Shown piece by piece: positions 1-64,000 of a DNA stretch of 64,000 nucleotides. The stretch's first letter is position 1, and each line of letters starts with the position of its first letter. The position numbers were made by a program, and so were the translations under genes. The DNA lies in the NCBI GenBank assembly GCA_963810935.1, contig CAWEPK010000012.1, forward strand, positions 32,001 to 96,000, in the 5' to 3' direction. The notes under the pieces were generated by a model that searched no databases, was not told where the DNA came from, and saw only the letters and a program-made list of their open reading frames with translations. The stretch comes from an uncultured delta proteobacterium. Lineage in GTDB: Bacteria; Desulfobacterota; Syntrophorhabdia; Syntrophorhabdales; WCHB1-27.

Positions 1-1049
1 AGGACCATCTTGTCTTCGTACTTGAACGAGACATCGGACAGCTCTATCACGCCTTCGATCGGGGGCATCTTTACCGGGTCGGGCGTGTCGGTCACCTCCG
101 GCACGCGGTCCACTATCTCGAACACCCTCTGGGCCGCCGCAAGCCCCTGCTGGATATTGTGGTTCTCCTTGTTGAGCCGCTTGATCGGCTCATACAACAA
201 AAGGAGCGCGGTAGTGAAGGAGAAGAAGTTGCCTGGCGTCGATGTCCCGTTGATAACGGACGAGCCGCCGTACCAGATAATGAAGGAGACGGCGATGCCG
301 CCGAGCACCTCCATGACGGGCGACGACAGGGCCTTCACTTTATAGCGCTTCAGGACGATATGGAACAGGTACTCGTTCTCTTCCTCGAACTTGCCCTGCT
401 CGTACCGCTCCATCGTAAACGCCTTCACTATCCTCTGGCCCGTGATCGTCTCGTGGAGGAAGCTCGTCAGCCTGGCTATCGCCTTCTGGTTCTGCACGCT
501 GATCTTGCGCAGCCGCCTGCCGAATGCGATGATGGGGTACGTCGCGAAAGGAAGGATGATAAAGGCGATGATCGCCAGCTTCCAGTCCCGATAGAAAACA
601 ACAAATACGAGGCCGGCAATGGTAAATGCGTCCTTCAGGACTGCCGTGAAGGAGTCGGCCACCGCCCCCTGGACGAGGCCGATATCGTTCGTGATGCGGG
701 AGATGATCTGGCCCGTGGGCGTTTTGTCGAAGAAGGCGAGCGGCTGGGCCTGGAGGCGCCGGAAGACGAGGTTCCTTATATCGGTGATGATCTTCTGGCC
801 CACGAAGCCCATAAGATAAGACTGGAGGTAATCGAAAATGCCCTTCGAGAGGTAGAGGAGCGTGACGCCGAAGGGGATCAGCACCAGCAATGCGGCGTTC
901 TTCTCGAAGAAGATCTTGTCCATGACGGGCTTGACGAGGTAGGCGGTAAGCCCGTTCGTCGCCGCGACGAGGGACATGAATATCATGGCGAAGAGAAGCT
1001 TCACCCAGTAAGGCTTGACGAATTCGAGGAGTCGCAGGTAAAGTGCCAT
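1..1049 (-). CDS. msbA: Lipid A flippase / ABC exporter MsbA-like (3' end runs off the window)
   Basis: Manual translation from ATG at 1049: MALYLRLLEFVKPYWVKLLFAM..., multiple TM helices of an ABC exporter leading to ...IEGVIELSDVSFKYEDKMV; directly downstream of lpxB. Absent from the ORF track because it has no stop in the window. Confidence 0.85.
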   Translation of the reverse strand, partial: MALYLRLLEFVKPYWVKLLFAMIFMSLVAATNGLTAYLVKPVMDKIFFEKNAALLVLIPFGVTLLYLSKGIFDYLQSYLMGFVGQKIITDIRNLVFRRLQAQPLAFFDKTPTGQIISRITNDIGLVQGAVADSFTAVLKDAFTIAGLVFVVFYRDWKLAIIAFIILPFATYPIIAFGRRLRKISVQNQKAIARLTSFLHETITGQRIVKAFTMERYEQGKFEEENEYLFHIVLKRYKVKALSSPVMEVLGGIAVSFIIWYGGSSVINGTSTPGNFFSFTTALLLLYEPIKRLNKENHNIQQGLAAAQRVFEIVDRVPEVTDTPDPVKMPPIEGVIELSDVSFKYEDKMV

Positions 1050-1053
1050 GTTT

Positions 1054-2179
1054 TTATCCTATCAGGCGGAGGACTTCTTCGGCCGCGACGGAGTATGGGT
1101 CGCGGCCCGGAACGACGAGACGATTTCGCAGGTCCTCCATCTCTTTCCGCAGGCCGTACGTGTCATTATTTATCATAGAAAGCACTGTTTTGGCAATCCC
1201 TTCGGCGTCTGAAGACTGGATGAACTCGGGGTATACCTCGTGTCCGGCTATTACGTTAGGCAGGCTGATATGCTTGACGCGGATGACCATACGGGCGATC
1301 AGGTAAGAGATCAGCGATACCCTGTAGATGACGACCGACGGAACGCCGAGCACGGCAGCCTCCAGCGTTGCGCTGCCGGACGCCACGATGGCCGCCGCCG
1401 CATAGGCAAGGCAATCGTGCGAAAGCCCCCTGACGGGGATTATGAACGGCCTTCCGGCCAGAAAAGGCGCAAAGACGGCGTCGTCAAGACTTTCCGCCAC
1501 GGGAAGGAGGACCTTGAGGCGGCCTGTCCCGGCCCGCAGGCGGTCTACGACGTCTCCCAGCAGGGGCAGGTGCCTGTTTATCTCGTTCTGCCTGCTCCCC
1601 GGCATCACGGTGACTACGGTGTCTCTTTCAGCGATGCCGAAACGCCCGAAGAACTCTTCTTTCGTAAGAAGGGGTTTCACTGTGTGCGGGAACGGATGGC
1701 CCACGTACCTGACGGGGATATCGAAGCTCCGGTAAAGCTCCTCCTCGAAGGGCAGGATGCAAAGGACAAGGTCGATCCGCTCTTTTATCTGCTTTATCCG
1801 GCCGCTCCTCCACGCCCACACCTGGGGTGGGATGAAATAGACCGTAGGGATGGAGAGCTTCCTGGCAAGCGCGGCTACCTTCAGGTTGAAGCCGGGGAAA
1901 TCGACCAGTACGAGGAGGTCGGGCTTGTTAGCGGCGAGGCGCCGCCTGATGGTGCGATAAGCCCTCAATATGTGGGGCGCCTTCCCGAAGACCTCGCTTA
2001 CGCCTGTGATTGAGATGTCACGGTAATCGTGGATGATCTCGACGCCCGCCTCGGCAAGCCGCCCGCTGCCTATGCCGCTCCAGGCGATATCGGCCGATTC
2101 ATTCATCGCCCGGACGAGTCTGTGCTGCGTGCATCTCCCCCGAAAGCTCGCCCGCCACGATTACGGCCGTCCTGCTCAA
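1054..2179 (-). CDS. lpxB: Lipid-A-disaccharide synthase (one apparent frameshift near 2125)
   Basis: Motifs VDFPGFN, YFIPPQVWAW, ILPFE, VGHP, MPGSRQNE, ASGSATLE, SLPN. The N-terminal IVAGELSGEMHA motif lies in another frame, starting at TTG 2179 and overlapping the upstream TGA. Confidence 0.9.
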
Positions 2180-3123
2180 GGGCCTTTGCCCCCTGCATGC
2201 GGAAGGCTGCGCTCTATCTCGGCGCTTATATCGTTTGCCACGATCAGCGCGCGGAGCCCGTCCTCTCCGCTGACAACCGGCTCCGTCCCGTCTCTGACTG
2301 CCCGGACGAAGGCCCTAAGCTCGTCATTTACGGGGTCCGGCTTCGCCGCCCGCCATGTCTGCACTTTAGCTTTGCCGCCGCTGCGCCTTTCGGTAACGGT
2401 CATCTCCCCCGCCCCCAGGTCGAGCGAAAACCAGCGGCCTTCCTCGAGGACCCTGAAGACCCTTTCCCTCGCCATCGACACCCTGCTTGCATTCAGCGTC
2501 GCTACGCACCCGCCCGCGAACTCGATGCGGGCGTGGGCAACGTCGATCTTTTCCGTAAGAACGGGCGCCCCGCGGGCCGTCAGGCTCTTTATGTTGTCTT
2601 TTACCAGGGAAAGGACAAGGTCGATGTCATGGATCATCAGGTCGTGGACCACGTCTATATCCGTCGAGCGGCCCGTAAAGGGGCCGATGCGGTGGGCCTC
2701 TATGAGGAGCGGCTTTTTTATGACGGCCCTTGCCTTGCGGAACGGCGGGCTGAAACGCTCCAGGTGGCCTACCTGAAGCACGAGCCCCTTTTTGGCGGCA
2801 AGGTCGATCAGCTTCCTCGCCTCCGCAGGGTGGGCCGCAATCGGCTTCTCGATGAAGACGTGGACCCCGTTTTCCAGGAACTCCCTTGCGACCGCGTAAT
2901 GGGAATCGGTGGTCGATGCGATGACCGCTGCCTGCAGCCCATCCGCCAGGGCATTGCCGAAATGCTGGTCAGCGGCAACCCCGTGCTCTGCTGCGGCCGC
3001 CTCGGCAGCCGCCCTGTCCGCGTCCACAATGCACGAAAGTCTCACGTCCCTTATGGCGGCGAGCTTGCGGGCGTGGATCTTACCCATGTGGCCCGCCCCG
3101 ACAAGACATATCCTTAACGGCAT
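2176..3123 (-). CDS. Gfo/Idh/MocA family NAD-dependent oxidoreductase, GnnA-like
   Basis: GAGHMG Rossmann motif, FIEKP, VGHLERF, DLMIHDID; sits between lpxA and lpxB, as gnnA does. Confidence 0.8.
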   Translation of the reverse strand: MPLRICLVGAGHMGKIHARKLAAIRDVRLSCIVDADRAAAEAAAAEHGVAADQHFGNALADGLQAAVIASTTDSHYAVAREFLENGVHVFIEKPIAAHPAEARKLIDLAAKKGLVLQVGHLERFSPPFRKARAVIKKPLLIEAHRIGPFTGRSTDIDVVHDLMIHDIDLVLSLVKDNIKSLTARGAPVLTEKIDVAHARIEFAGGCVATLNASRVSMARERVFRVLEEGRWFSLDLGAGEMTVTERRSGGKAKVQTWRAAKPDPVNDELRAFVRAVRDGTEPVVSGEDGLRALIVANDISAEIERSLPHAGGKGP

Positions 3124-3878
3124 ATGCCCCTCTCGGAGGCGCGGATGAACGACACAAGCTCCTTTATGTGCTGCCCATCCAACTGTTTCTCGATAGTCTC
3201 AAGGGCTGCTTGCAGCGAAAGGGACGAGCGGAAAAGGAGGCGGTATGCCTTCTTCAGCGTCGCGATATCGTCTTTCGAGAAACCCCGCCTCTCCAGGCCG
3301 ACGACATTCAGCCCGTAAAGCGTAGCCCTGTTCCCTGCGGCCATAACGAAAGGAGGGACGTCCTTCGGCACGCCGGTGAGCCCGCTCACGAAGGCGTGCT
3401 TCCCTACTTTGCAGAATTGGTGGATTGCACAAAGACCCGAAAGTATGGCAAAGTCGTCAACGTGTACGTGGCCCGCCAGCGTCGCGCCGTTCGCCATGAT
3501 TACGCTGTTGCCGACAATGCAGTCGTGCGCGATGTGGCTGTACGCCATTATGAAATTGTTGCTTCCTACTACGGTCGCGCCGTCCCCTTTCGTGCCCCTG
3601 TTGATGGTCACGTATTCCCTGATGACGTTCTTATCCCCTACTGTGCAGGTCGTATTCTCATCTTTGTAGGTGATGTCCTGAGGAGGGCCGCCCAGGGAGA
3701 CGAAGGGATGGACCGTGCAGGAGCTTCCGAGCGTTGTCGCCCCCTGCACCGAAACATGGCTGATAAGTCTCGTGCCCGAACCTATCACGGCCTTTCCGCC
3801 GACAGTGCAGAAGGGGCCTATCTCCGCGTCGGCCGCTATTTGTGCTCCTTCTTCAACAATGGCCGTAGGGTGTATCAT
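3114..3878 (-). CDS. lpxA: UDP-N-acetylglucosamine O-acyltransferase
   Basis: Hexapeptide repeats, PQD, IREYVTINRGT, HIAHDC, HQF, DVPP, GLNVVGLERRGF. Confidence 0.95.
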   Translation of the reverse strand: MIHPTAIVEEGAQIAADAEIGPFCTVGGKAVIGSGTRLISHVSVQGATTLGSSCTVHPFVSLGGPPQDITYKDENTTCTVGDKNVIREYVTINRGTKGDGATVVGSNNFIMAYSHIAHDCIVGNSVIMANGATLAGHVHVDDFAILSGLCAIHQFCKVGKHAFVSGLTGVPKDVPPFVMAAGNRATLYGLNVVGLERRGFSKDDIATLKKAYRLLFRSSLSLQAALETIEKQLDGQHIKELVSFIRASERGICR

Positions 3879-4315
3879 AAACTCTCCTCATTCTGCTGGA
3901 GCACCGCCATAAGCTGCGCCTCAGCCACCTTCTTGTCGTCGACGAAGGCCTTCGCATCGAAAACCCACATTTCCCTTCTGTGCTTCACGACCTCCAGCAC
4001 AAGCTTCAACTGATCGCCGGGAATTACCGGCCGTCTGAACCTTGCCCCGTCGATGCCCACGAAGCGCACGTCGCCTTTCAGGTCGGGAAGCGACTTGAAG
4101 GCGAGGATGCCGCCTGTCTGCGCCAGGGCCTCGATAATGAGAACGCCCGGCATGATGGGCTTCCCCGGGAAATGGCCGGGAAAGAAAGGCTCGTTGAAGG
4201 TCACGTTCTTAAGACCCACGATCCGCTTTAACGGCTCGTATTCCGTGACACGGTCAACGAGAAGGAAGGGGAATGCGTGCGGCAGCAGCCTTTGTATCTC
4301 GTCGATCTCGATCAT
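3875..4315 (-). CDS. fabZ: 3-hydroxyacyl-ACP dehydratase
   Basis: LPH.FPFLLVDRV, KNVTFNEPFFPGHFP, MPGVLIIEALAQ. Confidence 0.95.
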   Translation of the reverse strand: MIEIDEIQRLLPHAFPFLLVDRVTEYEPLKRIVGLKNVTFNEPFFPGHFPGKPIMPGVLIIEALAQTGGILAFKSLPDLKGDVRFVGIDGARFRRPVIPGDQLKLVLEVVKHRREMWVFDAKAFVDDKKVAEAQLMAVLQQNEESL

Positions 4316-5340
4316 TCTTTATCGCCCTTGCGTACGATCTCTTCTAAACTGTGAATCCTCTCAAAAAGCTCCGGCAGCCGCTTCAGGGAGGCTTGCAGCC
4401 GCAGCCATTCGCGGTGCGGCAGATGGGGAGTGCCTGCGATTACGGATCCTGCCTTGACATCCTTCGTAATGCCCGTGCCGCCCGCAGCCATGACCCCGTC
4501 GCCTATCGTAACGTGGTCCCTCACCCCTACCTTGCCCCCAAGCACGACGTTTCTCCCCAGCGTGCTGCTCCCCGCTATCCCGACCTGGGACGCAAGGACC
4601 GAATGCTCCCCAATTAATACATTGTGCGCCACCATGACGAGGTTGTCTATCTTGGTCCCCTGCCCGATGGAGGTTTTGCCGAGTGAGCCCCTGTCTATGC
4701 AGGCATTGGCCCCTATCTCTACGTCGTCCCCGATTTCCAGCGTCCCGAGCTGGGGTATCTTTTTGTGGCGGCTTCCATCCCATACATAGCCGAAGCCGTC
4801 CGAGCCGAGGACCGCCCCCGCGTGGATCGTGACCCGTTTCCCTATGCGCGTCCCCGCGTAAACCGTTACGTTGGGGTAGATGACGGTGCCCGCCCCCACC
4901 TTTACACCCGCCCCGATGAAGCAGAACGGGTGGATGACGGCGTCTTCCTCTACGACTGCGCCGCTCTCTATGCACGCGTAGGGAAGGACCGCGGCCTGCA
5001 CGGAGATGACAGCGCCTGCGGCCACACGGGCATCCGGGCTGATGCCTCGCGGCACATCGCGCCGCTTCTCGAAAATAGCGGCGGCTTCCGCGTAAGCAAC
5101 TCCGGGGTTATCGACGAAGACCGCGTTCTTCCCGGTGAAGAGGGCGGGGTCGGTCCCCTTCCCCGCCACGATGGCCGTCGCTTCCGACGCCTCCACGAAT
5201 TTTTCGAAACCCTTGTTCAGCAGGAAGGCGACGTCTCCCTTGCGCGCCTCTTTTATAGCGGCTATGCCGGTAATGCCGGCTTCGCCGTCTCCGGCGAGGA
5301 TGCCCCCTATCTTCGCCGCTATCTCCCCAAGCCTAATCAT
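4312..5340 (-). CDS. lpxD: UDP-3-O-acylglucosamine N-acyltransferase
   Basis: GSDGFGY, KIPQLG, VEIGAN, KIDNLV.VAHNV; start placed at MIRLGEIA (ATG 5340), overlapping the skp stop. Confidence 0.95.
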   Translation of the reverse strand: MIRLGEIAAKIGGILAGDGEAGITGIAAIKEARKGDVAFLLNKGFEKFVEASEATAIVAGKGTDPALFTGKNAVFVDNPGVAYAEAAAIFEKRRDVPRGISPDARVAAGAVISVQAAVLPYACIESGAVVEEDAVIHPFCFIGAGVKVGAGTVIYPNVTVYAGTRIGKRVTIHAGAVLGSDGFGYVWDGSRHKKIPQLGTLEIGDDVEIGANACIDRGSLGKTSIGQGTKIDNLVMVAHNVLIGEHSVLASQVGIAGSSTLGRNVVLGGKVGVRDHVTIGDGVMAAGGTGITKDVKAGSVIAGTPHLPHREWLRLQASLKRLPELFERIHSLEEIVRKGDKE

Positions 5341-5951
5341 CTTTTGACAGGACCGGGGACCATTGAGGGCACCGGCGCGCGCGAAGCAGGCGTCTGCGCG
5401 GCCGGGGTCCCAGCCGGTCTCTTCTTGGCCCATTCATTATAAGCCGCGATCACCTTATCGGTAATATCAGAGGATTGCGCCGCGAAGAGTATGCCGCCCT
5501 GGCTCTTCTCCAATATCAGGGTATACTGTTCGGTAGTGCCCATCCCCTTTATGACCTCTTCGAGCTCCCTCAGAATCTTCTGGATGTACTCCTGGTCCTT
5601 CTGCTGCAGCTCGGACTGAAAGTCGTTAGTGATCCTCTGGTAGTCTTTGAGCTTAATCTGGTACTGTTTCTCTTTTTCCGCCCTGGCCTCCTGCGTTATC
5701 ATGGCCGACTGCTTTTCCAGGGAGTCCTTCATTTTCTGAAGCTCGTCCTGCCTTTGGCTGACTTCTTTCTTGCGCTTCTCCAGCTCATCGGCAAGCAGCT
5801 TCCGCGCTTCCTTGCCCTTCTCGGACTCTACCATTACCTTCTGCAGGTCTACGTATCCTATCCTGATCGCAGGCGTCTGCGCCTGAGCATGTCCCGCTAA
5901 AGGCGCAAGGACCAAAGCAAGCAAAGCCAACGAAACCGCACATACTCTCAT
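5337..5951 (-). CDS. skp: OmpH/Skp periplasmic chaperone
   Basis: Signal peptide, IGYVDLQKV, long coiled coil, DITDKVI; GGAGG RBS upstream of ATG 5951; between bamA and lpxD. Confidence 0.9.
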   Translation of the reverse strand: MRVCAVSLALLALVLAPLAGHAQAQTPAIRIGYVDLQKVMVESEKGKEARKLLADELEKRKKEVSQRQDELQKMKDSLEKQSAMITQEARAEKEKQYQIKLKDYQRITNDFQSELQQKDQEYIQKILRELEEVIKGMGTTEQYTLILEKSQGGILFAAQSSDITDKVIAAYNEWAKKRPAGTPAAQTPASRAPVPSMVPGPVKR

Positions 5952-5959
5952 AATTCCTC

Positions 5960-8206
5960 CTAAAATGGTCTGCCCATCGAAAAGTCGAAGACGTTGCTCT
6001 TCTCGCCCGGCTTCTTGTCCAGGTTGAAGCCCATCTCTACAGTAATGGGGCCCATGGGCGAGAACCACCGTATACCTATACCTGATGCCGGGCGCAATGA
6101 TTCAAAGAAATTGTTGCTGTTAAACCCTTTGCCGTAGTCAAAAAAGAGAAAACCCTTCAGACCCGCTGGCTTGTATATATTGAAAATCCACTCCGCGTTG
6201 AAATAAAGTTCGTTAAGCGAGCCTATGACATCGCCGGTCGTCGGGTCCAGCGGCCCGGCCGCGCCGTACTGGAAGCCCCTGACCGTCTGTATGCCGCCGA
6301 CGAAGAACCTTTCGTAAACGGGGACTATACTCCCCCCATAGCCCGTGAGATTCCCGGCCGTGCCCCTGAGGAAGAACGACGTGCCCCACTTGAAAGGAAA
6401 ATATTGTCCGTATGATACGACCGATTTGTAGAACTTGTTCTCGCCGCCCAGCAGGGTCGTTGCGTACTCGAACATTGCGGTGGCCACGGAACCCCTGCTG
6501 GGGTTCATTATGTCATCGATCGTATTCCTTACCAGGGAGACGTTCACGGCGCTCGTCGAGCTCGATCCCGCCTGGTCCTGGATGAACGTGCCTGCGTCGG
6601 ATTCTATGTTGTAAACTTTTATCGACTGGTACCTGTAGCCCAGGGAACCCCTGACGAACTCGCTCAGCGGACGGGAGACGCTGACGCCGCCGCCCGACCC
6701 TTTATAGTCATACGTACTGAAGATCCTTTGCGTATTGAAGATGTTATAACTGGTCGAAAAGTCCCGGTCGAAAGTATAGGGCTGGATAAAGCTCAGGTTG
6801 TAAAGGTGCGCTATTGAGCTGAGCGAGGCGGTCAGGAAGGCCGCGTTGCCCGTGCCCAGGATGTTCTGCTGGCTTATACTGCCGCTAAGTAACGCCTTTT
6901 CATACGTGCTGTAGCCGACGCCGAGGGAGATGGTCCCCGTCGGCTTCTCTTCGACAATAACGTCCAGGTTGATCCTGTCGGGGTCGTCCGTTTTGATCGT
7001 CTTCAGCTCTTCCGACTTGAAGAAGGTGCTGTTTCGGAGCCTCCTTTTGGTCCATTTCATCTTAGTCGATGAGTAAAGGTCGCCCTCGCCGAACCGGATC
7101 TCCCGCCTTATGACGTTCTCCTTCGTCTTTTCGTTGCCCATGATGTTGATGCGGTTGAAATAGACCTCGGAGCCCTTGGCTATATCGAACGTAAGGTTGA
7201 TCGTGGTGGTCTTGTCGTCAATCTCCGTCATGGGTGCGACATCGACGAAGGCATAGCCTTTGTCCTGGTACATGTCCGTCAGCATGTTGACGTCTTCATG
7301 AAAAAAGGTGGACCGGAACGTACTGTCCACTTTGCTTTTCAGCTTCTTCCTGACGATAGCGTCGTCGAAAATAAGATCGCCCTTTAAGCCGACGCTTGCG
7401 ATCTTGTAGAGTTTCCCTTCCACTAGTGATATCGCTATGGCGATCGACTGCCCGTCCGGCGAAACGGTTACTACCGGCCGGTCCACCTTAACCCTGACGT
7501 AGCCGTAATCGTGGTACAAGGCCTCAATATTCTTCCTGTCTTCCTCGAGCACCTCTTCGTCGAGTATGCCCGACCCCGTAAACCACGAGAGCCACCCCTT
7601 CTCAGCCGTCCGCATGATCCCTGTGATGGCGCTCTTCTTGAGGTGCTTGTTGCCCGTGATCGTTACCTTGCGCACGTAAGCCCTGGCCGGTTCTTCTATG
7701 ACGAACCGCACTTCCGCCTTGTAGCCCTTCTCCGTATCGATCTCGGAGCCGACCTTGATAGCGTAATAGCCCTTCCCCAGGTATAATTTCTTGATCTCCT
7801 CAACGCTTTCCTTAACCTTCTCGATGTTGAGGACAGCCCCGGATTTTATCTTCAGCTTATCCCGTATATCCGGGGTCTTCACCTTCTTGTTCCCCGCTAT
7901 GAAGATCGCGCTGATAGGGGGCCTCTCCACGACTACGAACGTCAGGACCTTTCCCCTATCGGTATCTTTGACGTCCACCATAACGTCGCTGAAGAAACCC
8001 GTTTTGTATATATTCTTGAGGTCTTCTCCGGCCTTGGCGGCGTCGTAGACCTCTCCCTCTTTGGTTTTAACAGCGTTCAGGACCACTCCCCTGTCGATCC
8101 TCTCGTTTCCTATTACCTCAACCTTTGCGACCTTCTCATTCTCCGCTGCCAAAAGCAGGCTGGAAGAGATGCAGCAAAACACGAGGAAAAAAAGCAGTAT
8201 TCTCAT
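5960..8206 (-). CDS. bamA: Outer membrane protein assembly factor BamA
   Basis: Signal peptide, POTRA repeats (V.V.GN...), EEKPTG barrel start, VRGF loop-6 motif, W.SPMGP, terminal Phe. Confidence 0.95.
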   Translation of the reverse strand: MRILLFFLVFCCISSSLLLAAENEKVAKVEVIGNERIDRGVVLNAVKTKEGEVYDAAKAGEDLKNIYKTGFFSDVMVDVKDTDRGKVLTFVVVERPPISAIFIAGNKKVKTPDIRDKLKIKSGAVLNIEKVKESVEEIKKLYLGKGYYAIKVGSEIDTEKGYKAEVRFVIEEPARAYVRKVTITGNKHLKKSAITGIMRTAEKGWLSWFTGSGILDEEVLEEDRKNIEALYHDYGYVRVKVDRPVVTVSPDGQSIAIAISLVEGKLYKIASVGLKGDLIFDDAIVRKKLKSKVDSTFRSTFFHEDVNMLTDMYQDKGYAFVDVAPMTEIDDKTTTINLTFDIAKGSEVYFNRINIMGNEKTKENVIRREIRFGEGDLYSSTKMKWTKRRLRNSTFFKSEELKTIKTDDPDRINLDVIVEEKPTGTISLGVGYSTYEKALLSGSISQQNILGTGNAAFLTASLSSIAHLYNLSFIQPYTFDRDFSTSYNIFNTQRIFSTYDYKGSGGGVSVSRPLSEFVRGSLGYRYQSIKVYNIESDAGTFIQDQAGSSSTSAVNVSLVRNTIDDIMNPSRGSVATAMFEYATTLLGGENKFYKSVVSYGQYFPFKWGTSFFLRGTAGNLTGYGGSIVPVYERFFVGGIQTVRGFQYGAAGPLDPTTGDVIGSLNELYFNAEWIFNIYKPAGLKGFLFFDYGKGFNSNNFFESLRPASGIGIRWFSPMGPITVEMGFNLDKKPGEKSNVFDFSMGRPF

Positions 8207-8488
8207 TCAGATAGGAAAACTAACAAATAAAGGGGGAATTGTAAAGGTAAAAAGGTCACGTTCTATCAATACGGGCAAGGCGCGCCCGCTTCTCCTTTTT
8301 TGGCCATGAAACCGGCCGGGTAATTGCATTGCTGGTTTCAGCCGAATATAACTCTGGCGACCAGTAGTACTACCATTCATCCGCCTGCGTTTCAAGCAAA
8401 ATGCGACCGGCGCCGCTTGCACGGCCGTGGAAGCGCCATTAAAGTTACAAAAAAGGACGAATCTATCGCCGGACGGAGGGAGGGACCG

Positions 8489-8923
8489 ATGACAAACGTT
8501 AAGGAACTCCAGGAGCAGATCGTATCAGGGATGAAACGGTGGGAGAAAATCGAGGATACTGCCCTCGCCTCCGCCTCGAAAATCATCGAAAAGAGCGATA
8601 ATCCTTTTATCCGCCTCGTTATGGAGATTATCCGCCATGACACCGAGATGCACCGCACGGTGCAGGAATGGGTGGCCCGGAGCATCGCAGACGGCGCGGC
8701 CGAGCTGAGCTACGATGACATGGCCCGGGTATGGGAGCACGTCGAGCGGCACATGGAAATGGAGCGGCAGATGACGGCCATGGTCGATGAGATGCTCTCG
8801 ACGGTCGCCGGCAAGCGGATGGTCATGCAGGAGTATCTCCTCAACTTCCTGCTCGAAGACGAAGCCAAGCACGCCCATCTACTGGAACGCCTGGAAAAGA
8901 TAAAGCTGGGCCTCTTGCCCTGA
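8489..8923 (+). CDS. Small ferritin-like four-helix protein (hypothetical)
   Basis: GGAGGGAGG RBS before ATG 8489; helical 144 aa with two D/E-x-x-H-type motifs (DTEMH, DEAKH). Confidence 0.55.
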   Translation: MTNVKELQEQIVSGMKRWEKIEDTALASASKIIEKSDNPFIRLVMEIIRHDTEMHRTVQEWVARSIADGAAELSYDDMARVWEHVERHMEMERQMTAMVDEMLSTVAGKRMVMQEYLLNFLLEDEAKHAHLLERLEKIKLGLLP

Positions 8924-8975
8924 TCCGCTTCATACTTATTTCGTTCCGAGAGAGGTAACAAGTGAAGAAAAGCAG

Positions 8976-9047
8976 AGCCGACGCGGGGATTTGAACCCCG
9001 GACCTGCTGATTACGAATCAGCTGCTCTACCACTGAGCTACGTCGGC
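8976..9047 (-). tRNA. tRNA-Thr (anticodon CGT), CCA not encoded
   Basis: Reverse complement GCCGACG TA GCTC AGTGGTA GAGC A GCTGA TT CGT AA TCAGC AGGTC CGGGG TTCAAAT CCCCG CGTCGGC T folds into a complete cloverleaf. Confidence 0.97.
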
Positions 9048-9183
9048 GCGGTAGGTTAATTATATAGCATAGACGGCCCTTTTCAAGCAACATTGTTTTT
9101 GCCCCGCTTCTTTGCGTCCTCAGGTCGAGAATAAAAGGCATGCTTCGGAAGTCCGGTGACGAACAGGGACGCCGACCCCGGCG

Positions 9184-9681
9184 TTATCTCTGCGGAGGCG
9201 GCGGAGGGGGCGGAGGCGGTCCGACCGTGGGATAACTTTGGGCCATCACGCCCGGCACCTGGTTCCCCTTCGCGTACATGCACTGCGTGTAAGCGTTATC
9301 GTATTGCCTCTGGAGCGCAGACGTGACCGACTGTGACCGGTTGCCGCCGACGGCCGCACCCCCGACAAGTCCGGTAGCCCCGCCGATGGCCGCGCCGGCG
9401 CCCACGTTCCCGGTGGCTGCGCCTATGCCTGCGCCGAGGCCCGCGCCAAGGAGGGTCCCCACAATTGCGCTGCCGACCCCGGCCCTGTTGCCTGCTTCAC
9501 TGGGCGATTCCTTGGCCTGCTGGGTTGCCCACTGGCGGCAGACGGCGTCGTCGGCCTGGAAGACGTCGAAGGGCTTGCCCTGGCCGGGCATGACCATAAC
9601 GCTTGGGCCGGTAGGGACGGTCGTGCAGGCACCGAGCACAGCAGCGGCCATCAGCAACGCGAATACCCGCATCGGGATCAT
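9184..9681 (-). CDS. Glycine-zipper lipoprotein with poly-Pro tail
   Basis: Lipobox LGAC, Gly-zipper GTLLGAGLGAGIGAATG..GAAIGG, CMYAKG, terminal run of 9 Pro; GGAGGTGAGGAG RBS. Confidence 0.75.
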   Translation of the reverse strand: MIPMRVFALLMAAAVLGACTTVPTGPSVMVMPGQGKPFDVFQADDAVCRQWATQQAKESPSEAGNRAGVGSAIVGTLLGAGLGAGIGAATGNVGAGAAIGGATGLVGGAAVGGNRSQSVTSALQRQYDNAYTQCMYAKGNQVPGVMAQSYPTVGPPPPPPPPPQR

Positions 9682-9821
9682 CTCCTCACCTCCCTGTTAT
9701 TCGAGTGCTTTTCTAGAACATAAGGCCGGTGTTCAGGTCACGTCAATCGGATATCGTCGCTGCCGGACTCGCACCGCCCGTATCCTTGCAGAAGGAATAG
9801 ATCGTTGACATAATATTCAGC

Positions 9822-11006
9822 GTGGACCGACAGACTCGTTCCCGGCATTTTTCGTCGATATGGCGCTGCTTATTGTTCGGGCTGCTGCTCATAGTTGCAT
9901 CTACGCCCGCTCGCGCCGCCACTCTCGCGGATATCCCCGGCCCCGTTAGCGACGCTGCAATGCGTCTCGTGCGATATTGCAGCGATTTCAAGGCCGGTCT
10001 CGATGAACAGGCGGTTGCTACCCTGGTCGATTTCGTCCTGACGTCAAAGGACGGCAGTGAATACGCCCTCCCGAAATCGAATGAGTGCGTCGGGGCCTAC
10101 TATGATTTTCATACACAGACCGCCTTTCCCCGGTTGGTGGAGTATACCTATAGCTCATCCGTTCCGGCGGTCATTGCAAGACCATCGTCCCTGCGCTACT
10201 CCATATGGACGAATCCCGGAAACGACATGCAAAGGATGCCTCGAAAATGGAGCGCGATTCCGCCTAAAGGGGCTCCAGTCGTTATCCGCGGCAGGCAGCA
10301 CGAATCGAACACCCCTGACCTGAACACCGGCGTTTATTATGACTACGAGCTGGAAAGCACCCTTATTCTCCTTAACCACGACGGCCGGCAGGTGTTCATC
10401 TCCATATCGAAGCAGGTCGACAAATCAAGCGTCGGAAAAAAAGGGGTCATTCTGGGGAACGATAATGACTGGACCTACTTCTATTCGAATGAGCCGGGTA
10501 CCATGAAAAGCGGACTTGGGTGGGCAAAATCCTACATCTACGATTATTTTTCGGTTGTCGTTTATGTCGAATCGGACGGCTCGCCCGCAATGGTCAGTAC
10601 TGCAATGTTTCAATGGCTTCGAGCCGGCTGGATGGGTATCAACTTTGTCAAACCGGGTGATATACTGGGAGGCCTGAAACGATTCGCCACTAGTTTCAAG
10701 ACGGTCCTTGAGTCGCCGCGCCTTCCTGCCCCGAGTCAGCTCGCATCGGTCTATCGGTCGCTTTCAAACATGCCCGCATCTGATTTGACCCGTGAATATG
10801 CCGCACTACAGCAGGCGGTACGGTCCCTGGCTGTAGAGACCGGTAAAATAAGCGAATCCGGGGCTGACAAGAACCGATCCCGTGTTTACACATCAAGAAA
10901 GCAGATGGTGCAAGAGCTTATGCTCGAATACCTGAAAACAGCCCTGGGAAAACCAACACCCCTCGAAAAACGGTTCTTCCAGTCTTCAGCCGCGACATCA
11001 CAATAA
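9822..11006 (+). CDS. Exported hypothetical protein
   Basis: 394-aa uninterrupted ORF with a Sec-type signal peptide (..LLIVASTPARA) and protein-like composition; no motif recognised. Confidence 0.7.
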   Translation: MDRQTRSRHFSSIWRCLLFGLLLIVASTPARAATLADIPGPVSDAAMRLVRYCSDFKAGLDEQAVATLVDFVLTSKDGSEYALPKSNECVGAYYDFHTQTAFPRLVEYTYSSSVPAVIARPSSLRYSIWTNPGNDMQRMPRKWSAIPPKGAPVVIRGRQHESNTPDLNTGVYYDYELESTLILLNHDGRQVFISISKQVDKSSVGKKGVILGNDNDWTYFYSNEPGTMKSGLGWAKSYIYDYFSVVVYVESDGSPAMVSTAMFQWLRAGWMGINFVKPGDILGGLKRFATSFKTVLESPRLPAPSQLASVYRSLSNMPASDLTREYAALQQAVRSLAVETGKISESGADKNRSRVYTSRKQMVQELMLEYLKTALGKPTPLEKRFFQSSAATSQ

Positions 11007-11025
11007 GACCCGGCCGCATATAAAC

Positions 11026-12783
11026 CTACGCTTCAGGGTAGCTGATAACGTCGGAGGGACAGGTCGAGGCACACAGCCCGCATGCCACGCAGGTATCCTG
11101 CTTGATGTGGGCTTTCGGGACTACACTCTCCGTCTGCGGGCCGAAGAGGGCTACAGGCACTTGCACAAGCTCGATCTCGATGGCGCCGTGCGGGCACGCC
11201 TCCTTGCACGAGCCGCAGCCGCTGCACCGCTCTTCGTTGACTTCCGGCAGCACCCGCTCCTCTTCGTCGTCAAGCCGCATCTCGCCCATGGCCCCGAGCA
11301 CCTCGCGCGCCTCCCATCTGGCTGGGCGTGGGTGGCGGATGAAGCCGACGTGGTATCGCTTCCTGCCCCATTTCGTCGGCGACCAGCGCAACTGAGGCTC
11401 CGACCTGTAAGCAGAGAGGAATTCTTTACCGCGCACGACGGCAGCGCAATCGTCGAGCCGGATAACCTTATCGACCGCGAAGCGCATCTGCCTGCCGCCG
11501 CCGGAGACGACGACCGGTCCGCTATCCAACGTTACGTCTTCGCCCTCTTCCAGATGTATGAAGAGCACGCCCTCGCGCCTTGCCGCTTCATAGGCAAGCT
11601 CTTCATAAGAAGGCGCGGCCATGTTGCGCGTGAGCACGTAGACGGTCTTCCCTGCTGCGCGCAAGGTTCTCGCAGCATCGATGAACCTGGACGAGAAGAA
11701 TTCGTAGTACATCCGCGTTGCCGGGTCGTCCGTGCCCAGGTAGAAAAGGCAGGAATCGAAAGGACCGTCCGGGATGGAAATCTCCGGAGGCTCTTCCCTG
11801 TAAAGCCTTGCGTCGGGTGACGCAGGCAGCTTGCCGTTACCGCTCGCCCCTTTTGCTGCATCATGGACGGCTGCGAAACCGGCCCCAAAGCCCGTAAGGA
11901 TCGAGTCCTTGATGTTCATCGGCTCTAAGGCCCCGCCGCATGCATAGACGCCTTCCGCATCGGTAGCGAGCGCCCCTTTTTCACCGACGAAGCCGGAGGC
12001 ATTGAGCGAAAAGCCGAGCACGCCCGCAACGTCCGCAAGCGCCGGGTTCGGGCGCAGGCCGATCGCCATCACTACGTAATCGAACGCCTCTTCTTGGAGC
12101 TTGCCGGCCGAAAAATAGCGCAGCCGCACTTCATCGCCGTCAGCCTCGAAGTACCGCGAGTTGGCCCGGACGAACCTTACGCCGCCGTCGCGGTAGATCT
12201 TCTCCATGAAAAACTCGCTCCCGAACAGGCGCAGGTCGTTGTAGAAAACAGTAATGGCCGGGTTCGCCCTCTGGAGCGTCCACTTGATTTCTCTGATCGT
12301 GTAAGAACAGCAGACGGACGAGCAAAGGGGATACTCTTCGCAGCGCGAGCCGACGCACATGACGAAGGCGATACGGTTAAAATCTGCCGGCAGCTCGCCG
12401 TTCCGCTGGTCGATGAGGGCGTCATATTCGAGGCTCGTCAGTACCTTCGGCCCCTTATAGGCGACCGGGTCGTAAGGCAAAAGGCCCGTAGCGACGACGA
12501 CCTTATCCGCATCTATGGCCCGCCCGTCCGACAGAAGAAGGGAAAAGCCGCCGTTTCTTCTCTGCGCCGATACGATCCTTGCCCCGCTGATTACTGTAAG
12601 GCCGGGGTGGCCGCTTATCTCGTCGTGGAACGCCTTGAAGCCGACCCGGCAGTTGGCAATGCGCGCCATGAGGCCGCCGGGGGCGTCCGCCGCTTCGACC
12701 ACGGTGGCCTTATGGCCTTCTTTCAGTATGACTTTAGCGGCTGATATGCCGCTTATGCCGCCGCCCACTATGACTACGTTCAT
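11026..12783 (-). CDS. HdrA-like FAD/Fe-S protein (one intact and one degenerate TrxR-like domain, C-terminal ferredoxin)
   Basis: MNVVIVGGGISG, CVGSR..CSSVCC cluster motif, C-terminal CSGCGSC..CP and CVACGLC..CP; ATG 12783 overlaps the hdrB-like stop. Confidence 0.85.
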   Translation of the reverse strand: MNVVIVGGGISGISAAKVILKEGHKATVVEAADAPGGLMARIANCRVGFKAFHDEISGHPGLTVISGARIVSAQRRNGGFSLLLSDGRAIDADKVVVATGLLPYDPVAYKGPKVLTSLEYDALIDQRNGELPADFNRIAFVMCVGSRCEEYPLCSSVCCSYTIREIKWTLQRANPAITVFYNDLRLFGSEFFMEKIYRDGGVRFVRANSRYFEADGDEVRLRYFSAGKLQEEAFDYVVMAIGLRPNPALADVAGVLGFSLNASGFVGEKGALATDAEGVYACGGALEPMNIKDSILTGFGAGFAAVHDAAKGASGNGKLPASPDARLYREEPPEISIPDGPFDSCLFYLGTDDPATRMYYEFFSSRFIDAARTLRAAGKTVYVLTRNMAAPSYEELAYEAARREGVLFIHLEEGEDVTLDSGPVVVSGGGRQMRFAVDKVIRLDDCAAVVRGKEFLSAYRSEPQLRWSPTKWGRKRYHVGFIRHPRPARWEAREVLGAMGEMRLDDEEERVLPEVNEERCSGCGSCKEACPHGAIEIELVQVPVALFGPQTESVVPKAHIKQDTCVACGLCASTCPSDVISYPEA

Positions 12784-13463
12784 ATTTTGCCGCTCTCTCC
12801 CATCACGTAGAGCAAAAGGTCCGTCAGGTAGATTACTTTCCTGTCGCGAGCGAATGTCGTCAGGGCCATGTGGCACAGGGGGCAGAAGACGACGAGTGTC
12901 CCCGCCGATTTTTCGAGGATCAGCATGGAAAGCTTTTCGGTGGCCCACTTGCCGGCAAAGAACCGGCCGCCGCCGCAGCATTTGTCCTTCACCTTCTCCC
13001 CTTCTATCTCCCCGCCGAAGAAGGAGATCGCCTCTTCCATGACGTTCTTGTTCCTGATGGCCGTCCCTTCCGGCCGAAGGAGTATGCACCCATAATAGGC
13101 CGTGAAAACGCGCCCTTTCAGGTCGCGCTTCGCCGGAAGACGCGAGAGCGCGTCCCCGTCGATAAGCTCCAGCGGGCTCAGCACGTTGAACGCCTTCTCC
13201 GCGTCCGCCTCCTTCAGGTTCTTATAACAGGCAGGGCAAGGCGCGACTATCCCCGCCCCGCTTGCGCCTTCCGCTTTTTGCAGGTTCTCGCCCGATAGTT
13301 TCAACAGCTCCCTGCGGTCGCCGTACTCCATCGCCCCGCAGCAGTTCCAGTCGGGCACGTCTTTCAGGGTGTGGCCCAGCGCAGCGGCAATCCGCCTCAC
13401 GCCCTTATCGAGGACGCGCGCGGAGCCTGTCAGTGAGCAGCCTGGGTAGTAGGCGTAATCCAT
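12780..13463 (-). CDS. hdrB: Heterodisulfide reductase subunit B-like (two CCG domains, short)
   Basis: YYPGCSL, DWNCCG, PCPAC, YYGC.L.RP, CCGG, CPLC. Confidence 0.85.
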   Translation of the reverse strand: MDYAYYPGCSLTGSARVLDKGVRRIAAALGHTLKDVPDWNCCGAMEYGDRRELLKLSGENLQKAEGASGAGIVAPCPACYKNLKEADAEKAFNVLSPLELIDGDALSRLPAKRDLKGRVFTAYYGCILLRPEGTAIRNKNVMEEAISFFGGEIEGEKVKDKCCGGGRFFAGKWATEKLSMLILEKSAGTLVVFCPLCHMALTTFARDRKVIYLTDLLLYVMGESGKI

Positions 13464-13922
13464 CTATCTCCTTTTCACCTTATGCGGCAGGTGGAAGCTC
13501 ACGTATCCGGTCCATCTGGTCAGGTGCTTCAGGTAGCCCTCCTTAACGAGGAAACCGAAGGCCCGCATGAATACGAACGGCTCGTACACCCTGCCAAGCG
13601 CGGCCACCGACGTTTTGAACGCCTTCTCGAAAGGCGAGGCGACGTGCAGCTCTTCGCGCAGGGCCATGACTACATCCGGCACGCGCACCTGCCACGGGCA
13701 GACCGAAGTGCAGCGGTAGCAGCCGGTGCAGTAGCGGACAAGGTCGTTATCCGCGTTGATCTCTTCCCCCAGGAACAGTTTCGCAAGCAGCTCCTGCGGG
13801 TTGACGCCGAGACCCAGGTCGTTAACCGTGCAGACGGACGCGCATATCTTGCAGCCGAGGCAGACCGAGAGGTCTTCCCAGCGAACCCCGGCGAACTCAA
13901 CAATGTTGTTAATCTTCTGCAT
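13464..13922 (-). CDS. hdrC: Heterodisulfide reductase subunit C-like 2x[4Fe-4S] protein
   Basis: CLGCKICASVC and CTGCYRCTSVCP; immediately upstream of the hdrB-like gene. Confidence 0.8.
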   Translation of the reverse strand: MQKINNIVEFAGVRWEDLSVCLGCKICASVCTVNDLGLGVNPQELLAKLFLGEEINADNDLVRYCTGCYRCTSVCPWQVRVPDVVMALREELHVASPFEKAFKTSVAALGRVYEPFVFMRAFGFLVKEGYLKHLTRWTGYVSFHLPHKVKRR

Positions 13923-14931
13923 CGTGAAGCTCGTCCTCCTGGAACGTCAGATAGGGTATGGCCTCGTCGGCGCTGCGTCCCGACATGTAGCCGAACATGC
14001 CTTGCAGCCTTTCCGATATGCCTTTGAAGTAGCTCGCCAGCGGGATGGCCTGCGGGCAGGCCTCCTCGCACGCGCCGCACCCGACGCACGATTGTGACAC
14101 GTGAAACATTCTGACCAGATGAAAAACCTCGCGCCCCTGGGGCATGGCGCATGATCCGGTCCGCAGCACCTTGTTGAGCAGCGCATCGCCCTTCGGCACG
14201 TATTCATCGCCGTTGAACAGGCAGTCGATGCAGTAGCAGACCGGGCAGACGTCGCGGCAGTTCTTGCACATGATGCATGATGCGAAGTCTTTCTCGAAGG
14301 CGGCCATGTCCGTACGGAAAGGGGCATCCTTTGACGCGGCGGCATCAGTCAAAAGCATCTCCGGCGTCCCCTCCGCAGCATCAGTCTCGATGAGACCCAG
14401 GAACGATTCTCCCTTTTCCGTAAACGAGTACGCCCACAGGCTTCCGTCCGAGGCAACGCGTACGCCCGCGTCCCCAACTACCGCCCTGTGTTCCCTGCAA
14501 GTGCGGCAGGCGCTCCGCATCTTGTCGGATGTCTTGAAATATTCGGTGAGGCCCTGCGCGTCGGAAGGCAGGTCCGTGATTTTCTCCTTCGAAGAAACGG
14601 TGCCGGGGCAATCGATGCTCACCGCAATGATGCCCGCGGGCTCTACCTGGGTCAGTTTCGTCAGCTCGACGTACGACCTTATCTCGCAGGGGCGCAGCAT
14701 CAGCACAATCTTTGCGCCCTTTGAAAAGAGCCGCCGCAGATAGAGCGCGCCGTTCACGTCGAAGTAAGGGTTGAAGAGCACGTAATTGTCAACGGCCCCT
14801 TTGAAGATGCGGTGGCGCACGCCCGCAGGCCCCTTGTCAAACCCGAAGACAAGACAGCCCTCTTCGCTGAGGAACCGGTTGAGGGCGCCTGTGAGCGCGC
14901 CGTCTTTAAGCTTTTTTGCCTGCGTCTGCAT
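13909..14931 (-). CDS. FdhB/FrhB-family-like 4Fe-4S dicluster protein
   Basis: RPCE, IDCPGT, RSACRTC, CIMCKNCRDVCPVCYCIDC, FHLVRMFH..SCVGCGACEEACP; follows mvhD. Confidence 0.75.
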   Translation of the reverse strand: MQTQAKKLKDGALTGALNRFLSEEGCLVFGFDKGPAGVRHRIFKGAVDNYVLFNPYFDVNGALYLRRLFSKGAKIVLMLRPCEIRSYVELTKLTQVEPAGIIAVSIDCPGTVSSKEKITDLPSDAQGLTEYFKTSDKMRSACRTCREHRAVVGDAGVRVASDGSLWAYSFTEKGESFLGLIETDAAEGTPEMLLTDAAASKDAPFRTDMAAFEKDFASCIMCKNCRDVCPVCYCIDCLFNGDEYVPKGDALLNKVLRTGSCAMPQGREVFHLVRMFHVSQSCVGCGACEEACPQAIPLASYFKGISERLQGMFGYMSGRSADEAIPYLTFQEDELHDAED

Positions 14932-15328
14932 GGGCAGCTTCCTTTGTCCCTTCGTACAGGGCGGTCACTTTTTGAACGAAGCGGCGGGCCTCCGCTGCGC
15001 TCACCCAGAAGAGCCGCAGCCTGTCCTTCATGGAGAATGCGTCGAACATCTCCTTCAGGGCCGCGATCTTCCGCCTGGTAAAATAATTTCCCTTGATGAA
15101 ATGGCAATCGCCGGGATGGCAGCCCGCGACAAAGACCGCGTCCGCGCCGTCGAAGATCGACTTTATCACGAACGCCGGGTCCACCCTGCTTGAGCACGGC
15201 ACCTGGACGAGGCGCACCCCATCCGGGTATTTCATCCTGAGGCTGCCCGCCATCTCGGATGCCTTGAACGTGCAGAAGGAGCAGGCAAAACCGACTATCT
15301 GCGGCCGTACCCCGGTCTGTTCTCCCAT
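14906..15328 (-). CDS. mvhD: MvhD-type [2Fe-2S] hydrogenase iron-sulfur subunit
   Basis: GFACSFC, VPCSSRVDP, GADAVFVAGCHPGDCHF, RLRLFWVSAAE. Confidence 0.92.
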   Translation of the reverse strand: MGEQTGVRPQIVGFACSFCTFKASEMAGSLRMKYPDGVRLVQVPCSSRVDPAFVIKSIFDGADAVFVAGCHPGDCHFIKGNYFTRRKIAALKEMFDAFSMKDRLRLFWVSAAEARRFVQKVTALYEGTKEAAHADAGKKA

Positions 15329-15350
15329 ATTTAAGTTCCCCTCTTATTAT

Positions 15351-17024
15351 TCATATGGCCTCCACGAGGGCCGATATCTCATCGTCTATCGCGCTGTCCA
15401 CATAGCCCCTAAGCCTGATGGCGGACGACGGGCATGTCGAGTTGCACAGGCCGCAGCCCATGCATGCCGCCTCCTCGACGCGGACTACCCGCGCCTCTTC
15501 GTCGAACTTTATCGCCTTCGCGACGCACGCCTTCTCGCACATCCTGCAACCGCTGCACCGCTTTATATCGACGGCAGCGACGAACGGGTCCACCGCTGCC
15601 CACCCCGCGCTTAAAAAACCGTAAAGCTTCATTGCCGAGGCCCTGCCGTGGTTGAGCGACTCTTCCATGTCCTTGGGGCCGGAGCACGTGCCTGCTATGA
15701 ATATGCCCTTGACCGCCGTATCGTACGGCCTGAGCTTTACATGCGCCTCGAGGAAGAACTTGTCCTTGTCGAGGGTGATCTTCATGAGCGACGCGATGGC
15801 CGCGCTGTCCGCAGGCGGCGACATGCCGACGGAGAGCACTGCGAGGTCGAATTCCCTTTCGAACGGCTCGTCGAGTAGCGTATCCTCACCGCGCACCAGC
15901 AACCCTTTCGGGCCGGGCACGATCTCCGCTACGTTGCCGCGCGTAAAAAGCGTGCCCTTCTCCTGCGTATCCTCGAAGAACTCCTCTCCGCCGCGCGGGT
16001 GGGCGCGTACGTCCATGTAGAAACACTCGACGTATGACCCATCGTACTTTTGCTTTACCGCCTCGGCGATGCGCAGGGCGTTGATGCAGCAGACCCTCGA
16101 GCAGTACGGCCTTCCCACCTGCTCGTCTCTCGACCCGACACAATGGAGGATGGCCACCCTGGGCTTCGCTGGCAGGGAAAGGCCCTCCCTTCTTTGCTCG
16201 AATTCAACCGTAGTCATGACCCGCTCGTCTTTGCCGTAGGCAAGCTCGGGTTTTGCTGATGCGTCGAAGGGGGAAAACCCGATCGCTATGATGCAGCCGC
16301 CAGCGGTTACCTCCCGCTCGCCGTCAGGGGTCTGTAAGGTCGCCCTGTAGTTTCCGAAAGCGCCCTCGAAATTGCTGACGGCCGTCGAGGTGAAAACCTC
16401 CACGTTGCTGCGGCCGCGCAATTCCGCTTCCATCTCTTCAATGACTGCGGCTCCGTCCTTCCTGATGGGCCATATATCCCTCAGCGTCCTCACGTGCCCT
16501 CCGAGGACAGGCCCTTTCTCGACGAGATAGACGTGCATGCCCATGTTCGACAGGAAAAGCGCCGCGGACAAGCCTGAGACGCCCCCGCCGACAATCAGGG
16601 CCGATTTCGTGACCTCGACCATCTTTTCTTCGAGGGGTACGTAATGGGCTGCGGAATAAAGACCTGCGCGGATCAGGCGTATGGCCTTTTCCGTGTTGCG
16701 GGCGACGTCGTCGCCCACCCAGGAGCAGTGCTCCCTGATGCCCACCCTGCGGAGCAGAAACGGGTTAAGGTTCGATTTTCGGAGGAGGTCCTTGAAAAGC
16801 TCGTCATGGAGCGACGGCGTGCACGAGGCGATGATTACGCGGTCGAGCCCTTCCTTCTCGATGCTCTCACGTATCATGTCCTGGCCCGGCTCCGAGCAGA
16901 CAAAGGGGTAATCGGATGCGACGATGACGTTAGGGAATGTGCTGAAGTAGTCGCGGACCTTCCGCACGTCAACCGTGTGCTTGATATTGTGCCCGCAATG
17001 GCAGATAAATATGCCTGTCTTCAT
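15351..17024 (-). CDS. hdrA: HdrA family flavoprotein (N-terminal domain + FAD domain + C-terminal ferredoxin; lacks the inserted ferredoxin)
   Basis: [54 protein letters not shown], two CxxCxxC..CP motifs; ATGA overlap with the upstream gene. Confidence 0.9.
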   Translation of the reverse strand: MKTGIFICHCGHNIKHTVDVRKVRDYFSTFPNVIVASDYPFVCSEPGQDMIRESIEKEGLDRVIIASCTPSLHDELFKDLLRKSNLNPFLLRRVGIREHCSWVGDDVARNTEKAIRLIRAGLYSAAHYVPLEEKMVEVTKSALIVGGGVSGLSAALFLSNMGMHVYLVEKGPVLGGHVRTLRDIWPIRKDGAAVIEEMEAELRGRSNVEVFTSTAVSNFEGAFGNYRATLQTPDGEREVTAGGCIIAIGFSPFDASAKPELAYGKDERVMTTVEFEQRREGLSLPAKPRVAILHCVGSRDEQVGRPYCSRVCCINALRIAEAVKQKYDGSYVECFYMDVRAHPRGGEEFFEDTQEKGTLFTRGNVAEIVPGPKGLLVRGEDTLLDEPFEREFDLAVLSVGMSPPADSAAIASLMKITLDKDKFFLEAHVKLRPYDTAVKGIFIAGTCSGPKDMEESLNHGRASAMKLYGFLSAGWAAVDPFVAAVDIKRCSGCRMCEKACVAKAIKFDEEARVVRVEEAACMGCGLCNSTCPSSAIRLRGYVDSAIDDEISALVEAI

Positions 17025-19737
17025 CTGCTTATATACTCCAGGCAGCGCGACGCCGCCTCCCCTGCCGAGGCGACCGTATCGGGGACGTCCTTCGGACCGG
17101 AGGCCATGCCGCAAACAAATATGCCTTCCACGTCCGTCTTCGACGGCGTCATGGCGTCAACTTTTACGAACCCGTACGTGTCCCGCTCGACGGAAGCCAT
17201 CGCGCAGAGATCGGCTGTCTCCGCACGCGGCCTTACACCTGTCGCCAAAATGACGAGATCGACCTCAATTTCCGCAAGCTCTCCGGATAACATGTCCTCG
17301 ACCCTGACGAGAAAGCCGTTCTCTCCCTTCGTCACCTCGCCGGGCAGGCCCCTTATGTAGCGCACGCCCGCCTCCTGCGCGCTCTTGTAAAATTCCTCGT
17401 AGTTCTTACCGTAAGCGCGCACGTCTATATAGGAGACGTAAACCTCCGCGCCCTTTATCCTGTCGAACACGATGCTCGCGTGCTTCGCCGTATACATGCA
17501 GCAGACGCGGGAGCAAAAGCGCGCGCCCGTCTGCCTGTCCCTGGAGCCGACGCACTGGATGAAAAAGAAGCGCTTCGGCTCTTTTCCATTTACGATGATA
17601 TCGCCGCCGGTCGGCCCCGTGACAGAGCAAATCCTTTCGAACTCGATGCCCGTCAACACGCCCTCCAGCCTGCCGTACCCGTATTCCCCCTTTTCGGTCG
17701 GGTCATACAAGTCGAAGCCGGGGGCGAGGATTATGCCGTCGCAGGCGAGGTCTATAGTCTCGTCTTTCATCGTGTAGTCGATGGCCTTAACGTCACAGCG
17801 GCGTGCGCATTCGCCGCATTCGATGCATCCCTCGACCTGCCCCGCGAGGCAGCGGGATGCTTCCCTGCCTGCCGCCTCCGGCCCGTAGGCCAGGCGGACC
17901 TCCCGGAAATCGGTAACCCGCACCTCCGGCGCTTCTTCCGGCACGGACTCGCGCCGCGCCGGTGCGACCTTCGCCTTTAATTCGGCTTTCTCGGCCTCCG
18001 TTAAGCGGCTGCGGCAGCCTCTGCTGCGGCCTCGGCAACGGGAAGCGGCTCTCCCTTCATGTACAGGTCCATCGACGCGGCCGCCCGCTTGCCTGCCGCT
18101 ATGGCATCGATCACGTATGCCGGGCCTGTGGCTACGTCCCCTCCCGCGAACACGCCCGGCCGGTCCGTCGCGCCTGTCGCCGGGTCCGCCTTTATCGTAC
18201 CGTCTTCCGCTATAGATATGGAAAGGGCGGCGGCAAAGGACGTCTGCGGCGATTGGCCGAGTGCCGTTATCGCCATATCCACCGGAAGCCTGAATTCCGA
18301 GCCTGCCACGGGCAGCGGGCGCCTGCGGCCGGTGCGTCCGGCGCGCCAAGCTCCATGCGCACGCACTCGATCTCCGAAAGCTCCCCGTCTACGGCTATGA
18401 ACCGAACAGGCGCGGCCAGGTATTCGAGCGCTATCCCTTCGGCTGCGAGGGCCTCCACTTCTTCGGCTGCTGCGGGCATCTCCGCTTGCGGTCCTCCGGT
18501 AGATGACGGTCACGTCACTACCGAGCCTTCTCGCAGTCCGCGCGCAATCGACAGCCGTATTGCCTCCGCCTATGACGGCCGCGCGCTTGCCCACGGAAAG
18601 GAACTGCGAGCTTTCGACTGCGCGCAGGAACGTGAGACCGTCGATCACGCCGGGAATGTCTTCGCCGGGTACATTCAGGGCGATGCCGCGCGGCGCGCCC
18701 GTCCCGATGAAGACCGAGTCGTAGCGGGAGGCGATGTTATCCAGCTCCAGGTCTTTCCCTATCGCGACACCGCATTCGATGCGGACGCCTTCCCTGCGGA
18801 TGTACTCAATCTCTGCGGCAAGCTCCGACTTGGGCAGCCTATACTCCGGTATGGCGTACCGCAGCATGCCGCCCGGCTCGGGCAGGGCCTCGAAGACAGT
18901 CACGTCATGGCCCGCAAGGGCAAGATCATGGGCGCATGCGAGCCCGGCAGGGCCTGCACCCACCACCATCGCCCTCTTGCCCGTTTTCTGCAACTGCGGC
19001 GGCGCAGGCTGGACAGGCGCAAGGTCCGCGATTGCCCGCTTCACGTCGCGTATCGCAAGGGGCTGGTCGATCTCTCCCCTGTTGCAGACGCCTTCGCAGG
19101 GCGCATAGCAGACCCTCCCGCAAACGGAAGGGAACGGGTTCGTCTGCCTTATCAGCAGGTAGGCTTCCTCGAACCTGCCCTCGCTTGCATGTTTAAGGTA
19201 ACCCGGCACGTTCGTATGCACCGGGCAGGCGGCGATACAGGCCGCGTGGCACTGCCTCGACCTGCGCTTGTCGATGCTCGCCTTGTTGGGGATCGCCTGC
19301 GGGAAGGGGATGTAAATCGCCTTGCGCGGTCCGGTCCCCATGTTGAACTCGCTTTTCATCACAACGGGGCAGAACGCCGAGCACGCGCCGCATGCGTTGC
19401 ACTTCGCCGTATCGACGAAGCGTGATTTTTTGAGGAGCCTGACCGAGAACCCGTTGTCCGATTTTTCAATGGAGACGGGGCGCGTCCACGAGAGGAGGTC
19501 GATATTCTTCTTGAGCGCCACCTCGACCATCTTGGGCGAGAGCGTGCACGTAGAGCAGTCGAGGGTGGGGAAGGTCTTGTCGAGCTGGATCATCCTGCCG
19601 CCGATAGACGGCCCGGCCTCGACCATAGTCACACGGACGCCGCACGAGGCAAGGTCCAGGGCTGCGGTAATGCCCCCGATACCACCCCCCACGACGACGA
19701 CGTGCTTATCCGCCCCTTCCACCCGAACTTCACTCAT
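17021..19737 (-). CDS. HdrL-like protein: HdrA FAD domain with inserted ferredoxin and GltD/NfnB-like NAD(P)H-binding module (three apparent frameshifts near 18485, 18335, 18010)
   Basis: Joined from ORFs 18001..19737, 18267..18479 and 17021..18349: [100 protein letters not shown]. Confidence 0.85.
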
Positions 19738-20669
19738 CCTTTTAAAATATCTTTCATCTTGTCCCGAAGCTTGTTCGCGTCGCCCACGAACCCGAAATGG
19801 GCGTACTGGAAGATAGGCGCTTCAGGGTCCTTATTGATCGCGATGATGCACTCCGAGTCCTTCATCCCCGCGATATGCTGGAACGCGCCGGAGATGCCCA
19901 TCGCAAAATAGACCTTCGGCTTGACGGTCTTGCCCGACGTCCCTACCTGGCGCGGTTTTGGGAGCCATGCCTTGTCGATGACCGGCCTCGACGCGGACAG
20001 CGTGGCCCTGAGCATGTCGGCAAGCTCCTCGTAGGCCGGTATCTCGTCTTTGCTGCCTATGCCCCTGCCGACTGAGAGCAGGAAATCGGCCTTCGTGATA
20101 TCGATGGCCCCTTTCTCTTCCTCGACGTACTCGATGAAGCTGCGTCCTGCGTCGGCCTCTACTGCGTCGAGCATCGTCTCCGCCGCCTGGGCGCCTTTCG
20201 GCGCAGCCTGTTCCTTGAAGCTGCCGCTCCTGACCGTTGCTATGAAGCAGCCTTCATGCGGCTTGAACTCGCCGAATATCTTGTCCGAATAATAGCTCTT
20301 CACGAAAACGCCGTTGGCCGCCTCGAAGCCGCTCACGTCCGTAATAAGGGGCATGTTAAGACTGCCCGCAGCGTATGACGCAAGCTCGATGCCCGAAGAC
20401 GAGCCGGTGAAGAGTATCGCGTCCGGCATGCCGCCGGCATCGATTGCCTTTTGAAGTATGCGGACCATGTTGAGCGGGTTTAAGAAGTCGGTCTCCGGCG
20501 CCTGCGCCCTTATTACGGCGTCGCTCAATTCCCCGCTGCCGCATACCGCGCCCGCCGGGGCGAGCAGCCGCACCTCCTTGCCCAGCAGGCGCGCAAGGCC
20601 GATGGCGTCCAGGTTCCGTTCCTCGAAAACTCCGCGCCTTACCTCTGCGACAACCAGTGCGTAGCTCAT
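19734..20669 (-). CDS. etfA: Electron transfer flavoprotein alpha subunit
   Basis: [47 protein letters not shown]; start MSYALV at 20669. Confidence 0.93.
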
Positions 20670-21445
20670 TGATACACCCCCTTGTCCTTCAGGATGCCGA
20701 GAAGCTCCTTGCACACCCCGTCGGGCTCCCCTTGCAGCATGACGGCGCCGCCCTTCTTCGCGGGGTAGACCCACCTGACGAGGTCGATCATGCCTGCCGC
20801 GCCCTCTTTATATGCGCCTGCCTTGAAGACCTTCCTCTCGACCTTCGACGCCTTCCTGATGCCCATGATCGATACGTAGCGCGGCTCGTTGATCCCGCTC
20901 TGAATGCCGAGGACGCACGGCAGCGCAAGATTGACGCGCTCCTGAAGGCCGCCTTCCAGCTCCCGCCGTATCGTCGCCCGGCCCTGCTCGAAGGCATCGA
21001 TGCCGATCACCATGGAGGCATAGGGCAGCCCCAGCTTTGCAGCGAGGATGCCGCCGACGGACGCGAACTGGTCGTCCTCGGACTGCACGCCCGTAAAGAT
21101 CGCGTCGAAGGAGACGGACTCTTTCTTGAGGAAATCATAGAGCAGGCCGGCCCTCGCCATCGGGTCGTTAAAAGGGTCTTCGGACTCGACGAGGAAGCCG
21201 TCTTTCGCGCCCATCGCGATGGCCCTTCTCAGGACCTCGTCCGATTCGGCGTTGCCCATGGATATCGCCGTCACATCGCCGCCCGCCTTCTCCACTATCG
21301 AGACCGCTGCCTCGACCGCGTAGTTGTCCCAGTCGTTCACCTTGAACGGCACCTTCGAAAGATCGACGCGCTGCCCGTCGTCGACGATGCGCAGCTCCTC
21401 TTCCTGTGTAGCAGGGACTCGCTTCGTGAACACCAACAGGTTCAT
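20666..21445 (-). CDS. etfB: Electron transfer flavoprotein beta subunit
   Basis: KRVP, NDWDNYAVE, RAIAMGA, RRELEGG, INEPRY.S..GI. Confidence 0.93.
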   Translation of the reverse strand: MNLLVFTKRVPATQEEELRIVDDGQRVDLSKVPFKVNDWDNYAVEAAVSIVEKAGGDVTAISMGNAESDEVLRRAIAMGAKDGFLVESEDPFNDPMARAGLLYDFLKKESVSFDAIFTGVQSEDDQFASVGGILAAKLGLPYASMVIGIDAFEQGRATIRRELEGGLQERVNLALPCVLGIQSGINEPRYVSIMGIRKASKVERKVFKAGAYKEGAAGMIDLVRWVYPAKKGGAVMLQGEPDGVCKELLGILKDKGVYQ

Positions 21446-22537
21446 CTATATGACCTCCATAAGTATCTCTGAAAGCTCCTTGACCGTCTGGCCCTTCTCC
21501 TTTGCCGCGTCCTCCAGGGTCATGAGGCAGAACGGACAGGCCGTCGCTATGATCTCGGCGCCCATCTGCGCCGCATCGGCAGCGCGGACTTCCGCGTTCC
21601 GCAGACCCTTCGTCTCCTCCACCTCGAAGAACATCCTGCCGCCCCCGCCCTCGCAGCAAAGCGACGTCTCCCTCGAACGGCTGAACTCCAACAGCTCCAG
21701 TCCCCCGATGGAGCGCAGCACGTTCCTGGGCTCGTCGAAAACACCGTTCTGCTTGCCCAGGAAGCAGGGGTCGTGATATGCGACCTTATGCTCGTACTTC
21801 CCCTCGATCTTTAAGGCCCCTTCCCCGATAAGCCGGGCGAGGACCTCCGAATAATGGGATACCTTTATCCCAAGGTCTCCGTATTCTTTTTTGAGGGCGT
21901 TCATGCAATGGGGCGAAAGGGCGATGATCTCGCGCACCCCGTATTCCTTGAGGGCCTCGCAGTTCTCCTCGCGAAGCTCGTCGAAGAGGCCCGTCTCGCC
22001 TATCCTCCTGATCTCGTTGCCGCAGCAGGCCTCCTCTTCCCCCAGCACGCCGAACTCATAGCCCGCCTTGTGGAAGAGGGCAGCGACGTTTGCAGGGATG
22101 ACCATGCAGCGGGGGTCGTACGCCTGGATGCAGCACGTGAAAAGGAGCCGTTTCGACGTCGTCTCGCCGACGTGGGGCACATCGAAGCCCGCCTTCTCGA
22201 CCCACGCTCCCCTTTTGGCGCGCGAGCGGCCCCAGGGGTTCTTCTGCACGAAGGTATTTTCCAATGCCTTCTGGACCGATACGGGTATGCGCCCCTCTTC
22301 GACGAGCGAAGACCTGACCTCGATAACGACTTCCGAAGGTTTTACGTCCCTGGGGCACCGGAGCGTGCAGGCGCCGCAGGAGGTGCAGTACCAGGGGATA
22401 GCGGCCTCCACGTCGCGCATGAACTGTCTTTTTCGGACCATCATGCGGATGTTGAAGGCGGTCCTGCCTGCCTCGGGACAGCTCCCGGTGCACCGGCCGC
22501 ACTGTATGCACGTTAGGAGGCGACTGCTAGGCTCCAA
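21446..22537 (-). CDS. Soluble (Fe-S)-binding CCG-domain oxidoreductase (HdrD/HdrF/GlpC-like)
   Basis: CIQCGRCTGSCP, WYCTSCGAC..RCP, NPWG, ACCG, YHDPCFLG, CCEGGGG, TACPFC; no N-terminal TM segment. Confidence 0.85.
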   Translation of the reverse strand: MEPSSRLLTCIQCGRCTGSCPEAGRTAFNIRMMVRKRQFMRDVEAAIPWYCTSCGACTLRCPRDVKPSEVVIEVRSSLVEEGRIPVSVQKALENTFVQKNPWGRSRAKRGAWVEKAGFDVPHVGETTSKRLLFTCCIQAYDPRCMVIPANVAALFHKAGYEFGVLGEEEACCGNEIRRIGETGLFDELREENCEALKEYGVREIIALSPHCMNALKKEYGDLGIKVSHYSEVLARLIGEGALKIEGKYEHKVAYHDPCFLGKQNGVFDEPRNVLRSIGGLELLEFSRSRETSLCCEGGGGRMFFEVEETKGLRNAEVRAADAAQMGAEIIATACPFCLMTLEDAAKEKGQTVKELSEILMEVI

Positions 22538-23672
22538 GGAGCTTCCTGCCGATCAAAACTTTCTCGACTTCTTTCGTCCCCTCGAAGATCTCGAACACCT
22601 TGGCGTCGCGCCAGTAGTGCTCGACGTCGTATTCCTTCAGGATGCCGTAGCCGCCGTGCAACTGGATCGCCTCGTCCGCGACTTTTACCGCGATCTCACA
22701 CGTGTACCATTTCGCCATTGCGATGAGAGCGGGGTCAACATCTCCCCTGTCGACCGCCGAGGCGGCTCTGTAATAGATGCTTCTCCCCGCTTCCACCATA
22801 GTAGCCATTTCCGCGATCTTGGCCTGGACGATCTGAAGGCCGGACAGGGTCGTCCCGAACGCCTTCCTTTTTTTGACATGGCTTATCGCTTTATCGAGCG
22901 CGCCCTGGGCCGTGCCGATGGCAAGCGAGCACCCGCCCTCGAGCCTGGCGCGGTTGAAAAACTCCATGAGCTGGTAAAAGCCCTTGCCCTCCTTGCCGAC
23001 AAGGTTGCTCTTCGGCACCCGGACCTCTTTGAACGCGATCTCCCCCGTGTCGGAGCACCTGATGGAAAGCTTGCCGTGGAGCTTGCTCGCCTCGTAACCC
23101 GGCCGGTCCGTCTCGACGACGATCGTCGAAAACCTTTCGTGCCGCTTGGGGTTCGTCGGGTCCGTAACGCAGAGGACGACTATGAAGTTCGCGCAGTTTG
23201 CGTTCGTTATGAAGGTCTTGGTGCCCGAAATGACATATTCGTCGCCGTCCGACACCGCCGAGGTCGTCATCGAGGCAACGTCGCTGCCCGCGTCCGGCTC
23301 GGTCGAGGCCATGCCCGCCCGCCAAACTCCTGCGCAAACGGGAGGCAGGTACTTATTCTTTTGTTCTTCAGTGCCGTAGAGGTTGATCATCTGCGTGCCG
23401 AAGTGGCACGCGTTCAGCGTTTGCGCAATGCCCCCGTCTACACGGGCAAACTCTTCGAAGATGAGGCACTGCTCGAAGCTGCCGAGCCCGGCGCCGCCGT
23501 ACTGCTCGGGTATGAAAGCGCCGATAAACCCGTTCTCGGCGGCCTTCTTCCATATTGTGTCGTCGAACTTCTCATTCTCGTCAAGCTCCCTCGCGACGTC
23601 CCTGAATTCTTTTTCGGCGAATTCGCGCGCAGCCTGCCTGATGTCCTTCTGCTCATTCGTCAGGTCGAACAT
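22527..23672 (-). CDS. Acyl-CoA dehydrogenase
   Basis: TEPDAGSD, GTKTFITN, R.AFG, AIQLHGGYG, IFEGT (catalytic Glu); start MFDLT at 23672 after a G-rich RBS. Confidence 0.95.
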   Translation of the reverse strand: MFDLTNEQKDIRQAAREFAEKEFRDVARELDENEKFDDTIWKKAAENGFIGAFIPEQYGGAGLGSFEQCLIFEEFARVDGGIAQTLNACHFGTQMINLYGTEEQKNKYLPPVCAGVWRAGMASTEPDAGSDVASMTTSAVSDGDEYVISGTKTFITNANCANFIVVLCVTDPTNPKRHERFSTIVVETDRPGYEASKLHGKLSIRCSDTGEIAFKEVRVPKSNLVGKEGKGFYQLMEFFNRARLEGGCSLAIGTAQGALDKAISHVKKRKAFGTTLSGLQIVQAKIAEMATMVEAGRSIYYRAASAVDRGDVDPALIAMAKWYTCEIAVKVADEAIQLHGGYGILKEYDVEHYWRDAKVFEIFEGTKEVEKVLIGRKLLGA

Positions 23673-23717
23673 GATTACCCCCCCAATTTTATGTTTCCCG
23701 TTCCTCACGGCGAATAC

Positions 23718-23733
23718 AGCAATCTTTATACCA
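23718..23733 (-). promoter_or_regulatory. Sigma54 (-24/-12) promoter for the acd-etf-hdr operon
   Basis: Minus strand TGGTATAAAGATTGCT = GG-N10-GC, about 45 nt upstream of the acd ATG. Confidence 0.75.
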
Positions 23734-23852
23734 TATCTTCCGCTTCCGCTATAACTATACGGTTGCACGGTGGAAAACGACGAAAATCAAAGGGCGGGCC
23801 GGGACGAGGGCAGCGGCGGCGCAGTTTTTGGTTATGGAAGATTTATTGAGAA

Positions 23853-23869
23853 TGTGTAATAATTACACT
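23853..23869. promoter_or_regulatory. Palindromic putative enhancer (bEBP site)
   Basis: TGTGTAA-TAA-TTACACT, with a perfect GTGTAAT/ATTACAC core, about 130 bp upstream of the minus-strand sigma54 promoter. Confidence 0.6.
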
Positions 23870-23939
23870 CAGCGCGCGTTTAGCCTGTTTTATCGGCTAA
23901 TTCACGCCGGTTCGCCCGCAAAGGGGGTGCGGGACGGAT

Positions 23940-25172
23940 ATGGACGGTAAGGCCGGAAAAGACCTGTCGGCACACGCCAAAAAGGCCCGTCAAAGAGCAG
24001 GCGGCGGCCAACCCGCCCGAAGGCGGCGCCCGCAGCCAGGCCGAAGAAACAAAAAGGCGACGACGAGTTCCTCCGCCTGAGCGAGTTCAATAAAGCCATT
24101 ATCAGCCACTCTCCCGTCGCAATCTTCACCCTCGACAAGGACGGCGTCTTCACCAGCGTCAACCCGGCCCTCGGCGTCATTTCGGGCCTGGGGCACAACG
24201 CGGGCAAGAAGCTCATCGGGTTCAATTGGCTCAGGAACTCGTACACGATAAAATCGGGACTGGCGGCCCACATCACCCGCGCCCTCGAAGGCGAGCCGTT
24301 CCAGCTCTGGGATTTCCCTTTCATAACCTACGAAGGCGACAGCAATAATTTCATCGACTTCAAGGGCGTCCCCCTAAAAGCGAAAGACGGCACGATCGAG
24401 GGCCTGCTCTGCATGATCGAGGAGACGACCGAGCGCGTAGAGACAAGGGCCCTCCTCATGCAGGAGGCGCGCAAATCGGCGGTCGGCAGGCTCGCGGCGG
24501 GGATCGCCCACGAGCTGAACAACCCCCTCGCTACCCTCGTCGCCCACGTGGAGCTTGCGGTCAACTACCTGAAATCGCTCGAAGCATCGACTGCGGATAA
24601 GGCGCTCCTCGACGAGCTGCGCGACTACCTGTCCGTCATCGAGACCCAGGCGTTCCGCTGCAAGGACGTCACGGGCAGCATCCTCAGCCTGCCCTGGAAA
24701 GAAGGGCTCGAAATTACGGAGATCGATATCAACGGCCTTCTCGACAGCATCGTCGACTCGGCGGACACGGGCAAATCAGAGGCGCGGATCGTCAGGGAAT
24801 TCTCCCCCCTGCCGAACGTCCGTGGCAACGTCGAGCTCTCTGCGGCAGGTCTTTTTGAACCTTATCAGCAACGCGTGCGACGCAGTCGAGGGAAGGATGG
24901 GCGCAACCGTGCGCGTGACGACTTCCGCCCCGGCCGGCGAGGTAGTCGTCCGCGTCCGCGACAACGGCAACGGCGTCCCGGCCGCCATGCTGAATAAAAT
25001 ATTCGAGCCGTTCTTCACTACCAAGGAATCAAAACAGGGGGTCGGCCTCGGCCTGGCCTTGTGCCGCGAGTTCCTTACCCACGCGGGCGGCAGCGTAAGG
25101 GCCGAAAGCAGTCCGGGACGGGGTTCCACGTTCATCGTCACCCTCCCGGCTAAGGGAGCGCGCAAGAGATGA
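23940..25172 (+). CDS. Cytoplasmic PAS-domain sensor histidine kinase (apparent frameshifts near 24052 and 24838)
   Basis: PAS (IISHSPVAIFTLDKDGVFTSVN), H-box GRLAAGIAHELNNPL, N-box QVFLNLISNACDA, DNGNG, IFEPFFTTK, GVGLGL; no TM helices. Start at 23940 is inferred. Confidence 0.8.
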
Positions 25173-26556
25173 TAAGAGTACTTATCGTCGACGACGAAGT
25201 ACAGCTCATCAAGGCATTCAAAAAGCAACTGACCGAGGACGGCATGTCGGTAGTCACGGCCGCCTCCGCCGGCGACGCGCTCGGCATCATTGCAGAGCAG
25301 ACTTTCGACGTGGCGGTCCTCGATATCAAGCTGCCCGACCTGGACGGCCTGGAGCTGCTCCTGCGGATGAAGCAAGCGGAGCCGAGTGTGGAGGTAGTTA
25401 TACTCACGGGCTACGCCTCCATCGACACCGCCATCCGCTCAATGAAGCTGGGCGCGTACGATTACCTGACTAAGCCGTGCAAGATCGCGGAGTCTGGAGA
25501 AAGTGATTGCGAAAGCGTACGAGAACAAGGCCCTCAAAGAAAAAAACATCGTCCTTGCGGAGCACCTCCACAGGATCGGCGCGCACGACGCTTTCATCGG
25601 CGAAAGCAAGCAGATCATGAAGGTGCGGAAGCTGATATCCATAGTGGCCGCCTCCGGCACGCCGGTGCTGATCCTGGGCGAGACCGGCGTAGGCAAGGAG
25701 GTCGTAGCCAGGTCCATACACGACCGTTCCGGGCGCGTCGGCAACCCCTTCGTAACGATCAATGCGAGCGCCCTCCAGGAGAGCATCCTCGAAAGCGAGC
25801 TTTTCGGCTACAAGAGAGGCGCGTTTACGGGCGCCCAGGCAAATAAGCTCGGACTCCTGGAGATAGCCCATAACGGCACTTTTTTCATCGATGAGGTGGG
25901 CGACATGGGCATATCCATCCAGGCGAAGATATTGCGCGCCCTGGAGACGGGGGCCTTCATGAAGCTGGGCGACACGAAGGAGACGAAGGTGGACACCCGC
26001 TTCATATTCGCCACGAACAAGGACCTTAAAAACAAGATAGAAGAAGGTCTTTTCAGGAAGGACCTTTTCTTCAGGATTAACGGCTTCACGATCACCCTCC
26101 CTCCCCTGCGCGAAAGGAAGGGCGACATCCTCCTGCTGGCGAATTACTTCCTCGAAAAACTGAACAGGGGGAGCACCAGAAAGCGCCTATCGAGGGACGC
26201 GGCCGATTGGCTGGTCACTTACGAATGGCCGGGCAACGTCAGGGAGCTGGCAAACGTCGTCGAGCGGTCACTCCTTCTCAGCGGGCCGCGTGAGGAGATC
26301 GTAGTCGATGATTTCCCCGAGTCCATGCAGCCGGACGGAAACGCAGTCGAGGTCAGCGCGGCAGGAGGGCGGCGGCCAGGCGGATGTTTTCGAGCTTGCC
26401 CGTCTCGAAGACGAGCATATCGGAAAGGCGCTTCACTCTGCGATGGGCAACAAGAGCAAGGCCGCGCGGTTACTCGGGATCAGCAGGAAGACGCTCTACA
26501 ACAAGCTCATGCGCGGCACGAGCGGCGAAGGCCGGGGGAAAGCCGGGCAGCGGTAA
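25169..26556 (+). CDS. Sigma54-dependent NtrC-family response regulator (apparent frameshifts near 25492 and 26380)
   Basis: Receiver (VDDE, LDIKLP, KP), AAA+ GETGVGKE, ESELFG..GAFTGA, FIDEVG, WPGNVREL; Fis-type HTH NKSKAARLLGISRKTLYNKL in a shifted frame. Confidence 0.9.
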
Positions 26557-26640
26557 GTGCGCGGCCGGGAAAGGCCGCCGGCAGGACCACCGCGTATACG
26601 GGGCAGTCCCCGGCCAGGAACACCCGGGTAGACTCCCCAC

Positions 26641-26676
26641 TGTATAAATCTTTTACAATTGGGTCATTTTGAGCCA
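26641..26676. promoter_or_regulatory. Tandem putative enhancer sites upstream of the TRAP promoter
   Basis: TGTATAA-ATC-TTTTACA (26641-26657) and TGGGTCA-TTT-TGAGCCA (26660-26676); same 7-3-7 layout as the 23853 site. Confidence 0.55.
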
Positions 26677-26741
26677 CATGGGCGTAGGCGATGCGGCCTG
26701 CTTCATCTCCGAAACGCGTTTATAAGCAATACAACGTATTC

Positions 26742-26757
26742 TGGCATTTTACTTGCA
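26742..26757 (+). promoter_or_regulatory. Sigma54 (-24/-12) promoter for the TRAP-CoA ligase operon
   Basis: TGGCATTTTACTTGCA = near-consensus TGGCA..TTGCA, GG-N10-GC, about 70 nt upstream of dctP. Confidence 0.85.
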
Positions 26758-26827
26758 TTTTTGAATTCGCCGATTGTAAAGTTAGTTAGAATTTAGTTCG
26801 AGCGCAAAGTCCAATTAAGGGGGGATT

Positions 26828-27850
26828 ATGAAAAGGGGAGGTTTTGCGTACGTCCTGGCATCGGTCCTGATCGCATCATTCCTGGCGGCTCCGGCCTGCT
26901 TCGCGGCAGACAAGGTCGTCACGCTCAAAGTCGCCAACTGGTTTCCCATAACCCACCAGCAGAGTGTCCTTCTGGAAGCCTGGTGCAAGGACGTCGAGAA
27001 GAAGACCAACGGCAAAGTTAAGGCCAATTATTATCCCGGCGGGACGCTCGTCCCTGCCGCCCAGGCATACGACGCGGTAACCAAAGGCATCTCCGACGTC
27101 GGCAACCACGTCCTCGGCTACACGGTGGGGAGGTTCCCATTGACCGAGGTCATCGACCTGCCTCACGGCTACCCGAACAACGTCATCGCCACCAGGCTGG
27201 CAAACGCGTTTTATAATAAGTTCAAGCCGAAGGAGTTCGACGATGTAAAGGTGCTCTGGTTCCACTCCCAGGGCCCGGGACTCGTCCACACCAAATCGAA
27301 GCCCATCCATAAGCTCGAAGACCTCAAAGGGTTGAAGATGAGGACTTACGGCTCTAACGCGAAGCTGATGGCGTACCTCGGCGGCGCGCCGGTCGCAATG
27401 CCGATGACCGACGTCTACGATGCCCTCTCCAGAGGCGTAGCCGACGGCCTTATGTGCTCTTACGAGGCCCTCGAAGGCTTCAGGACGGGCGAGCAGATAA
27501 AATACTGCACGGAGAACTACGGGACGTCATACACGGCCTGCTTCGTAGTGGCAATGAACAAAAACAAGTGGAATTCCCTTTCCCCGGACGTCCAGAAGGC
27601 AATCGACGAGCTCAGCCGTGAATACATAACAAAATATGAAGTGATGTGGGACACCATCGAGAAGAGCGGCAAGCAGTACATGCTGAAGAGGGGCGCGACG
27701 ATCATACCCCTCTCCAAGGCCGAAGAGGCCAGGTGGATCGAGAAGGCCCAACCTGTCTACGAAGATTACGTCAGCAGGATGAAGGCCAAAGGTCTGCCCG
27801 GCGCAGAGGCGCTCAAGTTCGTGCGCGACTTCCTGAAAACGGGCGGCTGA
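26828..27850 (+). CDS. dctP: TRAP transporter substrate-binding protein DctP
   Basis: Signal peptide, YPGGTL, GRFP, LEDLKGLKMR, GGAPVAMPMTDVYDALSRGVADG, WNSL.PD.Q. Confidence 0.9.
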   Translation: MKRGGFAYVLASVLIASFLAAPACFAADKVVTLKVANWFPITHQQSVLLEAWCKDVEKKTNGKVKANYYPGGTLVPAAQAYDAVTKGISDVGNHVLGYTVGRFPLTEVIDLPHGYPNNVIATRLANAFYNKFKPKEFDDVKVLWFHSQGPGLVHTKSKPIHKLEDLKGLKMRTYGSNAKLMAYLGGAPVAMPMTDVYDALSRGVADGLMCSYEALEGFRTGEQIKYCTENYGTSYTACFVVAMNKNKWNSLSPDVQKAIDELSREYITKYEVMWDTIEKSGKQYMLKRGATIIPLSKAEEARWIEKAQPVYEDYVSRMKAKGLPGAEALKFVRDFLKTGG

Positions 27851-27892
27851 AAGCCGACACGCGCCGACGTCTTTTCTTGATAGGAGTCCCAG

Positions 27893-28378
27893 ATGAACGG
27901 ATTCAATAATATCGTTCTGAAGTTGGCCAAGTCCATGGACGTCCTGGGCGGGCTCGTTCTCAGCTTCATGATGCTTATCACGGTGGCCGATGTCGTCCTG
28001 CGCGTTTCCGGCAGGCCGATAACGGGCACTTACGAGCTGGTCTTCCTGAGCGGCGCAGTCGTTATCGCCTGCGCCATCCCCATGACTTCATGGGAGGGCG
28101 CGCACGTCAACGTCGATTTCGTGGTCATGGGCTTTTCCAGGACCATGCGAAAGATAGTAACGGTCTTCACCAGGTTCTTCGGCATCGCCTTTTTCTTCCT
28201 CCTGGGATGGAACCTCTTTGCCCTCGGGACGGAGCTTTACAGCAAGGAAGAGGTCTCCCTCACACTCCACGTGCCCATCTACCCCGTCGCATACATTCTG
28301 GGGATATGCGCGTTCGTCGAATGTCTGGTGCTCGTCTCGGACATGATACAGACGCTAATGGAGGCCAGACATGAATGA
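27893..28378 (+). CDS. dctQ: TRAP transporter small permease DctQ
   Basis: Four TM helices, DV.LR..GRPI.GTYE, HVNVD. Confidence 0.9.
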   Translation: MNGFNNIVLKLAKSMDVLGGLVLSFMMLITVADVVLRVSGRPITGTYELVFLSGAVVIACAIPMTSWEGAHVNVDFVVMGFSRTMRKIVTVFTRFFGIAFFFLLGWNLFALGTELYSKEEVSLTLHVPIYPVAYILGICAFVECLVLVSDMIQTLMEARHE

Positions 28379-29672
28379 GGTAGCAATAGGCGTCATAGCG
28401 CTTGTCATACTGCTGGCCTTCTTCCTGACGGGTATAGAGCTTGCGTTCGCTATGGGGATCATCGGCGTGGCCGGCTTTGCATACCTGGTCGACGTAAAGG
28501 CCGCGATGGGCCTCATGGCGAACGATTTCTTCGACGCCCTGGCCTCGTACGGTCTCACCGTCATACCCCTCTTTATATTGATGGGCCAGATAGCCTTCAA
28601 CGCAGGCATCGCGAAGCGCCTCTACGACTGCGCCCACAAATTCATAGGACACATACCGGGGGGCATGGCCATAGCGACGGTGGCAGGTGCTACCGCGTTC
28701 AAGGCAGTCTGCGGCTCCGTCGCCGCCACGGCCGCCACGTTCGCCAGCGTGGCGGTGCCGGAGATGACCAAGTACGGCTACGCCAAGAAACTATCGACGG
28801 GCATCGTGGCTACGGTCGGCACCCTCGGCGTGCTCATACCGCCAAGCGTCGTGCTGATCGTCTTCGGCATCATCACGCAGATTTCGATAGGCAAGCTCTT
28901 CCTCGCAGGCATCATACCCGGCCTCCTGATCGCCTTCTTCTTCGTGGTGGTCATATTCGGATGGTGCAGGATAAATCCGGCCCTGGGCCCCAGGGGCGAA
29001 AGGTACGGCTGGGGAGATAGGATGAGAACGCTCCCTGAGATTGTGTGGCCGATAGTGATCTTCTTCGTGATCATCATCGGACTGATGAAGGGCTTCTTTA
29101 CACCCACGGAAGCAGGCAGCATAGGCGCCTTTGCCGTGCTCGTGCTTTGCCTTTTCAAAAGAAACATCACTTTCTCGGGGTACACGAAATCCGTCAGGGA
29201 AGCTCTGCGCACCGCCTGCATGGTGCTGCTTTTGATCGCCACGTCCAACATGCTCGGCCATTTTATCGCGGTAACGAACATACCGAACTACCTCGGAACG
29301 TGGGTCCTGAGCCTTAGCCTGCCCGCCTTTGCAATCATGATACTCATCTTCCTCGTCTATCTCGTGGGTGGCTCGTTCATAGACGATATGGCTTTTATGA
29401 TCCTGGCAACGCCCATTTTCTTCCCGATCATGACGAAGCTGGGATACGACCCGCTTTTGGTCGGCATCCTCGTAGCCCTTACCATCTGCATAGGCTCGGT
29501 GATCCCGCCCGTGGCCATCTGCGTCTTCGTGGTCAAGAACATAACGAAGGTGCCGATGGGCGTCATTTACAGCGGGGTTTATCCGTTTCTTATCTCGCTC
29601 GTGCTGGTAGTGATTCTCTGCTTTGTCTTCCCGCAGATCGTGCTTTTTCTGCCGAACCTGCTCATGGGATAG
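28371..29672 (+). CDS. dctM: TRAP transporter large permease DctM
   Basis: IPLFILMG, GTLGVLIPPS, KLFLAGIIPG, FTPTEAG; highly hydrophobic 433 aa. Confidence 0.92.
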   Translation: MNEVAIGVIALVILLAFFLTGIELAFAMGIIGVAGFAYLVDVKAAMGLMANDFFDALASYGLTVIPLFILMGQIAFNAGIAKRLYDCAHKFIGHIPGGMAIATVAGATAFKAVCGSVAATAATFASVAVPEMTKYGYAKKLSTGIVATVGTLGVLIPPSVVLIVFGIITQISIGKLFLAGIIPGLLIAFFFVVVIFGWCRINPALGPRGERYGWGDRMRTLPEIVWPIVIFFVIIIGLMKGFFTPTEAGSIGAFAVLVLCLFKRNITFSGYTKSVREALRTACMVLLLIATSNMLGHFIAVTNIPNYLGTWVLSLSLPAFAIMILIFLVYLVGGSFIDDMAFMILATPIFFPIMTKLGYDPLLVGILVALTICIGSVIPPVAICVFVVKNITKVPMGVIYSGVYPFLISLVLVVILCFVFPQIVLFLPNLLMG

Positions 29673-29710
29673 ATGCGCAACGGAATAGAAATAGATTAGG
29701 GGGGCCGGAA

Positions 29711-31249
29711 ATGACGATAGGTGATCTGCTTGTAAGAAACGCGAACAAATACCCTGATAAGAGGGCCGTCGTCAGCGAGGGCTTCAGTGAGACGTTCAGG
29801 ACGCTCAACGAGCGCGTTAACGGCCTCGCAAACGCGCTTCTCGGCATGGGACTCCAAAAGGGCGACCGTATCGGCGTAGTGGTGCACAACTGCCACCAGT
29901 ACATCGAGATATACTTTGCGGCGGCCAAAACCGGCGGCGTCTTTTGCCCGTACAACAACCACGTGAAGCAGCGGGAGTTAAAGGACGTCATCCTTTATTC
30001 GACGCCGAAGTTCCTTTTCGTGGACAATGATTTCGCCGACATGATAACGGGAGTCGCGCCGGAGCTCGGCTGCGTGAAGCACCACATTTCCCTTCAAAAA
30101 CCGACGGCGGCCGGTGTGGAGGAATATGAGCAGCTCATCGCGCAGGCAAAGAAGGACGAGCCCGGCGTAAAGATCGACGAGGAAGACCTTCTGAGCATTT
30201 TCTTCACGGCGGGCACCACCGGCAATCCGAAAGGCGCCATGCGGACGCACAGGCATCTCATGTCCGACGCAATCACCTCCGTTATCGACCTCCGGGTGGA
30301 GTACGACGAGAACGTCCTCATCAGCTTCCCCATGTACCACATCGCCTGCGAGGACAATATAGTCCGCCACTCATTCATGCCCAACACGTTCTTCATACGC
30401 CGCGAGGGCAGTTTCGACCCTAAACAGGTACTAAAGTATATATCGGACGAGCGGATATCGCGCGTCCAGATGGTCCCCACGATGATCCACAGCATGCTCC
30501 AGGTGCCGGACATCGGAAGCTACGACCTCACCAGCCTGCGGCTCATACTTTACGCCGGGGCCTCGATGCCCGTGGAGCTGCTTAAGAGGGCGCTGGCCGC
30601 CTTCCCGTGCTGGTTCGCCCAGCTTTACGGACAGACGGAGAGCGGCCCCTTTACGACCTGTCTGAAGCCCGAAGACCATGTGCTCGACGGCTCCGAGAAG
30701 CGCTTGGCCCGGCTCGCCTCCTCCGGCAAGCCGGTGCTCAATTACGAGATACGGATCGTTGACGATGACGACCGCGACGTGCCGGTCGGCCAGGTCGGCG
30801 AGATCATCGGCAGGAGCGAGGCGGTCATGAAGGGCTACTGGCAGATGCCGGATGAGACGGCGAAGAAGCTGAAGAACGGCTGGCTCCATACGGGCGATCT
30901 GGGAAGAATGGACGAAGACGGCTATATCTACATCGTCGAGAGAAAGAACGACATGATCATCTCCGGCGGAGTTAACATCTACCCGAGGGAGATCGAGGAA
31001 GTGCTCTACCGCCACCCGGCCGTATCGGAGGCATCGGTCATAGGGCTGCCCGACGAGCACTGGGGAGAGGTCCCAAAGGCCGTGATCGTGCTGAGGGAAG
31101 GCGCACAGGCCACCGAGGCCGAGATCATCGACTTCTGCGCCAAGAACCTGGCCGGCTATAAGAAGCCGAAGAGCGTCGATTTCTGGGCGGAGCTACCCAA
31201 GAGCCCGCAGGGTAAAATCCTGAAGAAGGAAATCCGCAAGAAGTACTGA
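29711..31249 (+). CDS. Acyl-CoA synthetase (AMP-forming, long-chain/aromatic acid CoA ligase family)
   Basis: FTAGTTGNPKG, YGQTE, GWLHTGD, R..DMIISGGVNIYPREIE, LPKSPQGKILK. Confidence 0.93.
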   Translation: MTIGDLLVRNANKYPDKRAVVSEGFSETFRTLNERVNGLANALLGMGLQKGDRIGVVVHNCHQYIEIYFAAAKTGGVFCPYNNHVKQRELKDVILYSTPKFLFVDNDFADMITGVAPELGCVKHHISLQKPTAAGVEEYEQLIAQAKKDEPGVKIDEEDLLSIFFTAGTTGNPKGAMRTHRHLMSDAITSVIDLRVEYDENVLISFPMYHIACEDNIVRHSFMPNTFFIRREGSFDPKQVLKYISDERISRVQMVPTMIHSMLQVPDIGSYDLTSLRLILYAGASMPVELLKRALAAFPCWFAQLYGQTESGPFTTCLKPEDHVLDGSEKRLARLASSGKPVLNYEIRIVDDDDRDVPVGQVGEIIGRSEAVMKGYWQMPDETAKKLKNGWLHTGDLGRMDEDGYIYIVERKNDMIISGGVNIYPREIEEVLYRHPAVSEASVIGLPDEHWGEVPKAVIVLREGAQATEAEIIDFCAKNLAGYKKPKSVDFWAELPKSPQGKILKKEIRKKY

Positions 31250-31302
31250 ATCATTTTGCGCTATAATTATACATGTGGTAGATTCTTTCATAAGGAGACC
31301 CG

Positions 31303-31503
31303 ATGAAACTGCATGTAATAATAGAGAAAGATGAGGCCGGTTACTATGTTGCCGAAGTGCCGGCCCTTCCCGGCTGCCTGTCTCAAGGCGGGACCTACGA
31401 TGAAGCCGTCACAAACATCAAGGAAGCTATCGAAGGATGGCTTGAAGTGATGGAAACCAGACATCCCACCGATTCCTCGAAACTCGTCGAAATCGCCGTA
31501 TAA
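31303..31503 (+). CDS. hicB: HicB-family antitoxin (short form, no DNA-binding domain)
   Basis: IEKDEAGYYVAEVPALPGCLSQG.T..EA..NI.EAI; AAGGAG RBS. Confidence 0.88.
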   Translation: MKLHVIIEKDEAGYYVAEVPALPGCLSQGGTYDEAVTNIKEAIEGWLEVMETRHPTDSSKLVEIAV

Positions 31504-31805
31504 TGGGCACGGGTGTAGCACTTTGTTCGGGCGCTGAAGCGGTTCGGAAATTCCAACGCGCAGGATGGAGGACAGCACGACAAAAGGGTTCCCACGTAAT
31601 GATGACCAAAGAAGGTTATCAGTGGACCCTATCCGTTCCACAGCATAGTCAACTGGGTCCCGGCCTTCTGGCGAAATTGATCAAGCAAGCGGGACTCGAT
31701 CCTGACGAATTCAATAGTCTCTATCGTTTGACAAACCTTCCTCCCTGTAATAGACTGCCCTATGATCGGCCCCAACGACCTCGGCGTCGTCGTCTACAAA
31801 GATAA
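31503..31805 (+). CDS. hicA: HicA-family toxin (with a ~27-aa C-terminal read-through extension)
   Basis: F.RAGW...RQKGSH, SVPQH..LGPGLL..LIKQAGL...EF; TAATG coupling to hicB. Confidence 0.8.
   Translation: MGTGVALCSGAEAVRKFQRAGWRTARQKGSHVMMTKEGYQWTLSVPQHSQLGPGLLAKLIKQAGLDPDEFNSLYRLTNLPPCNRLPYDRPQRPRRRRLQR
31728..31756 (+). promoter_or_regulatory. Sigma70-type promoter, probably giving a leaderless trmI mRNA
   Basis: TTGACA-17 nt-TAGACT; the trmI ATG follows after 5 nt with no SD sequence. Confidence 0.65.
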
Positions 31806-32556
31806 AAAATACCTCAAACGGATCGAAGACGGTAAATCCTTTCACGGCAAGGGCGGCATCCTCCAGTTTGCCTCCGTTATCGGCTGCCCCTGGGGCAGCC
31901 GCTTCGGCGAATACGAGGTCTTTCGGCCCACCATCGAAGATTTGATGATGTACGGCGTCAGGCGGGAAACCCAGATCGTCTTCCCCAAGGACGCCTTCTT
32001 CGTCTGCCACAAGCTCAACATAAAGTGCGGGTCGCGCGTGCTCGAGATAGGCACGGGCAGCGGCGCCCTCACACTGCTTTTGTCGAGGGCTGCGGGGCCC
32101 GAAGGGTCAGTCGTCTCCCTGGAAAAGGAGGAGCGACATTTCAAGAACGCGCAGAAGAACCTTGCAAAATACCTGGAGCTGCAGAATGTGACGCTCAACC
32201 AGGGCGACGCTGCGGACTTCGAGGGCGGACCGTTCGACGCGGCGTTCGTCGACTTGCGCGAGCCGTGGCTTTACCTCGACCACCTCCGGTCGCTTCTGGA
32301 CGACGGAGCGCCCGCCGCCTTCATCGTACCCACGGCCAACCAGGTGTCGGAGTGCCTCCAGACGCTGCGGCAGGGGTTCGGTGACGTAGAGGTCATCGAG
32401 ATACTCTTCAGGCGCTACAAAACCCTCGCCTCCCGCTTCCGGCCGGAGGACCGCATGGTCGGCCATACGGGTTACCTGATATTTGCTAAAAAAGTGGAGA
32501 TAATCCAGGAGGCGCCGGTAGCCGGCTATTCTTTTACCGGTTCTGCATCCCCATAG
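31762..32556 (+). CDS. trmI: tRNA (adenine(58)-N1)-methyltransferase
   Basis: R.TQIVFPKD, VLEIGTGSGALT, FVDLREPW, PT.NQV, RPEDRMVGHTGYL. Confidence 0.92.
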   Translation: MIGPNDLGVVVYKDKKYLKRIEDGKSFHGKGGILQFASVIGCPWGSRFGEYEVFRPTIEDLMMYGVRRETQIVFPKDAFFVCHKLNIKCGSRVLEIGTGSGALTLLLSRAAGPEGSVVSLEKEERHFKNAQKNLAKYLELQNVTLNQGDAADFEGGPFDAAFVDLREPWLYLDHLRSLLDDGAPAAFIVPTANQVSECLQTLRQGFGDVEVIEILFRRYKTLASRFRPEDRMVGHTGYLIFAKKVEIIQEAPVAGYSFTGSASP

Positions 32557-33034
32557 GCGCGGGCTGCGAGGGGCTGCCCTGCATTCCTGTACCGGCCATC
32601 GTACCGGTCGGCTCCGAGCCCCAGAAGTTGGTCACCTGCCGGCCAAACCTCCTGTCCGCCCAGTTCGGCTGGCTGAATCTGCCAAAATTGGGTGCTTGTG
32701 CCAGCCTTGCCTTGTCTACATTTAGAACGAGCTTCTCATTGCGCATGAGACCGAACATGCCGTAAGGCACGGGGATCAGGTTCTTCCCCAGTCCCCGATC
32801 GACGACTATATAGGAGATCTTGCCGGTGCTCAGGTCGAGGGCCACATTCTCCACCGAGCCGAGCTTGTTTCCGTTCGGGTCGACTACATCCGACCCTTTC
32901 AGCTTATCCACGTTCATCAGCATAGGAGCGCCCGAGGACGGCGTGCTTGTCTGCTGTGCCGCCGCGCCGCCAGCGGAAAACAGCGCCAGCATCGAAAAAC
33001 CGATCAGCACTAAAAGCACCTTTCTCATAAACAT
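32534..33034 (-). CDS. Exported PRC-barrel domain protein
   Basis: Signal peptide, LKGSDVVDPNG.KLG.V..V.LD..TGKISY.V, LIPVPY, L.QAPNF. Confidence 0.85.
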   Translation of the reverse strand: MFMRKVLLVLIGFSMLALFSAGGAAAQQTSTPSSGAPMLMNVDKLKGSDVVDPNGNKLGSVENVALDLSTGKISYIVVDRGLGKNLIPVPYGMFGLMRNEKLVLNVDKARLAQAPNFGRFSQPNWADRRFGRQVTNFWGSEPTGTMAGTGMQGSPSQPAPMGMQNR

Positions 33035-33230
33035 CCTCCTTGCTTCTTTTTATTTGCGCGACCTGCCCTCTTCGGATACGGTCAAACTGGTGTCTTCCGC
33101 TTTTATTGTCAAGGGCCGGCCGGCGCAAAAGGCGCGGTAGGGAAATACTAGTGCTGCCTGTTTGTTGCGTCCGCGATTATTGCGCCGGCCGCTGCCCCTG
33201 TGATATATTTGACAGCGGTTCATCCAGGAG

Positions 33231-34007
33231 GTGGCGAACGTGCGAACGGCATGCAGAATCTTTCTTGTTCTTTTTCTCGCGTTGCCCGGGGCCGCGTTTG
33301 CAGATAGGGACGACCTCACCCAGATATCGACGATAGACGCCCTCATGACGGGCGTTTACGACGGCGCCGCCACCCTCGGCTCGCTCAAAGAAAAAGGCGA
33401 TTTCGGCATAGGCACGTTCAACAACCTGAACGGCGAGATGGTGCTCCTCGACGGCGTGTTCTACCGCATCACCTCAACGGGAGCGGTCGAGCTGCCCGGG
33501 CCTGAGACCAAGACACCTTTTGCGTCGGTCACGTTCTTCGACGCAGACCGGACGGCCCTCCTCGGAAACGGCATTACTTTCGCGCAGTTCGCGGCAAAGG
33601 CAGATAACCTCCTGCCTACGCCTAATATCTTCTACGCAGTCAAGATCACGGGGACGTTCGAGATCGTGCGCGCGCGGAGCGTGGTGGCCCAGGATAAACC
33701 ATACAAGCCGCTCCTGGAAGTAGTAAAGACCCAGGCGGTTTTTGAGTTCACGCGCGTTGAAGGGACCATCGTCGGCTTCCGCTGCCCGGCGTATGCCAAG
33801 AGCATCAACGTGCCCGGCTATCACCTCCATTTCCTCTCTGCGGACCGGAAGATGGGCGGCCACGTGCTCGATTTCAAGGTCATCAAGGCAAAGCTGGAGA
33901 TCGACGATACAAACACGCTCATACTGGTGCTGCCGTCGGATAAGGAATTCTACGCATCGGACCTGACGCAGGACAGGGAACAGGCGGTCAGGGCAGTGGA
34001 GAAGTAG
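33231..34007 (+). CDS. budA: Alpha-acetolactate decarboxylase family protein with N-terminal signal peptide
   Basis: QISTIDALM.GVYDG, GDFGIGTF..LNGEM..LDG, TPFA.VTFF, GYHLHF, GGHVLD (Zn-binding histidines). Confidence 0.9.
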   Translation: MANVRTACRIFLVLFLALPGAAFADRDDLTQISTIDALMTGVYDGAATLGSLKEKGDFGIGTFNNLNGEMVLLDGVFYRITSTGAVELPGPETKTPFASVTFFDADRTALLGNGITFAQFAAKADNLLPTPNIFYAVKITGTFEIVRARSVVAQDKPYKPLLEVVKTQAVFEFTRVEGTIVGFRCPAYAKSINVPGYHLHFLSADRKMGGHVLDFKVIKAKLEIDDTNTLILVLPSDKEFYASDLTQDREQAVRAVEK

Positions 34008-34148
34008 CGGCGGCTGGAGACGGTGCCGGCCTTGCGGCCGGTCACCTCCCGGCAGACTTTTATTGCTTTTGTTCTCGATAATTCCTACATTAGTGGTGAT
34101 ATGGTCAGGGGAGAACTTGGGGTACAATTGACGGGCGCCGGGCGGGCA

Positions 34149-34946
34149 GTGAAGCAGCACCCGCTCCTGAAGCCTTTCAGCGCAGTCGGAAGGGTCACGC
34201 TTTCTATCGTCGGCGACCTCGGGGCAATCCTTATCTTTTTCGCGCTTTCCTTCGCGGGTATATTCTCCAGAAGGCAATGGGGCGAGGCGATGTGGCAGCT
34301 CTTTTACGTGAGCGTCACATCGACCGGCATCGTTATCCTCGTCGGGCTTTTCACCGGCATGGTCCTCGGTCTCCAGCTTTTCCACACGCTGGTGCAATTC
34401 GGCTCGGAAAACGTACTCGGCACGGCAGTCACGCTCGCCCTCGTAAGAGAGCTCGGGCCGGTACTTACAGCAATCATGATAGCCGCCCGGTCCGGCTCCG
34501 GTATGGCGGCGGAGATAGGCATACTGCGGATGTCCGAGCAGATAGACGCGCTCGACACCATGGGCGTCGATCCGGTGCGCTACCTGGTCAGCCCAAGGCT
34601 CGCGGCCTCTATCATCGGCTTCCCCATCCTCACAGCGTTCTTCGACCTGGTCGGCATTATCGGCGGCTACATCACGGGAGTCGTGCTGATGGGCGCCAAC
34701 GGCGGCCCCTATTTCTACAGGGTCTACTCATCGGCGAATACCGCGGACATCACGGGCGGCTTCGTAAAGGCAATGGTCTTCGCCGTCCTGGTGTCGATGA
34801 TCTGCTGTTTCCAGGGGTATTTCTGCCACATGCGGACAGAAAGCTCCGGCGCAAAGAACGTGGGCCTGGCGACGCGGGCCGCTGTCGTCCTTTCGTGCAC
34901 CATGATCCTGATAGCGGACTACGCCGTGACCTCCCTGTTGATGTGA
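34149..34946 (+). CDS. mlaE: MlaE family ABC permease
   Basis: GLFTGMVLGLQ, RELGPVLTA, RSGS.MAAEIG..R.SEQIDAL..MGVDP..YLV.PR; start at GTG 34149 is inferred. Confidence 0.92.
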   Translation: MKQHPLLKPFSAVGRVTLSIVGDLGAILIFFALSFAGIFSRRQWGEAMWQLFYVSVTSTGIVILVGLFTGMVLGLQLFHTLVQFGSENVLGTAVTLALVRELGPVLTAIMIAARSGSGMAAEIGILRMSEQIDALDTMGVDPVRYLVSPRLAASIIGFPILTAFFDLVGIIGGYITGVVLMGANGGPYFYRVYSSANTADITGGFVKAMVFAVLVSMICCFQGYFCHMRTESSGAKNVGLATRAAVVLSCTMILIADYAVTSLLM

Positions 34947-34953
34947 AACGCTT

Positions 34954-36201
34954 ATGAAGGCACCTCTCATAGAATTCAGGGACGTCACAAAGCGGTTCGG
35001 CGATAAAACGATCCTCGACAAGGTCAACCTTAAGATCTACGAGAACGAGATCACGACGATAATCGGCAAGAGCGGCACCGGCAAAACGGTGCTCCTGAAA
35101 CATATCATCGGCCTTCTCCGGCCCGACGAGGGGACGATACTTTTCAGGGGGAAGCCGTTGACCGAGATGAACAGGAAGGAATGGAGAGACTATAAGCGTG
35201 AGGTGAGCTATCTGTTCCAGCACAACGCGCTTTTCGACTCGATGACCGTGTTCGAGAACGTCGCCCTGCCCCTCGTGCAGACCACTTCGCTGACGCGCGC
35301 GGAGATCGACCAGCGCGTAAAGCGGCGGATCGACCAGACGGAGCTTAGCGACGCGGCCGGGAGCTACCCGGCCGAGCTGTCGGGGGGTATGCAGAAAAGG
35401 GCCGCCCTCGCGCGGGCCCTGGTCACGGACCCGGCGGTGGTGCTTTTCGACGAGCCGACGACCGGCCAGGACCCGATCAGGAAGAATGTCATCCTGAGCA
35501 TGATCGCGCAGTACAGGAGAAGGTTCGGTTTTACGGCCGTGCTGATCAGCCATGACATCCCGGATGTCTTCTTCGTCTCCGACCGCCTGGTCCTCCTGTG
35601 GAACGGCACGGTCGGTTTCGAAGGGAGCTACGAGGAGGCAATGCAGCTCTCGCATCCGATGATAAGCGAGCTGCTGAAGAGTTTGGAAGAACTCCAGGAC
35701 GAGGTGATCGGCCTGCCCATGAAAGAAGCGTTCCGCTCCTGTTATGCGCCCCTCTTTCCGGAGGAGGCCCCGGCGCCCGTGACGTCAGCCATACGTTTCA
35801 CTCTGGACATCGACTTCCCCGCGGGCGCCTTCAGCCCCGACGAGATCGCGGGGGTAGTCAACGCAGTCGCCGAGCAGGCATCGCACCGCCTGAGGCAGCT
35901 CGGCGGGTTCGCGGTCAGGTACGCAGGCAGCGACATACTGGCGATACTGCCCCATACGAGCGAGAAAGAGGCAGACCAGTTTATCGAGGACTACGCAACG
36001 GAAATCAAGGCACACGCGGCCGCGGCGCTCATGAAGCTGAACGACGAAAAACCGGCTGCGCCGCGTCCCTTCGACTTGCGGATAAGGGCGGGCGCCACCA
36101 AAATGTCGCACGAAGACAGCATCGACGATATAGCAGGCAGGGCCGCTTCCAGCCAGAAGGTTCTATCAGCGTTGTCCGGCGGCAAGGGTGGGGATAAATG
36201 A
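34954..36201 (+). CDS. mlaF: MlaF family ABC ATPase with a C-terminal degenerate GGDEF-like domain
   Basis: GKSGTGKT, LFQ.NALFDSMTV.ENV, LSGGMQKR, FDEPTTG.DP, SHD; about 170 extra C-terminal residues (see findings). Confidence 0.88.
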   Translation: MKAPLIEFRDVTKRFGDKTILDKVNLKIYENEITTIIGKSGTGKTVLLKHIIGLLRPDEGTILFRGKPLTEMNRKEWRDYKREVSYLFQHNALFDSMTVFENVALPLVQTTSLTRAEIDQRVKRRIDQTELSDAAGSYPAELSGGMQKRAALARALVTDPAVVLFDEPTTGQDPIRKNVILSMIAQYRRRFGFTAVLISHDIPDVFFVSDRLVLLWNGTVGFEGSYEEAMQLSHPMISELLKSLEELQDEVIGLPMKEAFRSCYAPLFPEEAPAPVTSAIRFTLDIDFPAGAFSPDEIAGVVNAVAEQASHRLRQLGGFAVRYAGSDILAILPHTSEKEADQFIEDYATEIKAHAAAALMKLNDEKPAAPRPFDLRIRAGATKMSHEDSIDDIAGRAASSQKVLSALSGGKGGDK

Positions 36202-36680
36202 AAAAATACCCGATGCAAACCGCAGTAGGTATTTTCGTGGTAATCGGCCTTATTTGCATAGGCTACATGTCCGTCAAGCTCGGCAAGGTCTCCCTGTTTC
36301 AATCGGACACGTATACACTCTACGCCCGCTTCACTTCCGTTCAGGGCCTGCGTATCGGCAGCCCGGTAAATGTGTTCGGGATAGAGGCAGGCAGCGTCTC
36401 TAACATGCGCATAGATAACGAGCGGCAGGTAGCAACGGTGACGATGCGGATCGACAATAGCGTTATGGTTTACAACGACGCGTCGGCCACTATAAAGTCC
36501 ATGGGACTGATCGGCGATAAATATATCAGGATCGACCCCGGCGGAGCGGGCGCGATGCTGAAGTCCCGGCAGACGATCACTAACACGGCCGCCGAGCCCG
36601 ATATCGAAGATCTCCTTGGGAGGTACATCTTCGGCCAGGCAAACCCCCAGCAGGGGGAAGGCGGAAAGGAAGGCAAATAA
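36198..36680 (+). CDS. mlaD: MlaD/MCE-domain protein
   Basis: N-terminal TM, YARF.SVQGL.IGSPV...GI..G.V, GLIGDKYI.IDPGG, IEDLLGRYIF. Confidence 0.92.
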   Translation: MKKYPMQTAVGIFVVIGLICIGYMSVKLGKVSLFQSDTYTLYARFTSVQGLRIGSPVNVFGIEAGSVSNMRIDNERQVATVTMRIDNSVMVYNDASATIKSMGLIGDKYIRIDPGGAGAMLKSRQTITNTAAEPDIEDLLGRYIFGQANPQQGEGGKEGK

Positions 36681-37280
36681 TGAAGGTAACGGCGCTTTTG
36701 CTCGGGGCGGCTCTCCTGCTTGTTCCTCTGCCCGCGATGGCACAGCAGGACGCGACTGCGGCGGTGCAGGCCCACGTGGACGCCGTCCTGAAGGTGCTCG
36801 GCAACCCGGCCTTAAAAGGGCCGAAGGGCGATAAGCAGAAGAGGGCTGAAGTCGTTACGGAAGCCGACAGGTTTTTTGACTTCGTCGAGCTGAGGAAAGC
36901 GGACCCTGGGCCTTTCCTGGAACAGGTTCAGTATGGACCAACGCAAGGAGTTCGTGAGCCTCTATAGACAGCTTCTCGAAGTAACTTACATGGACCGCCT
37001 CATGGCCTATGCCGGTGAGAAGATCAGGTTCGGCAAGCAGGTCCCCCTCACCGCCAATACGGTGGAGGTCAAAAGCGAGCTGCAGACCAAGACAGGTCCG
37101 GTTGCGCTGTCTTTCCGTCTCATAGACGAGGGCGGCCAGTGGAAGGTTTACGACGTTGTTATCGAAGGCGTGAGCCTGATCGCCAACTACCGGAGCCAGT
37201 TCAGGGAAGTCCTCGCCAATCAGGAGCCGCAGGCGCTCATCGACGTATTGAAGAAAAGGGTGGCCGAAGGTCCTAAATGA
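36680..37280 (+). CDS. mlaC: MlaC/ttg2D family lipid shuttle (apparent frameshift near 36895)
   Basis: Signal peptide, FFDF.EL..RTLG..W, WKVYDVVIEGVSLIANYRSQF; split over ORFs 36680..36967 and 36933..37280. Confidence 0.88.
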
Positions 37281-38155
37281 AATTTCTTTCGTACCTCGCG
37301 GCGGCTGCTGTTTTCCTCTTCCTGTCAGTCCCGCCTGCGAGTGCCTGGTTACACGTCCCGACCGGATTCACTTACCTGAGCGGAAAGGCGTCGGGCACGT
37401 CGAGGCCCACCTTTGACTCACAGGACAAGGAGGATGCGAGGGCGGAGGTAAAGACAGGCGCGGCGCAGGAAGCGAAGGCGGATTCCGCACCGCAGGACGA
37501 ATACGGCAACGTCACGGAGGAAGAGGTCGGGAAGGCGCCGGTAACAGAGATCCACGTCCCCGACCCCCTGGAAAAATGGAACAGGTTCTGGTTCACCTTC
37601 AACGATAAGCTCTATTTCTGGGTCCTGAAGCCTGTTGCGAAGGGCTACGGAAAAGGCGTGCCGGAGGGTCTTCGCGTAGTCTTCAATAATTTTTACAGGA
37701 ACATCTCGGCGCCTATCCGGATCGTCAACAACCTCCTCCAGCTTAAAATAAAGTACGCGGGCACCGAGCTTCTGCGCCTCACCGTCAACTCGACAATCGG
37801 CTTCGGCGGCCTGCGGGATTGCGCGACCGAATGCTTCGGCATCGGTCAGCATGACAACGACTTCGGCCTGACCCTGGCTTACTACCATGTGGGGCCCGGC
37901 CTGTACCTGGTGTGGCCGGTCATCGGGCCGTCCACGGCCAGGGATACCGTCGGGCTGGTCGGCGACCTGGGTCCCGACCCGATATATTGGTACGTCCCCT
38001 GGACTTATTCTATCCCCATACGCGCGCACGACAGGGTTAATTTCCTGAGCTTCCACCTGGGCGATTACGAGGCATTACGCAACGCAGCGGTCGACCCATA
38101 CGTGGCGCTTCGCAATGCCTACATGCAAAACCGCGCCGCAGCCCTGAATAAGTAG
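37277..38155 (+). CDS. mlaA: MlaA/VacJ family protein
   Basis: DPLEKWNR..F.FND, NNLLQ, R..VNSTIG.GG, DFGLTL, YLVWP.IGPST.RD, DPY.ALRNAY.Q.R. Confidence 0.92.
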   Translation: MKFLSYLAAAAVFLFLSVPPASAWLHVPTGFTYLSGKASGTSRPTFDSQDKEDARAEVKTGAAQEAKADSAPQDEYGNVTEEEVGKAPVTEIHVPDPLEKWNRFWFTFNDKLYFWVLKPVAKGYGKGVPEGLRVVFNNFYRNISAPIRIVNNLLQLKIKYAGTELLRLTVNSTIGFGGLRDCATECFGIGQHDNDFGLTLAYYHVGPGLYLVWPVIGPSTARDTVGLVGDLGPDPIYWYVPWTYSIPIRAHDRVNFLSFHLGDYEALRNAAVDPYVALRNAYMQNRAAALNK

Positions 38156-38160
38156 TTGAT

Positions 38161-38835
38161 CTATCTTTCGAGTATCCTGATGTCTGTGTAGTCGCCGGTG
38201 GCGCGGCTGCGGGTGTTGTCGGCGTCGGTCATTATTGCGATGCCCCTGGCAACGGGCGGCTTGCTCTCTCCGAAGACGCGCATATAATCCGCAAGCACGT
38301 CGCGCCTCTCCGTCACCCACACCCCGGCGCGCTCCCTGCCGCTGCGGACAACAACGATCTTCGTCCTGGACGAGTAAGGCGATTCGAACGTCTCCCCTTC
38401 GGGGATGGAGTCGCTCCAGACATACTTGATGGACCTGATAAAAGGCCAACGGCCGAAGACGACGTAAACGCCGAGCACGCTGTCGGCCGCCGTTTTGTCT
38501 CGCTCGTCCGACTTCTCGGGAAATAAGAGCGCCCGCCACTGCCACTGGAGTATCGGGTAATCCTTCAGCGGCCACGGCTTCTCATAACCCAGGGGTACGG
38601 CCGCGCCGTCACTGGAGGCCCGGACGAACTTCTTCCCATCTTCAGCGCAGACCGAGTAAATCCGGGCCGGGTCGCCGGATTTGCAAACCCATCCCTGGGG
38701 AGGCTTGCCCACCTCGTCCGATTGGAACGTAAGGCTAAACGGCGGGTCCGCCGCCGCGGCCTGCGCCGCCGGGACGTGGGCCGCAACGGTAAAAACAGCC
38801 AGCAGGATAATGAGACTGATGGACCTTACTTTCAT
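38161..38835 (-). CDS. DUF3047-like exported protein
   Basis: Signal peptide, YP.LQWQWR, D....VYV.F, IKYVW, W.TERRDV.ADY...FGE, GIAIMTDADNT...A.GDY.DI. Confidence 0.8.
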   Translation of the reverse strand: MKVRSISLIILLAVFTVAAHVPAAQAAAADPPFSLTFQSDEVGKPPQGWVCKSGDPARIYSVCAEDGKKFVRASSDGAAVPLGYEKPWPLKDYPILQWQWRALLFPEKSDERDKTAADSVLGVYVVFGRWPFIRSIKYVWSDSIPEGETFESPYSSRTKIVVVRSGRERAGVWVTERRDVLADYMRVFGESKPPVARGIAIMTDADNTRSRATGDYTDIRILER

Positions 38836-38943
38836 GAAGAAAAAATATAGCTTTACGGCTCTCAGGAATCAAGAGAGGCGCTATCGCAGGGTCAGCTCCA
38901 CCCTGCTTTCACCGTCCGGCAGGCGGCGTATGGCTGTCCTTAT

Positions 38944-39090
38944 TTAACGGGTATAACCCATGTCAGACTGTATACAATGCACGAAGATGACGGCGGCAAG
39001 GAGGTCGGCGGTGCCGCCGGGGCTGAGGCGGCGCTCTACGAACGCCCTGTGTATGGCGTGCCCTTCATCCTCCCACCCTTTCCTGTACAT
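38944..39090 (-). pseudogene. C-terminal remnant of a CitG/MdcB triphosphoribosyl-dephospho-CoA synthase
   Basis: HRAFVERRLSPGGTADLLAAVIF matches the CitG/MdcB C-terminal (N/S)PGG(S/T)ADLLA motif; no room for the rest of the gene. Confidence 0.6.
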
Positions 39091-39176
39091 AATACATCTT
39101 GGTCGAGCCGACTCTGTCAAGACAAACTTTGCGCGGAAAATTGATCTTTGTGCCGGGTATGTGATATTCAACTTCA

Positions 39177-39980
39177 ATGACCGACCGGCTGACAGGCCCC
39201 GAAGCAATGGACGTGCCCGAAATCCTCACGAGGCTCTTTTATCCCCGCAGGGCCTACGGCGATGAGGTGACACCCGTTTACGGCGCCAACCGCAGGATCG
39301 AGGTCGCACCGGGCGTCTCCATCGGCTGCCGCTTTTATCCTGCTTCTACCGTCGGGCCGGCCCTCCTTTTCTTCCACGGCAACGGTGAGATTGCGCCCGA
39401 TTACGACTATATCGCCCATTTCTACCAGGAGAGGAACATCAGCCTCTTCGTGGCCGATTACCGCGGGTACGGGCTGAGCGACGGGTCGCCGACGTGCAGC
39501 GCCATCATCGCCGACGCGCACCCGATCTTCTTCGGCTTCACGGAGATAATGAAGGAATATGAGATCGGGGGCGGCCTCTTCGTCATGGGGCGCTCCCTGG
39601 GGAGCGCGCCCGCCATCGAGGTGGCCGCAAGCTACGGCGCGCAGCTTCGCGGAGTGATCGTGGAGAGCGGTTTCGCGAGCACCCGGAACCAGCTCCGAAG
39701 ACTGGGCGTGGCGCACCTCTTCTCAGACGCATCCGGCGAGGTCGGTTTCGGAAACGACGCGAAGATCGCAAATATCGCGATACCGACACTCATCATTCAC
39801 GGCGAGAACGACGAGATAATCCCCTTCGAAGAGGCTAAGGCCCTCTATGCGCTATCGGGCGCTTCCGATAAGCGATTCCTTCCTATCCCGGGTGCAGGCC
39901 ACAACGACCTGATGGACCGCGCCCTCGATACCTACATGGATGCAGTGGAAGCATTTACAGCAGGCCGGGCAGGCGCGTAA
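39177..39980 (+). CDS. Alpha/beta hydrolase (ABHD17/BEM46-like)
   Basis: FFHGNGE, DYRGYG.S.G, GRSLG nucleophile elbow, IIHGENDEII, GAGHND. Confidence 0.9.
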   Translation: MTDRLTGPEAMDVPEILTRLFYPRRAYGDEVTPVYGANRRIEVAPGVSIGCRFYPASTVGPALLFFHGNGEIAPDYDYIAHFYQERNISLFVADYRGYGLSDGSPTCSAIIADAHPIFFGFTEIMKEYEIGGGLFVMGRSLGSAPAIEVAASYGAQLRGVIVESGFASTRNQLRRLGVAHLFSDASGEVGFGNDAKIANIAIPTLIIHGENDEIIPFEEAKALYALSGASDKRFLPIPGAGHNDLMDRALDTYMDAVEAFTAGRAGA

Positions 39981-39999
39981 ACACGTTGAAATAAAATAA

Positions 40000-40050
40000 A
40001 CGGGCTTTCCACGCCATTCTTGAGCGACGCGGAAGGCCCGTCTTCTTTAT
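40000..40050. terminator. Probable bidirectional intrinsic terminator
   Basis: ACGGGCTTTCC...GGAAGGCCCGT stem flanked by an A-rich tract on the left and a T-rich tract on the right, between convergent genes. Confidence 0.6.
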
Positions 40051-40086
40051 GCTGTCACGCAGCCCTGAATGGGCCGCTTCTCTCCT

Positions 40087-42354
40087 TTAATGCCCGCCCG
40101 ACCGCGCCTGCATGCCGGGGGCGAACAGGTCGCCCGAGTTAGGTATGCACAAGCCGGAGTTATTGCTGTATCCCCCGGCGCCGACTGCCGGCAACTCGAA
40201 CGTTAAATCGTCGGCCAGCGGCGGGTTGTTGTGATCGGTCGGGGTATGGCCCGCATAGACCAAAAGCGACGGGTGGTCGAAAGGCGCCTGGTCGCACTGG
40301 ACGCGAGGGTCCGTGAGGGCCTGAATGTAGCGGACAAGAGCCGACAGGTCGTCAGTCGCCACATTACAATTCGGCTGCACGACCCCGTTAGCGTCGCAGT
40401 CCTTCAAGCCTAGCGGTACGATTACACCCGTCACATTCGTCTTGCAATCTCCGGTGACGGGGAAAATCGCGTCGCCGGCCGCGCCGGTGCCCGAATCGTC
40501 TCCCGCCGAGCAGGTGCTTGTCCCGGCAGGGCCGGAGTTATTGTTATCGACACCGGCTATGCCTATATCTCTCCGGTTCCCACCTCTGTTATAGACCTTC
40601 ATAGCCTGTCTCAGGGTGCCGTATCCACCCCACATGAAGTACGGCGGGGTAAGCGCCGCGTTGCGCAGAGAAGGTATTTTCACTGCCCCTGCGATCTCGA
40701 GCTTCGTCACGCTCGTCCCGATCGACGGCTGGACCAGCGAGATATTGTTTTGCAGGTAGGGGTCTACTATGTGGTTCGTCAGATACTGCTTGCCATAGGA
40801 AAGCGGGTTCCCGTAGGGGTCTGTCCCGCCGACGCCCAGGTCCATCGTATAGGGCTTGACGCCGATATTCGCGAAACCCAGATCGCGTATATCGAGGGTG
40901 TTATTGATGTCCGGCACCGGGTTCAGGAAGGGGGTAAAAGCCTGGCCGGTCGGGGTCTGGCTCTCGGTGAACCCCGGACTGTTGTGGCAGAAAAGACAAT
41001 TGCCGCCCGTTATCCCCCCCTGTGCAATGGGAGGTATGAAATTGGCGTTGTGGAAGATTTTGCATCCCTTTGATAGAAGCGGGTCTACGTCGGGTGTCGT
41101 ATCGCACCCTGTAATACCGGGGATAGGGCCGTTCCCAATTATGATTTTCCCTGCGTTAAAAAGCATGTCGAACTCGCTCTGGTTGGATATCAGCGTAGCC
41201 TCGTAGAGCATGATCGAGATGCCCCAGAACATGGAGAAGTTCGTCTCCATCTGCGTGTAGCCTTTCGGGTCGTTCGTGAGTTGGCCTTTCGTTGATATTG
41301 TATACCTCCCGGTGTCGCTCCAGTACTTCGGGTCGAATGCCTGCTTGATCAGGGAGCCGTACGTATATTGCAGGCCCAGGCCCCTGCCCGCAGGGTTGGC
41401 GTAAGCCCCGAGCACGCTGTCGCGCGGGTCCACCTTCTGTATCTCCAGGGGCTGCCTGTTTATCATCTTCCTTCCGACGTCTGCGAACGACCTGCCGTTG
41501 CACGACATCTCGTTCTGAGACGTAGGCGGAGCCATCGACTGCGAGGCAAGGCTCGAATCAGGCAACTGGAGGTAGCCGAGCATCGGCTTGCCGTTCTGAA
41601 GGACGACCAGCCGGGCCTGAGGGTTCGCGGAGATTGTGCGCATGCCGAAGGGGTCCAAGCCGTTGAATGTGTTGTTCGCGCGGCCGTCCCAGAACTGCCT
41701 GTTGTTGAGCGCCGCGTTGATGATCGTAGGCGACTGGCGCGGCTCGACGCGCCTTGCCGGATACGGGCCCGCGTGGAATACGGAGGCCGAGGCGCTCGTC
41801 GGGTTGCAAAGGTCTTGATTGCCGCCAATCGGCACGACCTGGCTGTAGTTCTCGGTGAACGAGCCGCTCGGGGCCACGCGGTCGTTGGTGCTCGTTATGA
41901 CGGGGGAGTTATGGTCCGTCTCGTCCTGAAGCTGAAAGATGGGGAAGTCCGACGGAAGGAGCCTGTAGTTCGAATCGGCTCTATTCCCCGAAGGCATGTA
42001 GCCCGCCGCCACCTGGCCCGTATCGGAGCGGTTGGAGCCGAATCGCGTGTCACCGTTCGATCCGAACGTGATGTCGTTGAAGCCCGGGTTGAGCTCGTTC
42101 GTGATCCTCGTATCGGCCCCGGCTGTGAAATGGCAGCTTGCGCACGCCTGGAAGTCGGCGCCCGCCTGCTGGTCCCAGAAAAGGGCCTTCCCCAGCACCA
42201 CCGCTGATTTCATGTCCTTGACGATGCCCGTTAAATTAGGGAGCTTGGGCGTAAGGACAGTCTGACTCTGGGCCTGCGCGAGAGGGACTGCGACCAGTCC
42301 CAAAATAAAGGTCGCCACCGAAAAAACGGCCAGCCTGTATACAAGCCTCTTCAT
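40087..42354 (-). CDS. Large exported di-haem cytochrome c peroxidase/MauG superfamily protein
   Basis: Signal peptide, LGKALFWD, CASCH, RQSPT.INA..N..QFWDGRA, SLASQ..P....EM, CLFCH, K.PSLRN.ALT.PY, AL.RY..ALTDPRV. Confidence 0.88.
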   Translation of the reverse strand: MKRLVYRLAVFSVATFILGLVAVPLAQAQSQTVLTPKLPNLTGIVKDMKSAVVLGKALFWDQQAGADFQACASCHFTAGADTRITNELNPGFNDITFGSNGDTRFGSNRSDTGQVAAGYMPSGNRADSNYRLLPSDFPIFQLQDETDHNSPVITSTNDRVAPSGSFTENYSQVVPIGGNQDLCNPTSASASVFHAGPYPARRVEPRQSPTIINAALNNRQFWDGRANNTFNGLDPFGMRTISANPQARLVVLQNGKPMLGYLQLPDSSLASQSMAPPTSQNEMSCNGRSFADVGRKMINRQPLEIQKVDPRDSVLGAYANPAGRGLGLQYTYGSLIKQAFDPKYWSDTGRYTISTKGQLTNDPKGYTQMETNFSMFWGISIMLYEATLISNQSEFDMLFNAGKIIIGNGPIPGITGCDTTPDVDPLLSKGCKIFHNANFIPPIAQGGITGGNCLFCHNSPGFTESQTPTGQAFTPFLNPVPDINNTLDIRDLGFANIGVKPYTMDLGVGGTDPYGNPLSYGKQYLTNHIVDPYLQNNISLVQPSIGTSVTKLEIAGAVKIPSLRNAALTPPYFMWGGYGTLRQAMKVYNRGGNRRDIGIAGVDNNNSGPAGTSTCSAGDDSGTGAAGDAIFPVTGDCKTNVTGVIVPLGLKDCDANGVVQPNCNVATDDLSALVRYIQALTDPRVQCDQAPFDHPSLLVYAGHTPTDHNNPPLADDLTFELPAVGAGGYSNNSGLCIPNSGDLFAPGMQARSGGH

Positions 42355-42635
42355 TCTCCCCTCCTCGTATGGTTTCGGGTAGTCTATCCTCCCGTTTCTC
42401 TCCCGGCGCGAACCGGCCGGGACCTAAAAGCCGGCGCGCTCAGGCGGGCTTACTTTCCGGGTATGCAGATCAATCAGCACGCACTTTAATGCAAGTTGAC
42501 GAAGCAAACAGAACCGGGGCCTTGAATGAAGGGTGGGACGCTCAGGATGGTGGCCTATCTCATGATATGGGTACGGCCGAAACAATTGTCAACCAGCGGC
42601 ACGGGCTTTTAAAGAAAGATTTGCCTGCCGGATTA

Positions 42636-43484
42636 TCAGAGGCCGTATTTTTTGAAAAACGCCTGGTATATACGCTGGGGCAGGCCAGTATGGCGATAAA
42701 GCCCGAGGGCCTTTGCGTAGAATGAGAGGAGGGTGTCGCCGCCGGTTACCGCCACTCTCGGCAAATAAACTGTTCCCTCGCCGTAGCGGACCGGGCCCCT
42801 CTGCAATGTGCAGCAGCACCTGTAAGACGCTCTCTTCATCGCGGCCTCAAGGTCGGACTCGAAGGAAGGCCACCGCCCGTGGGCGATGGGAAACGAGAAA
42901 GGCAGGGCTACGGCGATGGGCGAGATCCCCAGCATGGCCTCGATCCTTTTTTTCGACCGTACAAGCTCGGACTCGACCTCACCGGGCGCCATGCGGGGCG
43001 GGAAGCGATGGCTGGCAGTGTGGGAGCCTATCTCCATCCCGCCGGCCGCCATGAATTGCGCGTCCTGCCAGCTCATGGGGCGCGCGTCTTCGTCGCCCCG
43101 GTCGCTTTCGGCAAGCCAGCCGAAGCGGCAGGCGTTCTCGGGCGGGCCTGAGATACCGGGCAGATAATCGGTGGCGAGGAAGACGCAGGCGGCAAAGCCG
43201 TATTTCAGCAGGACGGGCAGCGCCCTTGTGTACGTGCTCCTGTACCCGTCGTCGAAGGTAAGGACCACTGTCTTTCGCGGCAGCGCCTTCCCTCTCTCCA
43301 TTGCAGAGACGAGGCCGCTCAGAGGAAGGACGTTAAAGCCGCGCTCCTTAAGCACGCGCATCTGGCGCTCGAACGCGTCGAGGTGCACCGCGTCCTTCAT
43401 GGGGCAGCCGCGCCGGTCGCCCGTATATATGTGATGGTAGACAAGGACGCTGGCAGGGTATGAGCGCGGCCGGGCAGACGACAT
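42636..43484 (-). CDS. Polysaccharide deacetylase (NodB/CE4 family)
   Basis: VLVYHHI, LTFDDGY, GSHTASH, LPR. Confidence 0.88.
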   Translation of the reverse strand: MSSARPRSYPASVLVYHHIYTGDRRGCPMKDAVHLDAFERQMRVLKERGFNVLPLSGLVSAMERGKALPRKTVVLTFDDGYRSTYTRALPVLLKYGFAACVFLATDYLPGISGPPENACRFGWLAESDRGDEDARPMSWQDAQFMAAGGMEIGSHTASHRFPPRMAPGEVESELVRSKKRIEAMLGISPIAVALPFSFPIAHGRWPSFESDLEAAMKRASYRCCCTLQRGPVRYGEGTVYLPRVAVTGGDTLLSFYAKALGLYRHTGLPQRIYQAFFKKYGL

Positions 43485-43620
43485 GGAGGTACGTTTATTC
43501 TGTGGACGGTTATCAATACTGTCAACCGGGGTCGTAGAATCAATCTTACAAGTTGACGAATGGCAGGCGAGGTACTAGAAAATAATAAGCGCCAACCGAA
43601 TGACACCGGGAGAGCTTCGC

Positions 43621-44691
43621 ATGATCGACGGCATGGGATATAAGGTTCGCAACGGTACGCGGGCCATGCGCGCCTGGGTCGTCCCCTACCTGCTTTCAAG
43701 ACTGCGGGCACACGAGTTCCGGCCTGTCCTGTGCTACCTGTTCACCGAATGGAAATGCAATATAGACTGCCACTACTGCCACCAGTACGACAACCGCAGG
43801 GACAACATGACACTGGACACAGCGAAGGACTCCATCGACTGGCTCAAATCGATCGGATGCCGCGTCGTGCCCCTTATGGGCGGAGAGCCGCTTTTGCGCA
43901 AGGACTTCGTCCTCGACGTGATACGCTACGGCGCGAAAAACGGCTTTTTCATGTACCTGCCGACTAACGGCTACCTGATGGATAAATCGTTCATCGACGA
44001 GGTCGGGCGCGCCGGCGTCGCGGCGATCAACCTCGCTGTGGACTGCGTCGCGCCTCGGAAGGGGCTGCCGAAGGCCCTTCTCGCCATCGAGCCTCAGTTC
44101 CGCTACCTCGTCGAGAAACAGGAAAAGTACGGGTACATGATCTTCTTTAATATGAACATCTGCGGGAACAACATGAAAGACGTCCGGATGCTGACGGAAA
44201 TCGCGCACCAGAACGGCATAGGCACCGATTACCACCTCAACGAGCCGCCACACACGTTCGTCAACACGGAGCATTACAAACACGAAGAGGACATGCTCAC
44301 TATCACGCCGGACAAGTTCGGGGAAGCCGACGCGCTACTCGACTGGCTGATCGAGAAGCAGCGCGCGGGGTGGCCGATGGTCAATTCCGTCGAGCACCTG
44401 CGGACGTTCAAAGGGCGCATGCGCGGGCAGATCGCCGGCTGGGACTGCCGGGCGGGGCGCAACGGCGCGCTCATCCGCACGGACGGGACACTCTCCCCGT
44501 GCTTCGACATGATATGCTACGACCATGACTGGGGGCGGATCGGCAGTCCCCGATTCGACGCCGCGGAGCTGGACGCGCTTAAAGGACGGTGCAGGTCCCT
44601 TTGCTCGTCCACCTGTTTCCATACAATGGGGTTCTATTACAAGCTCGCCGCCGTACCGGAGTGGGTCCGCAAGCACATCCGGGTGGGCTGA
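43621..44691 (+). CDS. Radical SAM protein with C-terminal SPASM/twitch-like cysteines
   Basis: CNIDCHYC, MGGEPLL, PTNG.L, C.AG.....IRTDG.LSPCF, C...C...C; GGAGAG RBS before ATG 43621 (alternative start 43600). Confidence 0.9.
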   Translation: MIDGMGYKVRNGTRAMRAWVVPYLLSRLRAHEFRPVLCYLFTEWKCNIDCHYCHQYDNRRDNMTLDTAKDSIDWLKSIGCRVVPLMGGEPLLRKDFVLDVIRYGAKNGFFMYLPTNGYLMDKSFIDEVGRAGVAAINLAVDCVAPRKGLPKALLAIEPQFRYLVEKQEKYGYMIFFNMNICGNNMKDVRMLTEIAHQNGIGTDYHLNEPPHTFVNTEHYKHEEDMLTITPDKFGEADALLDWLIEKQRAGWPMVNSVEHLRTFKGRMRGQIAGWDCRAGRNGALIRTDGTLSPCFDMICYDHDWGRIGSPRFDAAELDALKGRCRSLCSSTCFHTMGFYYKLAAVPEWVRKHIRVG

Positions 44692-44727
44692 TTGCAGCCT
44701 GTCCACATGGGCGCTCCTTATTGCCGC

Positions 44728-45462
44728 ATGAAAAAAGCCGCCTTTATCGCACTGGCCCTGATCGCTGCCTGCGGGCTCTGCATCGCTGCCGCAGAGCCGG
44801 AGATCCCGGTGGGCCCCTTTTCGTCGGCGGCAGCCGGCGGCATCCCTGAAGGCTGGAAGCCGTGGATCCTGAAAAACGTCAGCAGGCGCACCACTTACAG
44901 GCTCGTAAAGGACGACGTTGTCGCGTTGAAGGCAGTCGCGGAGGCATCCGCCAGCGGCATAGAGCACGATATAAAGGTAGACCCAAAAGAGTACCCGCTT
45001 TTGGAATGGCGATGGAAGGTCGCAGAAATCATCGAGGACGCGGACATCTCCATCAAGGAGCGCAACGACGCGCCTGCGCGGGTCTATGTAGCGTTCAGCT
45101 ACGATATAAACAAAGTCGGTTTCTTCGAAAGGCTGAAGTATAAGGCGGCCAAACGGATATACTCCGACTCCCTGCCCCTGCGGGCGCTTTGCTACACGTG
45201 GGCGAACAGGTCCGAAAAGGGCAGCTTCGTCCCCATGCCTTATACTTCGTGGTTCATGCAGGTCGTAGTAGAGAACAGCCATTCCCCGATCAGGGAATGG
45301 CTGACGGAGGAGCGCGACGTTTACCGGGACTACGTGCAGGCATTCCATGAAGAGCCCGGCCATATCACGGGCGTAGCCATCATGACGAACACGGACAATC
45401 TTCTTGGGAAGGCCACCGCATGGTATGGCGACATAGCCTTCAAGAAGGGCGGGCCGGGTTAG
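44728..45462 (+). CDS. DUF3047-like exported protein (second paralogue)
   Basis: Signal peptide, YPLLEWRWKV, D.PARVYVAF, LCY.W, W..EERDV..DY...F.EEP..I.GVAIMTNTDN...A.AWYGDI.F. Confidence 0.85.
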   Translation: MKKAAFIALALIAACGLCIAAAEPEIPVGPFSSAAAGGIPEGWKPWILKNVSRRTTYRLVKDDVVALKAVAEASASGIEHDIKVDPKEYPLLEWRWKVAEIIEDADISIKERNDAPARVYVAFSYDINKVGFFERLKYKAAKRIYSDSLPLRALCYTWANRSEKGSFVPMPYTSWFMQVVVENSHSPIREWLTEERDVYRDYVQAFHEEPGHITGVAIMTNTDNLLGKATAWYGDIAFKKGGPG

Positions 45463-45704
45463 GTCCGCGTCTTGGTCGGTATTTGATCTCCGGGCTTTTG
45501 CATACCCCTTACCGGCCATAAGTGTTCGTCCTGACTATCGCCTCGTGATAGGACTATCGCCGGCCCGCAGTCTTCAACCTCAGTTTTACGACTTAAGAGA
45601 CGCATAATAGGCGGGCCCCACAAAACCCTTTGAATATCGCCCCGCTACCTCGCGGGCGCGCGTCACGGCGCCCTGCCGGGCGGCCGGGGCAGACTGTTTT
45701 TCTG

Positions 45705-45748
45705 TTGACACATCGCACGAATCCTTTACAATTTTAGGAGCTTGTAAA
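45705..45748 (+). promoter_or_regulatory. Sigma70-type promoter with an overlapping palindromic operator
   Basis: TTGACA-16 nt-TACAAT; TTTACAA-N10-TTGTAAA (45725-45748) overlaps the -10 box. Confidence 0.55.
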
Positions 45749-45862
45749 GCTTCCAAACATCCCGTTCCATCCGATTGACTTTTGTGGAAAACCAGAAGCG
45801 GTAAGAGACCCGGCGTAAGGGCATTGATTGTCCGGTCTGACTTCCATCGAGGGGGGTGCTGC

Positions 45863-47508
45863 ATGGCTCGCAGGACGGTCATACTGATTTCGGTCCTTTT
45901 GGTTTGTCTGATCCTGGCTGGATGCAGCTCGGGCGGCTCCTCGTCCGGGGCCCCGGCAAACGGCGGGGCCGGCGCTGCCGCGCCAGGTGGAGGCGGTGGA
46001 GGTGGGGGCGGCACACCGCCCGGCGCGCCGTCTGCTCCTACCGTGCTGACAGGCCGGAGTCTGGCCCAGGCTCATCTGGCCGGCGACGGCCGGCGCATCC
46101 AGCTACTGCATATACAGGAACGGCACTTTCGTGAATTCCGTCACAGGAGCGCTTTATTACATCGACGAGGGCCTCGTCCTCGGCAGCTCTTACAGCTACG
46201 AGCTGTCCGCAGCAAATACAGCGGGTGAGTCGGGCAAGTCGCTTCCCGTAGCGGCCGCCACCGCCATCTGGACGAAGATTATCTGCTCGTCCGCGATAGA
46301 TTTCGCCTCCGGCATAGCGCTCGACGGCGACGGTAATTTTTATGTGACCGGTTACACGACGGGCAATCTCGACGGCCAGACGAACGCCGGGCTGAAGGAC
46401 ATTTTCGTCACGAAGTACGATCAGACCGGGACGAAGCAATGGACAAGCCTGCTCGGAACCGCATCGGACGACGCGGCGGGCGGCATCGCAGTCGACGCTT
46501 CAGGAAACGTCTACGTCACCGGGTATACGAACGGCAGCCTCGCCGGCCAGACGAACGCAGGCGGGGCCGACGTCTTTGTCGCCAAATACGATGGGTCCGG
46601 CGCAAGGATTTGGGTCGCGCTCCTCGGGACATCGGCTGACGACGCGGGCAACGGCATAGCGGCCGACAGCTCCGGCAACGTCTACGTCACGGGCTATACG
46701 CAGGGCAACCTGGGCGGCCAGACGAACGCAGGCGGGGCCGACGTCTTCATCGCCAAATACGACACGTCGGGCGCAAAGCAATGGGTCGCGCTTCTCGGGA
46801 CATCGGCTGACGACGCGGGCAACGGCATAGCGGCAGACGGTTCCGGCAATCTTTACATAACGGGTTATACGGCAGGTAACCTGGCCGGCCAGACGAACGC
46901 GGGAGGCAAAGATATCTTTTTCGCTGCGTATGACGCGTCGGGCAACAGGCAATGGGTCGCCCTCCTGGGGACTGCGGCGGACGATGTGGGCAACGGCATA
47001 GCCCTCGGCCCCTCGGGCGCCCTATGCGCAGTGGGCGTTACGGCAGGCAACCTCGATGGCCAGACGAACGCGGGCGCCACGGACGCCTTCCTGACCATGT
47101 TCAATACATCGGGCGCAAAGCAATGGACAAGGCTCTTCGGCACAAGCCAGACCGACGCGGCCAATGCCGTAGCCTTCGACGCGTCGGGTAATTGCTATTT
47201 AACAGGCTACACATATGGCAACCTCAGACTCCCTTTACGGGCGGATGGGGGGAGGCGCCGGTGGAGGCAGCCAGACGAACGCAGGCAACGACGACGTCTT
47301 CATCGCAAAATATGACACATCGGGCACGAACCAATGGGCGGGGCTTTTAGGGACGCCGGCCAACGATTCAGGCGCCGCGATCACCGTCGATCAATACGGA
47401 AACAGCTATATTGCGGGCAGCACGGGGGGTAGCCTGGACGGCATCACGAACACCGATTCATCTGGTGCTTTTGTAGCAAAAACGACGTCCGACGGCGACC
47501 TCTGGTAA
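45863..47508 (+). CDS. Lipoprotein with Gly-rich linker, FN3-like domain and SBBP-type 7-bladed beta-propeller (apparent frameshifts near 46060 and 47223)
   Basis: Lipobox LAGC; FN3-like W...Y.IYRNG...Y.YELSA.N.AGES; repeats GIA.D.SGNVYVTGYT.GNL.GQTNAG..DVF.AKYD.SG..QW..LLGT. Confidence 0.85.
46290..47490 (+). repeat. Seven intragenic 171-bp (57-aa) imperfect repeats
   Basis: CAGACGAACGC recurs at 46377, 46548, 46719, 46890 and 47061 (period 171), then at 47272 (171+40). Confidence 0.9.
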
Positions 47509-47572
47509 AAGAAAGATATCGGCGTTTACGCTCGTTTTATTGCCCTGCTGTCTCTGCAGCAGGGCAATTCAT

Positions 47573-48877
47573 TTACAAGGCCTCCTTCGTTATCTTCAAC
47601 GCCTTGATCGCCTCTTCTATCGGGATGAAGTAGTTCAGGCCCAGCGTGTAAGGGCCGAAAGTTATGCCGGAGACGCACATCCCGACGACGCCCTTATCGA
47701 GGGAGACGAGCGGCCCCCCGCTGTTGCCCGGGTGGATGCTCACGTCGCTCTGCACGTATTTTATCTCGTTTCTCACGCGGAAGCTGCTGATGATGCCTTT
47801 CGTCACGGTCTGGAACAGGTCTTCCGAAAGGGGCGTGCCGATGCAAAAGACCTCGTCGCCTATATTGACCGAGGCGGTGTTTCCCAGGGGCAGGTAAGGA
47901 TAAATGTCCTTCTCCAGCCTTATCAGCGCAACGTCGCGCACCTTGCTGACGCGCACCACCTGGCCCGCCACTTCCTTGCCCGTGACGAACTTCACGTTGA
48001 CGAAGCTTGCGCCGCCGACAACGTGCTCGTCGGTCAGCACATAGCCGTCGGGCGATATCACGAACCCCGAGCCGTGCCCGGAGCCGGAAAAGACCGTCAC
48101 GACCGCGCTGCGCATCTCCCCGAGGGCGCCTTCACGCACCATGCCGCCCTTCCCCGTCGTCTCGGCGGCCGTCTTGAACCGCACCTTCAGCTCGGTTTTA
48201 TCTTCTTTGACTTGCTTCACCGGGACGCTGCTGTCGAGGGCCACCGTCCGGTAGAGCCGTACGTCCGCCAGCAGGTTCTGCACTGCCGCTCCGAATGCCC
48301 GAAGCAGCAGCTCCTGGTAGGTGTCACGCCTGCCGGTGTCTCCCGACGAGCCTTCGGTCGTAATCTTCAGCACTACGTCGCGTGCCTTCTTGCTGTACAG
48401 CTCCCATTCGACCTGCATGTAAATGCCGCCCTTCGCAGTCACCCAATCGTCCGACGCGGCACGTGGAAAGCATACGTTAGCGCCCACGTCCCTGATCCTC
48501 CCGGCTATCAGGAACTCCGCCTTCTCCGCCGACCGGTCCTCGAAAAGCGCGTCCGGGTCGCCCACGAGCGTGTAGCCCGCCGCCTGCATGCGCTGCCGCA
48601 GCATCTCGCCCAGCTCCGCGTCCGGCACTATCGCCTTTTCACTCTTCCAGCAGAGCGGTCCCTTATACGAGCATAGCGAACCCGTCCGCATCTCGCCTAT
48701 CATCTTGCCCCTCGGCACGAGGGAGATAACCTTCTTGAACATGATCGGCTTCGTCCCCCCGCCCGGCTCGACCGAGGGCCTGCCGGCCACTTGCCTTATG
48801 GCAGGAATCGAGCCGGAGCAGCCCACAAGCCCTACCAGAAAAAAGACGATCGATGCCCAAAAGACCTTTCTCTTCAT
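47573..48877 (-). CDS. Trypsin-like (S1C) serine protease lipoprotein without PDZ domain
   Basis: Lipobox LVGC; GSGFVIS..GYVLTDEHVV, DVAL, IGTPL, HPGNSGGPL. Confidence 0.9.
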   Translation of the reverse strand: MKRKVFWASIVFFLVGLVGCSGSIPAIRQVAGRPSVEPGGGTKPIMFKKVISLVPRGKMIGEMRTGSLCSYKGPLCWKSEKAIVPDAELGEMLRQRMQAAGYTLVGDPDALFEDRSAEKAEFLIAGRIRDVGANVCFPRAASDDWVTAKGGIYMQVEWELYSKKARDVVLKITTEGSSGDTGRRDTYQELLLRAFGAAVQNLLADVRLYRTVALDSSVPVKQVKEDKTELKVRFKTAAETTGKGGMVREGALGEMRSAVVTVFSGSGHGSGFVISPDGYVLTDEHVVGGASFVNVKFVTGKEVAGQVVRVSKVRDVALIRLEKDIYPYLPLGNTASVNIGDEVFCIGTPLSEDLFQTVTKGIISSFRVRNEIKYVQSDVSIHPGNSGGPLVSLDKGVVGMCVSGITFGPYTLGLNYFIPIEEAIKALKITKEAL

Positions 48878-48960
48878 ACTGCCTCCCTAAAAGCAAAAGC
48901 GCGCACAAGTATACCAAAATATGGAATAAAATCAAAACTGGGGTGGGAGGAGAAGCGCAA

Positions 48961-48999
48961 TTTTCCATACGGCCTTCTCTTTCAAGGCCGTATGGAAAA
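48961..48999. repeat. Perfect 16-bp inverted repeat (hairpin)
   Basis: TTTTCCATACGGCCTT-ctctttc-AAGGCCGTATGGAAAA, about 30 nt downstream of the response regulator stop. Confidence 0.85.
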
Positions 49000-49030
49000 G
49001 CGGGATTTTTCTTACGGGTGGTTTTTCGTC

Positions 49031-49507
49031 TTAATAGTAGCCGAACCCCGATTTCTTTTTCCAATCGGAATCGAACTGGCTGTCGAAATAGGACTCCAGT
49101 TTCACTAGCAGGTGCTTCCATCCCTCTTTGCGCTCGTATTTCAGCACGTCTTCCAGGAACGGGACGATCTCGCCCAGCTTGTCCTTCGGCAGGTATGCAT
49201 TCGCGCCGAGGTCGTGGGATTTCTTGAGGGCTTCGGGGGTCAGGGCGTGGGCGGTCAGCATGGCGACCCTGAAATGCCTGCTCACTGCGATTTCCAGCAG
49301 GTCGAAGCCGCGTACGCCCATGATGTCGAGGACGACTATATCGTACTGGTTCTTGCGCAGGAGCTCGGCCGCGGCATCGTAAGTCGTAGCCTTGTCGAAC
49401 CTGCAGCCGGTGCACGCCTGACGGACTTCATCTTCAAGGACGGCGAGGACGTCCGGCTCGTCGTCTACTGCCAGCATTACCCTGTTGTCTAAAACGGAAT
49501 TCGCCAT
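49031..49507 (-). CDS. Single-domain response regulator
   Basis: AVDDE, VLDIMG (phospho-Asp), MLTA, YLPK; no output domain. Confidence 0.9.
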   Translation of the reverse strand: MANSVLDNRVMLAVDDEPDVLAVLEDEVRQACTGCRFDKATTYDAAAELLRKNQYDIVVLDIMGVRGFDLLEIAVSRHFRVAMLTAHALTPEALKKSHDLGANAYLPKDKLGEIVPFLEDVLKYERKEGWKHLLVKLESYFDSQFDSDWKKKSGFGYY

Positions 49508-49520
49508 ATTATCTCCTTTT

Positions 49521-50276
49521 TCAACACGCTAACGGGGGTATTTTTACGGTGAAGGTGGTGCCGCAGCCGCTGCCGCTTCTTACCGCGATCTCCCCCTGCA
49601 TGGTCTCGAGCAGCGCCTTGACGCAGAACAGACCCAGACCTAAACCCTGATGCTGCTGCGCCTGCCAGTCATCATGCTTCAACTGCATAAACCGCTTGTA
49701 GACTATCTCCTGCTCTCCTTCGGATATGCCGCACCCGTCATCGGTGACGAGGATTACCAGATCGCTGTCTCCGTTTATCGCCACGTCCATCCTGTTCTTA
49801 CGGAATTTCATCGCGTTGCTCATCAGGTTTTGCAATATTAGCTGCACCTTCCTCCTGTCGTGGCGGAAAGGCGACGTCGCATACTTCCCGCTCACTTCGA
49901 TGGAGATGCCATTCTCACCCAGAAAGCTCCTGATCTGTTCCCCGTCTTCCAGTTTCTCGAGCTTCTCGCCGGCTCCGGCAAGGGCTATGTCTATGACATC
50001 GACAAGCGCGTCTCTCGCCACGCGCTCCGGATAAAACTGGTCGGAGTGGAAGAGCTGCTCCTCCGAGCGGGCCACGTCTACGATTTCCTTCAGGACACGC
50101 TGCGCCTTCCTGGCGTTGCGCGCAATACGCTCGATGCAGGACTTCTGCGAATCCGACAGGCACGTGCAGTTTTCCCGGCGCAGCAGGCCGTCCGCCGTCG
50201 CGGCGACGACAGACAGAGGACCTGTCAGATCGTGCACGAACAGATCGTACAAAAAATCTTTAGGCCCCATTCCCAT
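49521..50276 (-). CDS. Histidine kinase core without a sensor domain
   Basis: H-box VHDLTGPL at residue ~15, NLMSNAMKF, DDGCGI, F, GLGLGL, GTTF. Confidence 0.88.
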   Translation of the reverse strand: MGMGPKDFLYDLFVHDLTGPLSVVAATADGLLRRENCTCLSDSQKSCIERIARNARKAQRVLKEIVDVARSEEQLFHSDQFYPERVARDALVDVIDIALAGAGEKLEKLEDGEQIRSFLGENGISIEVSGKYATSPFRHDRRKVQLILQNLMSNAMKFRKNRMDVAINGDSDLVILVTDDGCGISEGEQEIVYKRFMQLKHDDWQAQQHQGLGLGLFCVKALLETMQGEIAVRSGSGCGTTFTVKIPPLAC

Positions 50277-50517
50277 AGAACTCCTTTTGTAATATAGAAA
50301 AATAATGATCGGGCGTCAAGCATAATAGTACCCATCACAAACAACGATTCGTTATGTTGACCTTGCTATTGATAATGTCGGTGCTTACAATTATTTAAAT
50401 AGAATATGCGCGGTTACCAATTTATCCGGGACTGAACGATGCCCTGAAACACGCGAGACCGAGCCCGCATGATCGGCAAAAAAACAACCAAAAGGAATAA
50501 AACAGGGGGACACTAGT

Positions 50518-50793
50518 ATGGACGGCGTTAAATTGTATGTCGGGAATCTGAGCTATGCAGTGACGAACGAGCAGCTTAAGGAGCTCTTCACCCAGTACGG
50601 GGAGGTCAACCAGGCCAATGTCATCGAGGGCAAAGGGTTTGGCTTCGTCGAGATGGCCACTTCCGAGGGCGCTGAAAAAGCAAAGACGGAGCTGAACGGC
50701 ACCGACTTCAAAGGCAGGGCCTTGAGGATCGAGGAAGCCAGGCCGCAGAAGCCCAGGCAGCAAAGCAGCAGGGGCTACGGCGGCAAGTACTAG
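50518..50793 (+). CDS. RRM (RNP-1) RNA-binding protein
   Basis: RNP2 LYVGNL, RNP1 KGFGFVEM, LNG..F.GR.LRIEEARP. Confidence 0.93.
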   Translation: MDGVKLYVGNLSYAVTNEQLKELFTQYGEVNQANVIEGKGFGFVEMATSEGAEKAKTELNGTDFKGRALRIEEARPQKPRQQSSRGYGGKY

Positions 50794-50852
50794 GCCGCGA
50801 AAGGGCGCCGCACCCGGCCGCGCATCGCGCGTGCCGGCCGGGCACGCCTGCA

Positions 50853-51773
50853 TTACGACAGGTGGGCGCTGCTGAAGACGGGCGCAGGGGCTGCGACGCG
50901 ACCGGCGCTTTCCAGCGTATCCCTCGTCTCCATGAGGGGGAGATAGACCGAGAGAGTCGTGCCGAGCCCAGGCTCGCTGGTTACGTTAATCGAGCCGCTG
51001 TGCTGCTTGATTATCCCGTGCGCTACGGACAGACCGAGCCCCGCTGACGTAGCCGGGTCCTTGGTCGTGAAGAAAGGGTCGAATATCCGCCGTCTCACCT
51101 CATCGCTCATCCCCAAGCCTGTATCGGTAAAGGAGATCACGGCGCACTTCCACTCGCCCGCTCCGTTATCCGCGGGCGCCCCGCCGACGCGCAGCTCCTT
51201 CGTCTCGACCGTAAGCGTCCCTCCTGCGGCCATTGCGTCGCGCGCGTTCGCCGCGACGTTCATCACCACCTGCTCCAGTTGAACGGGGTCCGCAAAGACC
51301 TGGAGCCGCCTGCCGCTCAGCCGCGTCCGGAAATCGATTCCTTCCCCTACGACGCGGGCGACCAGCCTGCCCGCCCTCCTTATCACGTCGTTGACGTCCG
51401 TACGCTTCGGACGGGCCACCTGCTTCCTCGCGAAAGCGAGAAGGCCCCTCGTCAGGGTGGCTACCTTTTCCGAGGAGGCAAGTATGCGCTGCACGTACGA
51501 TCTCATCGGGTCTTTCTCGTCGAGCTCCTGGTTCATGTAGCCGCCGTAACCCATAACCAGGGCGAGCACGCGGCCGTAATCCTGGGCGATCCCGTCCGCT
51601 AACTGGCCTGCCGCCTCCATCGTGCGCAGATGATCCGGCAGCCCCGCGTCCTCTCCGGTCGCCTGCCCCTTCGGCCTCCCGTCCGGCCTGTGCCCGTTCC
51701 CTGCAATGACCCGGCAGTACGCGTCTGCCAGCGCCTTCCTCAAGCGGTCGCCTTCCCTTTCGCAGTTCTTCAT
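50853..51773 (-). CDS. Histidine kinase-like ATPase with degenerate H-box (pseudokinase)
   Basis: GQLADGIAQDYGRVL in place of GRLAGGIAHDFNNLL; N-box NARDAM, DTG.GM, IFDPFFTTK and GLGL retained; GGAGG RBS before ATG 51773. Confidence 0.82.
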   Translation of the reverse strand: MKNCEREGDRLRKALADAYCRVIAGNGHRPDGRPKGQATGEDAGLPDHLRTMEAAGQLADGIAQDYGRVLALVMGYGGYMNQELDEKDPMRSYVQRILASSEKVATLTRGLLAFARKQVARPKRTDVNDVIRRAGRLVARVVGEGIDFRTRLSGRRLQVFADPVQLEQVVMNVAANARDAMAAGGTLTVETKELRVGGAPADNGAGEWKCAVISFTDTGLGMSDEVRRRIFDPFFTTKDPATSAGLGLSVAHGIIKQHSGSINVTSEPGLGTTLSVYLPLMETRDTLESAGRVAAPAPVFSSAHLS

Positions 51774-51938
51774 TAAAACCTCCAAAAAAAACTCTTCCCG
51801 TGCTCCAAGCGTGCTTTTTACCGTCTTCGCAAGGCGCCCGGCCGGCCGGCCTTTTCGGGCCTCTTCCGTCGCGGACCACCCCGTCCTGTCCGCCGGAGGA
51901 GTTCCTGCGGACTTTAATCGCGTGCTCCGGTTGTCTCT

Positions 51939-52430
51939 TTAGTCCCTGCCCTCTTGTGACGCGAGCTTCTTGTAGTGCGGTTGCGGTCCAATCGCAGCGG
52001 GGCCGGCATGCGTCCGGCCGCCGCCGGACTCCCCTATTTTCCTTTGGTAATAGAACCCGCCGATCATCTTGCCCAGCACAGCCGTAACCTCTCTGAAATC
52101 GCTGTCGGTATAACTGAGGAAACGCGGTCTCAGGCTGTGGCCGATGGCGACCGTCGGATCTTCTCTATCGGGGAGGACCAGTATGAAGCGAACATCGTAC
52201 AGCAGGTGACTGATGGAAAGTATCGTGAGAAGATCGTTATCGCTCGCTGCAAGGATGACGGCGATCGGGATGTCGTCCATCGGTTTCCGCAGCCTGTCCG
52301 AAAAATTTTCCAGGCTTGTATAGACCTCCAGCTTCTCTTCAGGCACCAGATCGCGGATGACCGTTTGGAGCCGTTCGCCCGCTTCGCCGGTAGAATATAA
52401 AAGCACCGTCATCGTCCTTCTCTTCTCCAT
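51939..52430 (-). CDS. Hypothetical protein, alpha/beta receiver-like pattern without the acidic pocket
   Basis: Alternating beta/alpha pattern (VLLY, LEVY, IAVILA, FILVLPD, RPRFLS); GAGG RBS upstream; fold assignment is an inference. Confidence 0.65.
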   Translation of the reverse strand: MEKRRTMTVLLYSTGEAGERLQTVIRDLVPEEKLEVYTSLENFSDRLRKPMDDIPIAVILAASDNDLLTILSISHLLYDVRFILVLPDREDPTVAIGHSLRPRFLSYTDSDFREVTAVLGKMIGGFYYQRKIGESGGGRTHAGPAAIGPQPHYKKLASQEGRD

Positions 52431-52452
52431 GCGTGCCTCTACCCCCTGCATG

Positions 52453-52468
52453 TTCAAGAAGTGTGCCA
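52453..52468 (-). promoter_or_regulatory. Probable sigma54 promoter (variant -12)
   Basis: Minus strand TGGCACACTTCTTGAA: perfect -24 TGGCAC, with TTGA instead of TTGC at the correct spacing. Confidence 0.55.
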
Positions 52469-52576
52469 AAAAAGTCGATTTTCGCCGGATGCCCTATTGA
52501 CGCCCGTTGCGCGGGAAGCGGCTCCCTCCGGACTGCGTGCGCTTCCAAAGCGGCGTCCTGTTTATGAAACAGTCCT

Positions 52577-52633
52577 GTCTTGCGCTGCAAGACGATGTCT
52601 CATCGCAGGAGACTGCGTCTCGCACAGGGAGAC
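52577..52633. repeat. Three phased 17-bp palindromes GTCTY-N7-RAGAC, period 20 bp
   Basis: GTCTTGCGCTGCAAGAC (52577), GTCTCATCGCAGGAGAC (52597), GTCTCGCACAGGGAGAC (52617). Confidence 0.85.
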
Positions 52634-52648
52634 ACAAACTGGATAAAT

Positions 52649-52864
52649 TTACGAAAACAGAAAGGGTTCTTCGTCGCCGATGCCAAGGGCCTCCAACATC
52701 GCCCTGACGCACGCCATGTGGGCGGGGCCGGGCATCGTCACCCCTCCGGGCGGAGGGTTGCCAAGGAGCGTGACGGCCGAATCGAAGATCGATATGCTCG
52801 TACAGAGGATACGGTAAATGCCGGGGTCCGGAAACGGCTCAGCGTCTTTTTGCACTTGCTTCAT
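52649..52864 (-). CDS. Possible small hypothetical protein (71 aa)
   Basis: GGGGAG RBS before ATG 52864; MKQVQKDAEPFPDPGIYRILC...; no family recognised. Confidence 0.35.
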   Translation of the reverse strand: MKQVQKDAEPFPDPGIYRILCTSISIFDSAVTLLGNPPPGGVTMPGPAHMACVRAMLEALGIGDEEPFLFS

Positions 52865-53162
52865 ATGTACTCCCCGCGACGCACGCTGTTGTGGACAGAT
52901 ACTAAGTAATTTCCTTAAACATAGTGCCCGCGACCTCCAAAAGCAAGGAAGCCGGAGAAAAACGAGCGCACGTGCGAGTCCGGCCCCAAAAAACATCAGT
53001 TTAGCCTTTTTGCTCCCTATCGCTTCCTGCTGACAACCGGCCCAATTCCCGCGCCAGTCGCCATAATTGGGCCCATAGAGCCATCTTGCTTCTTGACTAG
53101 CCCCCCGAGCAGCGGCTATATTGTGCCCGGCCGTAACCTGGCGGCGCAACAGGAGAAACATC

Positions 53163-54500
53163 ATGAGAACCGCTCATATAACAGGCATACCGGGCAGGTG
53201 GGAATCCCAGCCGCGCCCCGGCCTGCTGCCTTCGATTAAAGACCGCGTCGACAAAATGATGGCGGGCCCGGAGGACGAAGCCGACGCAGGCACGCCTGCC
53301 CGCACGTCCCGTAAGCTCCTCTGGATCGAGGGCCTTCTTTCCAATGCGTCGGAGTCCTTCGTGACCAACTTCCTGGCGCCCTTCGCCCTTACTTTCGGCG
53401 CGACGAACGCCCAGATAGGCTCGCTCGCCTCCGCCACCAACGTGGCCTCCGCTTTCGGCCTGCTTCCGGGTGCAAGGCTGGAAGAACAATTCGGCTGCCG
53501 GAAGCGCATCTTCATGATCTCTACGGGCGTCCTCGGCAGGCTCTTTCTCTTCGCGCTGGTCTTAATGCCTTTTTTCTTCCATATGTCGATGATGTTCTAC
53601 GGCCTGATGGCGGTCGTCGCTTTCAGGGGTTTCCTGAACCAGCTAGGTTATCCCGCCTGGTCAACCCTCGTGACAGACATCGTGCCCGAGCGGATAAGGG
53701 GCAGGTACTTCGGCTCCCGCAATATGGCGGTTGGCCTGGCCGGGCTCCTCTGCGCCCCGCTGGCCGGTTATCTCATAAAGGCGACCGGGGCCGCCGGATA
53801 CCGGGTAAGCTTCCTCATATCGGCAGCGACGGGCTTTGCGGCAACGGCAGTCTTCGCCTTCATAAAAGAGCCGAAAAAGGCCCGCCTGTGCGAAAAAACG
53901 CGGAAACCGGCGCTGGGCCTCGTCTCCATTTTCAAGGAGCACCCGCAGTTTGCCGCCTTTACCGCCATAGGCTTCATCCTCCATCTCTCGCTCCAGGTGT
54001 CCGGCCCCTTCAACGCCGTTTACCAGATACAGGTCCTGGGGGCAAATACGGCCCACATAGGCATCCTGGGCTCGATAGGCGCGCTGACCGGCATGATCGG
54101 CCAGAAGATATGGGGGGCGCAGAACGACCGGAAGAGCGACGTCTGGGTCCTCCGGATCACGCATTTCCTGATCCCCGGCACCTCCCTGGCATGGGCCTTA
54201 ACGCCTAGCTGGTCATACCTGCCCGCAGTGGAGGCAATCAGCGGGTTCGCCTGGGCCGGCTACTGGCTTTCGAATTTCAACCTCCTCCTCCGCATGGCGC
54301 CCGACGAGCACCGCTCGCGCTTCGTGGCCGTCTACCAGTCGGCAGTGGCCGTGGCATCTTTCATGGGGCCGGTGCTAGGTGGTATACTTGTCGGTATGAT
54401 AACGTTGAGGGGACTGTACTGGATCTCGGCGGTCGGCCGTCTCGTCGTTTCGATCCTCTTTGCCCTCCTCATAAAGAATGACAGGGCGGTGGCGCGATGA
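53163..54500 (+). CDS. MFS transporter
   Basis: About 12 hydrophobic segments, D.VP..IRGRYFG.RN, P...RSRF.A.Y; AGGAG RBS before ATG 53163. Confidence 0.88.
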   Translation: MRTAHITGIPGRWESQPRPGLLPSIKDRVDKMMAGPEDEADAGTPARTSRKLLWIEGLLSNASESFVTNFLAPFALTFGATNAQIGSLASATNVASAFGLLPGARLEEQFGCRKRIFMISTGVLGRLFLFALVLMPFFFHMSMMFYGLMAVVAFRGFLNQLGYPAWSTLVTDIVPERIRGRYFGSRNMAVGLAGLLCAPLAGYLIKATGAAGYRVSFLISAATGFAATAVFAFIKEPKKARLCEKTRKPALGLVSIFKEHPQFAAFTAIGFILHLSLQVSGPFNAVYQIQVLGANTAHIGILGSIGALTGMIGQKIWGAQNDRKSDVWVLRITHFLIPGTSLAWALTPSWSYLPAVEAISGFAWAGYWLSNFNLLLRMAPDEHRSRFVAVYQSAVAVASFMGPVLGGILVGMITLRGLYWISAVGRLVVSILFALLIKNDRAVAR

Positions 54501-55021
54501 CAAAGGGCAGGCACGTGGAAAAGCGCTTATTATCGGGCATGCGGGGGCTGCTCGTTGCAGGGCTGCTCGTTGCAGGGCTGCTCGTTGCAGGGCTGCTCGT
54601 CCTGTATTCTACGCCCCTGCTCGCTGCCGGGCCGCTGCCCAGGCAGCGGATCACGTTTGCCCAGTCCGACTTTTTCATCCTTGCGGAGAGGGCCGATACA
54701 TACACGTCCAGGTCCAGGGGCCTCATGTACCGGAAATCCCTGGGCGATGCCGAGGCTATGCTGTTCTGCTTCGAGAGTTCCTCCCGGCAGACCTTCTGGA
54801 TGTACCATACCCTCATACCGCTCACCGTCATTTTCCTCGACGATACGCTCAAGATCGTTGATATGCAGCACATGGAGCCGTGCCGCTCGAACGATGAAGC
54901 CGCCTGCCCCGTTTACACGTCGTCGGCCCCCGCCCGCTATGCCATCGAGGTCAACCAGGATTTCGCCGGCAAGCACCGCATAAAGATCGGCGACCGGGTC
55001 GAGCTGGGAGAAATTAGGTAA
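54497..55021 (+). CDS. DUF192 domain protein
   Basis: E.ADT...R.RGLMYR..L....MLF.F......FWM..T.IPL..IFLD, C..Y......YAIEVN, I..GD.V. Confidence 0.9.
   Translation: MTKGRHVEKRLLSGMRGLLVAGLLVAGLLVAGLLVLYSTPLLAAGPLPRQRITFAQSDFFILAERADTYTSRSRGLMYRKSLGDAEAMLFCFESSSRQTFWMYHTLIPLTVIFLDDTLKIVDMQHMEPCRSNDEAACPVYTSSAPARYAIEVNQDFAGKHRIKIGDRVELGEIR
54545..54600 (+). repeat. 15-bp tandem repeat (GGGCTGCTCGTTGCA) x3.7
   Basis: Exact copies at 54545, 54560, 54575 and a partial copy at 54590; encodes (GLLVA)n in the hydrophobic N-terminus. Confidence 0.95.
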
Positions 55022-55044
55022 CAAAAAGTCAGGACCGTGGTATA

Positions 55045-55770
55045 ATGAATAAAAGGCAAAATACGGGGGCCAAAGACCCGGCAGGAGACCGCGAGAACGG
55101 AGGGCTAAAGCCTTTGACAAGGGTCATCTCGGAAGCGGGAATTCCTCGCCCTCGTTGCGGCGCTGCGGCGGGCTTCACCCTGGTGGAGGTCATCCTGGCC
55201 GTCGCCCTGTCGGCGCTCCTCCTGACTATCCTCTATACTACGTATTTCTCGATAAACCGGTCGATATCGGCGGCTACGGAGAGCAGGGACGCCCTGGATA
55301 CGGGAAGGGCCCTGACGGAGCTTTTAAAACGGGACATACGGGCCATGAACACTATCAGCTACCCGTTCGTAGCAAAAAATATAGAGATAGACGGCCGCCA
55401 GTACTGCGACCTGGAATTCGTCACAAACGCCATGTCGCACGCGGAACCGCTCAAGCTCAGGAGGGTCGAGTACAGTATGGTCCTTGCCGACAGGCAAAAG
55501 GTGTTGGTGCGCAAGGAATCGACGGACCTCGTCGATTTCCTCGACAGGCCGCCCGCAGACAACCCGCCGAGGATACTGGAAGTATCGCGCATCATTACGG
55601 GCTTTGCCGCCGAGTTCTACAACGGCACGCAATGGATGCCGACGTGGGATTCGGGCGTAGGCGGGACGCTCCCCAAGCAGGTAAGGATCATTATCGACGT
55701 CGCTGACACTAAGGGGACCAGCAGGCGGTTCGTGGCGGAGGAGGCAATCCAGAGTGCAGCAGCGCAATAA
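55045..55770 (+). CDS. gspJ: Type II secretion minor pseudopilin GspJ-like
   Basis: Prepilin cleavage motif G|FTLVEVILAVAL, LKRDIR, FYNGTQW...WDS....LP.QV.I; upstream of gspK. Confidence 0.8.
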   Translation: MNKRQNTGAKDPAGDRENGGLKPLTRVISEAGIPRPRCGAAAGFTLVEVILAVALSALLLTILYTTYFSINRSISAATESRDALDTGRALTELLKRDIRAMNTISYPFVAKNIEIDGRQYCDLEFVTNAMSHAEPLKLRRVEYSMVLADRQKVLVRKESTDLVDFLDRPPADNPPRILEVSRIITGFAAEFYNGTQWMPTWDSGVGGTLPKQVRIIIDVADTKGTSRRFVAEEAIQSAAAQ

Positions 55771-56792
55771 CGAAGGCTTCATACTCATTACCGTGCTGCT
55801 CGTGATAGCGGTGCTTTTCCCGCTTATCCTCATGTTCAACGCCAAGGTGCAGCTCAACCTCATCCAGGCGGAGAATTTCAGGAACTCCGTCCAGGCGATC
55901 CGCATGGCGCGCTCCGGCGTCGAAGGAGCCATAGGCATCTTGAAACAGGACGACGCGAGCTTCGATTCGAAGAGGGACAAATGGGCCTCCCCCTTCCCCG
56001 GCCTCTCCCTCGGCAACGGCATTCTTGCGGTAACGATCAACGACGAGGACGCAAAGATCCCGATCAACAACCTGGTTGGGACAGTCAAGGATAACTCGGC
56101 CCAGACGGCCGCTGCCCAGGGGACGACGGGCTCTTCGACGCAGGCGGCGGCACAATCGACAACCGGCAAGGTCGTCAACGACCAGATAGACCAGGACCTG
56201 AACGCGCGCCTCCGGGCCCTCATCACTAAGCTCGGCGGTAAGCCGGAGATTGTCGATGCCCTTATCGACTGGATGGACTCGAACAATGAAGTGACGGGGA
56301 GCGAAGGCGCGGAGGACGATTATTACAGGCAGAAGGGCTACCGCTGCAAGAACGGGCCTCTCGACTCCATAGAAGAGCCTCTCCCTCGTCAAGGGGTTCG
56401 ACAAAGAGCTGCTGGTGGACAAGGACCTGAAGAGCTACCTGACCGTAGCGCCGACGGACGGCAAGGTGAACGCCAATACATCGTCGCTCATGGTCCTCCA
56501 GACCGTGCTCGAAACCCGGACCACAGGGCTCGCCCAACCCCTGCCCGACGGAGACGTGCAGGACCTCGTCCGCTACAGGGACGAGCACGACCTGAAAACC
56601 ATGAACGACCTCACTGCCGCGGTAAAGATAAGCCAGACCCAGGCTGCGACCATCACGCCCCTCGTAAAGGTTAACTCCACTTACTTTAATGTCCGCAGCA
56701 GGTATACTATAGGCAGGGTGGTAAAGAACGTTGAGGCCCTTCTGAAAAGAGATTCTTCGACGGTGACGACCATTTCATGGAGGGAATTTTGA
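55754..56792 (+). CDS. gspK: Type II secretion minor pseudopilin GspK (apparent frameshift near 56378)
   Basis: G|FILITVLLVIA, I.DEDAKI.IN, DALIDW.D, GAE..YY....Y.CKN, EL.LVKGF, KVNANT, ISWREF. Confidence 0.88.
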
Positions 56793-58093
56793 GAAAGAGA
56801 GGCGCGGCTATAATTCAGCGAAACAGCGGCTGGTGCGGAGTAACGCTCTCGGCGCGGGATGGGAAGATAGCCGACTTGAAGGTCCAGGAGAAAGACGACC
56901 TTTCCGCGCTCCAGGCAGAGCTGGCCGAAGTGGGATACGGCATCGCCGTCGATAACGGCTCGGGGTACCTCTTTACCCTCACCTTCCCATTCACGGACAG
57001 GCGGAGGATAAGGATGGTCATAGGAGGAGAGCTGGAGGAGAGGCTCCCCGTCTCCGTCGAGGACCTGACAATCGATTTCATGGAGGCGGCGAAAGGCACC
57101 GTGCTGGCCGCCGCAGTCCCCAGGTCGCTCACGGATACCATCGCCCAGGACAAGCACGTGCGCATAACGACGATGCAGGCGATAGCGGTCCTGCATGCCC
57201 TCAGGTGGCTCAACGTCGTCTACCACGGGGATTTCGTCTTCCTCCACCAGAACGGGAGCACGATGGTCGTGATGGCCTTCAAGGCCGACCGCCTCTGCTA
57301 CCTCAGGCAGTTCTTCCACACCTCCCAATCGGACGCCCTCGACGAGGCGTTCAGGGAGATAGCGGAAGACAAGACATTAACCCCGCGCGCGTACTTCATG
57401 GTGAGCGACGCAGCAGACGCGCAGCCCCTGAAGCAGCACCTTGAGCGGACGTTCAATATACGCGTGGAGACGCCTTCGCTGAAGCACATCCTCATGGATG
57501 AATCCGCCGAGGACTGGCTGTGGCCGGCCGTCGGCGCCGCCCTGCTCTCCATCACGCCCAAAGGCAGGATCAACCTGACGGGGGACAGGCGCAACGCCGC
57601 CCTCTTCCTCTTCACCAAGACGGCCCTGTACGGGTCCGTCGCCCTTGCGTGCGCCGGCATCCTTATCACGGCCCTCTTCTCCCTGGACCATTACTTCAAG
57701 GAGAGCGCCTATCAGTTCCTCGTATCGGAGCAGAGCCGGATTTACAGGGTCTCCTTCCCGAAATCGCCCCCCGTGAGGGAGCCGGTTAAGATGTTCCGCG
57801 AAAAGATAAGGCTTTTCGACAAGGAGCCCGGCTCCGTGGCCGTCGGCGCGAACCCGCTGGCCGTCCTCAACGAGATCAGCGCAAAAATCGGGCCCGAAAT
57901 AGACGTCAAGCTAAACGAGTTCACATCCGACGAGAAGGAGTTCTCCATGACGGGCACGACCGTCTCCTTCGCATCGATAGAAAAGATAAAGGCGGCCCTC
58001 GAGCAGATAAGGGGGGTCTCGCAGGTGGAGATGGAGAACCTGGACCTTGCGGCAGGCAAGCAGGTGAAATTCAAAATAAGGGGTAGATTATGA
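56777..58093 (+). CDS. gspL: Type II secretion protein GspL-like
   Basis: L.FPF.DRRRIR.VI..ELEERLP..VEDL..DF cytoplasmic domain, single TM, periplasmic ferredoxin-like domain; position in cluster. Confidence 0.75.
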   Translation: MEGILRKRGAAIIQRNSGWCGVTLSARDGKIADLKVQEKDDLSALQAELAEVGYGIAVDNGSGYLFTLTFPFTDRRRIRMVIGGELEERLPVSVEDLTIDFMEAAKGTVLAAAVPRSLTDTIAQDKHVRITTMQAIAVLHALRWLNVVYHGDFVFLHQNGSTMVVMAFKADRLCYLRQFFHTSQSDALDEAFREIAEDKTLTPRAYFMVSDAADAQPLKQHLERTFNIRVETPSLKHILMDESAEDWLWPAVGAALLSITPKGRINLTGDRRNAALFLFTKTALYGSVALACAGILITALFSLDHYFKESAYQFLVSEQSRIYRVSFPKSPPVREPVKMFREKIRLFDKEPGSVAVGANPLAVLNEISAKIGPEIDVKLNEFTSDEKEFSMTGTTVSFASIEKIKAALEQIRGVSQVEMENLDLAAGKQVKFKIRGRL

Positions 58094-58608
58094 ACGTCCC
58101 CGAAAGGCTGCGCGCCGTCCCGCAAAATATCTGGGTCATCGTCTTCATCGGCGTTTTCGCCATCTCGGCCCTTTTCGCCTATTTCACGAGCGAGGACACG
58201 CGCGTCCTCGAAAAGAGAATACAGTCGAGGCAGAAGGATTACGCCGAGGTGCTTCAATTGAAAGACATATACGAAGCCAGGAAGCGCGCAGCCGACAGGG
58301 CCGTGCAGGGGCACGTCGAGAAGCGCCCTGTGACGCTGGCTTCGGTAGAGGAGCTGGTGGGTAAGACATTCGTCGGGGGCGCCCTCTCGACCCTTCATCC
58401 GGTGACAGAGAAGGGCGACAAGGGCGCGCAGCAGATGGCCGTCGAGATAAAGATGATCAACGTGCCCCTCGGTGAAGTGATCTCGTTCGTCAAGAACGCA
58501 GAAGCGTACGGCTTCGCTGTGGGCAAGCTGCGGCTCTCCCTGCCGGCGAACAATACCGGTGCGCTTGAGATGCAGGCCACCGTGATGGAGAGGCGCTCAA
58601 ATGGTTAA
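58090..58608 (+). CDS. gspM: Type II secretion protein GspM-like
   Basis: N-terminal TM, coiled coil and small periplasmic domain; position between gspL and gspN. Confidence 0.65.
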   Translation: MNVPERLRAVPQNIWVIVFIGVFAISALFAYFTSEDTRVLEKRIQSRQKDYAEVLQLKDIYEARKRAADRAVQGHVEKRPVTLASVEELVGKTFVGGALSTLHPVTEKGDKGAQQMAVEIKMINVPLGEVISFVKNAEAYGFAVGKLRLSLPANNTGALEMQATVMERRSNG

Positions 58609-59695
58609 GCGAAAAGACCTTCCCTTTTATGCCTGCGTGCTGGGATGGGCGGTCTTCGTCGCGGCCCTCACCGTCTACCTCTTCTTCCCTTACCAGAAGG
58701 CGCTGCGGCTCGCCCTGCAGAACGTGCTCGGCTCGGGAAGGATCGCGGTTTCAATGGAAGGCGTAACGACGAAGCTGATGGGCATCGGGGCGTCAAGGGT
58801 CTATCTCAAGCCGGACGGGGCAAGAGGGCAGACTGTCCCCTTCGAGCTTTCGAACATCGACATTTTCTGGAACCCCCTGTCGCTTTTGACCGGGAAGCTC
58901 ACGATCCACTCCAAGGCGTCCCTTTACGGCGGCGTGCTTAAATGCGTCCTGCGGGGCTCTCCGATGATGGGGCCCTCCTCGAACCCGAATGTATCCCTCA
59001 CCCTCGAGCATGTGAACCTGGGCGGGTGCCCGGAAGGCGTGCTACCGTGGTTCAAGGGCATGACAGGCATACTCGACGGCGTCATCAAGAAGGAGACGCC
59101 CCCCGGACGGCCGGACAAGCAGGTGGGCTCCTTCCGCCTCAACCTTAAAAGCGGGCAGGTGAAAGACCTTCAGATCGCTAACATGCCGCGCCTCATCATC
59201 CCCTACCAGGAGATCGCAATAGAGGGGAAGATAGACGGGCCGCGGATTAATATCGCGAAGCTGGCCCTGATGAGCGATTTCGTCTCTCTCACCGGGTCGG
59301 GCTTCGTCGAATCGGGAGAGGTCGAGCAGACTATCGACATGAAGCTCTCTTACGAGGGCCGCTCAGCGGCCTTCCCCCTCAAGGGCAAAGGCACCATCAA
59401 CATAACCGGCAGCCAAAGCGCGCCTATAGTTTCCGTTGCCTTCCTGGACGCCCCGAAAGGACCGGAAAACCTGAAGCAGGCTGCGGCGCCGGCGGGCGTG
59501 CCGGCTACACCGGCTGCGGCAGTACAGCCGGGTCAGCGGGTCGTGTCGCCAAGCGTCCTGCCCGGCACGCCGGCAGGGGCGGCGCGGCCGGTTATTCAGC
59601 CTGCCGCGGCCTCCGGTCAGGGGGTGCGGCAGCAGGGCGCGCAAGCGCCTGCTGCGGCAGGGCCGGGAGCACTTCCACGGCGGGACACGCGTTGA
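58601..59695 (+). CDS. gspN: Type II secretion protein GspN-like with Pro/Ala-rich tail
   Basis: TM ending YLFFPY, PLSLLTG...ASLYGG, G.I.I.GS..AP pattern as in deltaproteobacterial GspN. Confidence 0.7.
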   Translation: MVKRKDLPFYACVLGWAVFVAALTVYLFFPYQKALRLALQNVLGSGRIAVSMEGVTTKLMGIGASRVYLKPDGARGQTVPFELSNIDIFWNPLSLLTGKLTIHSKASLYGGVLKCVLRGSPMMGPSSNPNVSLTLEHVNLGGCPEGVLPWFKGMTGILDGVIKKETPPGRPDKQVGSFRLNLKSGQVKDLQIANMPRLIIPYQEIAIEGKIDGPRINIAKLALMSDFVSLTGSGFVESGEVEQTIDMKLSYEGRSAAFPLKGKGTINITGSQSAPIVSVAFLDAPKGPENLKQAAAPAGVPATPAAAVQPGQRVVSPSVLPGTPAGAARPVIQPAAASGQGVRQQGAQAPAAAGPGALPRRDTR

Positions 59696-59874
59696 CATCG
59701 TGCGGGTGATAATGGTACCCTATATGTCAAGAACTACAAGAGAATTCGCGAGACAGGGCTACTCGACAACTCCGGCCGCTTCATGCGGTTTGGCCACAAG
59801 GTGCATCGACGCCGGGGCCGGAAAACCGGAAGACGGAAACAAGATCGTAGGAAATCAAGGGCTATCTGAACAAT

Positions 59875-60777
59875 ATGCGATACGATAGAAAGAAGGGGAT
59901 CATTCTAGGCGTTTCCACCCTCGCGGGGGTGATCGCAGGAGCGATCGTCCTTATGATGATTAACGCCTCGTTCCTCAAGGCGCCCGACGGGCCGCCCCAG
60001 ATGGCTGCGGCCGTGGCCGCCCTCAGGACCGCCGGTACGCAGGCCGCCCCCAGCGGGCCGGACTACGCCGCCATCACGAAGAGGAACCTCTTCAGGGCTA
60101 AGCTGGAGGTAGAGGTCCCGAAGCAGAAAACGGCCGCCGAGATAGAGGAAGAGACGCTTGCCGGCATCGTGAAGACAATGGCGCTTAAAGGGGTTATGCT
60201 GGGCGCCCGCAAGCGCGACAACTACGCGATCATCGACAGGGGCGGACCGAAGGGTGTATGGGCCTATGAGATCGGCGAAGTAATCGAGAGCGGCCTTGCC
60301 CTCAAAGAGATCAGGAAGGACTCCGTGCGCCTCCAGAAGGGGGACTTCGATATAGTGCTGAGGCTTTTCGCGTCCGCAGCCGAGCGCTCCAAAGGGGCGA
60401 GCATACCTTCGCCTGCTGCAAAGCGCGTTGTCGCAAAGATCGAAGCCGGGAAGGACGATATAAAGAGAGAGGGGTCGGTCACGCGCATCTCCAAGGCTTT
60501 GGCGGACCGGCTCAAAGCGGACGGCAATACGCTCATGTCTTCGATAGCGATCAAGCCGATGGCGGATGGGGTGAAGGTCGTCGCGGTGGACCAGGGGAGC
60601 ATAGCGCAGAAGATGGGCATAACACCCGACGATACACTACAGGAAGTGAACGGGCAAAAGCTCTCTTCGGCCAACGATATGAACCAGGTCTACGATGCGC
60701 TGAAGAACGCGACCGCCTTTGAAGTTAAGGTTTTACGGGGCGGGAAGTCAGAGACGCTCCGCTATGAGATAAGATAG
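59875..60777 (+). CDS. gspC: Type II secretion protein GspC (TM + HR + PDZ)
   Basis: I..RNLF, LKGV.......AII, IGE.I, PDZ (GS...KMGI...D....VNG), V.V.RGG......YEIR. Confidence 0.85.
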   Translation: MRYDRKKGIILGVSTLAGVIAGAIVLMMINASFLKAPDGPPQMAAAVAALRTAGTQAAPSGPDYAAITKRNLFRAKLEVEVPKQKTAAEIEEETLAGIVKTMALKGVMLGARKRDNYAIIDRGGPKGVWAYEIGEVIESGLALKEIRKDSVRLQKGDFDIVLRLFASAAERSKGASIPSPAAKRVVAKIEAGKDDIKREGSVTRISKALADRLKADGNTLMSSIAIKPMADGVKVVAVDQGSIAQKMGITPDDTLQEVNGQKLSSANDMNQVYDALKNATAFEVKVLRGGKSETLRYEIR

Positions 60778-60798
60778 GTTAAGCGCGAGGGGTGATCG

Positions 60799-62853
60799 TT
60801 GCTGCACAGAAAGAGCGCACTATTTGTATGGCCCTGCCTCGCCCTGGCCCTGGCCGTCTCGCAGACAGCCATGGCCCAGAGCGACAGGGGCGGTCCGGCT
60901 TCGCTGCCCGAGGGCGTTGTAGTGCGCGTCGAGGCTGCGGCCCCGGCCGGCCCCTCCCAGCCGTCCGATATTAAGCCGCCGCAGGCACCGCCCCAGCAGG
61001 TAACGCAGGCACCGCCGGCACCGCCGGCGTCATCATCCCAGGCGGCCGCTTCCTCTACCCGGGAACCCGATACGTCCCAGCCGCCTGTACCGCCAACCGT
61101 GACCCAGGCGCCTCCTCTTGCGCCTGCGCCTTCGCTTGCGCCCGAAAAAGCGGCACCGCCTTCGTCACCCCCGGCCCAGCCTGCGCCGGAAGCCAGGTCG
61201 CCCGTCCGGGCCCGTCCCGTGACCCCCCCGTCGCAGGGGGGCCTGGTACAGATGCAGTTCGACAATATCGAGCTGCGGGACCTTATCAGGTTCGTCAGCA
61301 ACATCATGGGGAGGAACTTTATTTACGACGAGGCGATCGTCAAAGGCAGGGTAACGGTGCTCTCGCCGAGGACCCTCAGCAAGGAAGAGGTCTTCAGGGT
61401 TTTCGAGAGCGTCCTCAACTATTTCGGCTTCACGATCATGGCGACGCCGGAGGCCGATAAGATAGTGAGGTCCGCGGACGCAAAGGGGATGGCGGTCGAG
61501 ACCCTCGACCGGAAGAAGTTTATGACCCTCTCCCCGGAAGAGCGGATAACGACGCTTGTCTACCCCCTCCATTACCTCGACTCCAACGCGATGGTCGGGG
61601 TCCTCAGGCCGCTCATGTCGAGGGACGCTTATCTCGTGAGCGTTGCCTCCGCCAACTCGCTCATCCTCATCGATACGTCGGCGAACCTCCAGAGGCTCAG
61701 GACGGTCATCGAAGAGGTCGATATCCCCGTCTCCCGCCAGCTTTCCGGGATCGAGGTTTACAACGTGCAGCATACGAACGCGGCAGACCTGGCCAAGTCG
61801 CTGCAAGCCCTTCTCGCCGAAGGGAAGAAGGCGGCGACGCCGAGGGAGAAGGTCTTCATCACCGCCTATGCCCCGTCAAACTCGCTGCTCATCAGCGCGC
61901 CCCCTGAAGACATCAGGGAGATAAGGCGCATCGTGGACGAGATCGACACGTACAAGCCGCAGGTGCTCGTCGAGGCCGCGATCATAGAGCTGTCCCTCCA
62001 GAAGACGCAGACCCTGGGCGTCGAGTGGGTCGTCGGCGGCGCGGCCAACGGATCGAAGATCATCGGCGGAAATATCATAAGCACGAGCGCAGCCACGGGC
62101 GGCGCCCTCGTTCCCCTGGCAGCGGGCATCGCCGCGAACCAGCCGGCTACCGCACTCGGCGCGCTCAAGTCCGGGCTCAATATAGGCGTAGTGGGGCAGA
62201 CGATAAACTTCGGCGGCATCTCGTTCCCGAGCGTCCAGTCCTTCGTACAGGCCCTGGCTGCCGACGTTAAGACGAACGTCCTCGCCACGCCCCAGCTTCT
62301 GACCCTCAACAACGAAGAGGCGGAGGTGCTCATAGGCTCCAACGTGCCTTACACGACCAGCGTGCGCCTCGACTCCGCCGGCAACCCGATCACGAACTTC
62401 GACTATCGCGACGTGGGCGTGAAGCTGAAGGTAAAGCCCTACATCAACAAGGACGGCCTCGTCTATCTCAACATCTTCACCGAGGTCACGCAGATAACGA
62501 GCACGCTGGCCACGGTCGGCTCGGGGCAGCAGCCCGCGCCGACGACGACGAAGCGGTCCACGAAGACGACGGTCGGCGTCAGGGACGCCCAGACCATCGT
62601 CATAAGCGGCATCATCCAGGATACGCTCTCCGACACGGAGCAGGGCGTGCCGCTGCTCAGCTCCATCCCTATTCTCGGAAGGCTCTTCCAGTACAGTGCA
62701 AAGAGCGACCAGAAAGTGAACCTCCTCGTTTTCCTCACGCCGAGGATAATCTACGACGCGAAGACGCTCACAAAGATAAGCGAGGAGAAGAAGGCGCTGC
62801 AGCAGAAGCTGCTCGTGCCACCCGACAAAATGCAACTTCAAGGACAGAAGTAA
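60799..62853 (+). CDS. gspD: Type II secretion secretin GspD
   Basis: N0 (F.NIELRD.I..VS..MGRNFI), two Secretin_N repeats, [58 protein letters not shown]. Confidence 0.93.
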
Positions 62854-64000
62854 TGGAATCTTTGGCAGCACGCGATCAAGAGCTGGCGCCGGTCCCGAAC
62901 CGCATAGCCAGGATACACCACTCGTTCTTCCAGAAGAACGGCGTCGTCCCGTTGGGCGTCAAGGACGACCCCCCTACGCTCGTCGTCGCGGTCTGCGATG
63001 ACGAGCTGGGCTCGCGCTCCGACGTGCTCGGGATCTTCTCGAACATGGCCATCGAGAAGAAACGCGTGCCGAAGGAGCAGTTCCTCGAATTCCTGAACGT
63101 CTTCAGGGAGGAGCAGGGCAGAGAGGTCGTGATCGGCGTCGTCGAGGACTTAGGCGAGACCGCCCTTACGGAGATCGCCCAGGAGATACCGAGCGGCCAC
63201 GACCTGCTCGACGACGCGGCGAACGAGCCGCCCATCATCAAGCTGGTCAACCTGCTCTTCTCCATCGCGGCAAAGGACAGGGCGAGCGACATACACATCC
63301 AGCCCCTAGAAAAAGACCTGCGCGTCCGCTACAGGATAGATGGGCTCCTTTACGACACGTACAAGCCCCCGAAGCGGGCGCAGAACGCCATCGTGTCGAG
63401 GATCAAGGTCATGGCGGGCCTCGACGTGGCCGAAAAAAGGCTCCCGCAGGACGGAAGGATCAAGGTGCGGGTCAACGACAAGGACATCGACGTCCGCGTC
63501 TCGATCATACCGTCCGCGTACGGGGAGCAGGTGGTCATGCGCCTCCTCGACAAGGCTGCGGCGCTCATCGGACTCGACTCGATGGGTATGACGGGCGAGT
63601 TGGAGAAGAAGGTCGTTTCCCTCATCACGAGGCCGCAGGGCGTCTTTCTCGTCACGGGCCCGACAGGCAGCGGCAAGACGACGACGCTTTATGCCGTACT
63701 ACAGTACATCAACACGCCGGAGAAGAATATATTGACCGTCGAAGACCCGGTTGAGTATATCCTCCAGGGCATCGGCCAGATACAGATCAACCCGAAGATA
63801 CAGCTCGATTTTGCAAGGGCCCTTCGGTCTTTTTTGCGGCAGGACCCGGACGTTATCATGGTAGGCGAGGTAAGGGATGAAGAGACGGCGAGGATCGCCA
63901 TACAGGCGGCCCTCACCGGCCACCTTGTCTTTTCGACGCTCCACACGAACGACTCGCCGAGCGCCCTTACGAGACTCGTTGACATGGGCATCGAGTCTTA
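62853..64000 (+). CDS. gspE: Type II secretion ATPase GspE (3' end runs off the window)
   Basis: Manual translation from ATG 62853: [78 protein letters not shown]. Confidence 0.93.

Follow-up and report, generated by a model that had tools for sequence, protein, structure and literature searches.

Where the electrons of an acyl-CoA dehydrogenase and its ETF go, when their genes share an operon with HdrA-type flavoproteins and HdrBC, is the question raised by this locus. The operon occupies 11026..23672 within the window (the whole 64-kb stretch of DNA that was analysed) and has eleven genes, all on the minus strand. ORF and Pfam analysis confirmed the place and domains given by the initial annotation. 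Adjacent genes overlap by 11 nt (acd/ccg), 4 nt (etfB/etfA, etfA/hdrL and hdrB/hdrA3), 26 nt (mvhD/fdhB) or 14 nt (fdhB/hdrC), or abut at 0 nt (ccg/etfB and hdrC/hdrB); hdrL overlaps hdrA2, whose ATG is at 17024. The only gap is the 22 nt between hdrA2 and mvhD, as had been claimed. In a Kyte-Doolittle hydropathy scan with a 19-residue window, which is not a dedicated transmembrane predictor, no transmembrane segment was found in the eleven proteins (maximum score 1.67 or less), and the orthologues from 40 loci had no stretch at 1.9 or above; the positive control DctM reached 2.93. The product set thus appears free of transmembrane segments, as first described. It is equally correct that the operon holds no gene for hydrogenase, FdhA, FlxA or BamB by ORFs and Pfam, and each of the four is encoded at another place in the genome. 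The tungsten subunit BamB, BamC and BamGHI are absent from the operon, and a separate bam-like cluster lies at G000:C12:1-11580. The NAD(H) dehydrogenase FlxA and FlxBCD were likewise not detected in the operon by Pfam; a Flx-Hdr cluster is present separately (L066), and in all the genome has at least three HdrBC-containing clusters besides the operon.

The proposed synteny check gave a clear result. The gene order of the ten-gene core is the same in 40/40 relative loci of Syntrophorhabdales. The full set including acd is also found, still linked, elsewhere in Desulfobacterota: two more families, f16 and f50, have it, with two additional arrangements of the genes. In L135 and L136 the hdrA-mvhD-fdhB-hdrCB block is relocated ahead of acd. 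A single mvhD-fdhB pair stands between the two blocks in all 40 order loci. In f16 and in one genus of f50, mvhD comes after the second HdrA module. Another f50 variation places hdrA3 away from the remaining genes in one genus (L093 and L094 versus L132); a lone hdrA3 outside the order was rejected, because the remaining cassette genes are on another contig (L132). Loci of f14, f18, f53 and f112 carry a BamD-like gene and etfBA beside hdrA genes, with no hdrCB in the fetched stretch. A search of genome contigs with a single protein query yielded 9 loci only. In 8/40 order loci an acd gene is found on the same strand at a distance of no more than 1 kb (not so in 32/40), and 23/40 have one anywhere in the fetched stretch. 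An orthologue (67-71%) is directly upstream in 6 loci of f16 and f50, so that acd as a local add-on was rejected. These results support a soluble, conserved and predicted co-transcribed unit that joins Acd/ETF to HdrA-type flavoproteins.

The acd gene (22527..23672, minus strand) encodes an acyl-CoA dehydrogenase of 381 aa by Pfam. No NCBIfam equivalog scored over its cut-off; the best was acryloyl-CoA reductase, far under it (368 versus 640), and Acd is closest to ordinary acyl-CoA dehydrogenases. The genes etfB (20666..21445) and etfA (19734..20669; Pfam ETF and ETF_alpha) are on the same strand. The best PDB match of EtfB was 1O94, with 128 bits versus 66-80 bits for the beta subunits of CarD, LctB, EtfABCX and Bcd-Etf. 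With our assumed sorting of PDB ETF entries into bifurcating and canonical ones, and our assumed residue criteria for the second FAD and the NADH site of a bifurcating EtfB, the protein is probably of the non-bifurcating type.

Upstream of acd is a sigma-54-type -24/-12 promoter-like site (23719..23733, minus strand) with one mismatch to the consensus that we presumed for the scan. This site alone is within chance (12 sites in the window versus 13.4 expected), but 23/39 relative loci have a strict site no more than 300 nt from their first gene, compared with 0.18% of shuffles. Scans for sigma-70 promoters and terminators stayed at chance level. The divergent sensor kinase and sigma-54 response regulator (24413..26672, plus strand) are the probable regulator of the operon; their ORFs are frameshifted in the assembly, with indels in short-read contigs at 24833, 25492 and 26350-26353, and a regulator-related protein cluster occurs in 15/40 loci. 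The plus strand also carries a sigma-54 site, the TRAP transporter genes dctPQM and an acyl-CoA ligase gene (26742..31249; Pfam), the site at 26742-26756 being an exact consensus. The ligase cluster is found in 22/40 loci and the DctM-type cluster in 14/40. Transporter and ligase are the probable uptake and activation arm, and their nearness suggests a sequence of uptake, activation and oxidation.

The ccg gene (21446..22537, minus strand) encodes a soluble BamD/HdrD-like Fe-S protein of 363 aa with two cubanes and a non-cubane domain. Its best PDB match was the cytoplasmic part of EtfD (9OJN, E 4e-54), and no transmembrane haem-b domain or hydrophobic segment was found in the 363 aa. Ser208, His210, Phe303 and Phe336 are invariant in 40/40, and Ser208 and His210 also in 9/9. 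The genome's BamD has the same Ser208/His210 state, whereas its EMO-like protein keeps Cys there. The features of a BamD-type dock are present, namely a disrupted distal cluster and a CoM/CoB site with His and aromatic residues. In trees the protein is sister to BamD-like proteins, and an AU test rejects a clade of the cassette protein with EMO (p 0.0095; 17 rows, quick tree). Therefore a membrane EMO stripped of its transmembrane part was rejected, and the EMO-like membrane protein is not the operon's lost anchor. In class II benzoyl-CoA reductase (BCRII) of Geobacter metallireducens, BamD is described as docking ETF, which binds there and gets reduced (bioRxiv 10.64898/2026.04.10.717634), and the ccg product is likewise a candidate ETF dock.

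A membrane EMO-like gene was found in 59/61 order genomes. Replacement of a missing EMO was therefore rejected; the operon would supplement EMO and would not be the sole exit for ETF electrons. MqnA/D occurs in 4/61 order genomes versus 201/401 phylum genomes, one carrier family (f53) has it, and no MenD, MenB or MqnC over cut-off was found in this genome. Because EMO-like proteins are so widespread and MqnP-like/UbiD genes occur, a quinone route may also operate.

HdrL was correctly identified, but hdrL (hdrA1; 17021..19737, minus strand) does not form a single ORF, a point that the initial annotation missed. It has three frame changes in this assembly, near 18486-18490, 18332 and 17999-18023, at which short-read contigs had frame-restoring indels in 4/4, 2/4 and 2/4 runs, respectively, among the indels listed. 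All four runs come from a single study, and the source sample may be among them. A single long ORF (~900 aa; 856 aa in one long-read copy) is present in 31/40 relative loci and a natural short form of ~430 aa in 6/40. The frameshifts are an assembly error; the restored frames and the intact ORFs in relatives led to rejection of a pseudogene or a programmed frameshift.

HdrA1 has the complete set of bifurcation hallmarks: the Lys beside FAD N5, a partner Glu, the Cys pair and the [4Fe-4S] cysteines of the TrxR domain. Lys750, Glu697 (which we take to be the partner residue), Cys59, Cys62 and the cluster cysteines are invariant in 10/10 relatives (L023 numbering) and 7/7 short forms, and HdrA1 alone among the three HdrA-type proteins has Lys, Glu and Cys pair together. 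A GltD/NfnL-type NADP(H) module, matching NfnA and GltD, is inserted in its ferredoxin domain in 31/37 intact copies and absent in 6/37. In the BCRII work, as far as it is described, Lys and Cys pair mark bifurcating HdrA, and this ferredoxin domain serves HdrA and BamE as their low-potential arm (bioRxiv 10.64898/2026.04.10.717634). Therefore, NADP(H) would be a co-donor or a low-potential acceptor. The initial annotation had proposed confurcation of ETF and ferredoxin electrons onto NAD(P)+, which is not supported by the position of the module on the low-potential arm or by its absence from some copies. In addition, the mean of the potentials that we assume for ETF (~0 mV) and ferredoxin (~-450 mV) would be too positive for NAD(P)+ reduction.

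HdrA2 (15351..17024, minus strand) consists of an N-terminal domain, a TrxR core and a C-terminal ferredoxin, without the inserted ferredoxin (compared with 5ODC) and without the Cys pair. Its hallmark site is Arg in 6/10 and Lys in 4/10, and it is predicted to be the non-bifurcating half. The short form of HdrA1 aligns to BamE residues 38-447 and HdrA2 to residues 472-1028; by this alignment the two are a split BamE, collinear with it. The inserted, N-terminal and C-terminal ferredoxin domains are divided between them as in BamE, and MvhD is present. HdrA3 (11026..12783, minus strand; 585 aa) is a deletion-reduced BamE-like pseudo-dimer with one FAD/Fe-S core, one degenerate core and a C-terminal ferredoxin; reading the latter as the inserted type was rejected because it aligns with the C-terminal domain. 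Arg164 replaces the hallmark Lys in 39/39. In this order HdrA3 no longer has the hallmark Lys, the inserted ferredoxin or the second FAD site, whereas the f16 and f50 counterparts (890-990 aa) retain the Lys as well as both ferredoxin domains. Clustering the best 150 matches of HdrA3 at 50% identity gave only 2 full-length clusters. The protein is probably a reduced relay here, while in f16 and f50 two HdrA-type modules may be connected in series, because the second HdrA there keeps the hallmark Lys. The "triple HdrA" first proposed resolves into a split BamE-like pair and a reduced relay.

The remaining genes, all on the minus strand, point to a disulfide as the end of the chain. The [2Fe-2S] adaptor gene mvhD (14906..15328; Pfam FlpD) is present in 40/40 loci. 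Two HdrA modules are matched by one MvhD, whose gene comes after the second of them in f16 and in a genus of f50, so that the wiring through it is uncertain. The FdhB-like Fe-S wire (13909..14931) matches 9T1S, 7BKB and 8RVU mainly in its C-terminal part. Its cysteines are invariant and its N-terminus variable in 10/10; the N-terminal region, flavin-binding in methanogens, is not conserved. The gene is followed by hdrC/hdrB-type genes and not by fdhA in 40/40 order loci and 6/6 outside loci where visible. The dicluster protein gene hdrC (13464..13922; Pfam 4Fe-4S dicluster) occurs in 40/40 loci. HdrB (12780..13463) is short, 227 aa versus ~290, owing to loop deletions, but its ten non-cubane cluster cysteines are kept in 39/39 and its site is not blocked by His. 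Its model (pLDDT 87) has a TM score of 0.81-0.86 to methanogen HdrB. The fold and the cysteines agree with the thiol/disulfide terminal suggested earlier, and HdrB is the predicted thiol/disulfide site. No thiol partner gene lies within the operon. DsrC was found in 45/61 order genomes and not found in 16/61, including 11 full-cassette carriers of 93-100% completeness, nor in 3/5 carriers outside the order. DsrC as an obligate partner was therefore rejected.

The operon probably encodes a soluble, HdrA-type, flavin-based three-port architecture. For this architecture working in the oxidative direction, in which reduced ETF and NADPH or ferredoxin confurcate onto a disulfide, the chances are about even. 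An imported, CoA-activated acid would be oxidised by Acd, and its electrons would pass from EtfAB through the BamD-like protein to the cluster next to the bifurcating FAD in HdrA1. The low-potential electrons would come from NADPH through the module in the HdrA1 ferredoxin domain, or from free ferredoxin in the short form. The merged pair would leave through MvhD and the C-terminal ferredoxin of HdrA2, and then through the FdhB-like wire to HdrA3 and HdrC, so that a disulfide is reduced at HdrB. If all proteins join in a single complex, the net reaction would be reduced ETF + NADPH (or reduced ferredoxin) + 2 disulfides -> oxidised ETF + NADP+ + 4 thiols. For a disulfide of ~-150 mV this would be near equilibrium and therefore probably reversible.

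The sole tested HdrA/BamD/ETF system takes ETF as acceptor, opposite to the proposed flow (bioRxiv 10.64898/2026.04.10.717634). A rather doubtful reading, with the flow reversed, has thiols oxidised at HdrB and feeding HdrA1, which would bifurcate to ETF (high) and NADP+/ferredoxin (low). Acd would then be an enoyl-CoA reductase for an imported unsaturated acid, or EMO would drain ETF. Such a flow would regenerate the disulfide used by the genome's Flx-Hdr, Mvh-Hdr and MetVF-Hdr complexes, in line with the other HdrBC clusters present, and it suits the acryloyl-CoA reductase score of Acd, sub-threshold as that is. In BCRII, ETF is described as the acceptor at BamD and could drive crotonyl-CoA reduction in vitro (same preprint). 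However, EtfB resembles the canonical ETFs of oxidative pathways and Acd is nearest to ordinary acyl-CoA dehydrogenases. A cultured order member is described as degrading aromatics syntrophically (PMC5371069), and therefore would have surplus reduced ETF.

It is unlikely that two co-regulated but separate complexes, Acd-ETF-BamD-like-HdrA1/HdrA2 and HdrA3-MvhD-FdhB-HdrCB, are linked by diffusible carriers only, the latter unit being likened to the Syntrophobacter HdrABC/HdrL cluster. The swapped block order in L135 and L136, the separate hdrA3 in one f50 genus and the loci with no hdrCB in the fetched stretch fit this idea, but the one mvhD-fdhB pair lies between the blocks in 40/40 loci, and in this order HdrA3, without Lys, inserted ferredoxin and second FAD site, shows no separate way for electrons to enter. 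Still less probable is recruitment of FdhA in trans by the FdhB-like subunit, with reduced ETF and ferredoxin confurcating onto CO2 to give formate for a methanogenic partner. The wire subunit is homologous to FdhB, two FdhA-like genes with in-frame TGA are present at other places in the genome (one of them with no obvious beta-subunit gene beside it), and hdr-mvhD-fdhB-fdhA loci are described in D. autotrophicum (PMC2702500). But fdhA does not follow fdhB in 46/46 cassette loci with the next genes visible, and hdrC, hdrB and hdrA3 would be left without a role. With NADPH as co-donor, moreover, the mean of the potentials that we assume would be too positive for CO2 reduction.

Every part of the operon has known relatives, but the combination appears untested: no published account of it was found in a literature search, although earlier surveys may list the cluster. 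A close relative is BamDEF with ETF (BamOP) of the G. metallireducens class II reductase, which as described shares the soluble HdrD-like ETF dock with its Cys-to-Ser distal cluster and His-blocked site, the permuted HdrA dimer, in which one FAD is bifurcating and the other is not, and the MvhD-type adaptor (bioRxiv 10.64898/2026.04.10.717634). Unlike that system, the operon lacks BamBC and BamGHI, splits BamE in two, includes etf and acd, and uses an NADP(H) module or ferredoxin as low-potential arm and FdhB-like, HdrA3 and HdrCB as mid-potential arm. Its hdrL, mvhD, FdhB-like, hdrC, hdrB and hdrA genes, without catalytic hydrogenase or FdhA, fit the HdrABC/HdrL type as described for Sfum_0819-0824 of Syntrophobacter fumaroxidans, with HdrL, MvhD, an Fdh/hydrogenase-beta-like Fe-S protein and HdrABC but no catalytic hydrogenase subunit (PMC5947623). 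Locus VIII of Desulfobacterium autotrophicum matches by description as the same HdrL/MvhD/HdrABC type (PMC2702500). Such clusters, given as uncharacterised with a proposed link to DsrC (PMC5947623, PMC2702500), are described without acd/etfBA, and by that comparison HdrL is split and HdrA3 and HdrB are shortened here.

EMO/EtfD (PDB 9OJN), described as an ETF:(methyl)menaquinone oxidoreductase that accepts electrons from ETF, shares cubane and non-cubane domain beside etfBA and the proximal-site His (bioRxiv 10.64898/2026.08.18.745454). The operon protein differs in lacking the haem-b membrane domain, in its separate clade and in its proposed target, HdrA instead of quinone. Methanogen Fdh/Elp/Mvh-HdrABC complexes (PDB 5ODC, 7BKB, 8RVU) have the same FdhB-MvhD-HdrA wiring and HdrB fold with ten cysteines. 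In contrast to them, HdrCB here would belong to the mid-potential arm, after a non-bifurcating HdrA, and ETF to the high-potential arm; F420, CoM and CoB are not expected, no fdhA is adjacent (46/46 loci), and the FdhB N-terminal region is unconserved. FlxABCD-HdrABC is also described as a soluble, nicotinamide-coupled bacterial Hdr with an unknown or DsrC disulfide (Ramos 2015 via PMC6687939, PMC5606693), but the operon has no FlxA.

For the high-potential electrons of acyl-CoA oxidation in strict anaerobes, the tested answer is the membrane EMO/menaquinone loop. It is possible, on a tentative view, that the operon is an HdrA-type confurcator for beta-oxidation electrons, a quinone-independent path from ETF to thiol driven by NADPH/ferredoxin with a bacterial thiol carrier other than DsrC. 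The lineages to which the non-DsrC reading applies are ones in which known menaquinone-synthesis genes were mostly not found. The natural long (NADP) and short (ferredoxin) forms of HdrA1 and the reduced and full second HdrA modules offer built-in comparisons, and because near-complete carriers lack a detected DsrC, the operon gives a defined handle on the disulfide question of bacterial Hdr. If true, strict anaerobes would have a second way to dispose of these electrons, soluble and order-wide, and the ports of HdrA-type bifurcation would be arranged in a new manner.

The operon runs on the minus strand of the window from 23672 to 11026 and has eleven genes: acd, a BamD-like Fe-S gene, etfB, etfA, hdrL (hdrA1), hdrA2, mvhD, an fdhB-like gene, hdrC, hdrB and hdrA3. 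ORF calling and Pfam searches bore out the gene set and domains of the initial annotation, as well as its tight junctions, which all overlap or abut except for a 22-nt gap between hdrA2 and mvhD. Consistent with the proposed membrane-free products, a hydropathy scan found no hydrophobic 19-mer of at least 1.9 in the window proteins or their orthologues (DctM control, 2.93). The hdrL gene contains three frame changes in the window's assembly. Short-read contigs (four runs from one study, possibly of the source sample) carry frame-restoring indels at the hdrL break sites and in neighbouring regulator genes, and among 40 relative loci hdrL is an uninterrupted ORF (about 900 aa) in 31, has a natural short version (about 430 aa) in 6 and is in pieces in 3. 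The hdrL frame breaks were treated as long-read errors. The sensor kinase and sigma-54 regulator genes at 24413-26672 have assembly frameshifts at 24833, 25492 and 26350-26353. Elsewhere in the window, a 394-aa ORF without Pfam match lies convergent with hdrA3 (9822-11006), a short stretch at 8924-9141 looks tRNA-like from its ORF translation, and the run at 55045-62853 resembles type II secretion genes, judged from translations alone.

The cassette is real and conserved. An HdrA3 orthologue (at least 50% identity) is present in 55 of the 61 Syntrophorhabdales genomes, and 40 of the 54 other carriers were compared, favouring long contigs. The ten genes other than acd are in the same order in all 40 loci. 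In 8/40 an acd gene is found on that strand no more than 1 kb away, and in 23/40 it is present somewhere in the fetched stretch; none was seen in the other 17 stretches, several of which were ended by contig ends. In 23 of 39 loci, the first gene has a strict sigma-54 site no more than 300 nt away, versus 0.18% of shuffles. The site is often directly 5' of the Fe-S gene, so the ten genes of the core can have a transcript that excludes acd. Genes for acyl-CoA ligase (22/40 loci) and TRAP genes (14/40) cluster nearby.

Across a sample of the phylum, 16 of 401 genomes had a match to the HdrA3 profile, 14 of them within the order. Twenty outside loci were hand-picked using the Fe-S and FdhB profiles. 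Families f16 and f50 also have the cassette, with acd immediately 5' of it. The fullest outside cassettes are L133, L134, L135 and L136, with the hdrA-mvhD-fdhB-hdrCB block placed ahead of acd in L135 and L136. L132 lacks hdrA3, which is on another contig, and L140, L145, L146, L147 and L151 are partial. In L141, L142, L143 and L148 the Fe-S gene and etfBA adjoin hdrA-type genes, with acd in three of the four. These four and L151 (families f14, f18, f53 and f112) appear as shorter cassettes in which a soluble BamD-like gene and etfBA adjoin hdrA-type genes, mostly with acd, and their fetched stretches showed no hdrCB. The remaining six loci have HdrD/HdrA genes without etf. Linkage kept despite rearrangement argues that the cassette is a functional unit.

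The closest solved relative of the ETF-adjacent protein is the cytoplasmic part of EtfD/EMO, the membrane ETF:(methyl)menaquinone oxidoreductase. In 40/40 and 9/9 sequences it has Ser208 in place of a cluster Cys, plus His210, a pattern common to the genome's own BamD and different from its EMO-like protein. Trees place it with BamD-like proteins (support 94/95 with 36 rows, slightly below the star threshold, and 96 with 17 rows), and its grouping with EMO was rejected (p 0.0095). According to a preprint on the class II benzoyl-CoA reductase (BCRII) of G. metallireducens, the distal cluster of BamD has Ser in place of a Cys and its site is blocked by a His; this subunit binds the ETF, BamOP (potential +16 mV), and reduces it (bioRxiv 10.64898/2026.04.10.717634). 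EtfB of the cassette is nearest to canonical ETFs.

The short HdrA1 aligns to residues 38-447 and HdrA2 to residues 472-1028 of the genome's BamE-like protein. HdrA1 keeps the Lys, the Glu, the Cys pair and the cluster ligands; HdrA2 has neither the inserted ferredoxin nor the Cys pair. A GltD/NfnL-type module sits between the two halves of the HdrA1 ferredoxin domain, which in HdrA and BamE is the low-potential arm, and the module's matches suggest a preference for NADP over NAD. HdrA3 is a fused dimer reduced by deletions, and its f16 and f50 counterparts still have the Lys and both ferredoxin domains, as full-size 890-990-aa fused dimers (L133:10371-13349, L135:4380-7217, L147:7015-9693). 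HdrB keeps ten cysteines and is predicted to fold like methanogen HdrB.

We propose a complex with three ports, in which ETF would be the high, NADP(H) or ferredoxin the low and a disulfide at HdrB the middle one; all contacts between subunits are putative. The mean of ETF and NADPH is about -150 to -185 mV, near CoM-S-S-CoB or DsrC-type disulfides, so this reaction would be near equilibrium. The mean of ETF and ferredoxin is about -225 mV. By these general potentials it would be low enough to reduce a disulfide and too high to reduce NAD(P)+, and the initially proposed confurcation of ETF and ferredoxin onto NAD(P)+ is therefore unlikely. Because of the uptake-ligase-dehydrogenase gene context, we favour oxidation of reduced ETF, at about an even chance. 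The same machine running in reverse is rather unlikely; it is the only direction with experimental precedent.

Two separate complexes are unlikely. The front half of the cassette matches BamDEF with ETF. The FdhB-like protein keeps its cysteines and not its N-terminal region. Supply of FdhA in trans is unlikely too, and slightly more so. The window's genome has Fdh and hydrogenase genes beside bam-like, Flx-Hdr, Mvh-Hdr, HdrL-MetVF and two Fix clusters. In the bam-like clusters at L108, L102 and L103, the gene order after the BamE-like gene is a BamH-like fragment of 240 aa, then an EMO-like membrane protein gene, then etfBA. L067 has ACS/CODH genes, then hdrC-hdrB, a 1469-aa HdrL, mvhD and metV-like and metF-like genes. 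L064:8031-14531 has a soluble HdrD-like gene, two genes for a split HdrA, mvhD and a gene of the aldehyde-oxidoreductase family, which makes it a further BamDEF-like module whose catalytic partner differs.

The cassette is not the sole ETF exit, since EMO-like (59/61) and BamB-like (57/61) genes are near-universal in the order. The window's genome has a membrane EMO-like gene of 667 aa; the EMO-like protein at L061:8346-10349 is at least 63% conserved in the 59 genomes, where known menaquinone genes were mostly not found. No etf genes lie beside the EMO-like gene in five loci inspected. MqnA/D is present in 4/61 genomes of the order versus 201/401 in the phylum, and in 0/5 outside carriers, 0/7 f16, 0/11 f14 and 0/9 f18 genomes, kin not being independent; f53 has it. 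For the men pathway, nothing was over cut-off in the window's genome (93% complete), the one genome covered. MqnP-like and UbiD genes exist, so a quinone-free metabolism of the carriers is a lead rather than a result. In an f3 genome without MqnA/D, an MqnP-like prenyltransferase gene and a UbiD gene (TIGR03701 over cut-off) lie just 3' of the cassette (L095:4723-7046).

DsrC is present in 45/61 genomes of the order; a search for it came up empty in 11 cassette carriers with near-complete genomes. The window's genome has a dsrAB-dsrC-dsrMK-like cluster (L130:8032-18001) with DsrA over cut-off.

In gene content as described, the Hdr half of the cassette matches two published clusters, the uncharacterised HdrABC/HdrL genes of S. 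fumaroxidans (PMC5947623) and locus VIII of D. autotrophicum (PMC2702500). BCRII, EMO, Flx-Hdr and Fdh-Hdr each have a defining feature that the cassette lacks. Full-text searches gave, in the text accessible to them, no description of the acd/ETF, BamD-like and Hdr combination; papers behind a subscription, Nobu 2015 on S. aromaticivorans above all, or the supplements of preprints may list the cluster. Precedent exists for the parts and for the ETF dock; the proposed port arrangement and the putative non-DsrC disulfide are open to direct test. The f16 and f50 cassettes with a full second HdrA may have two bifurcating HdrA modules in series.
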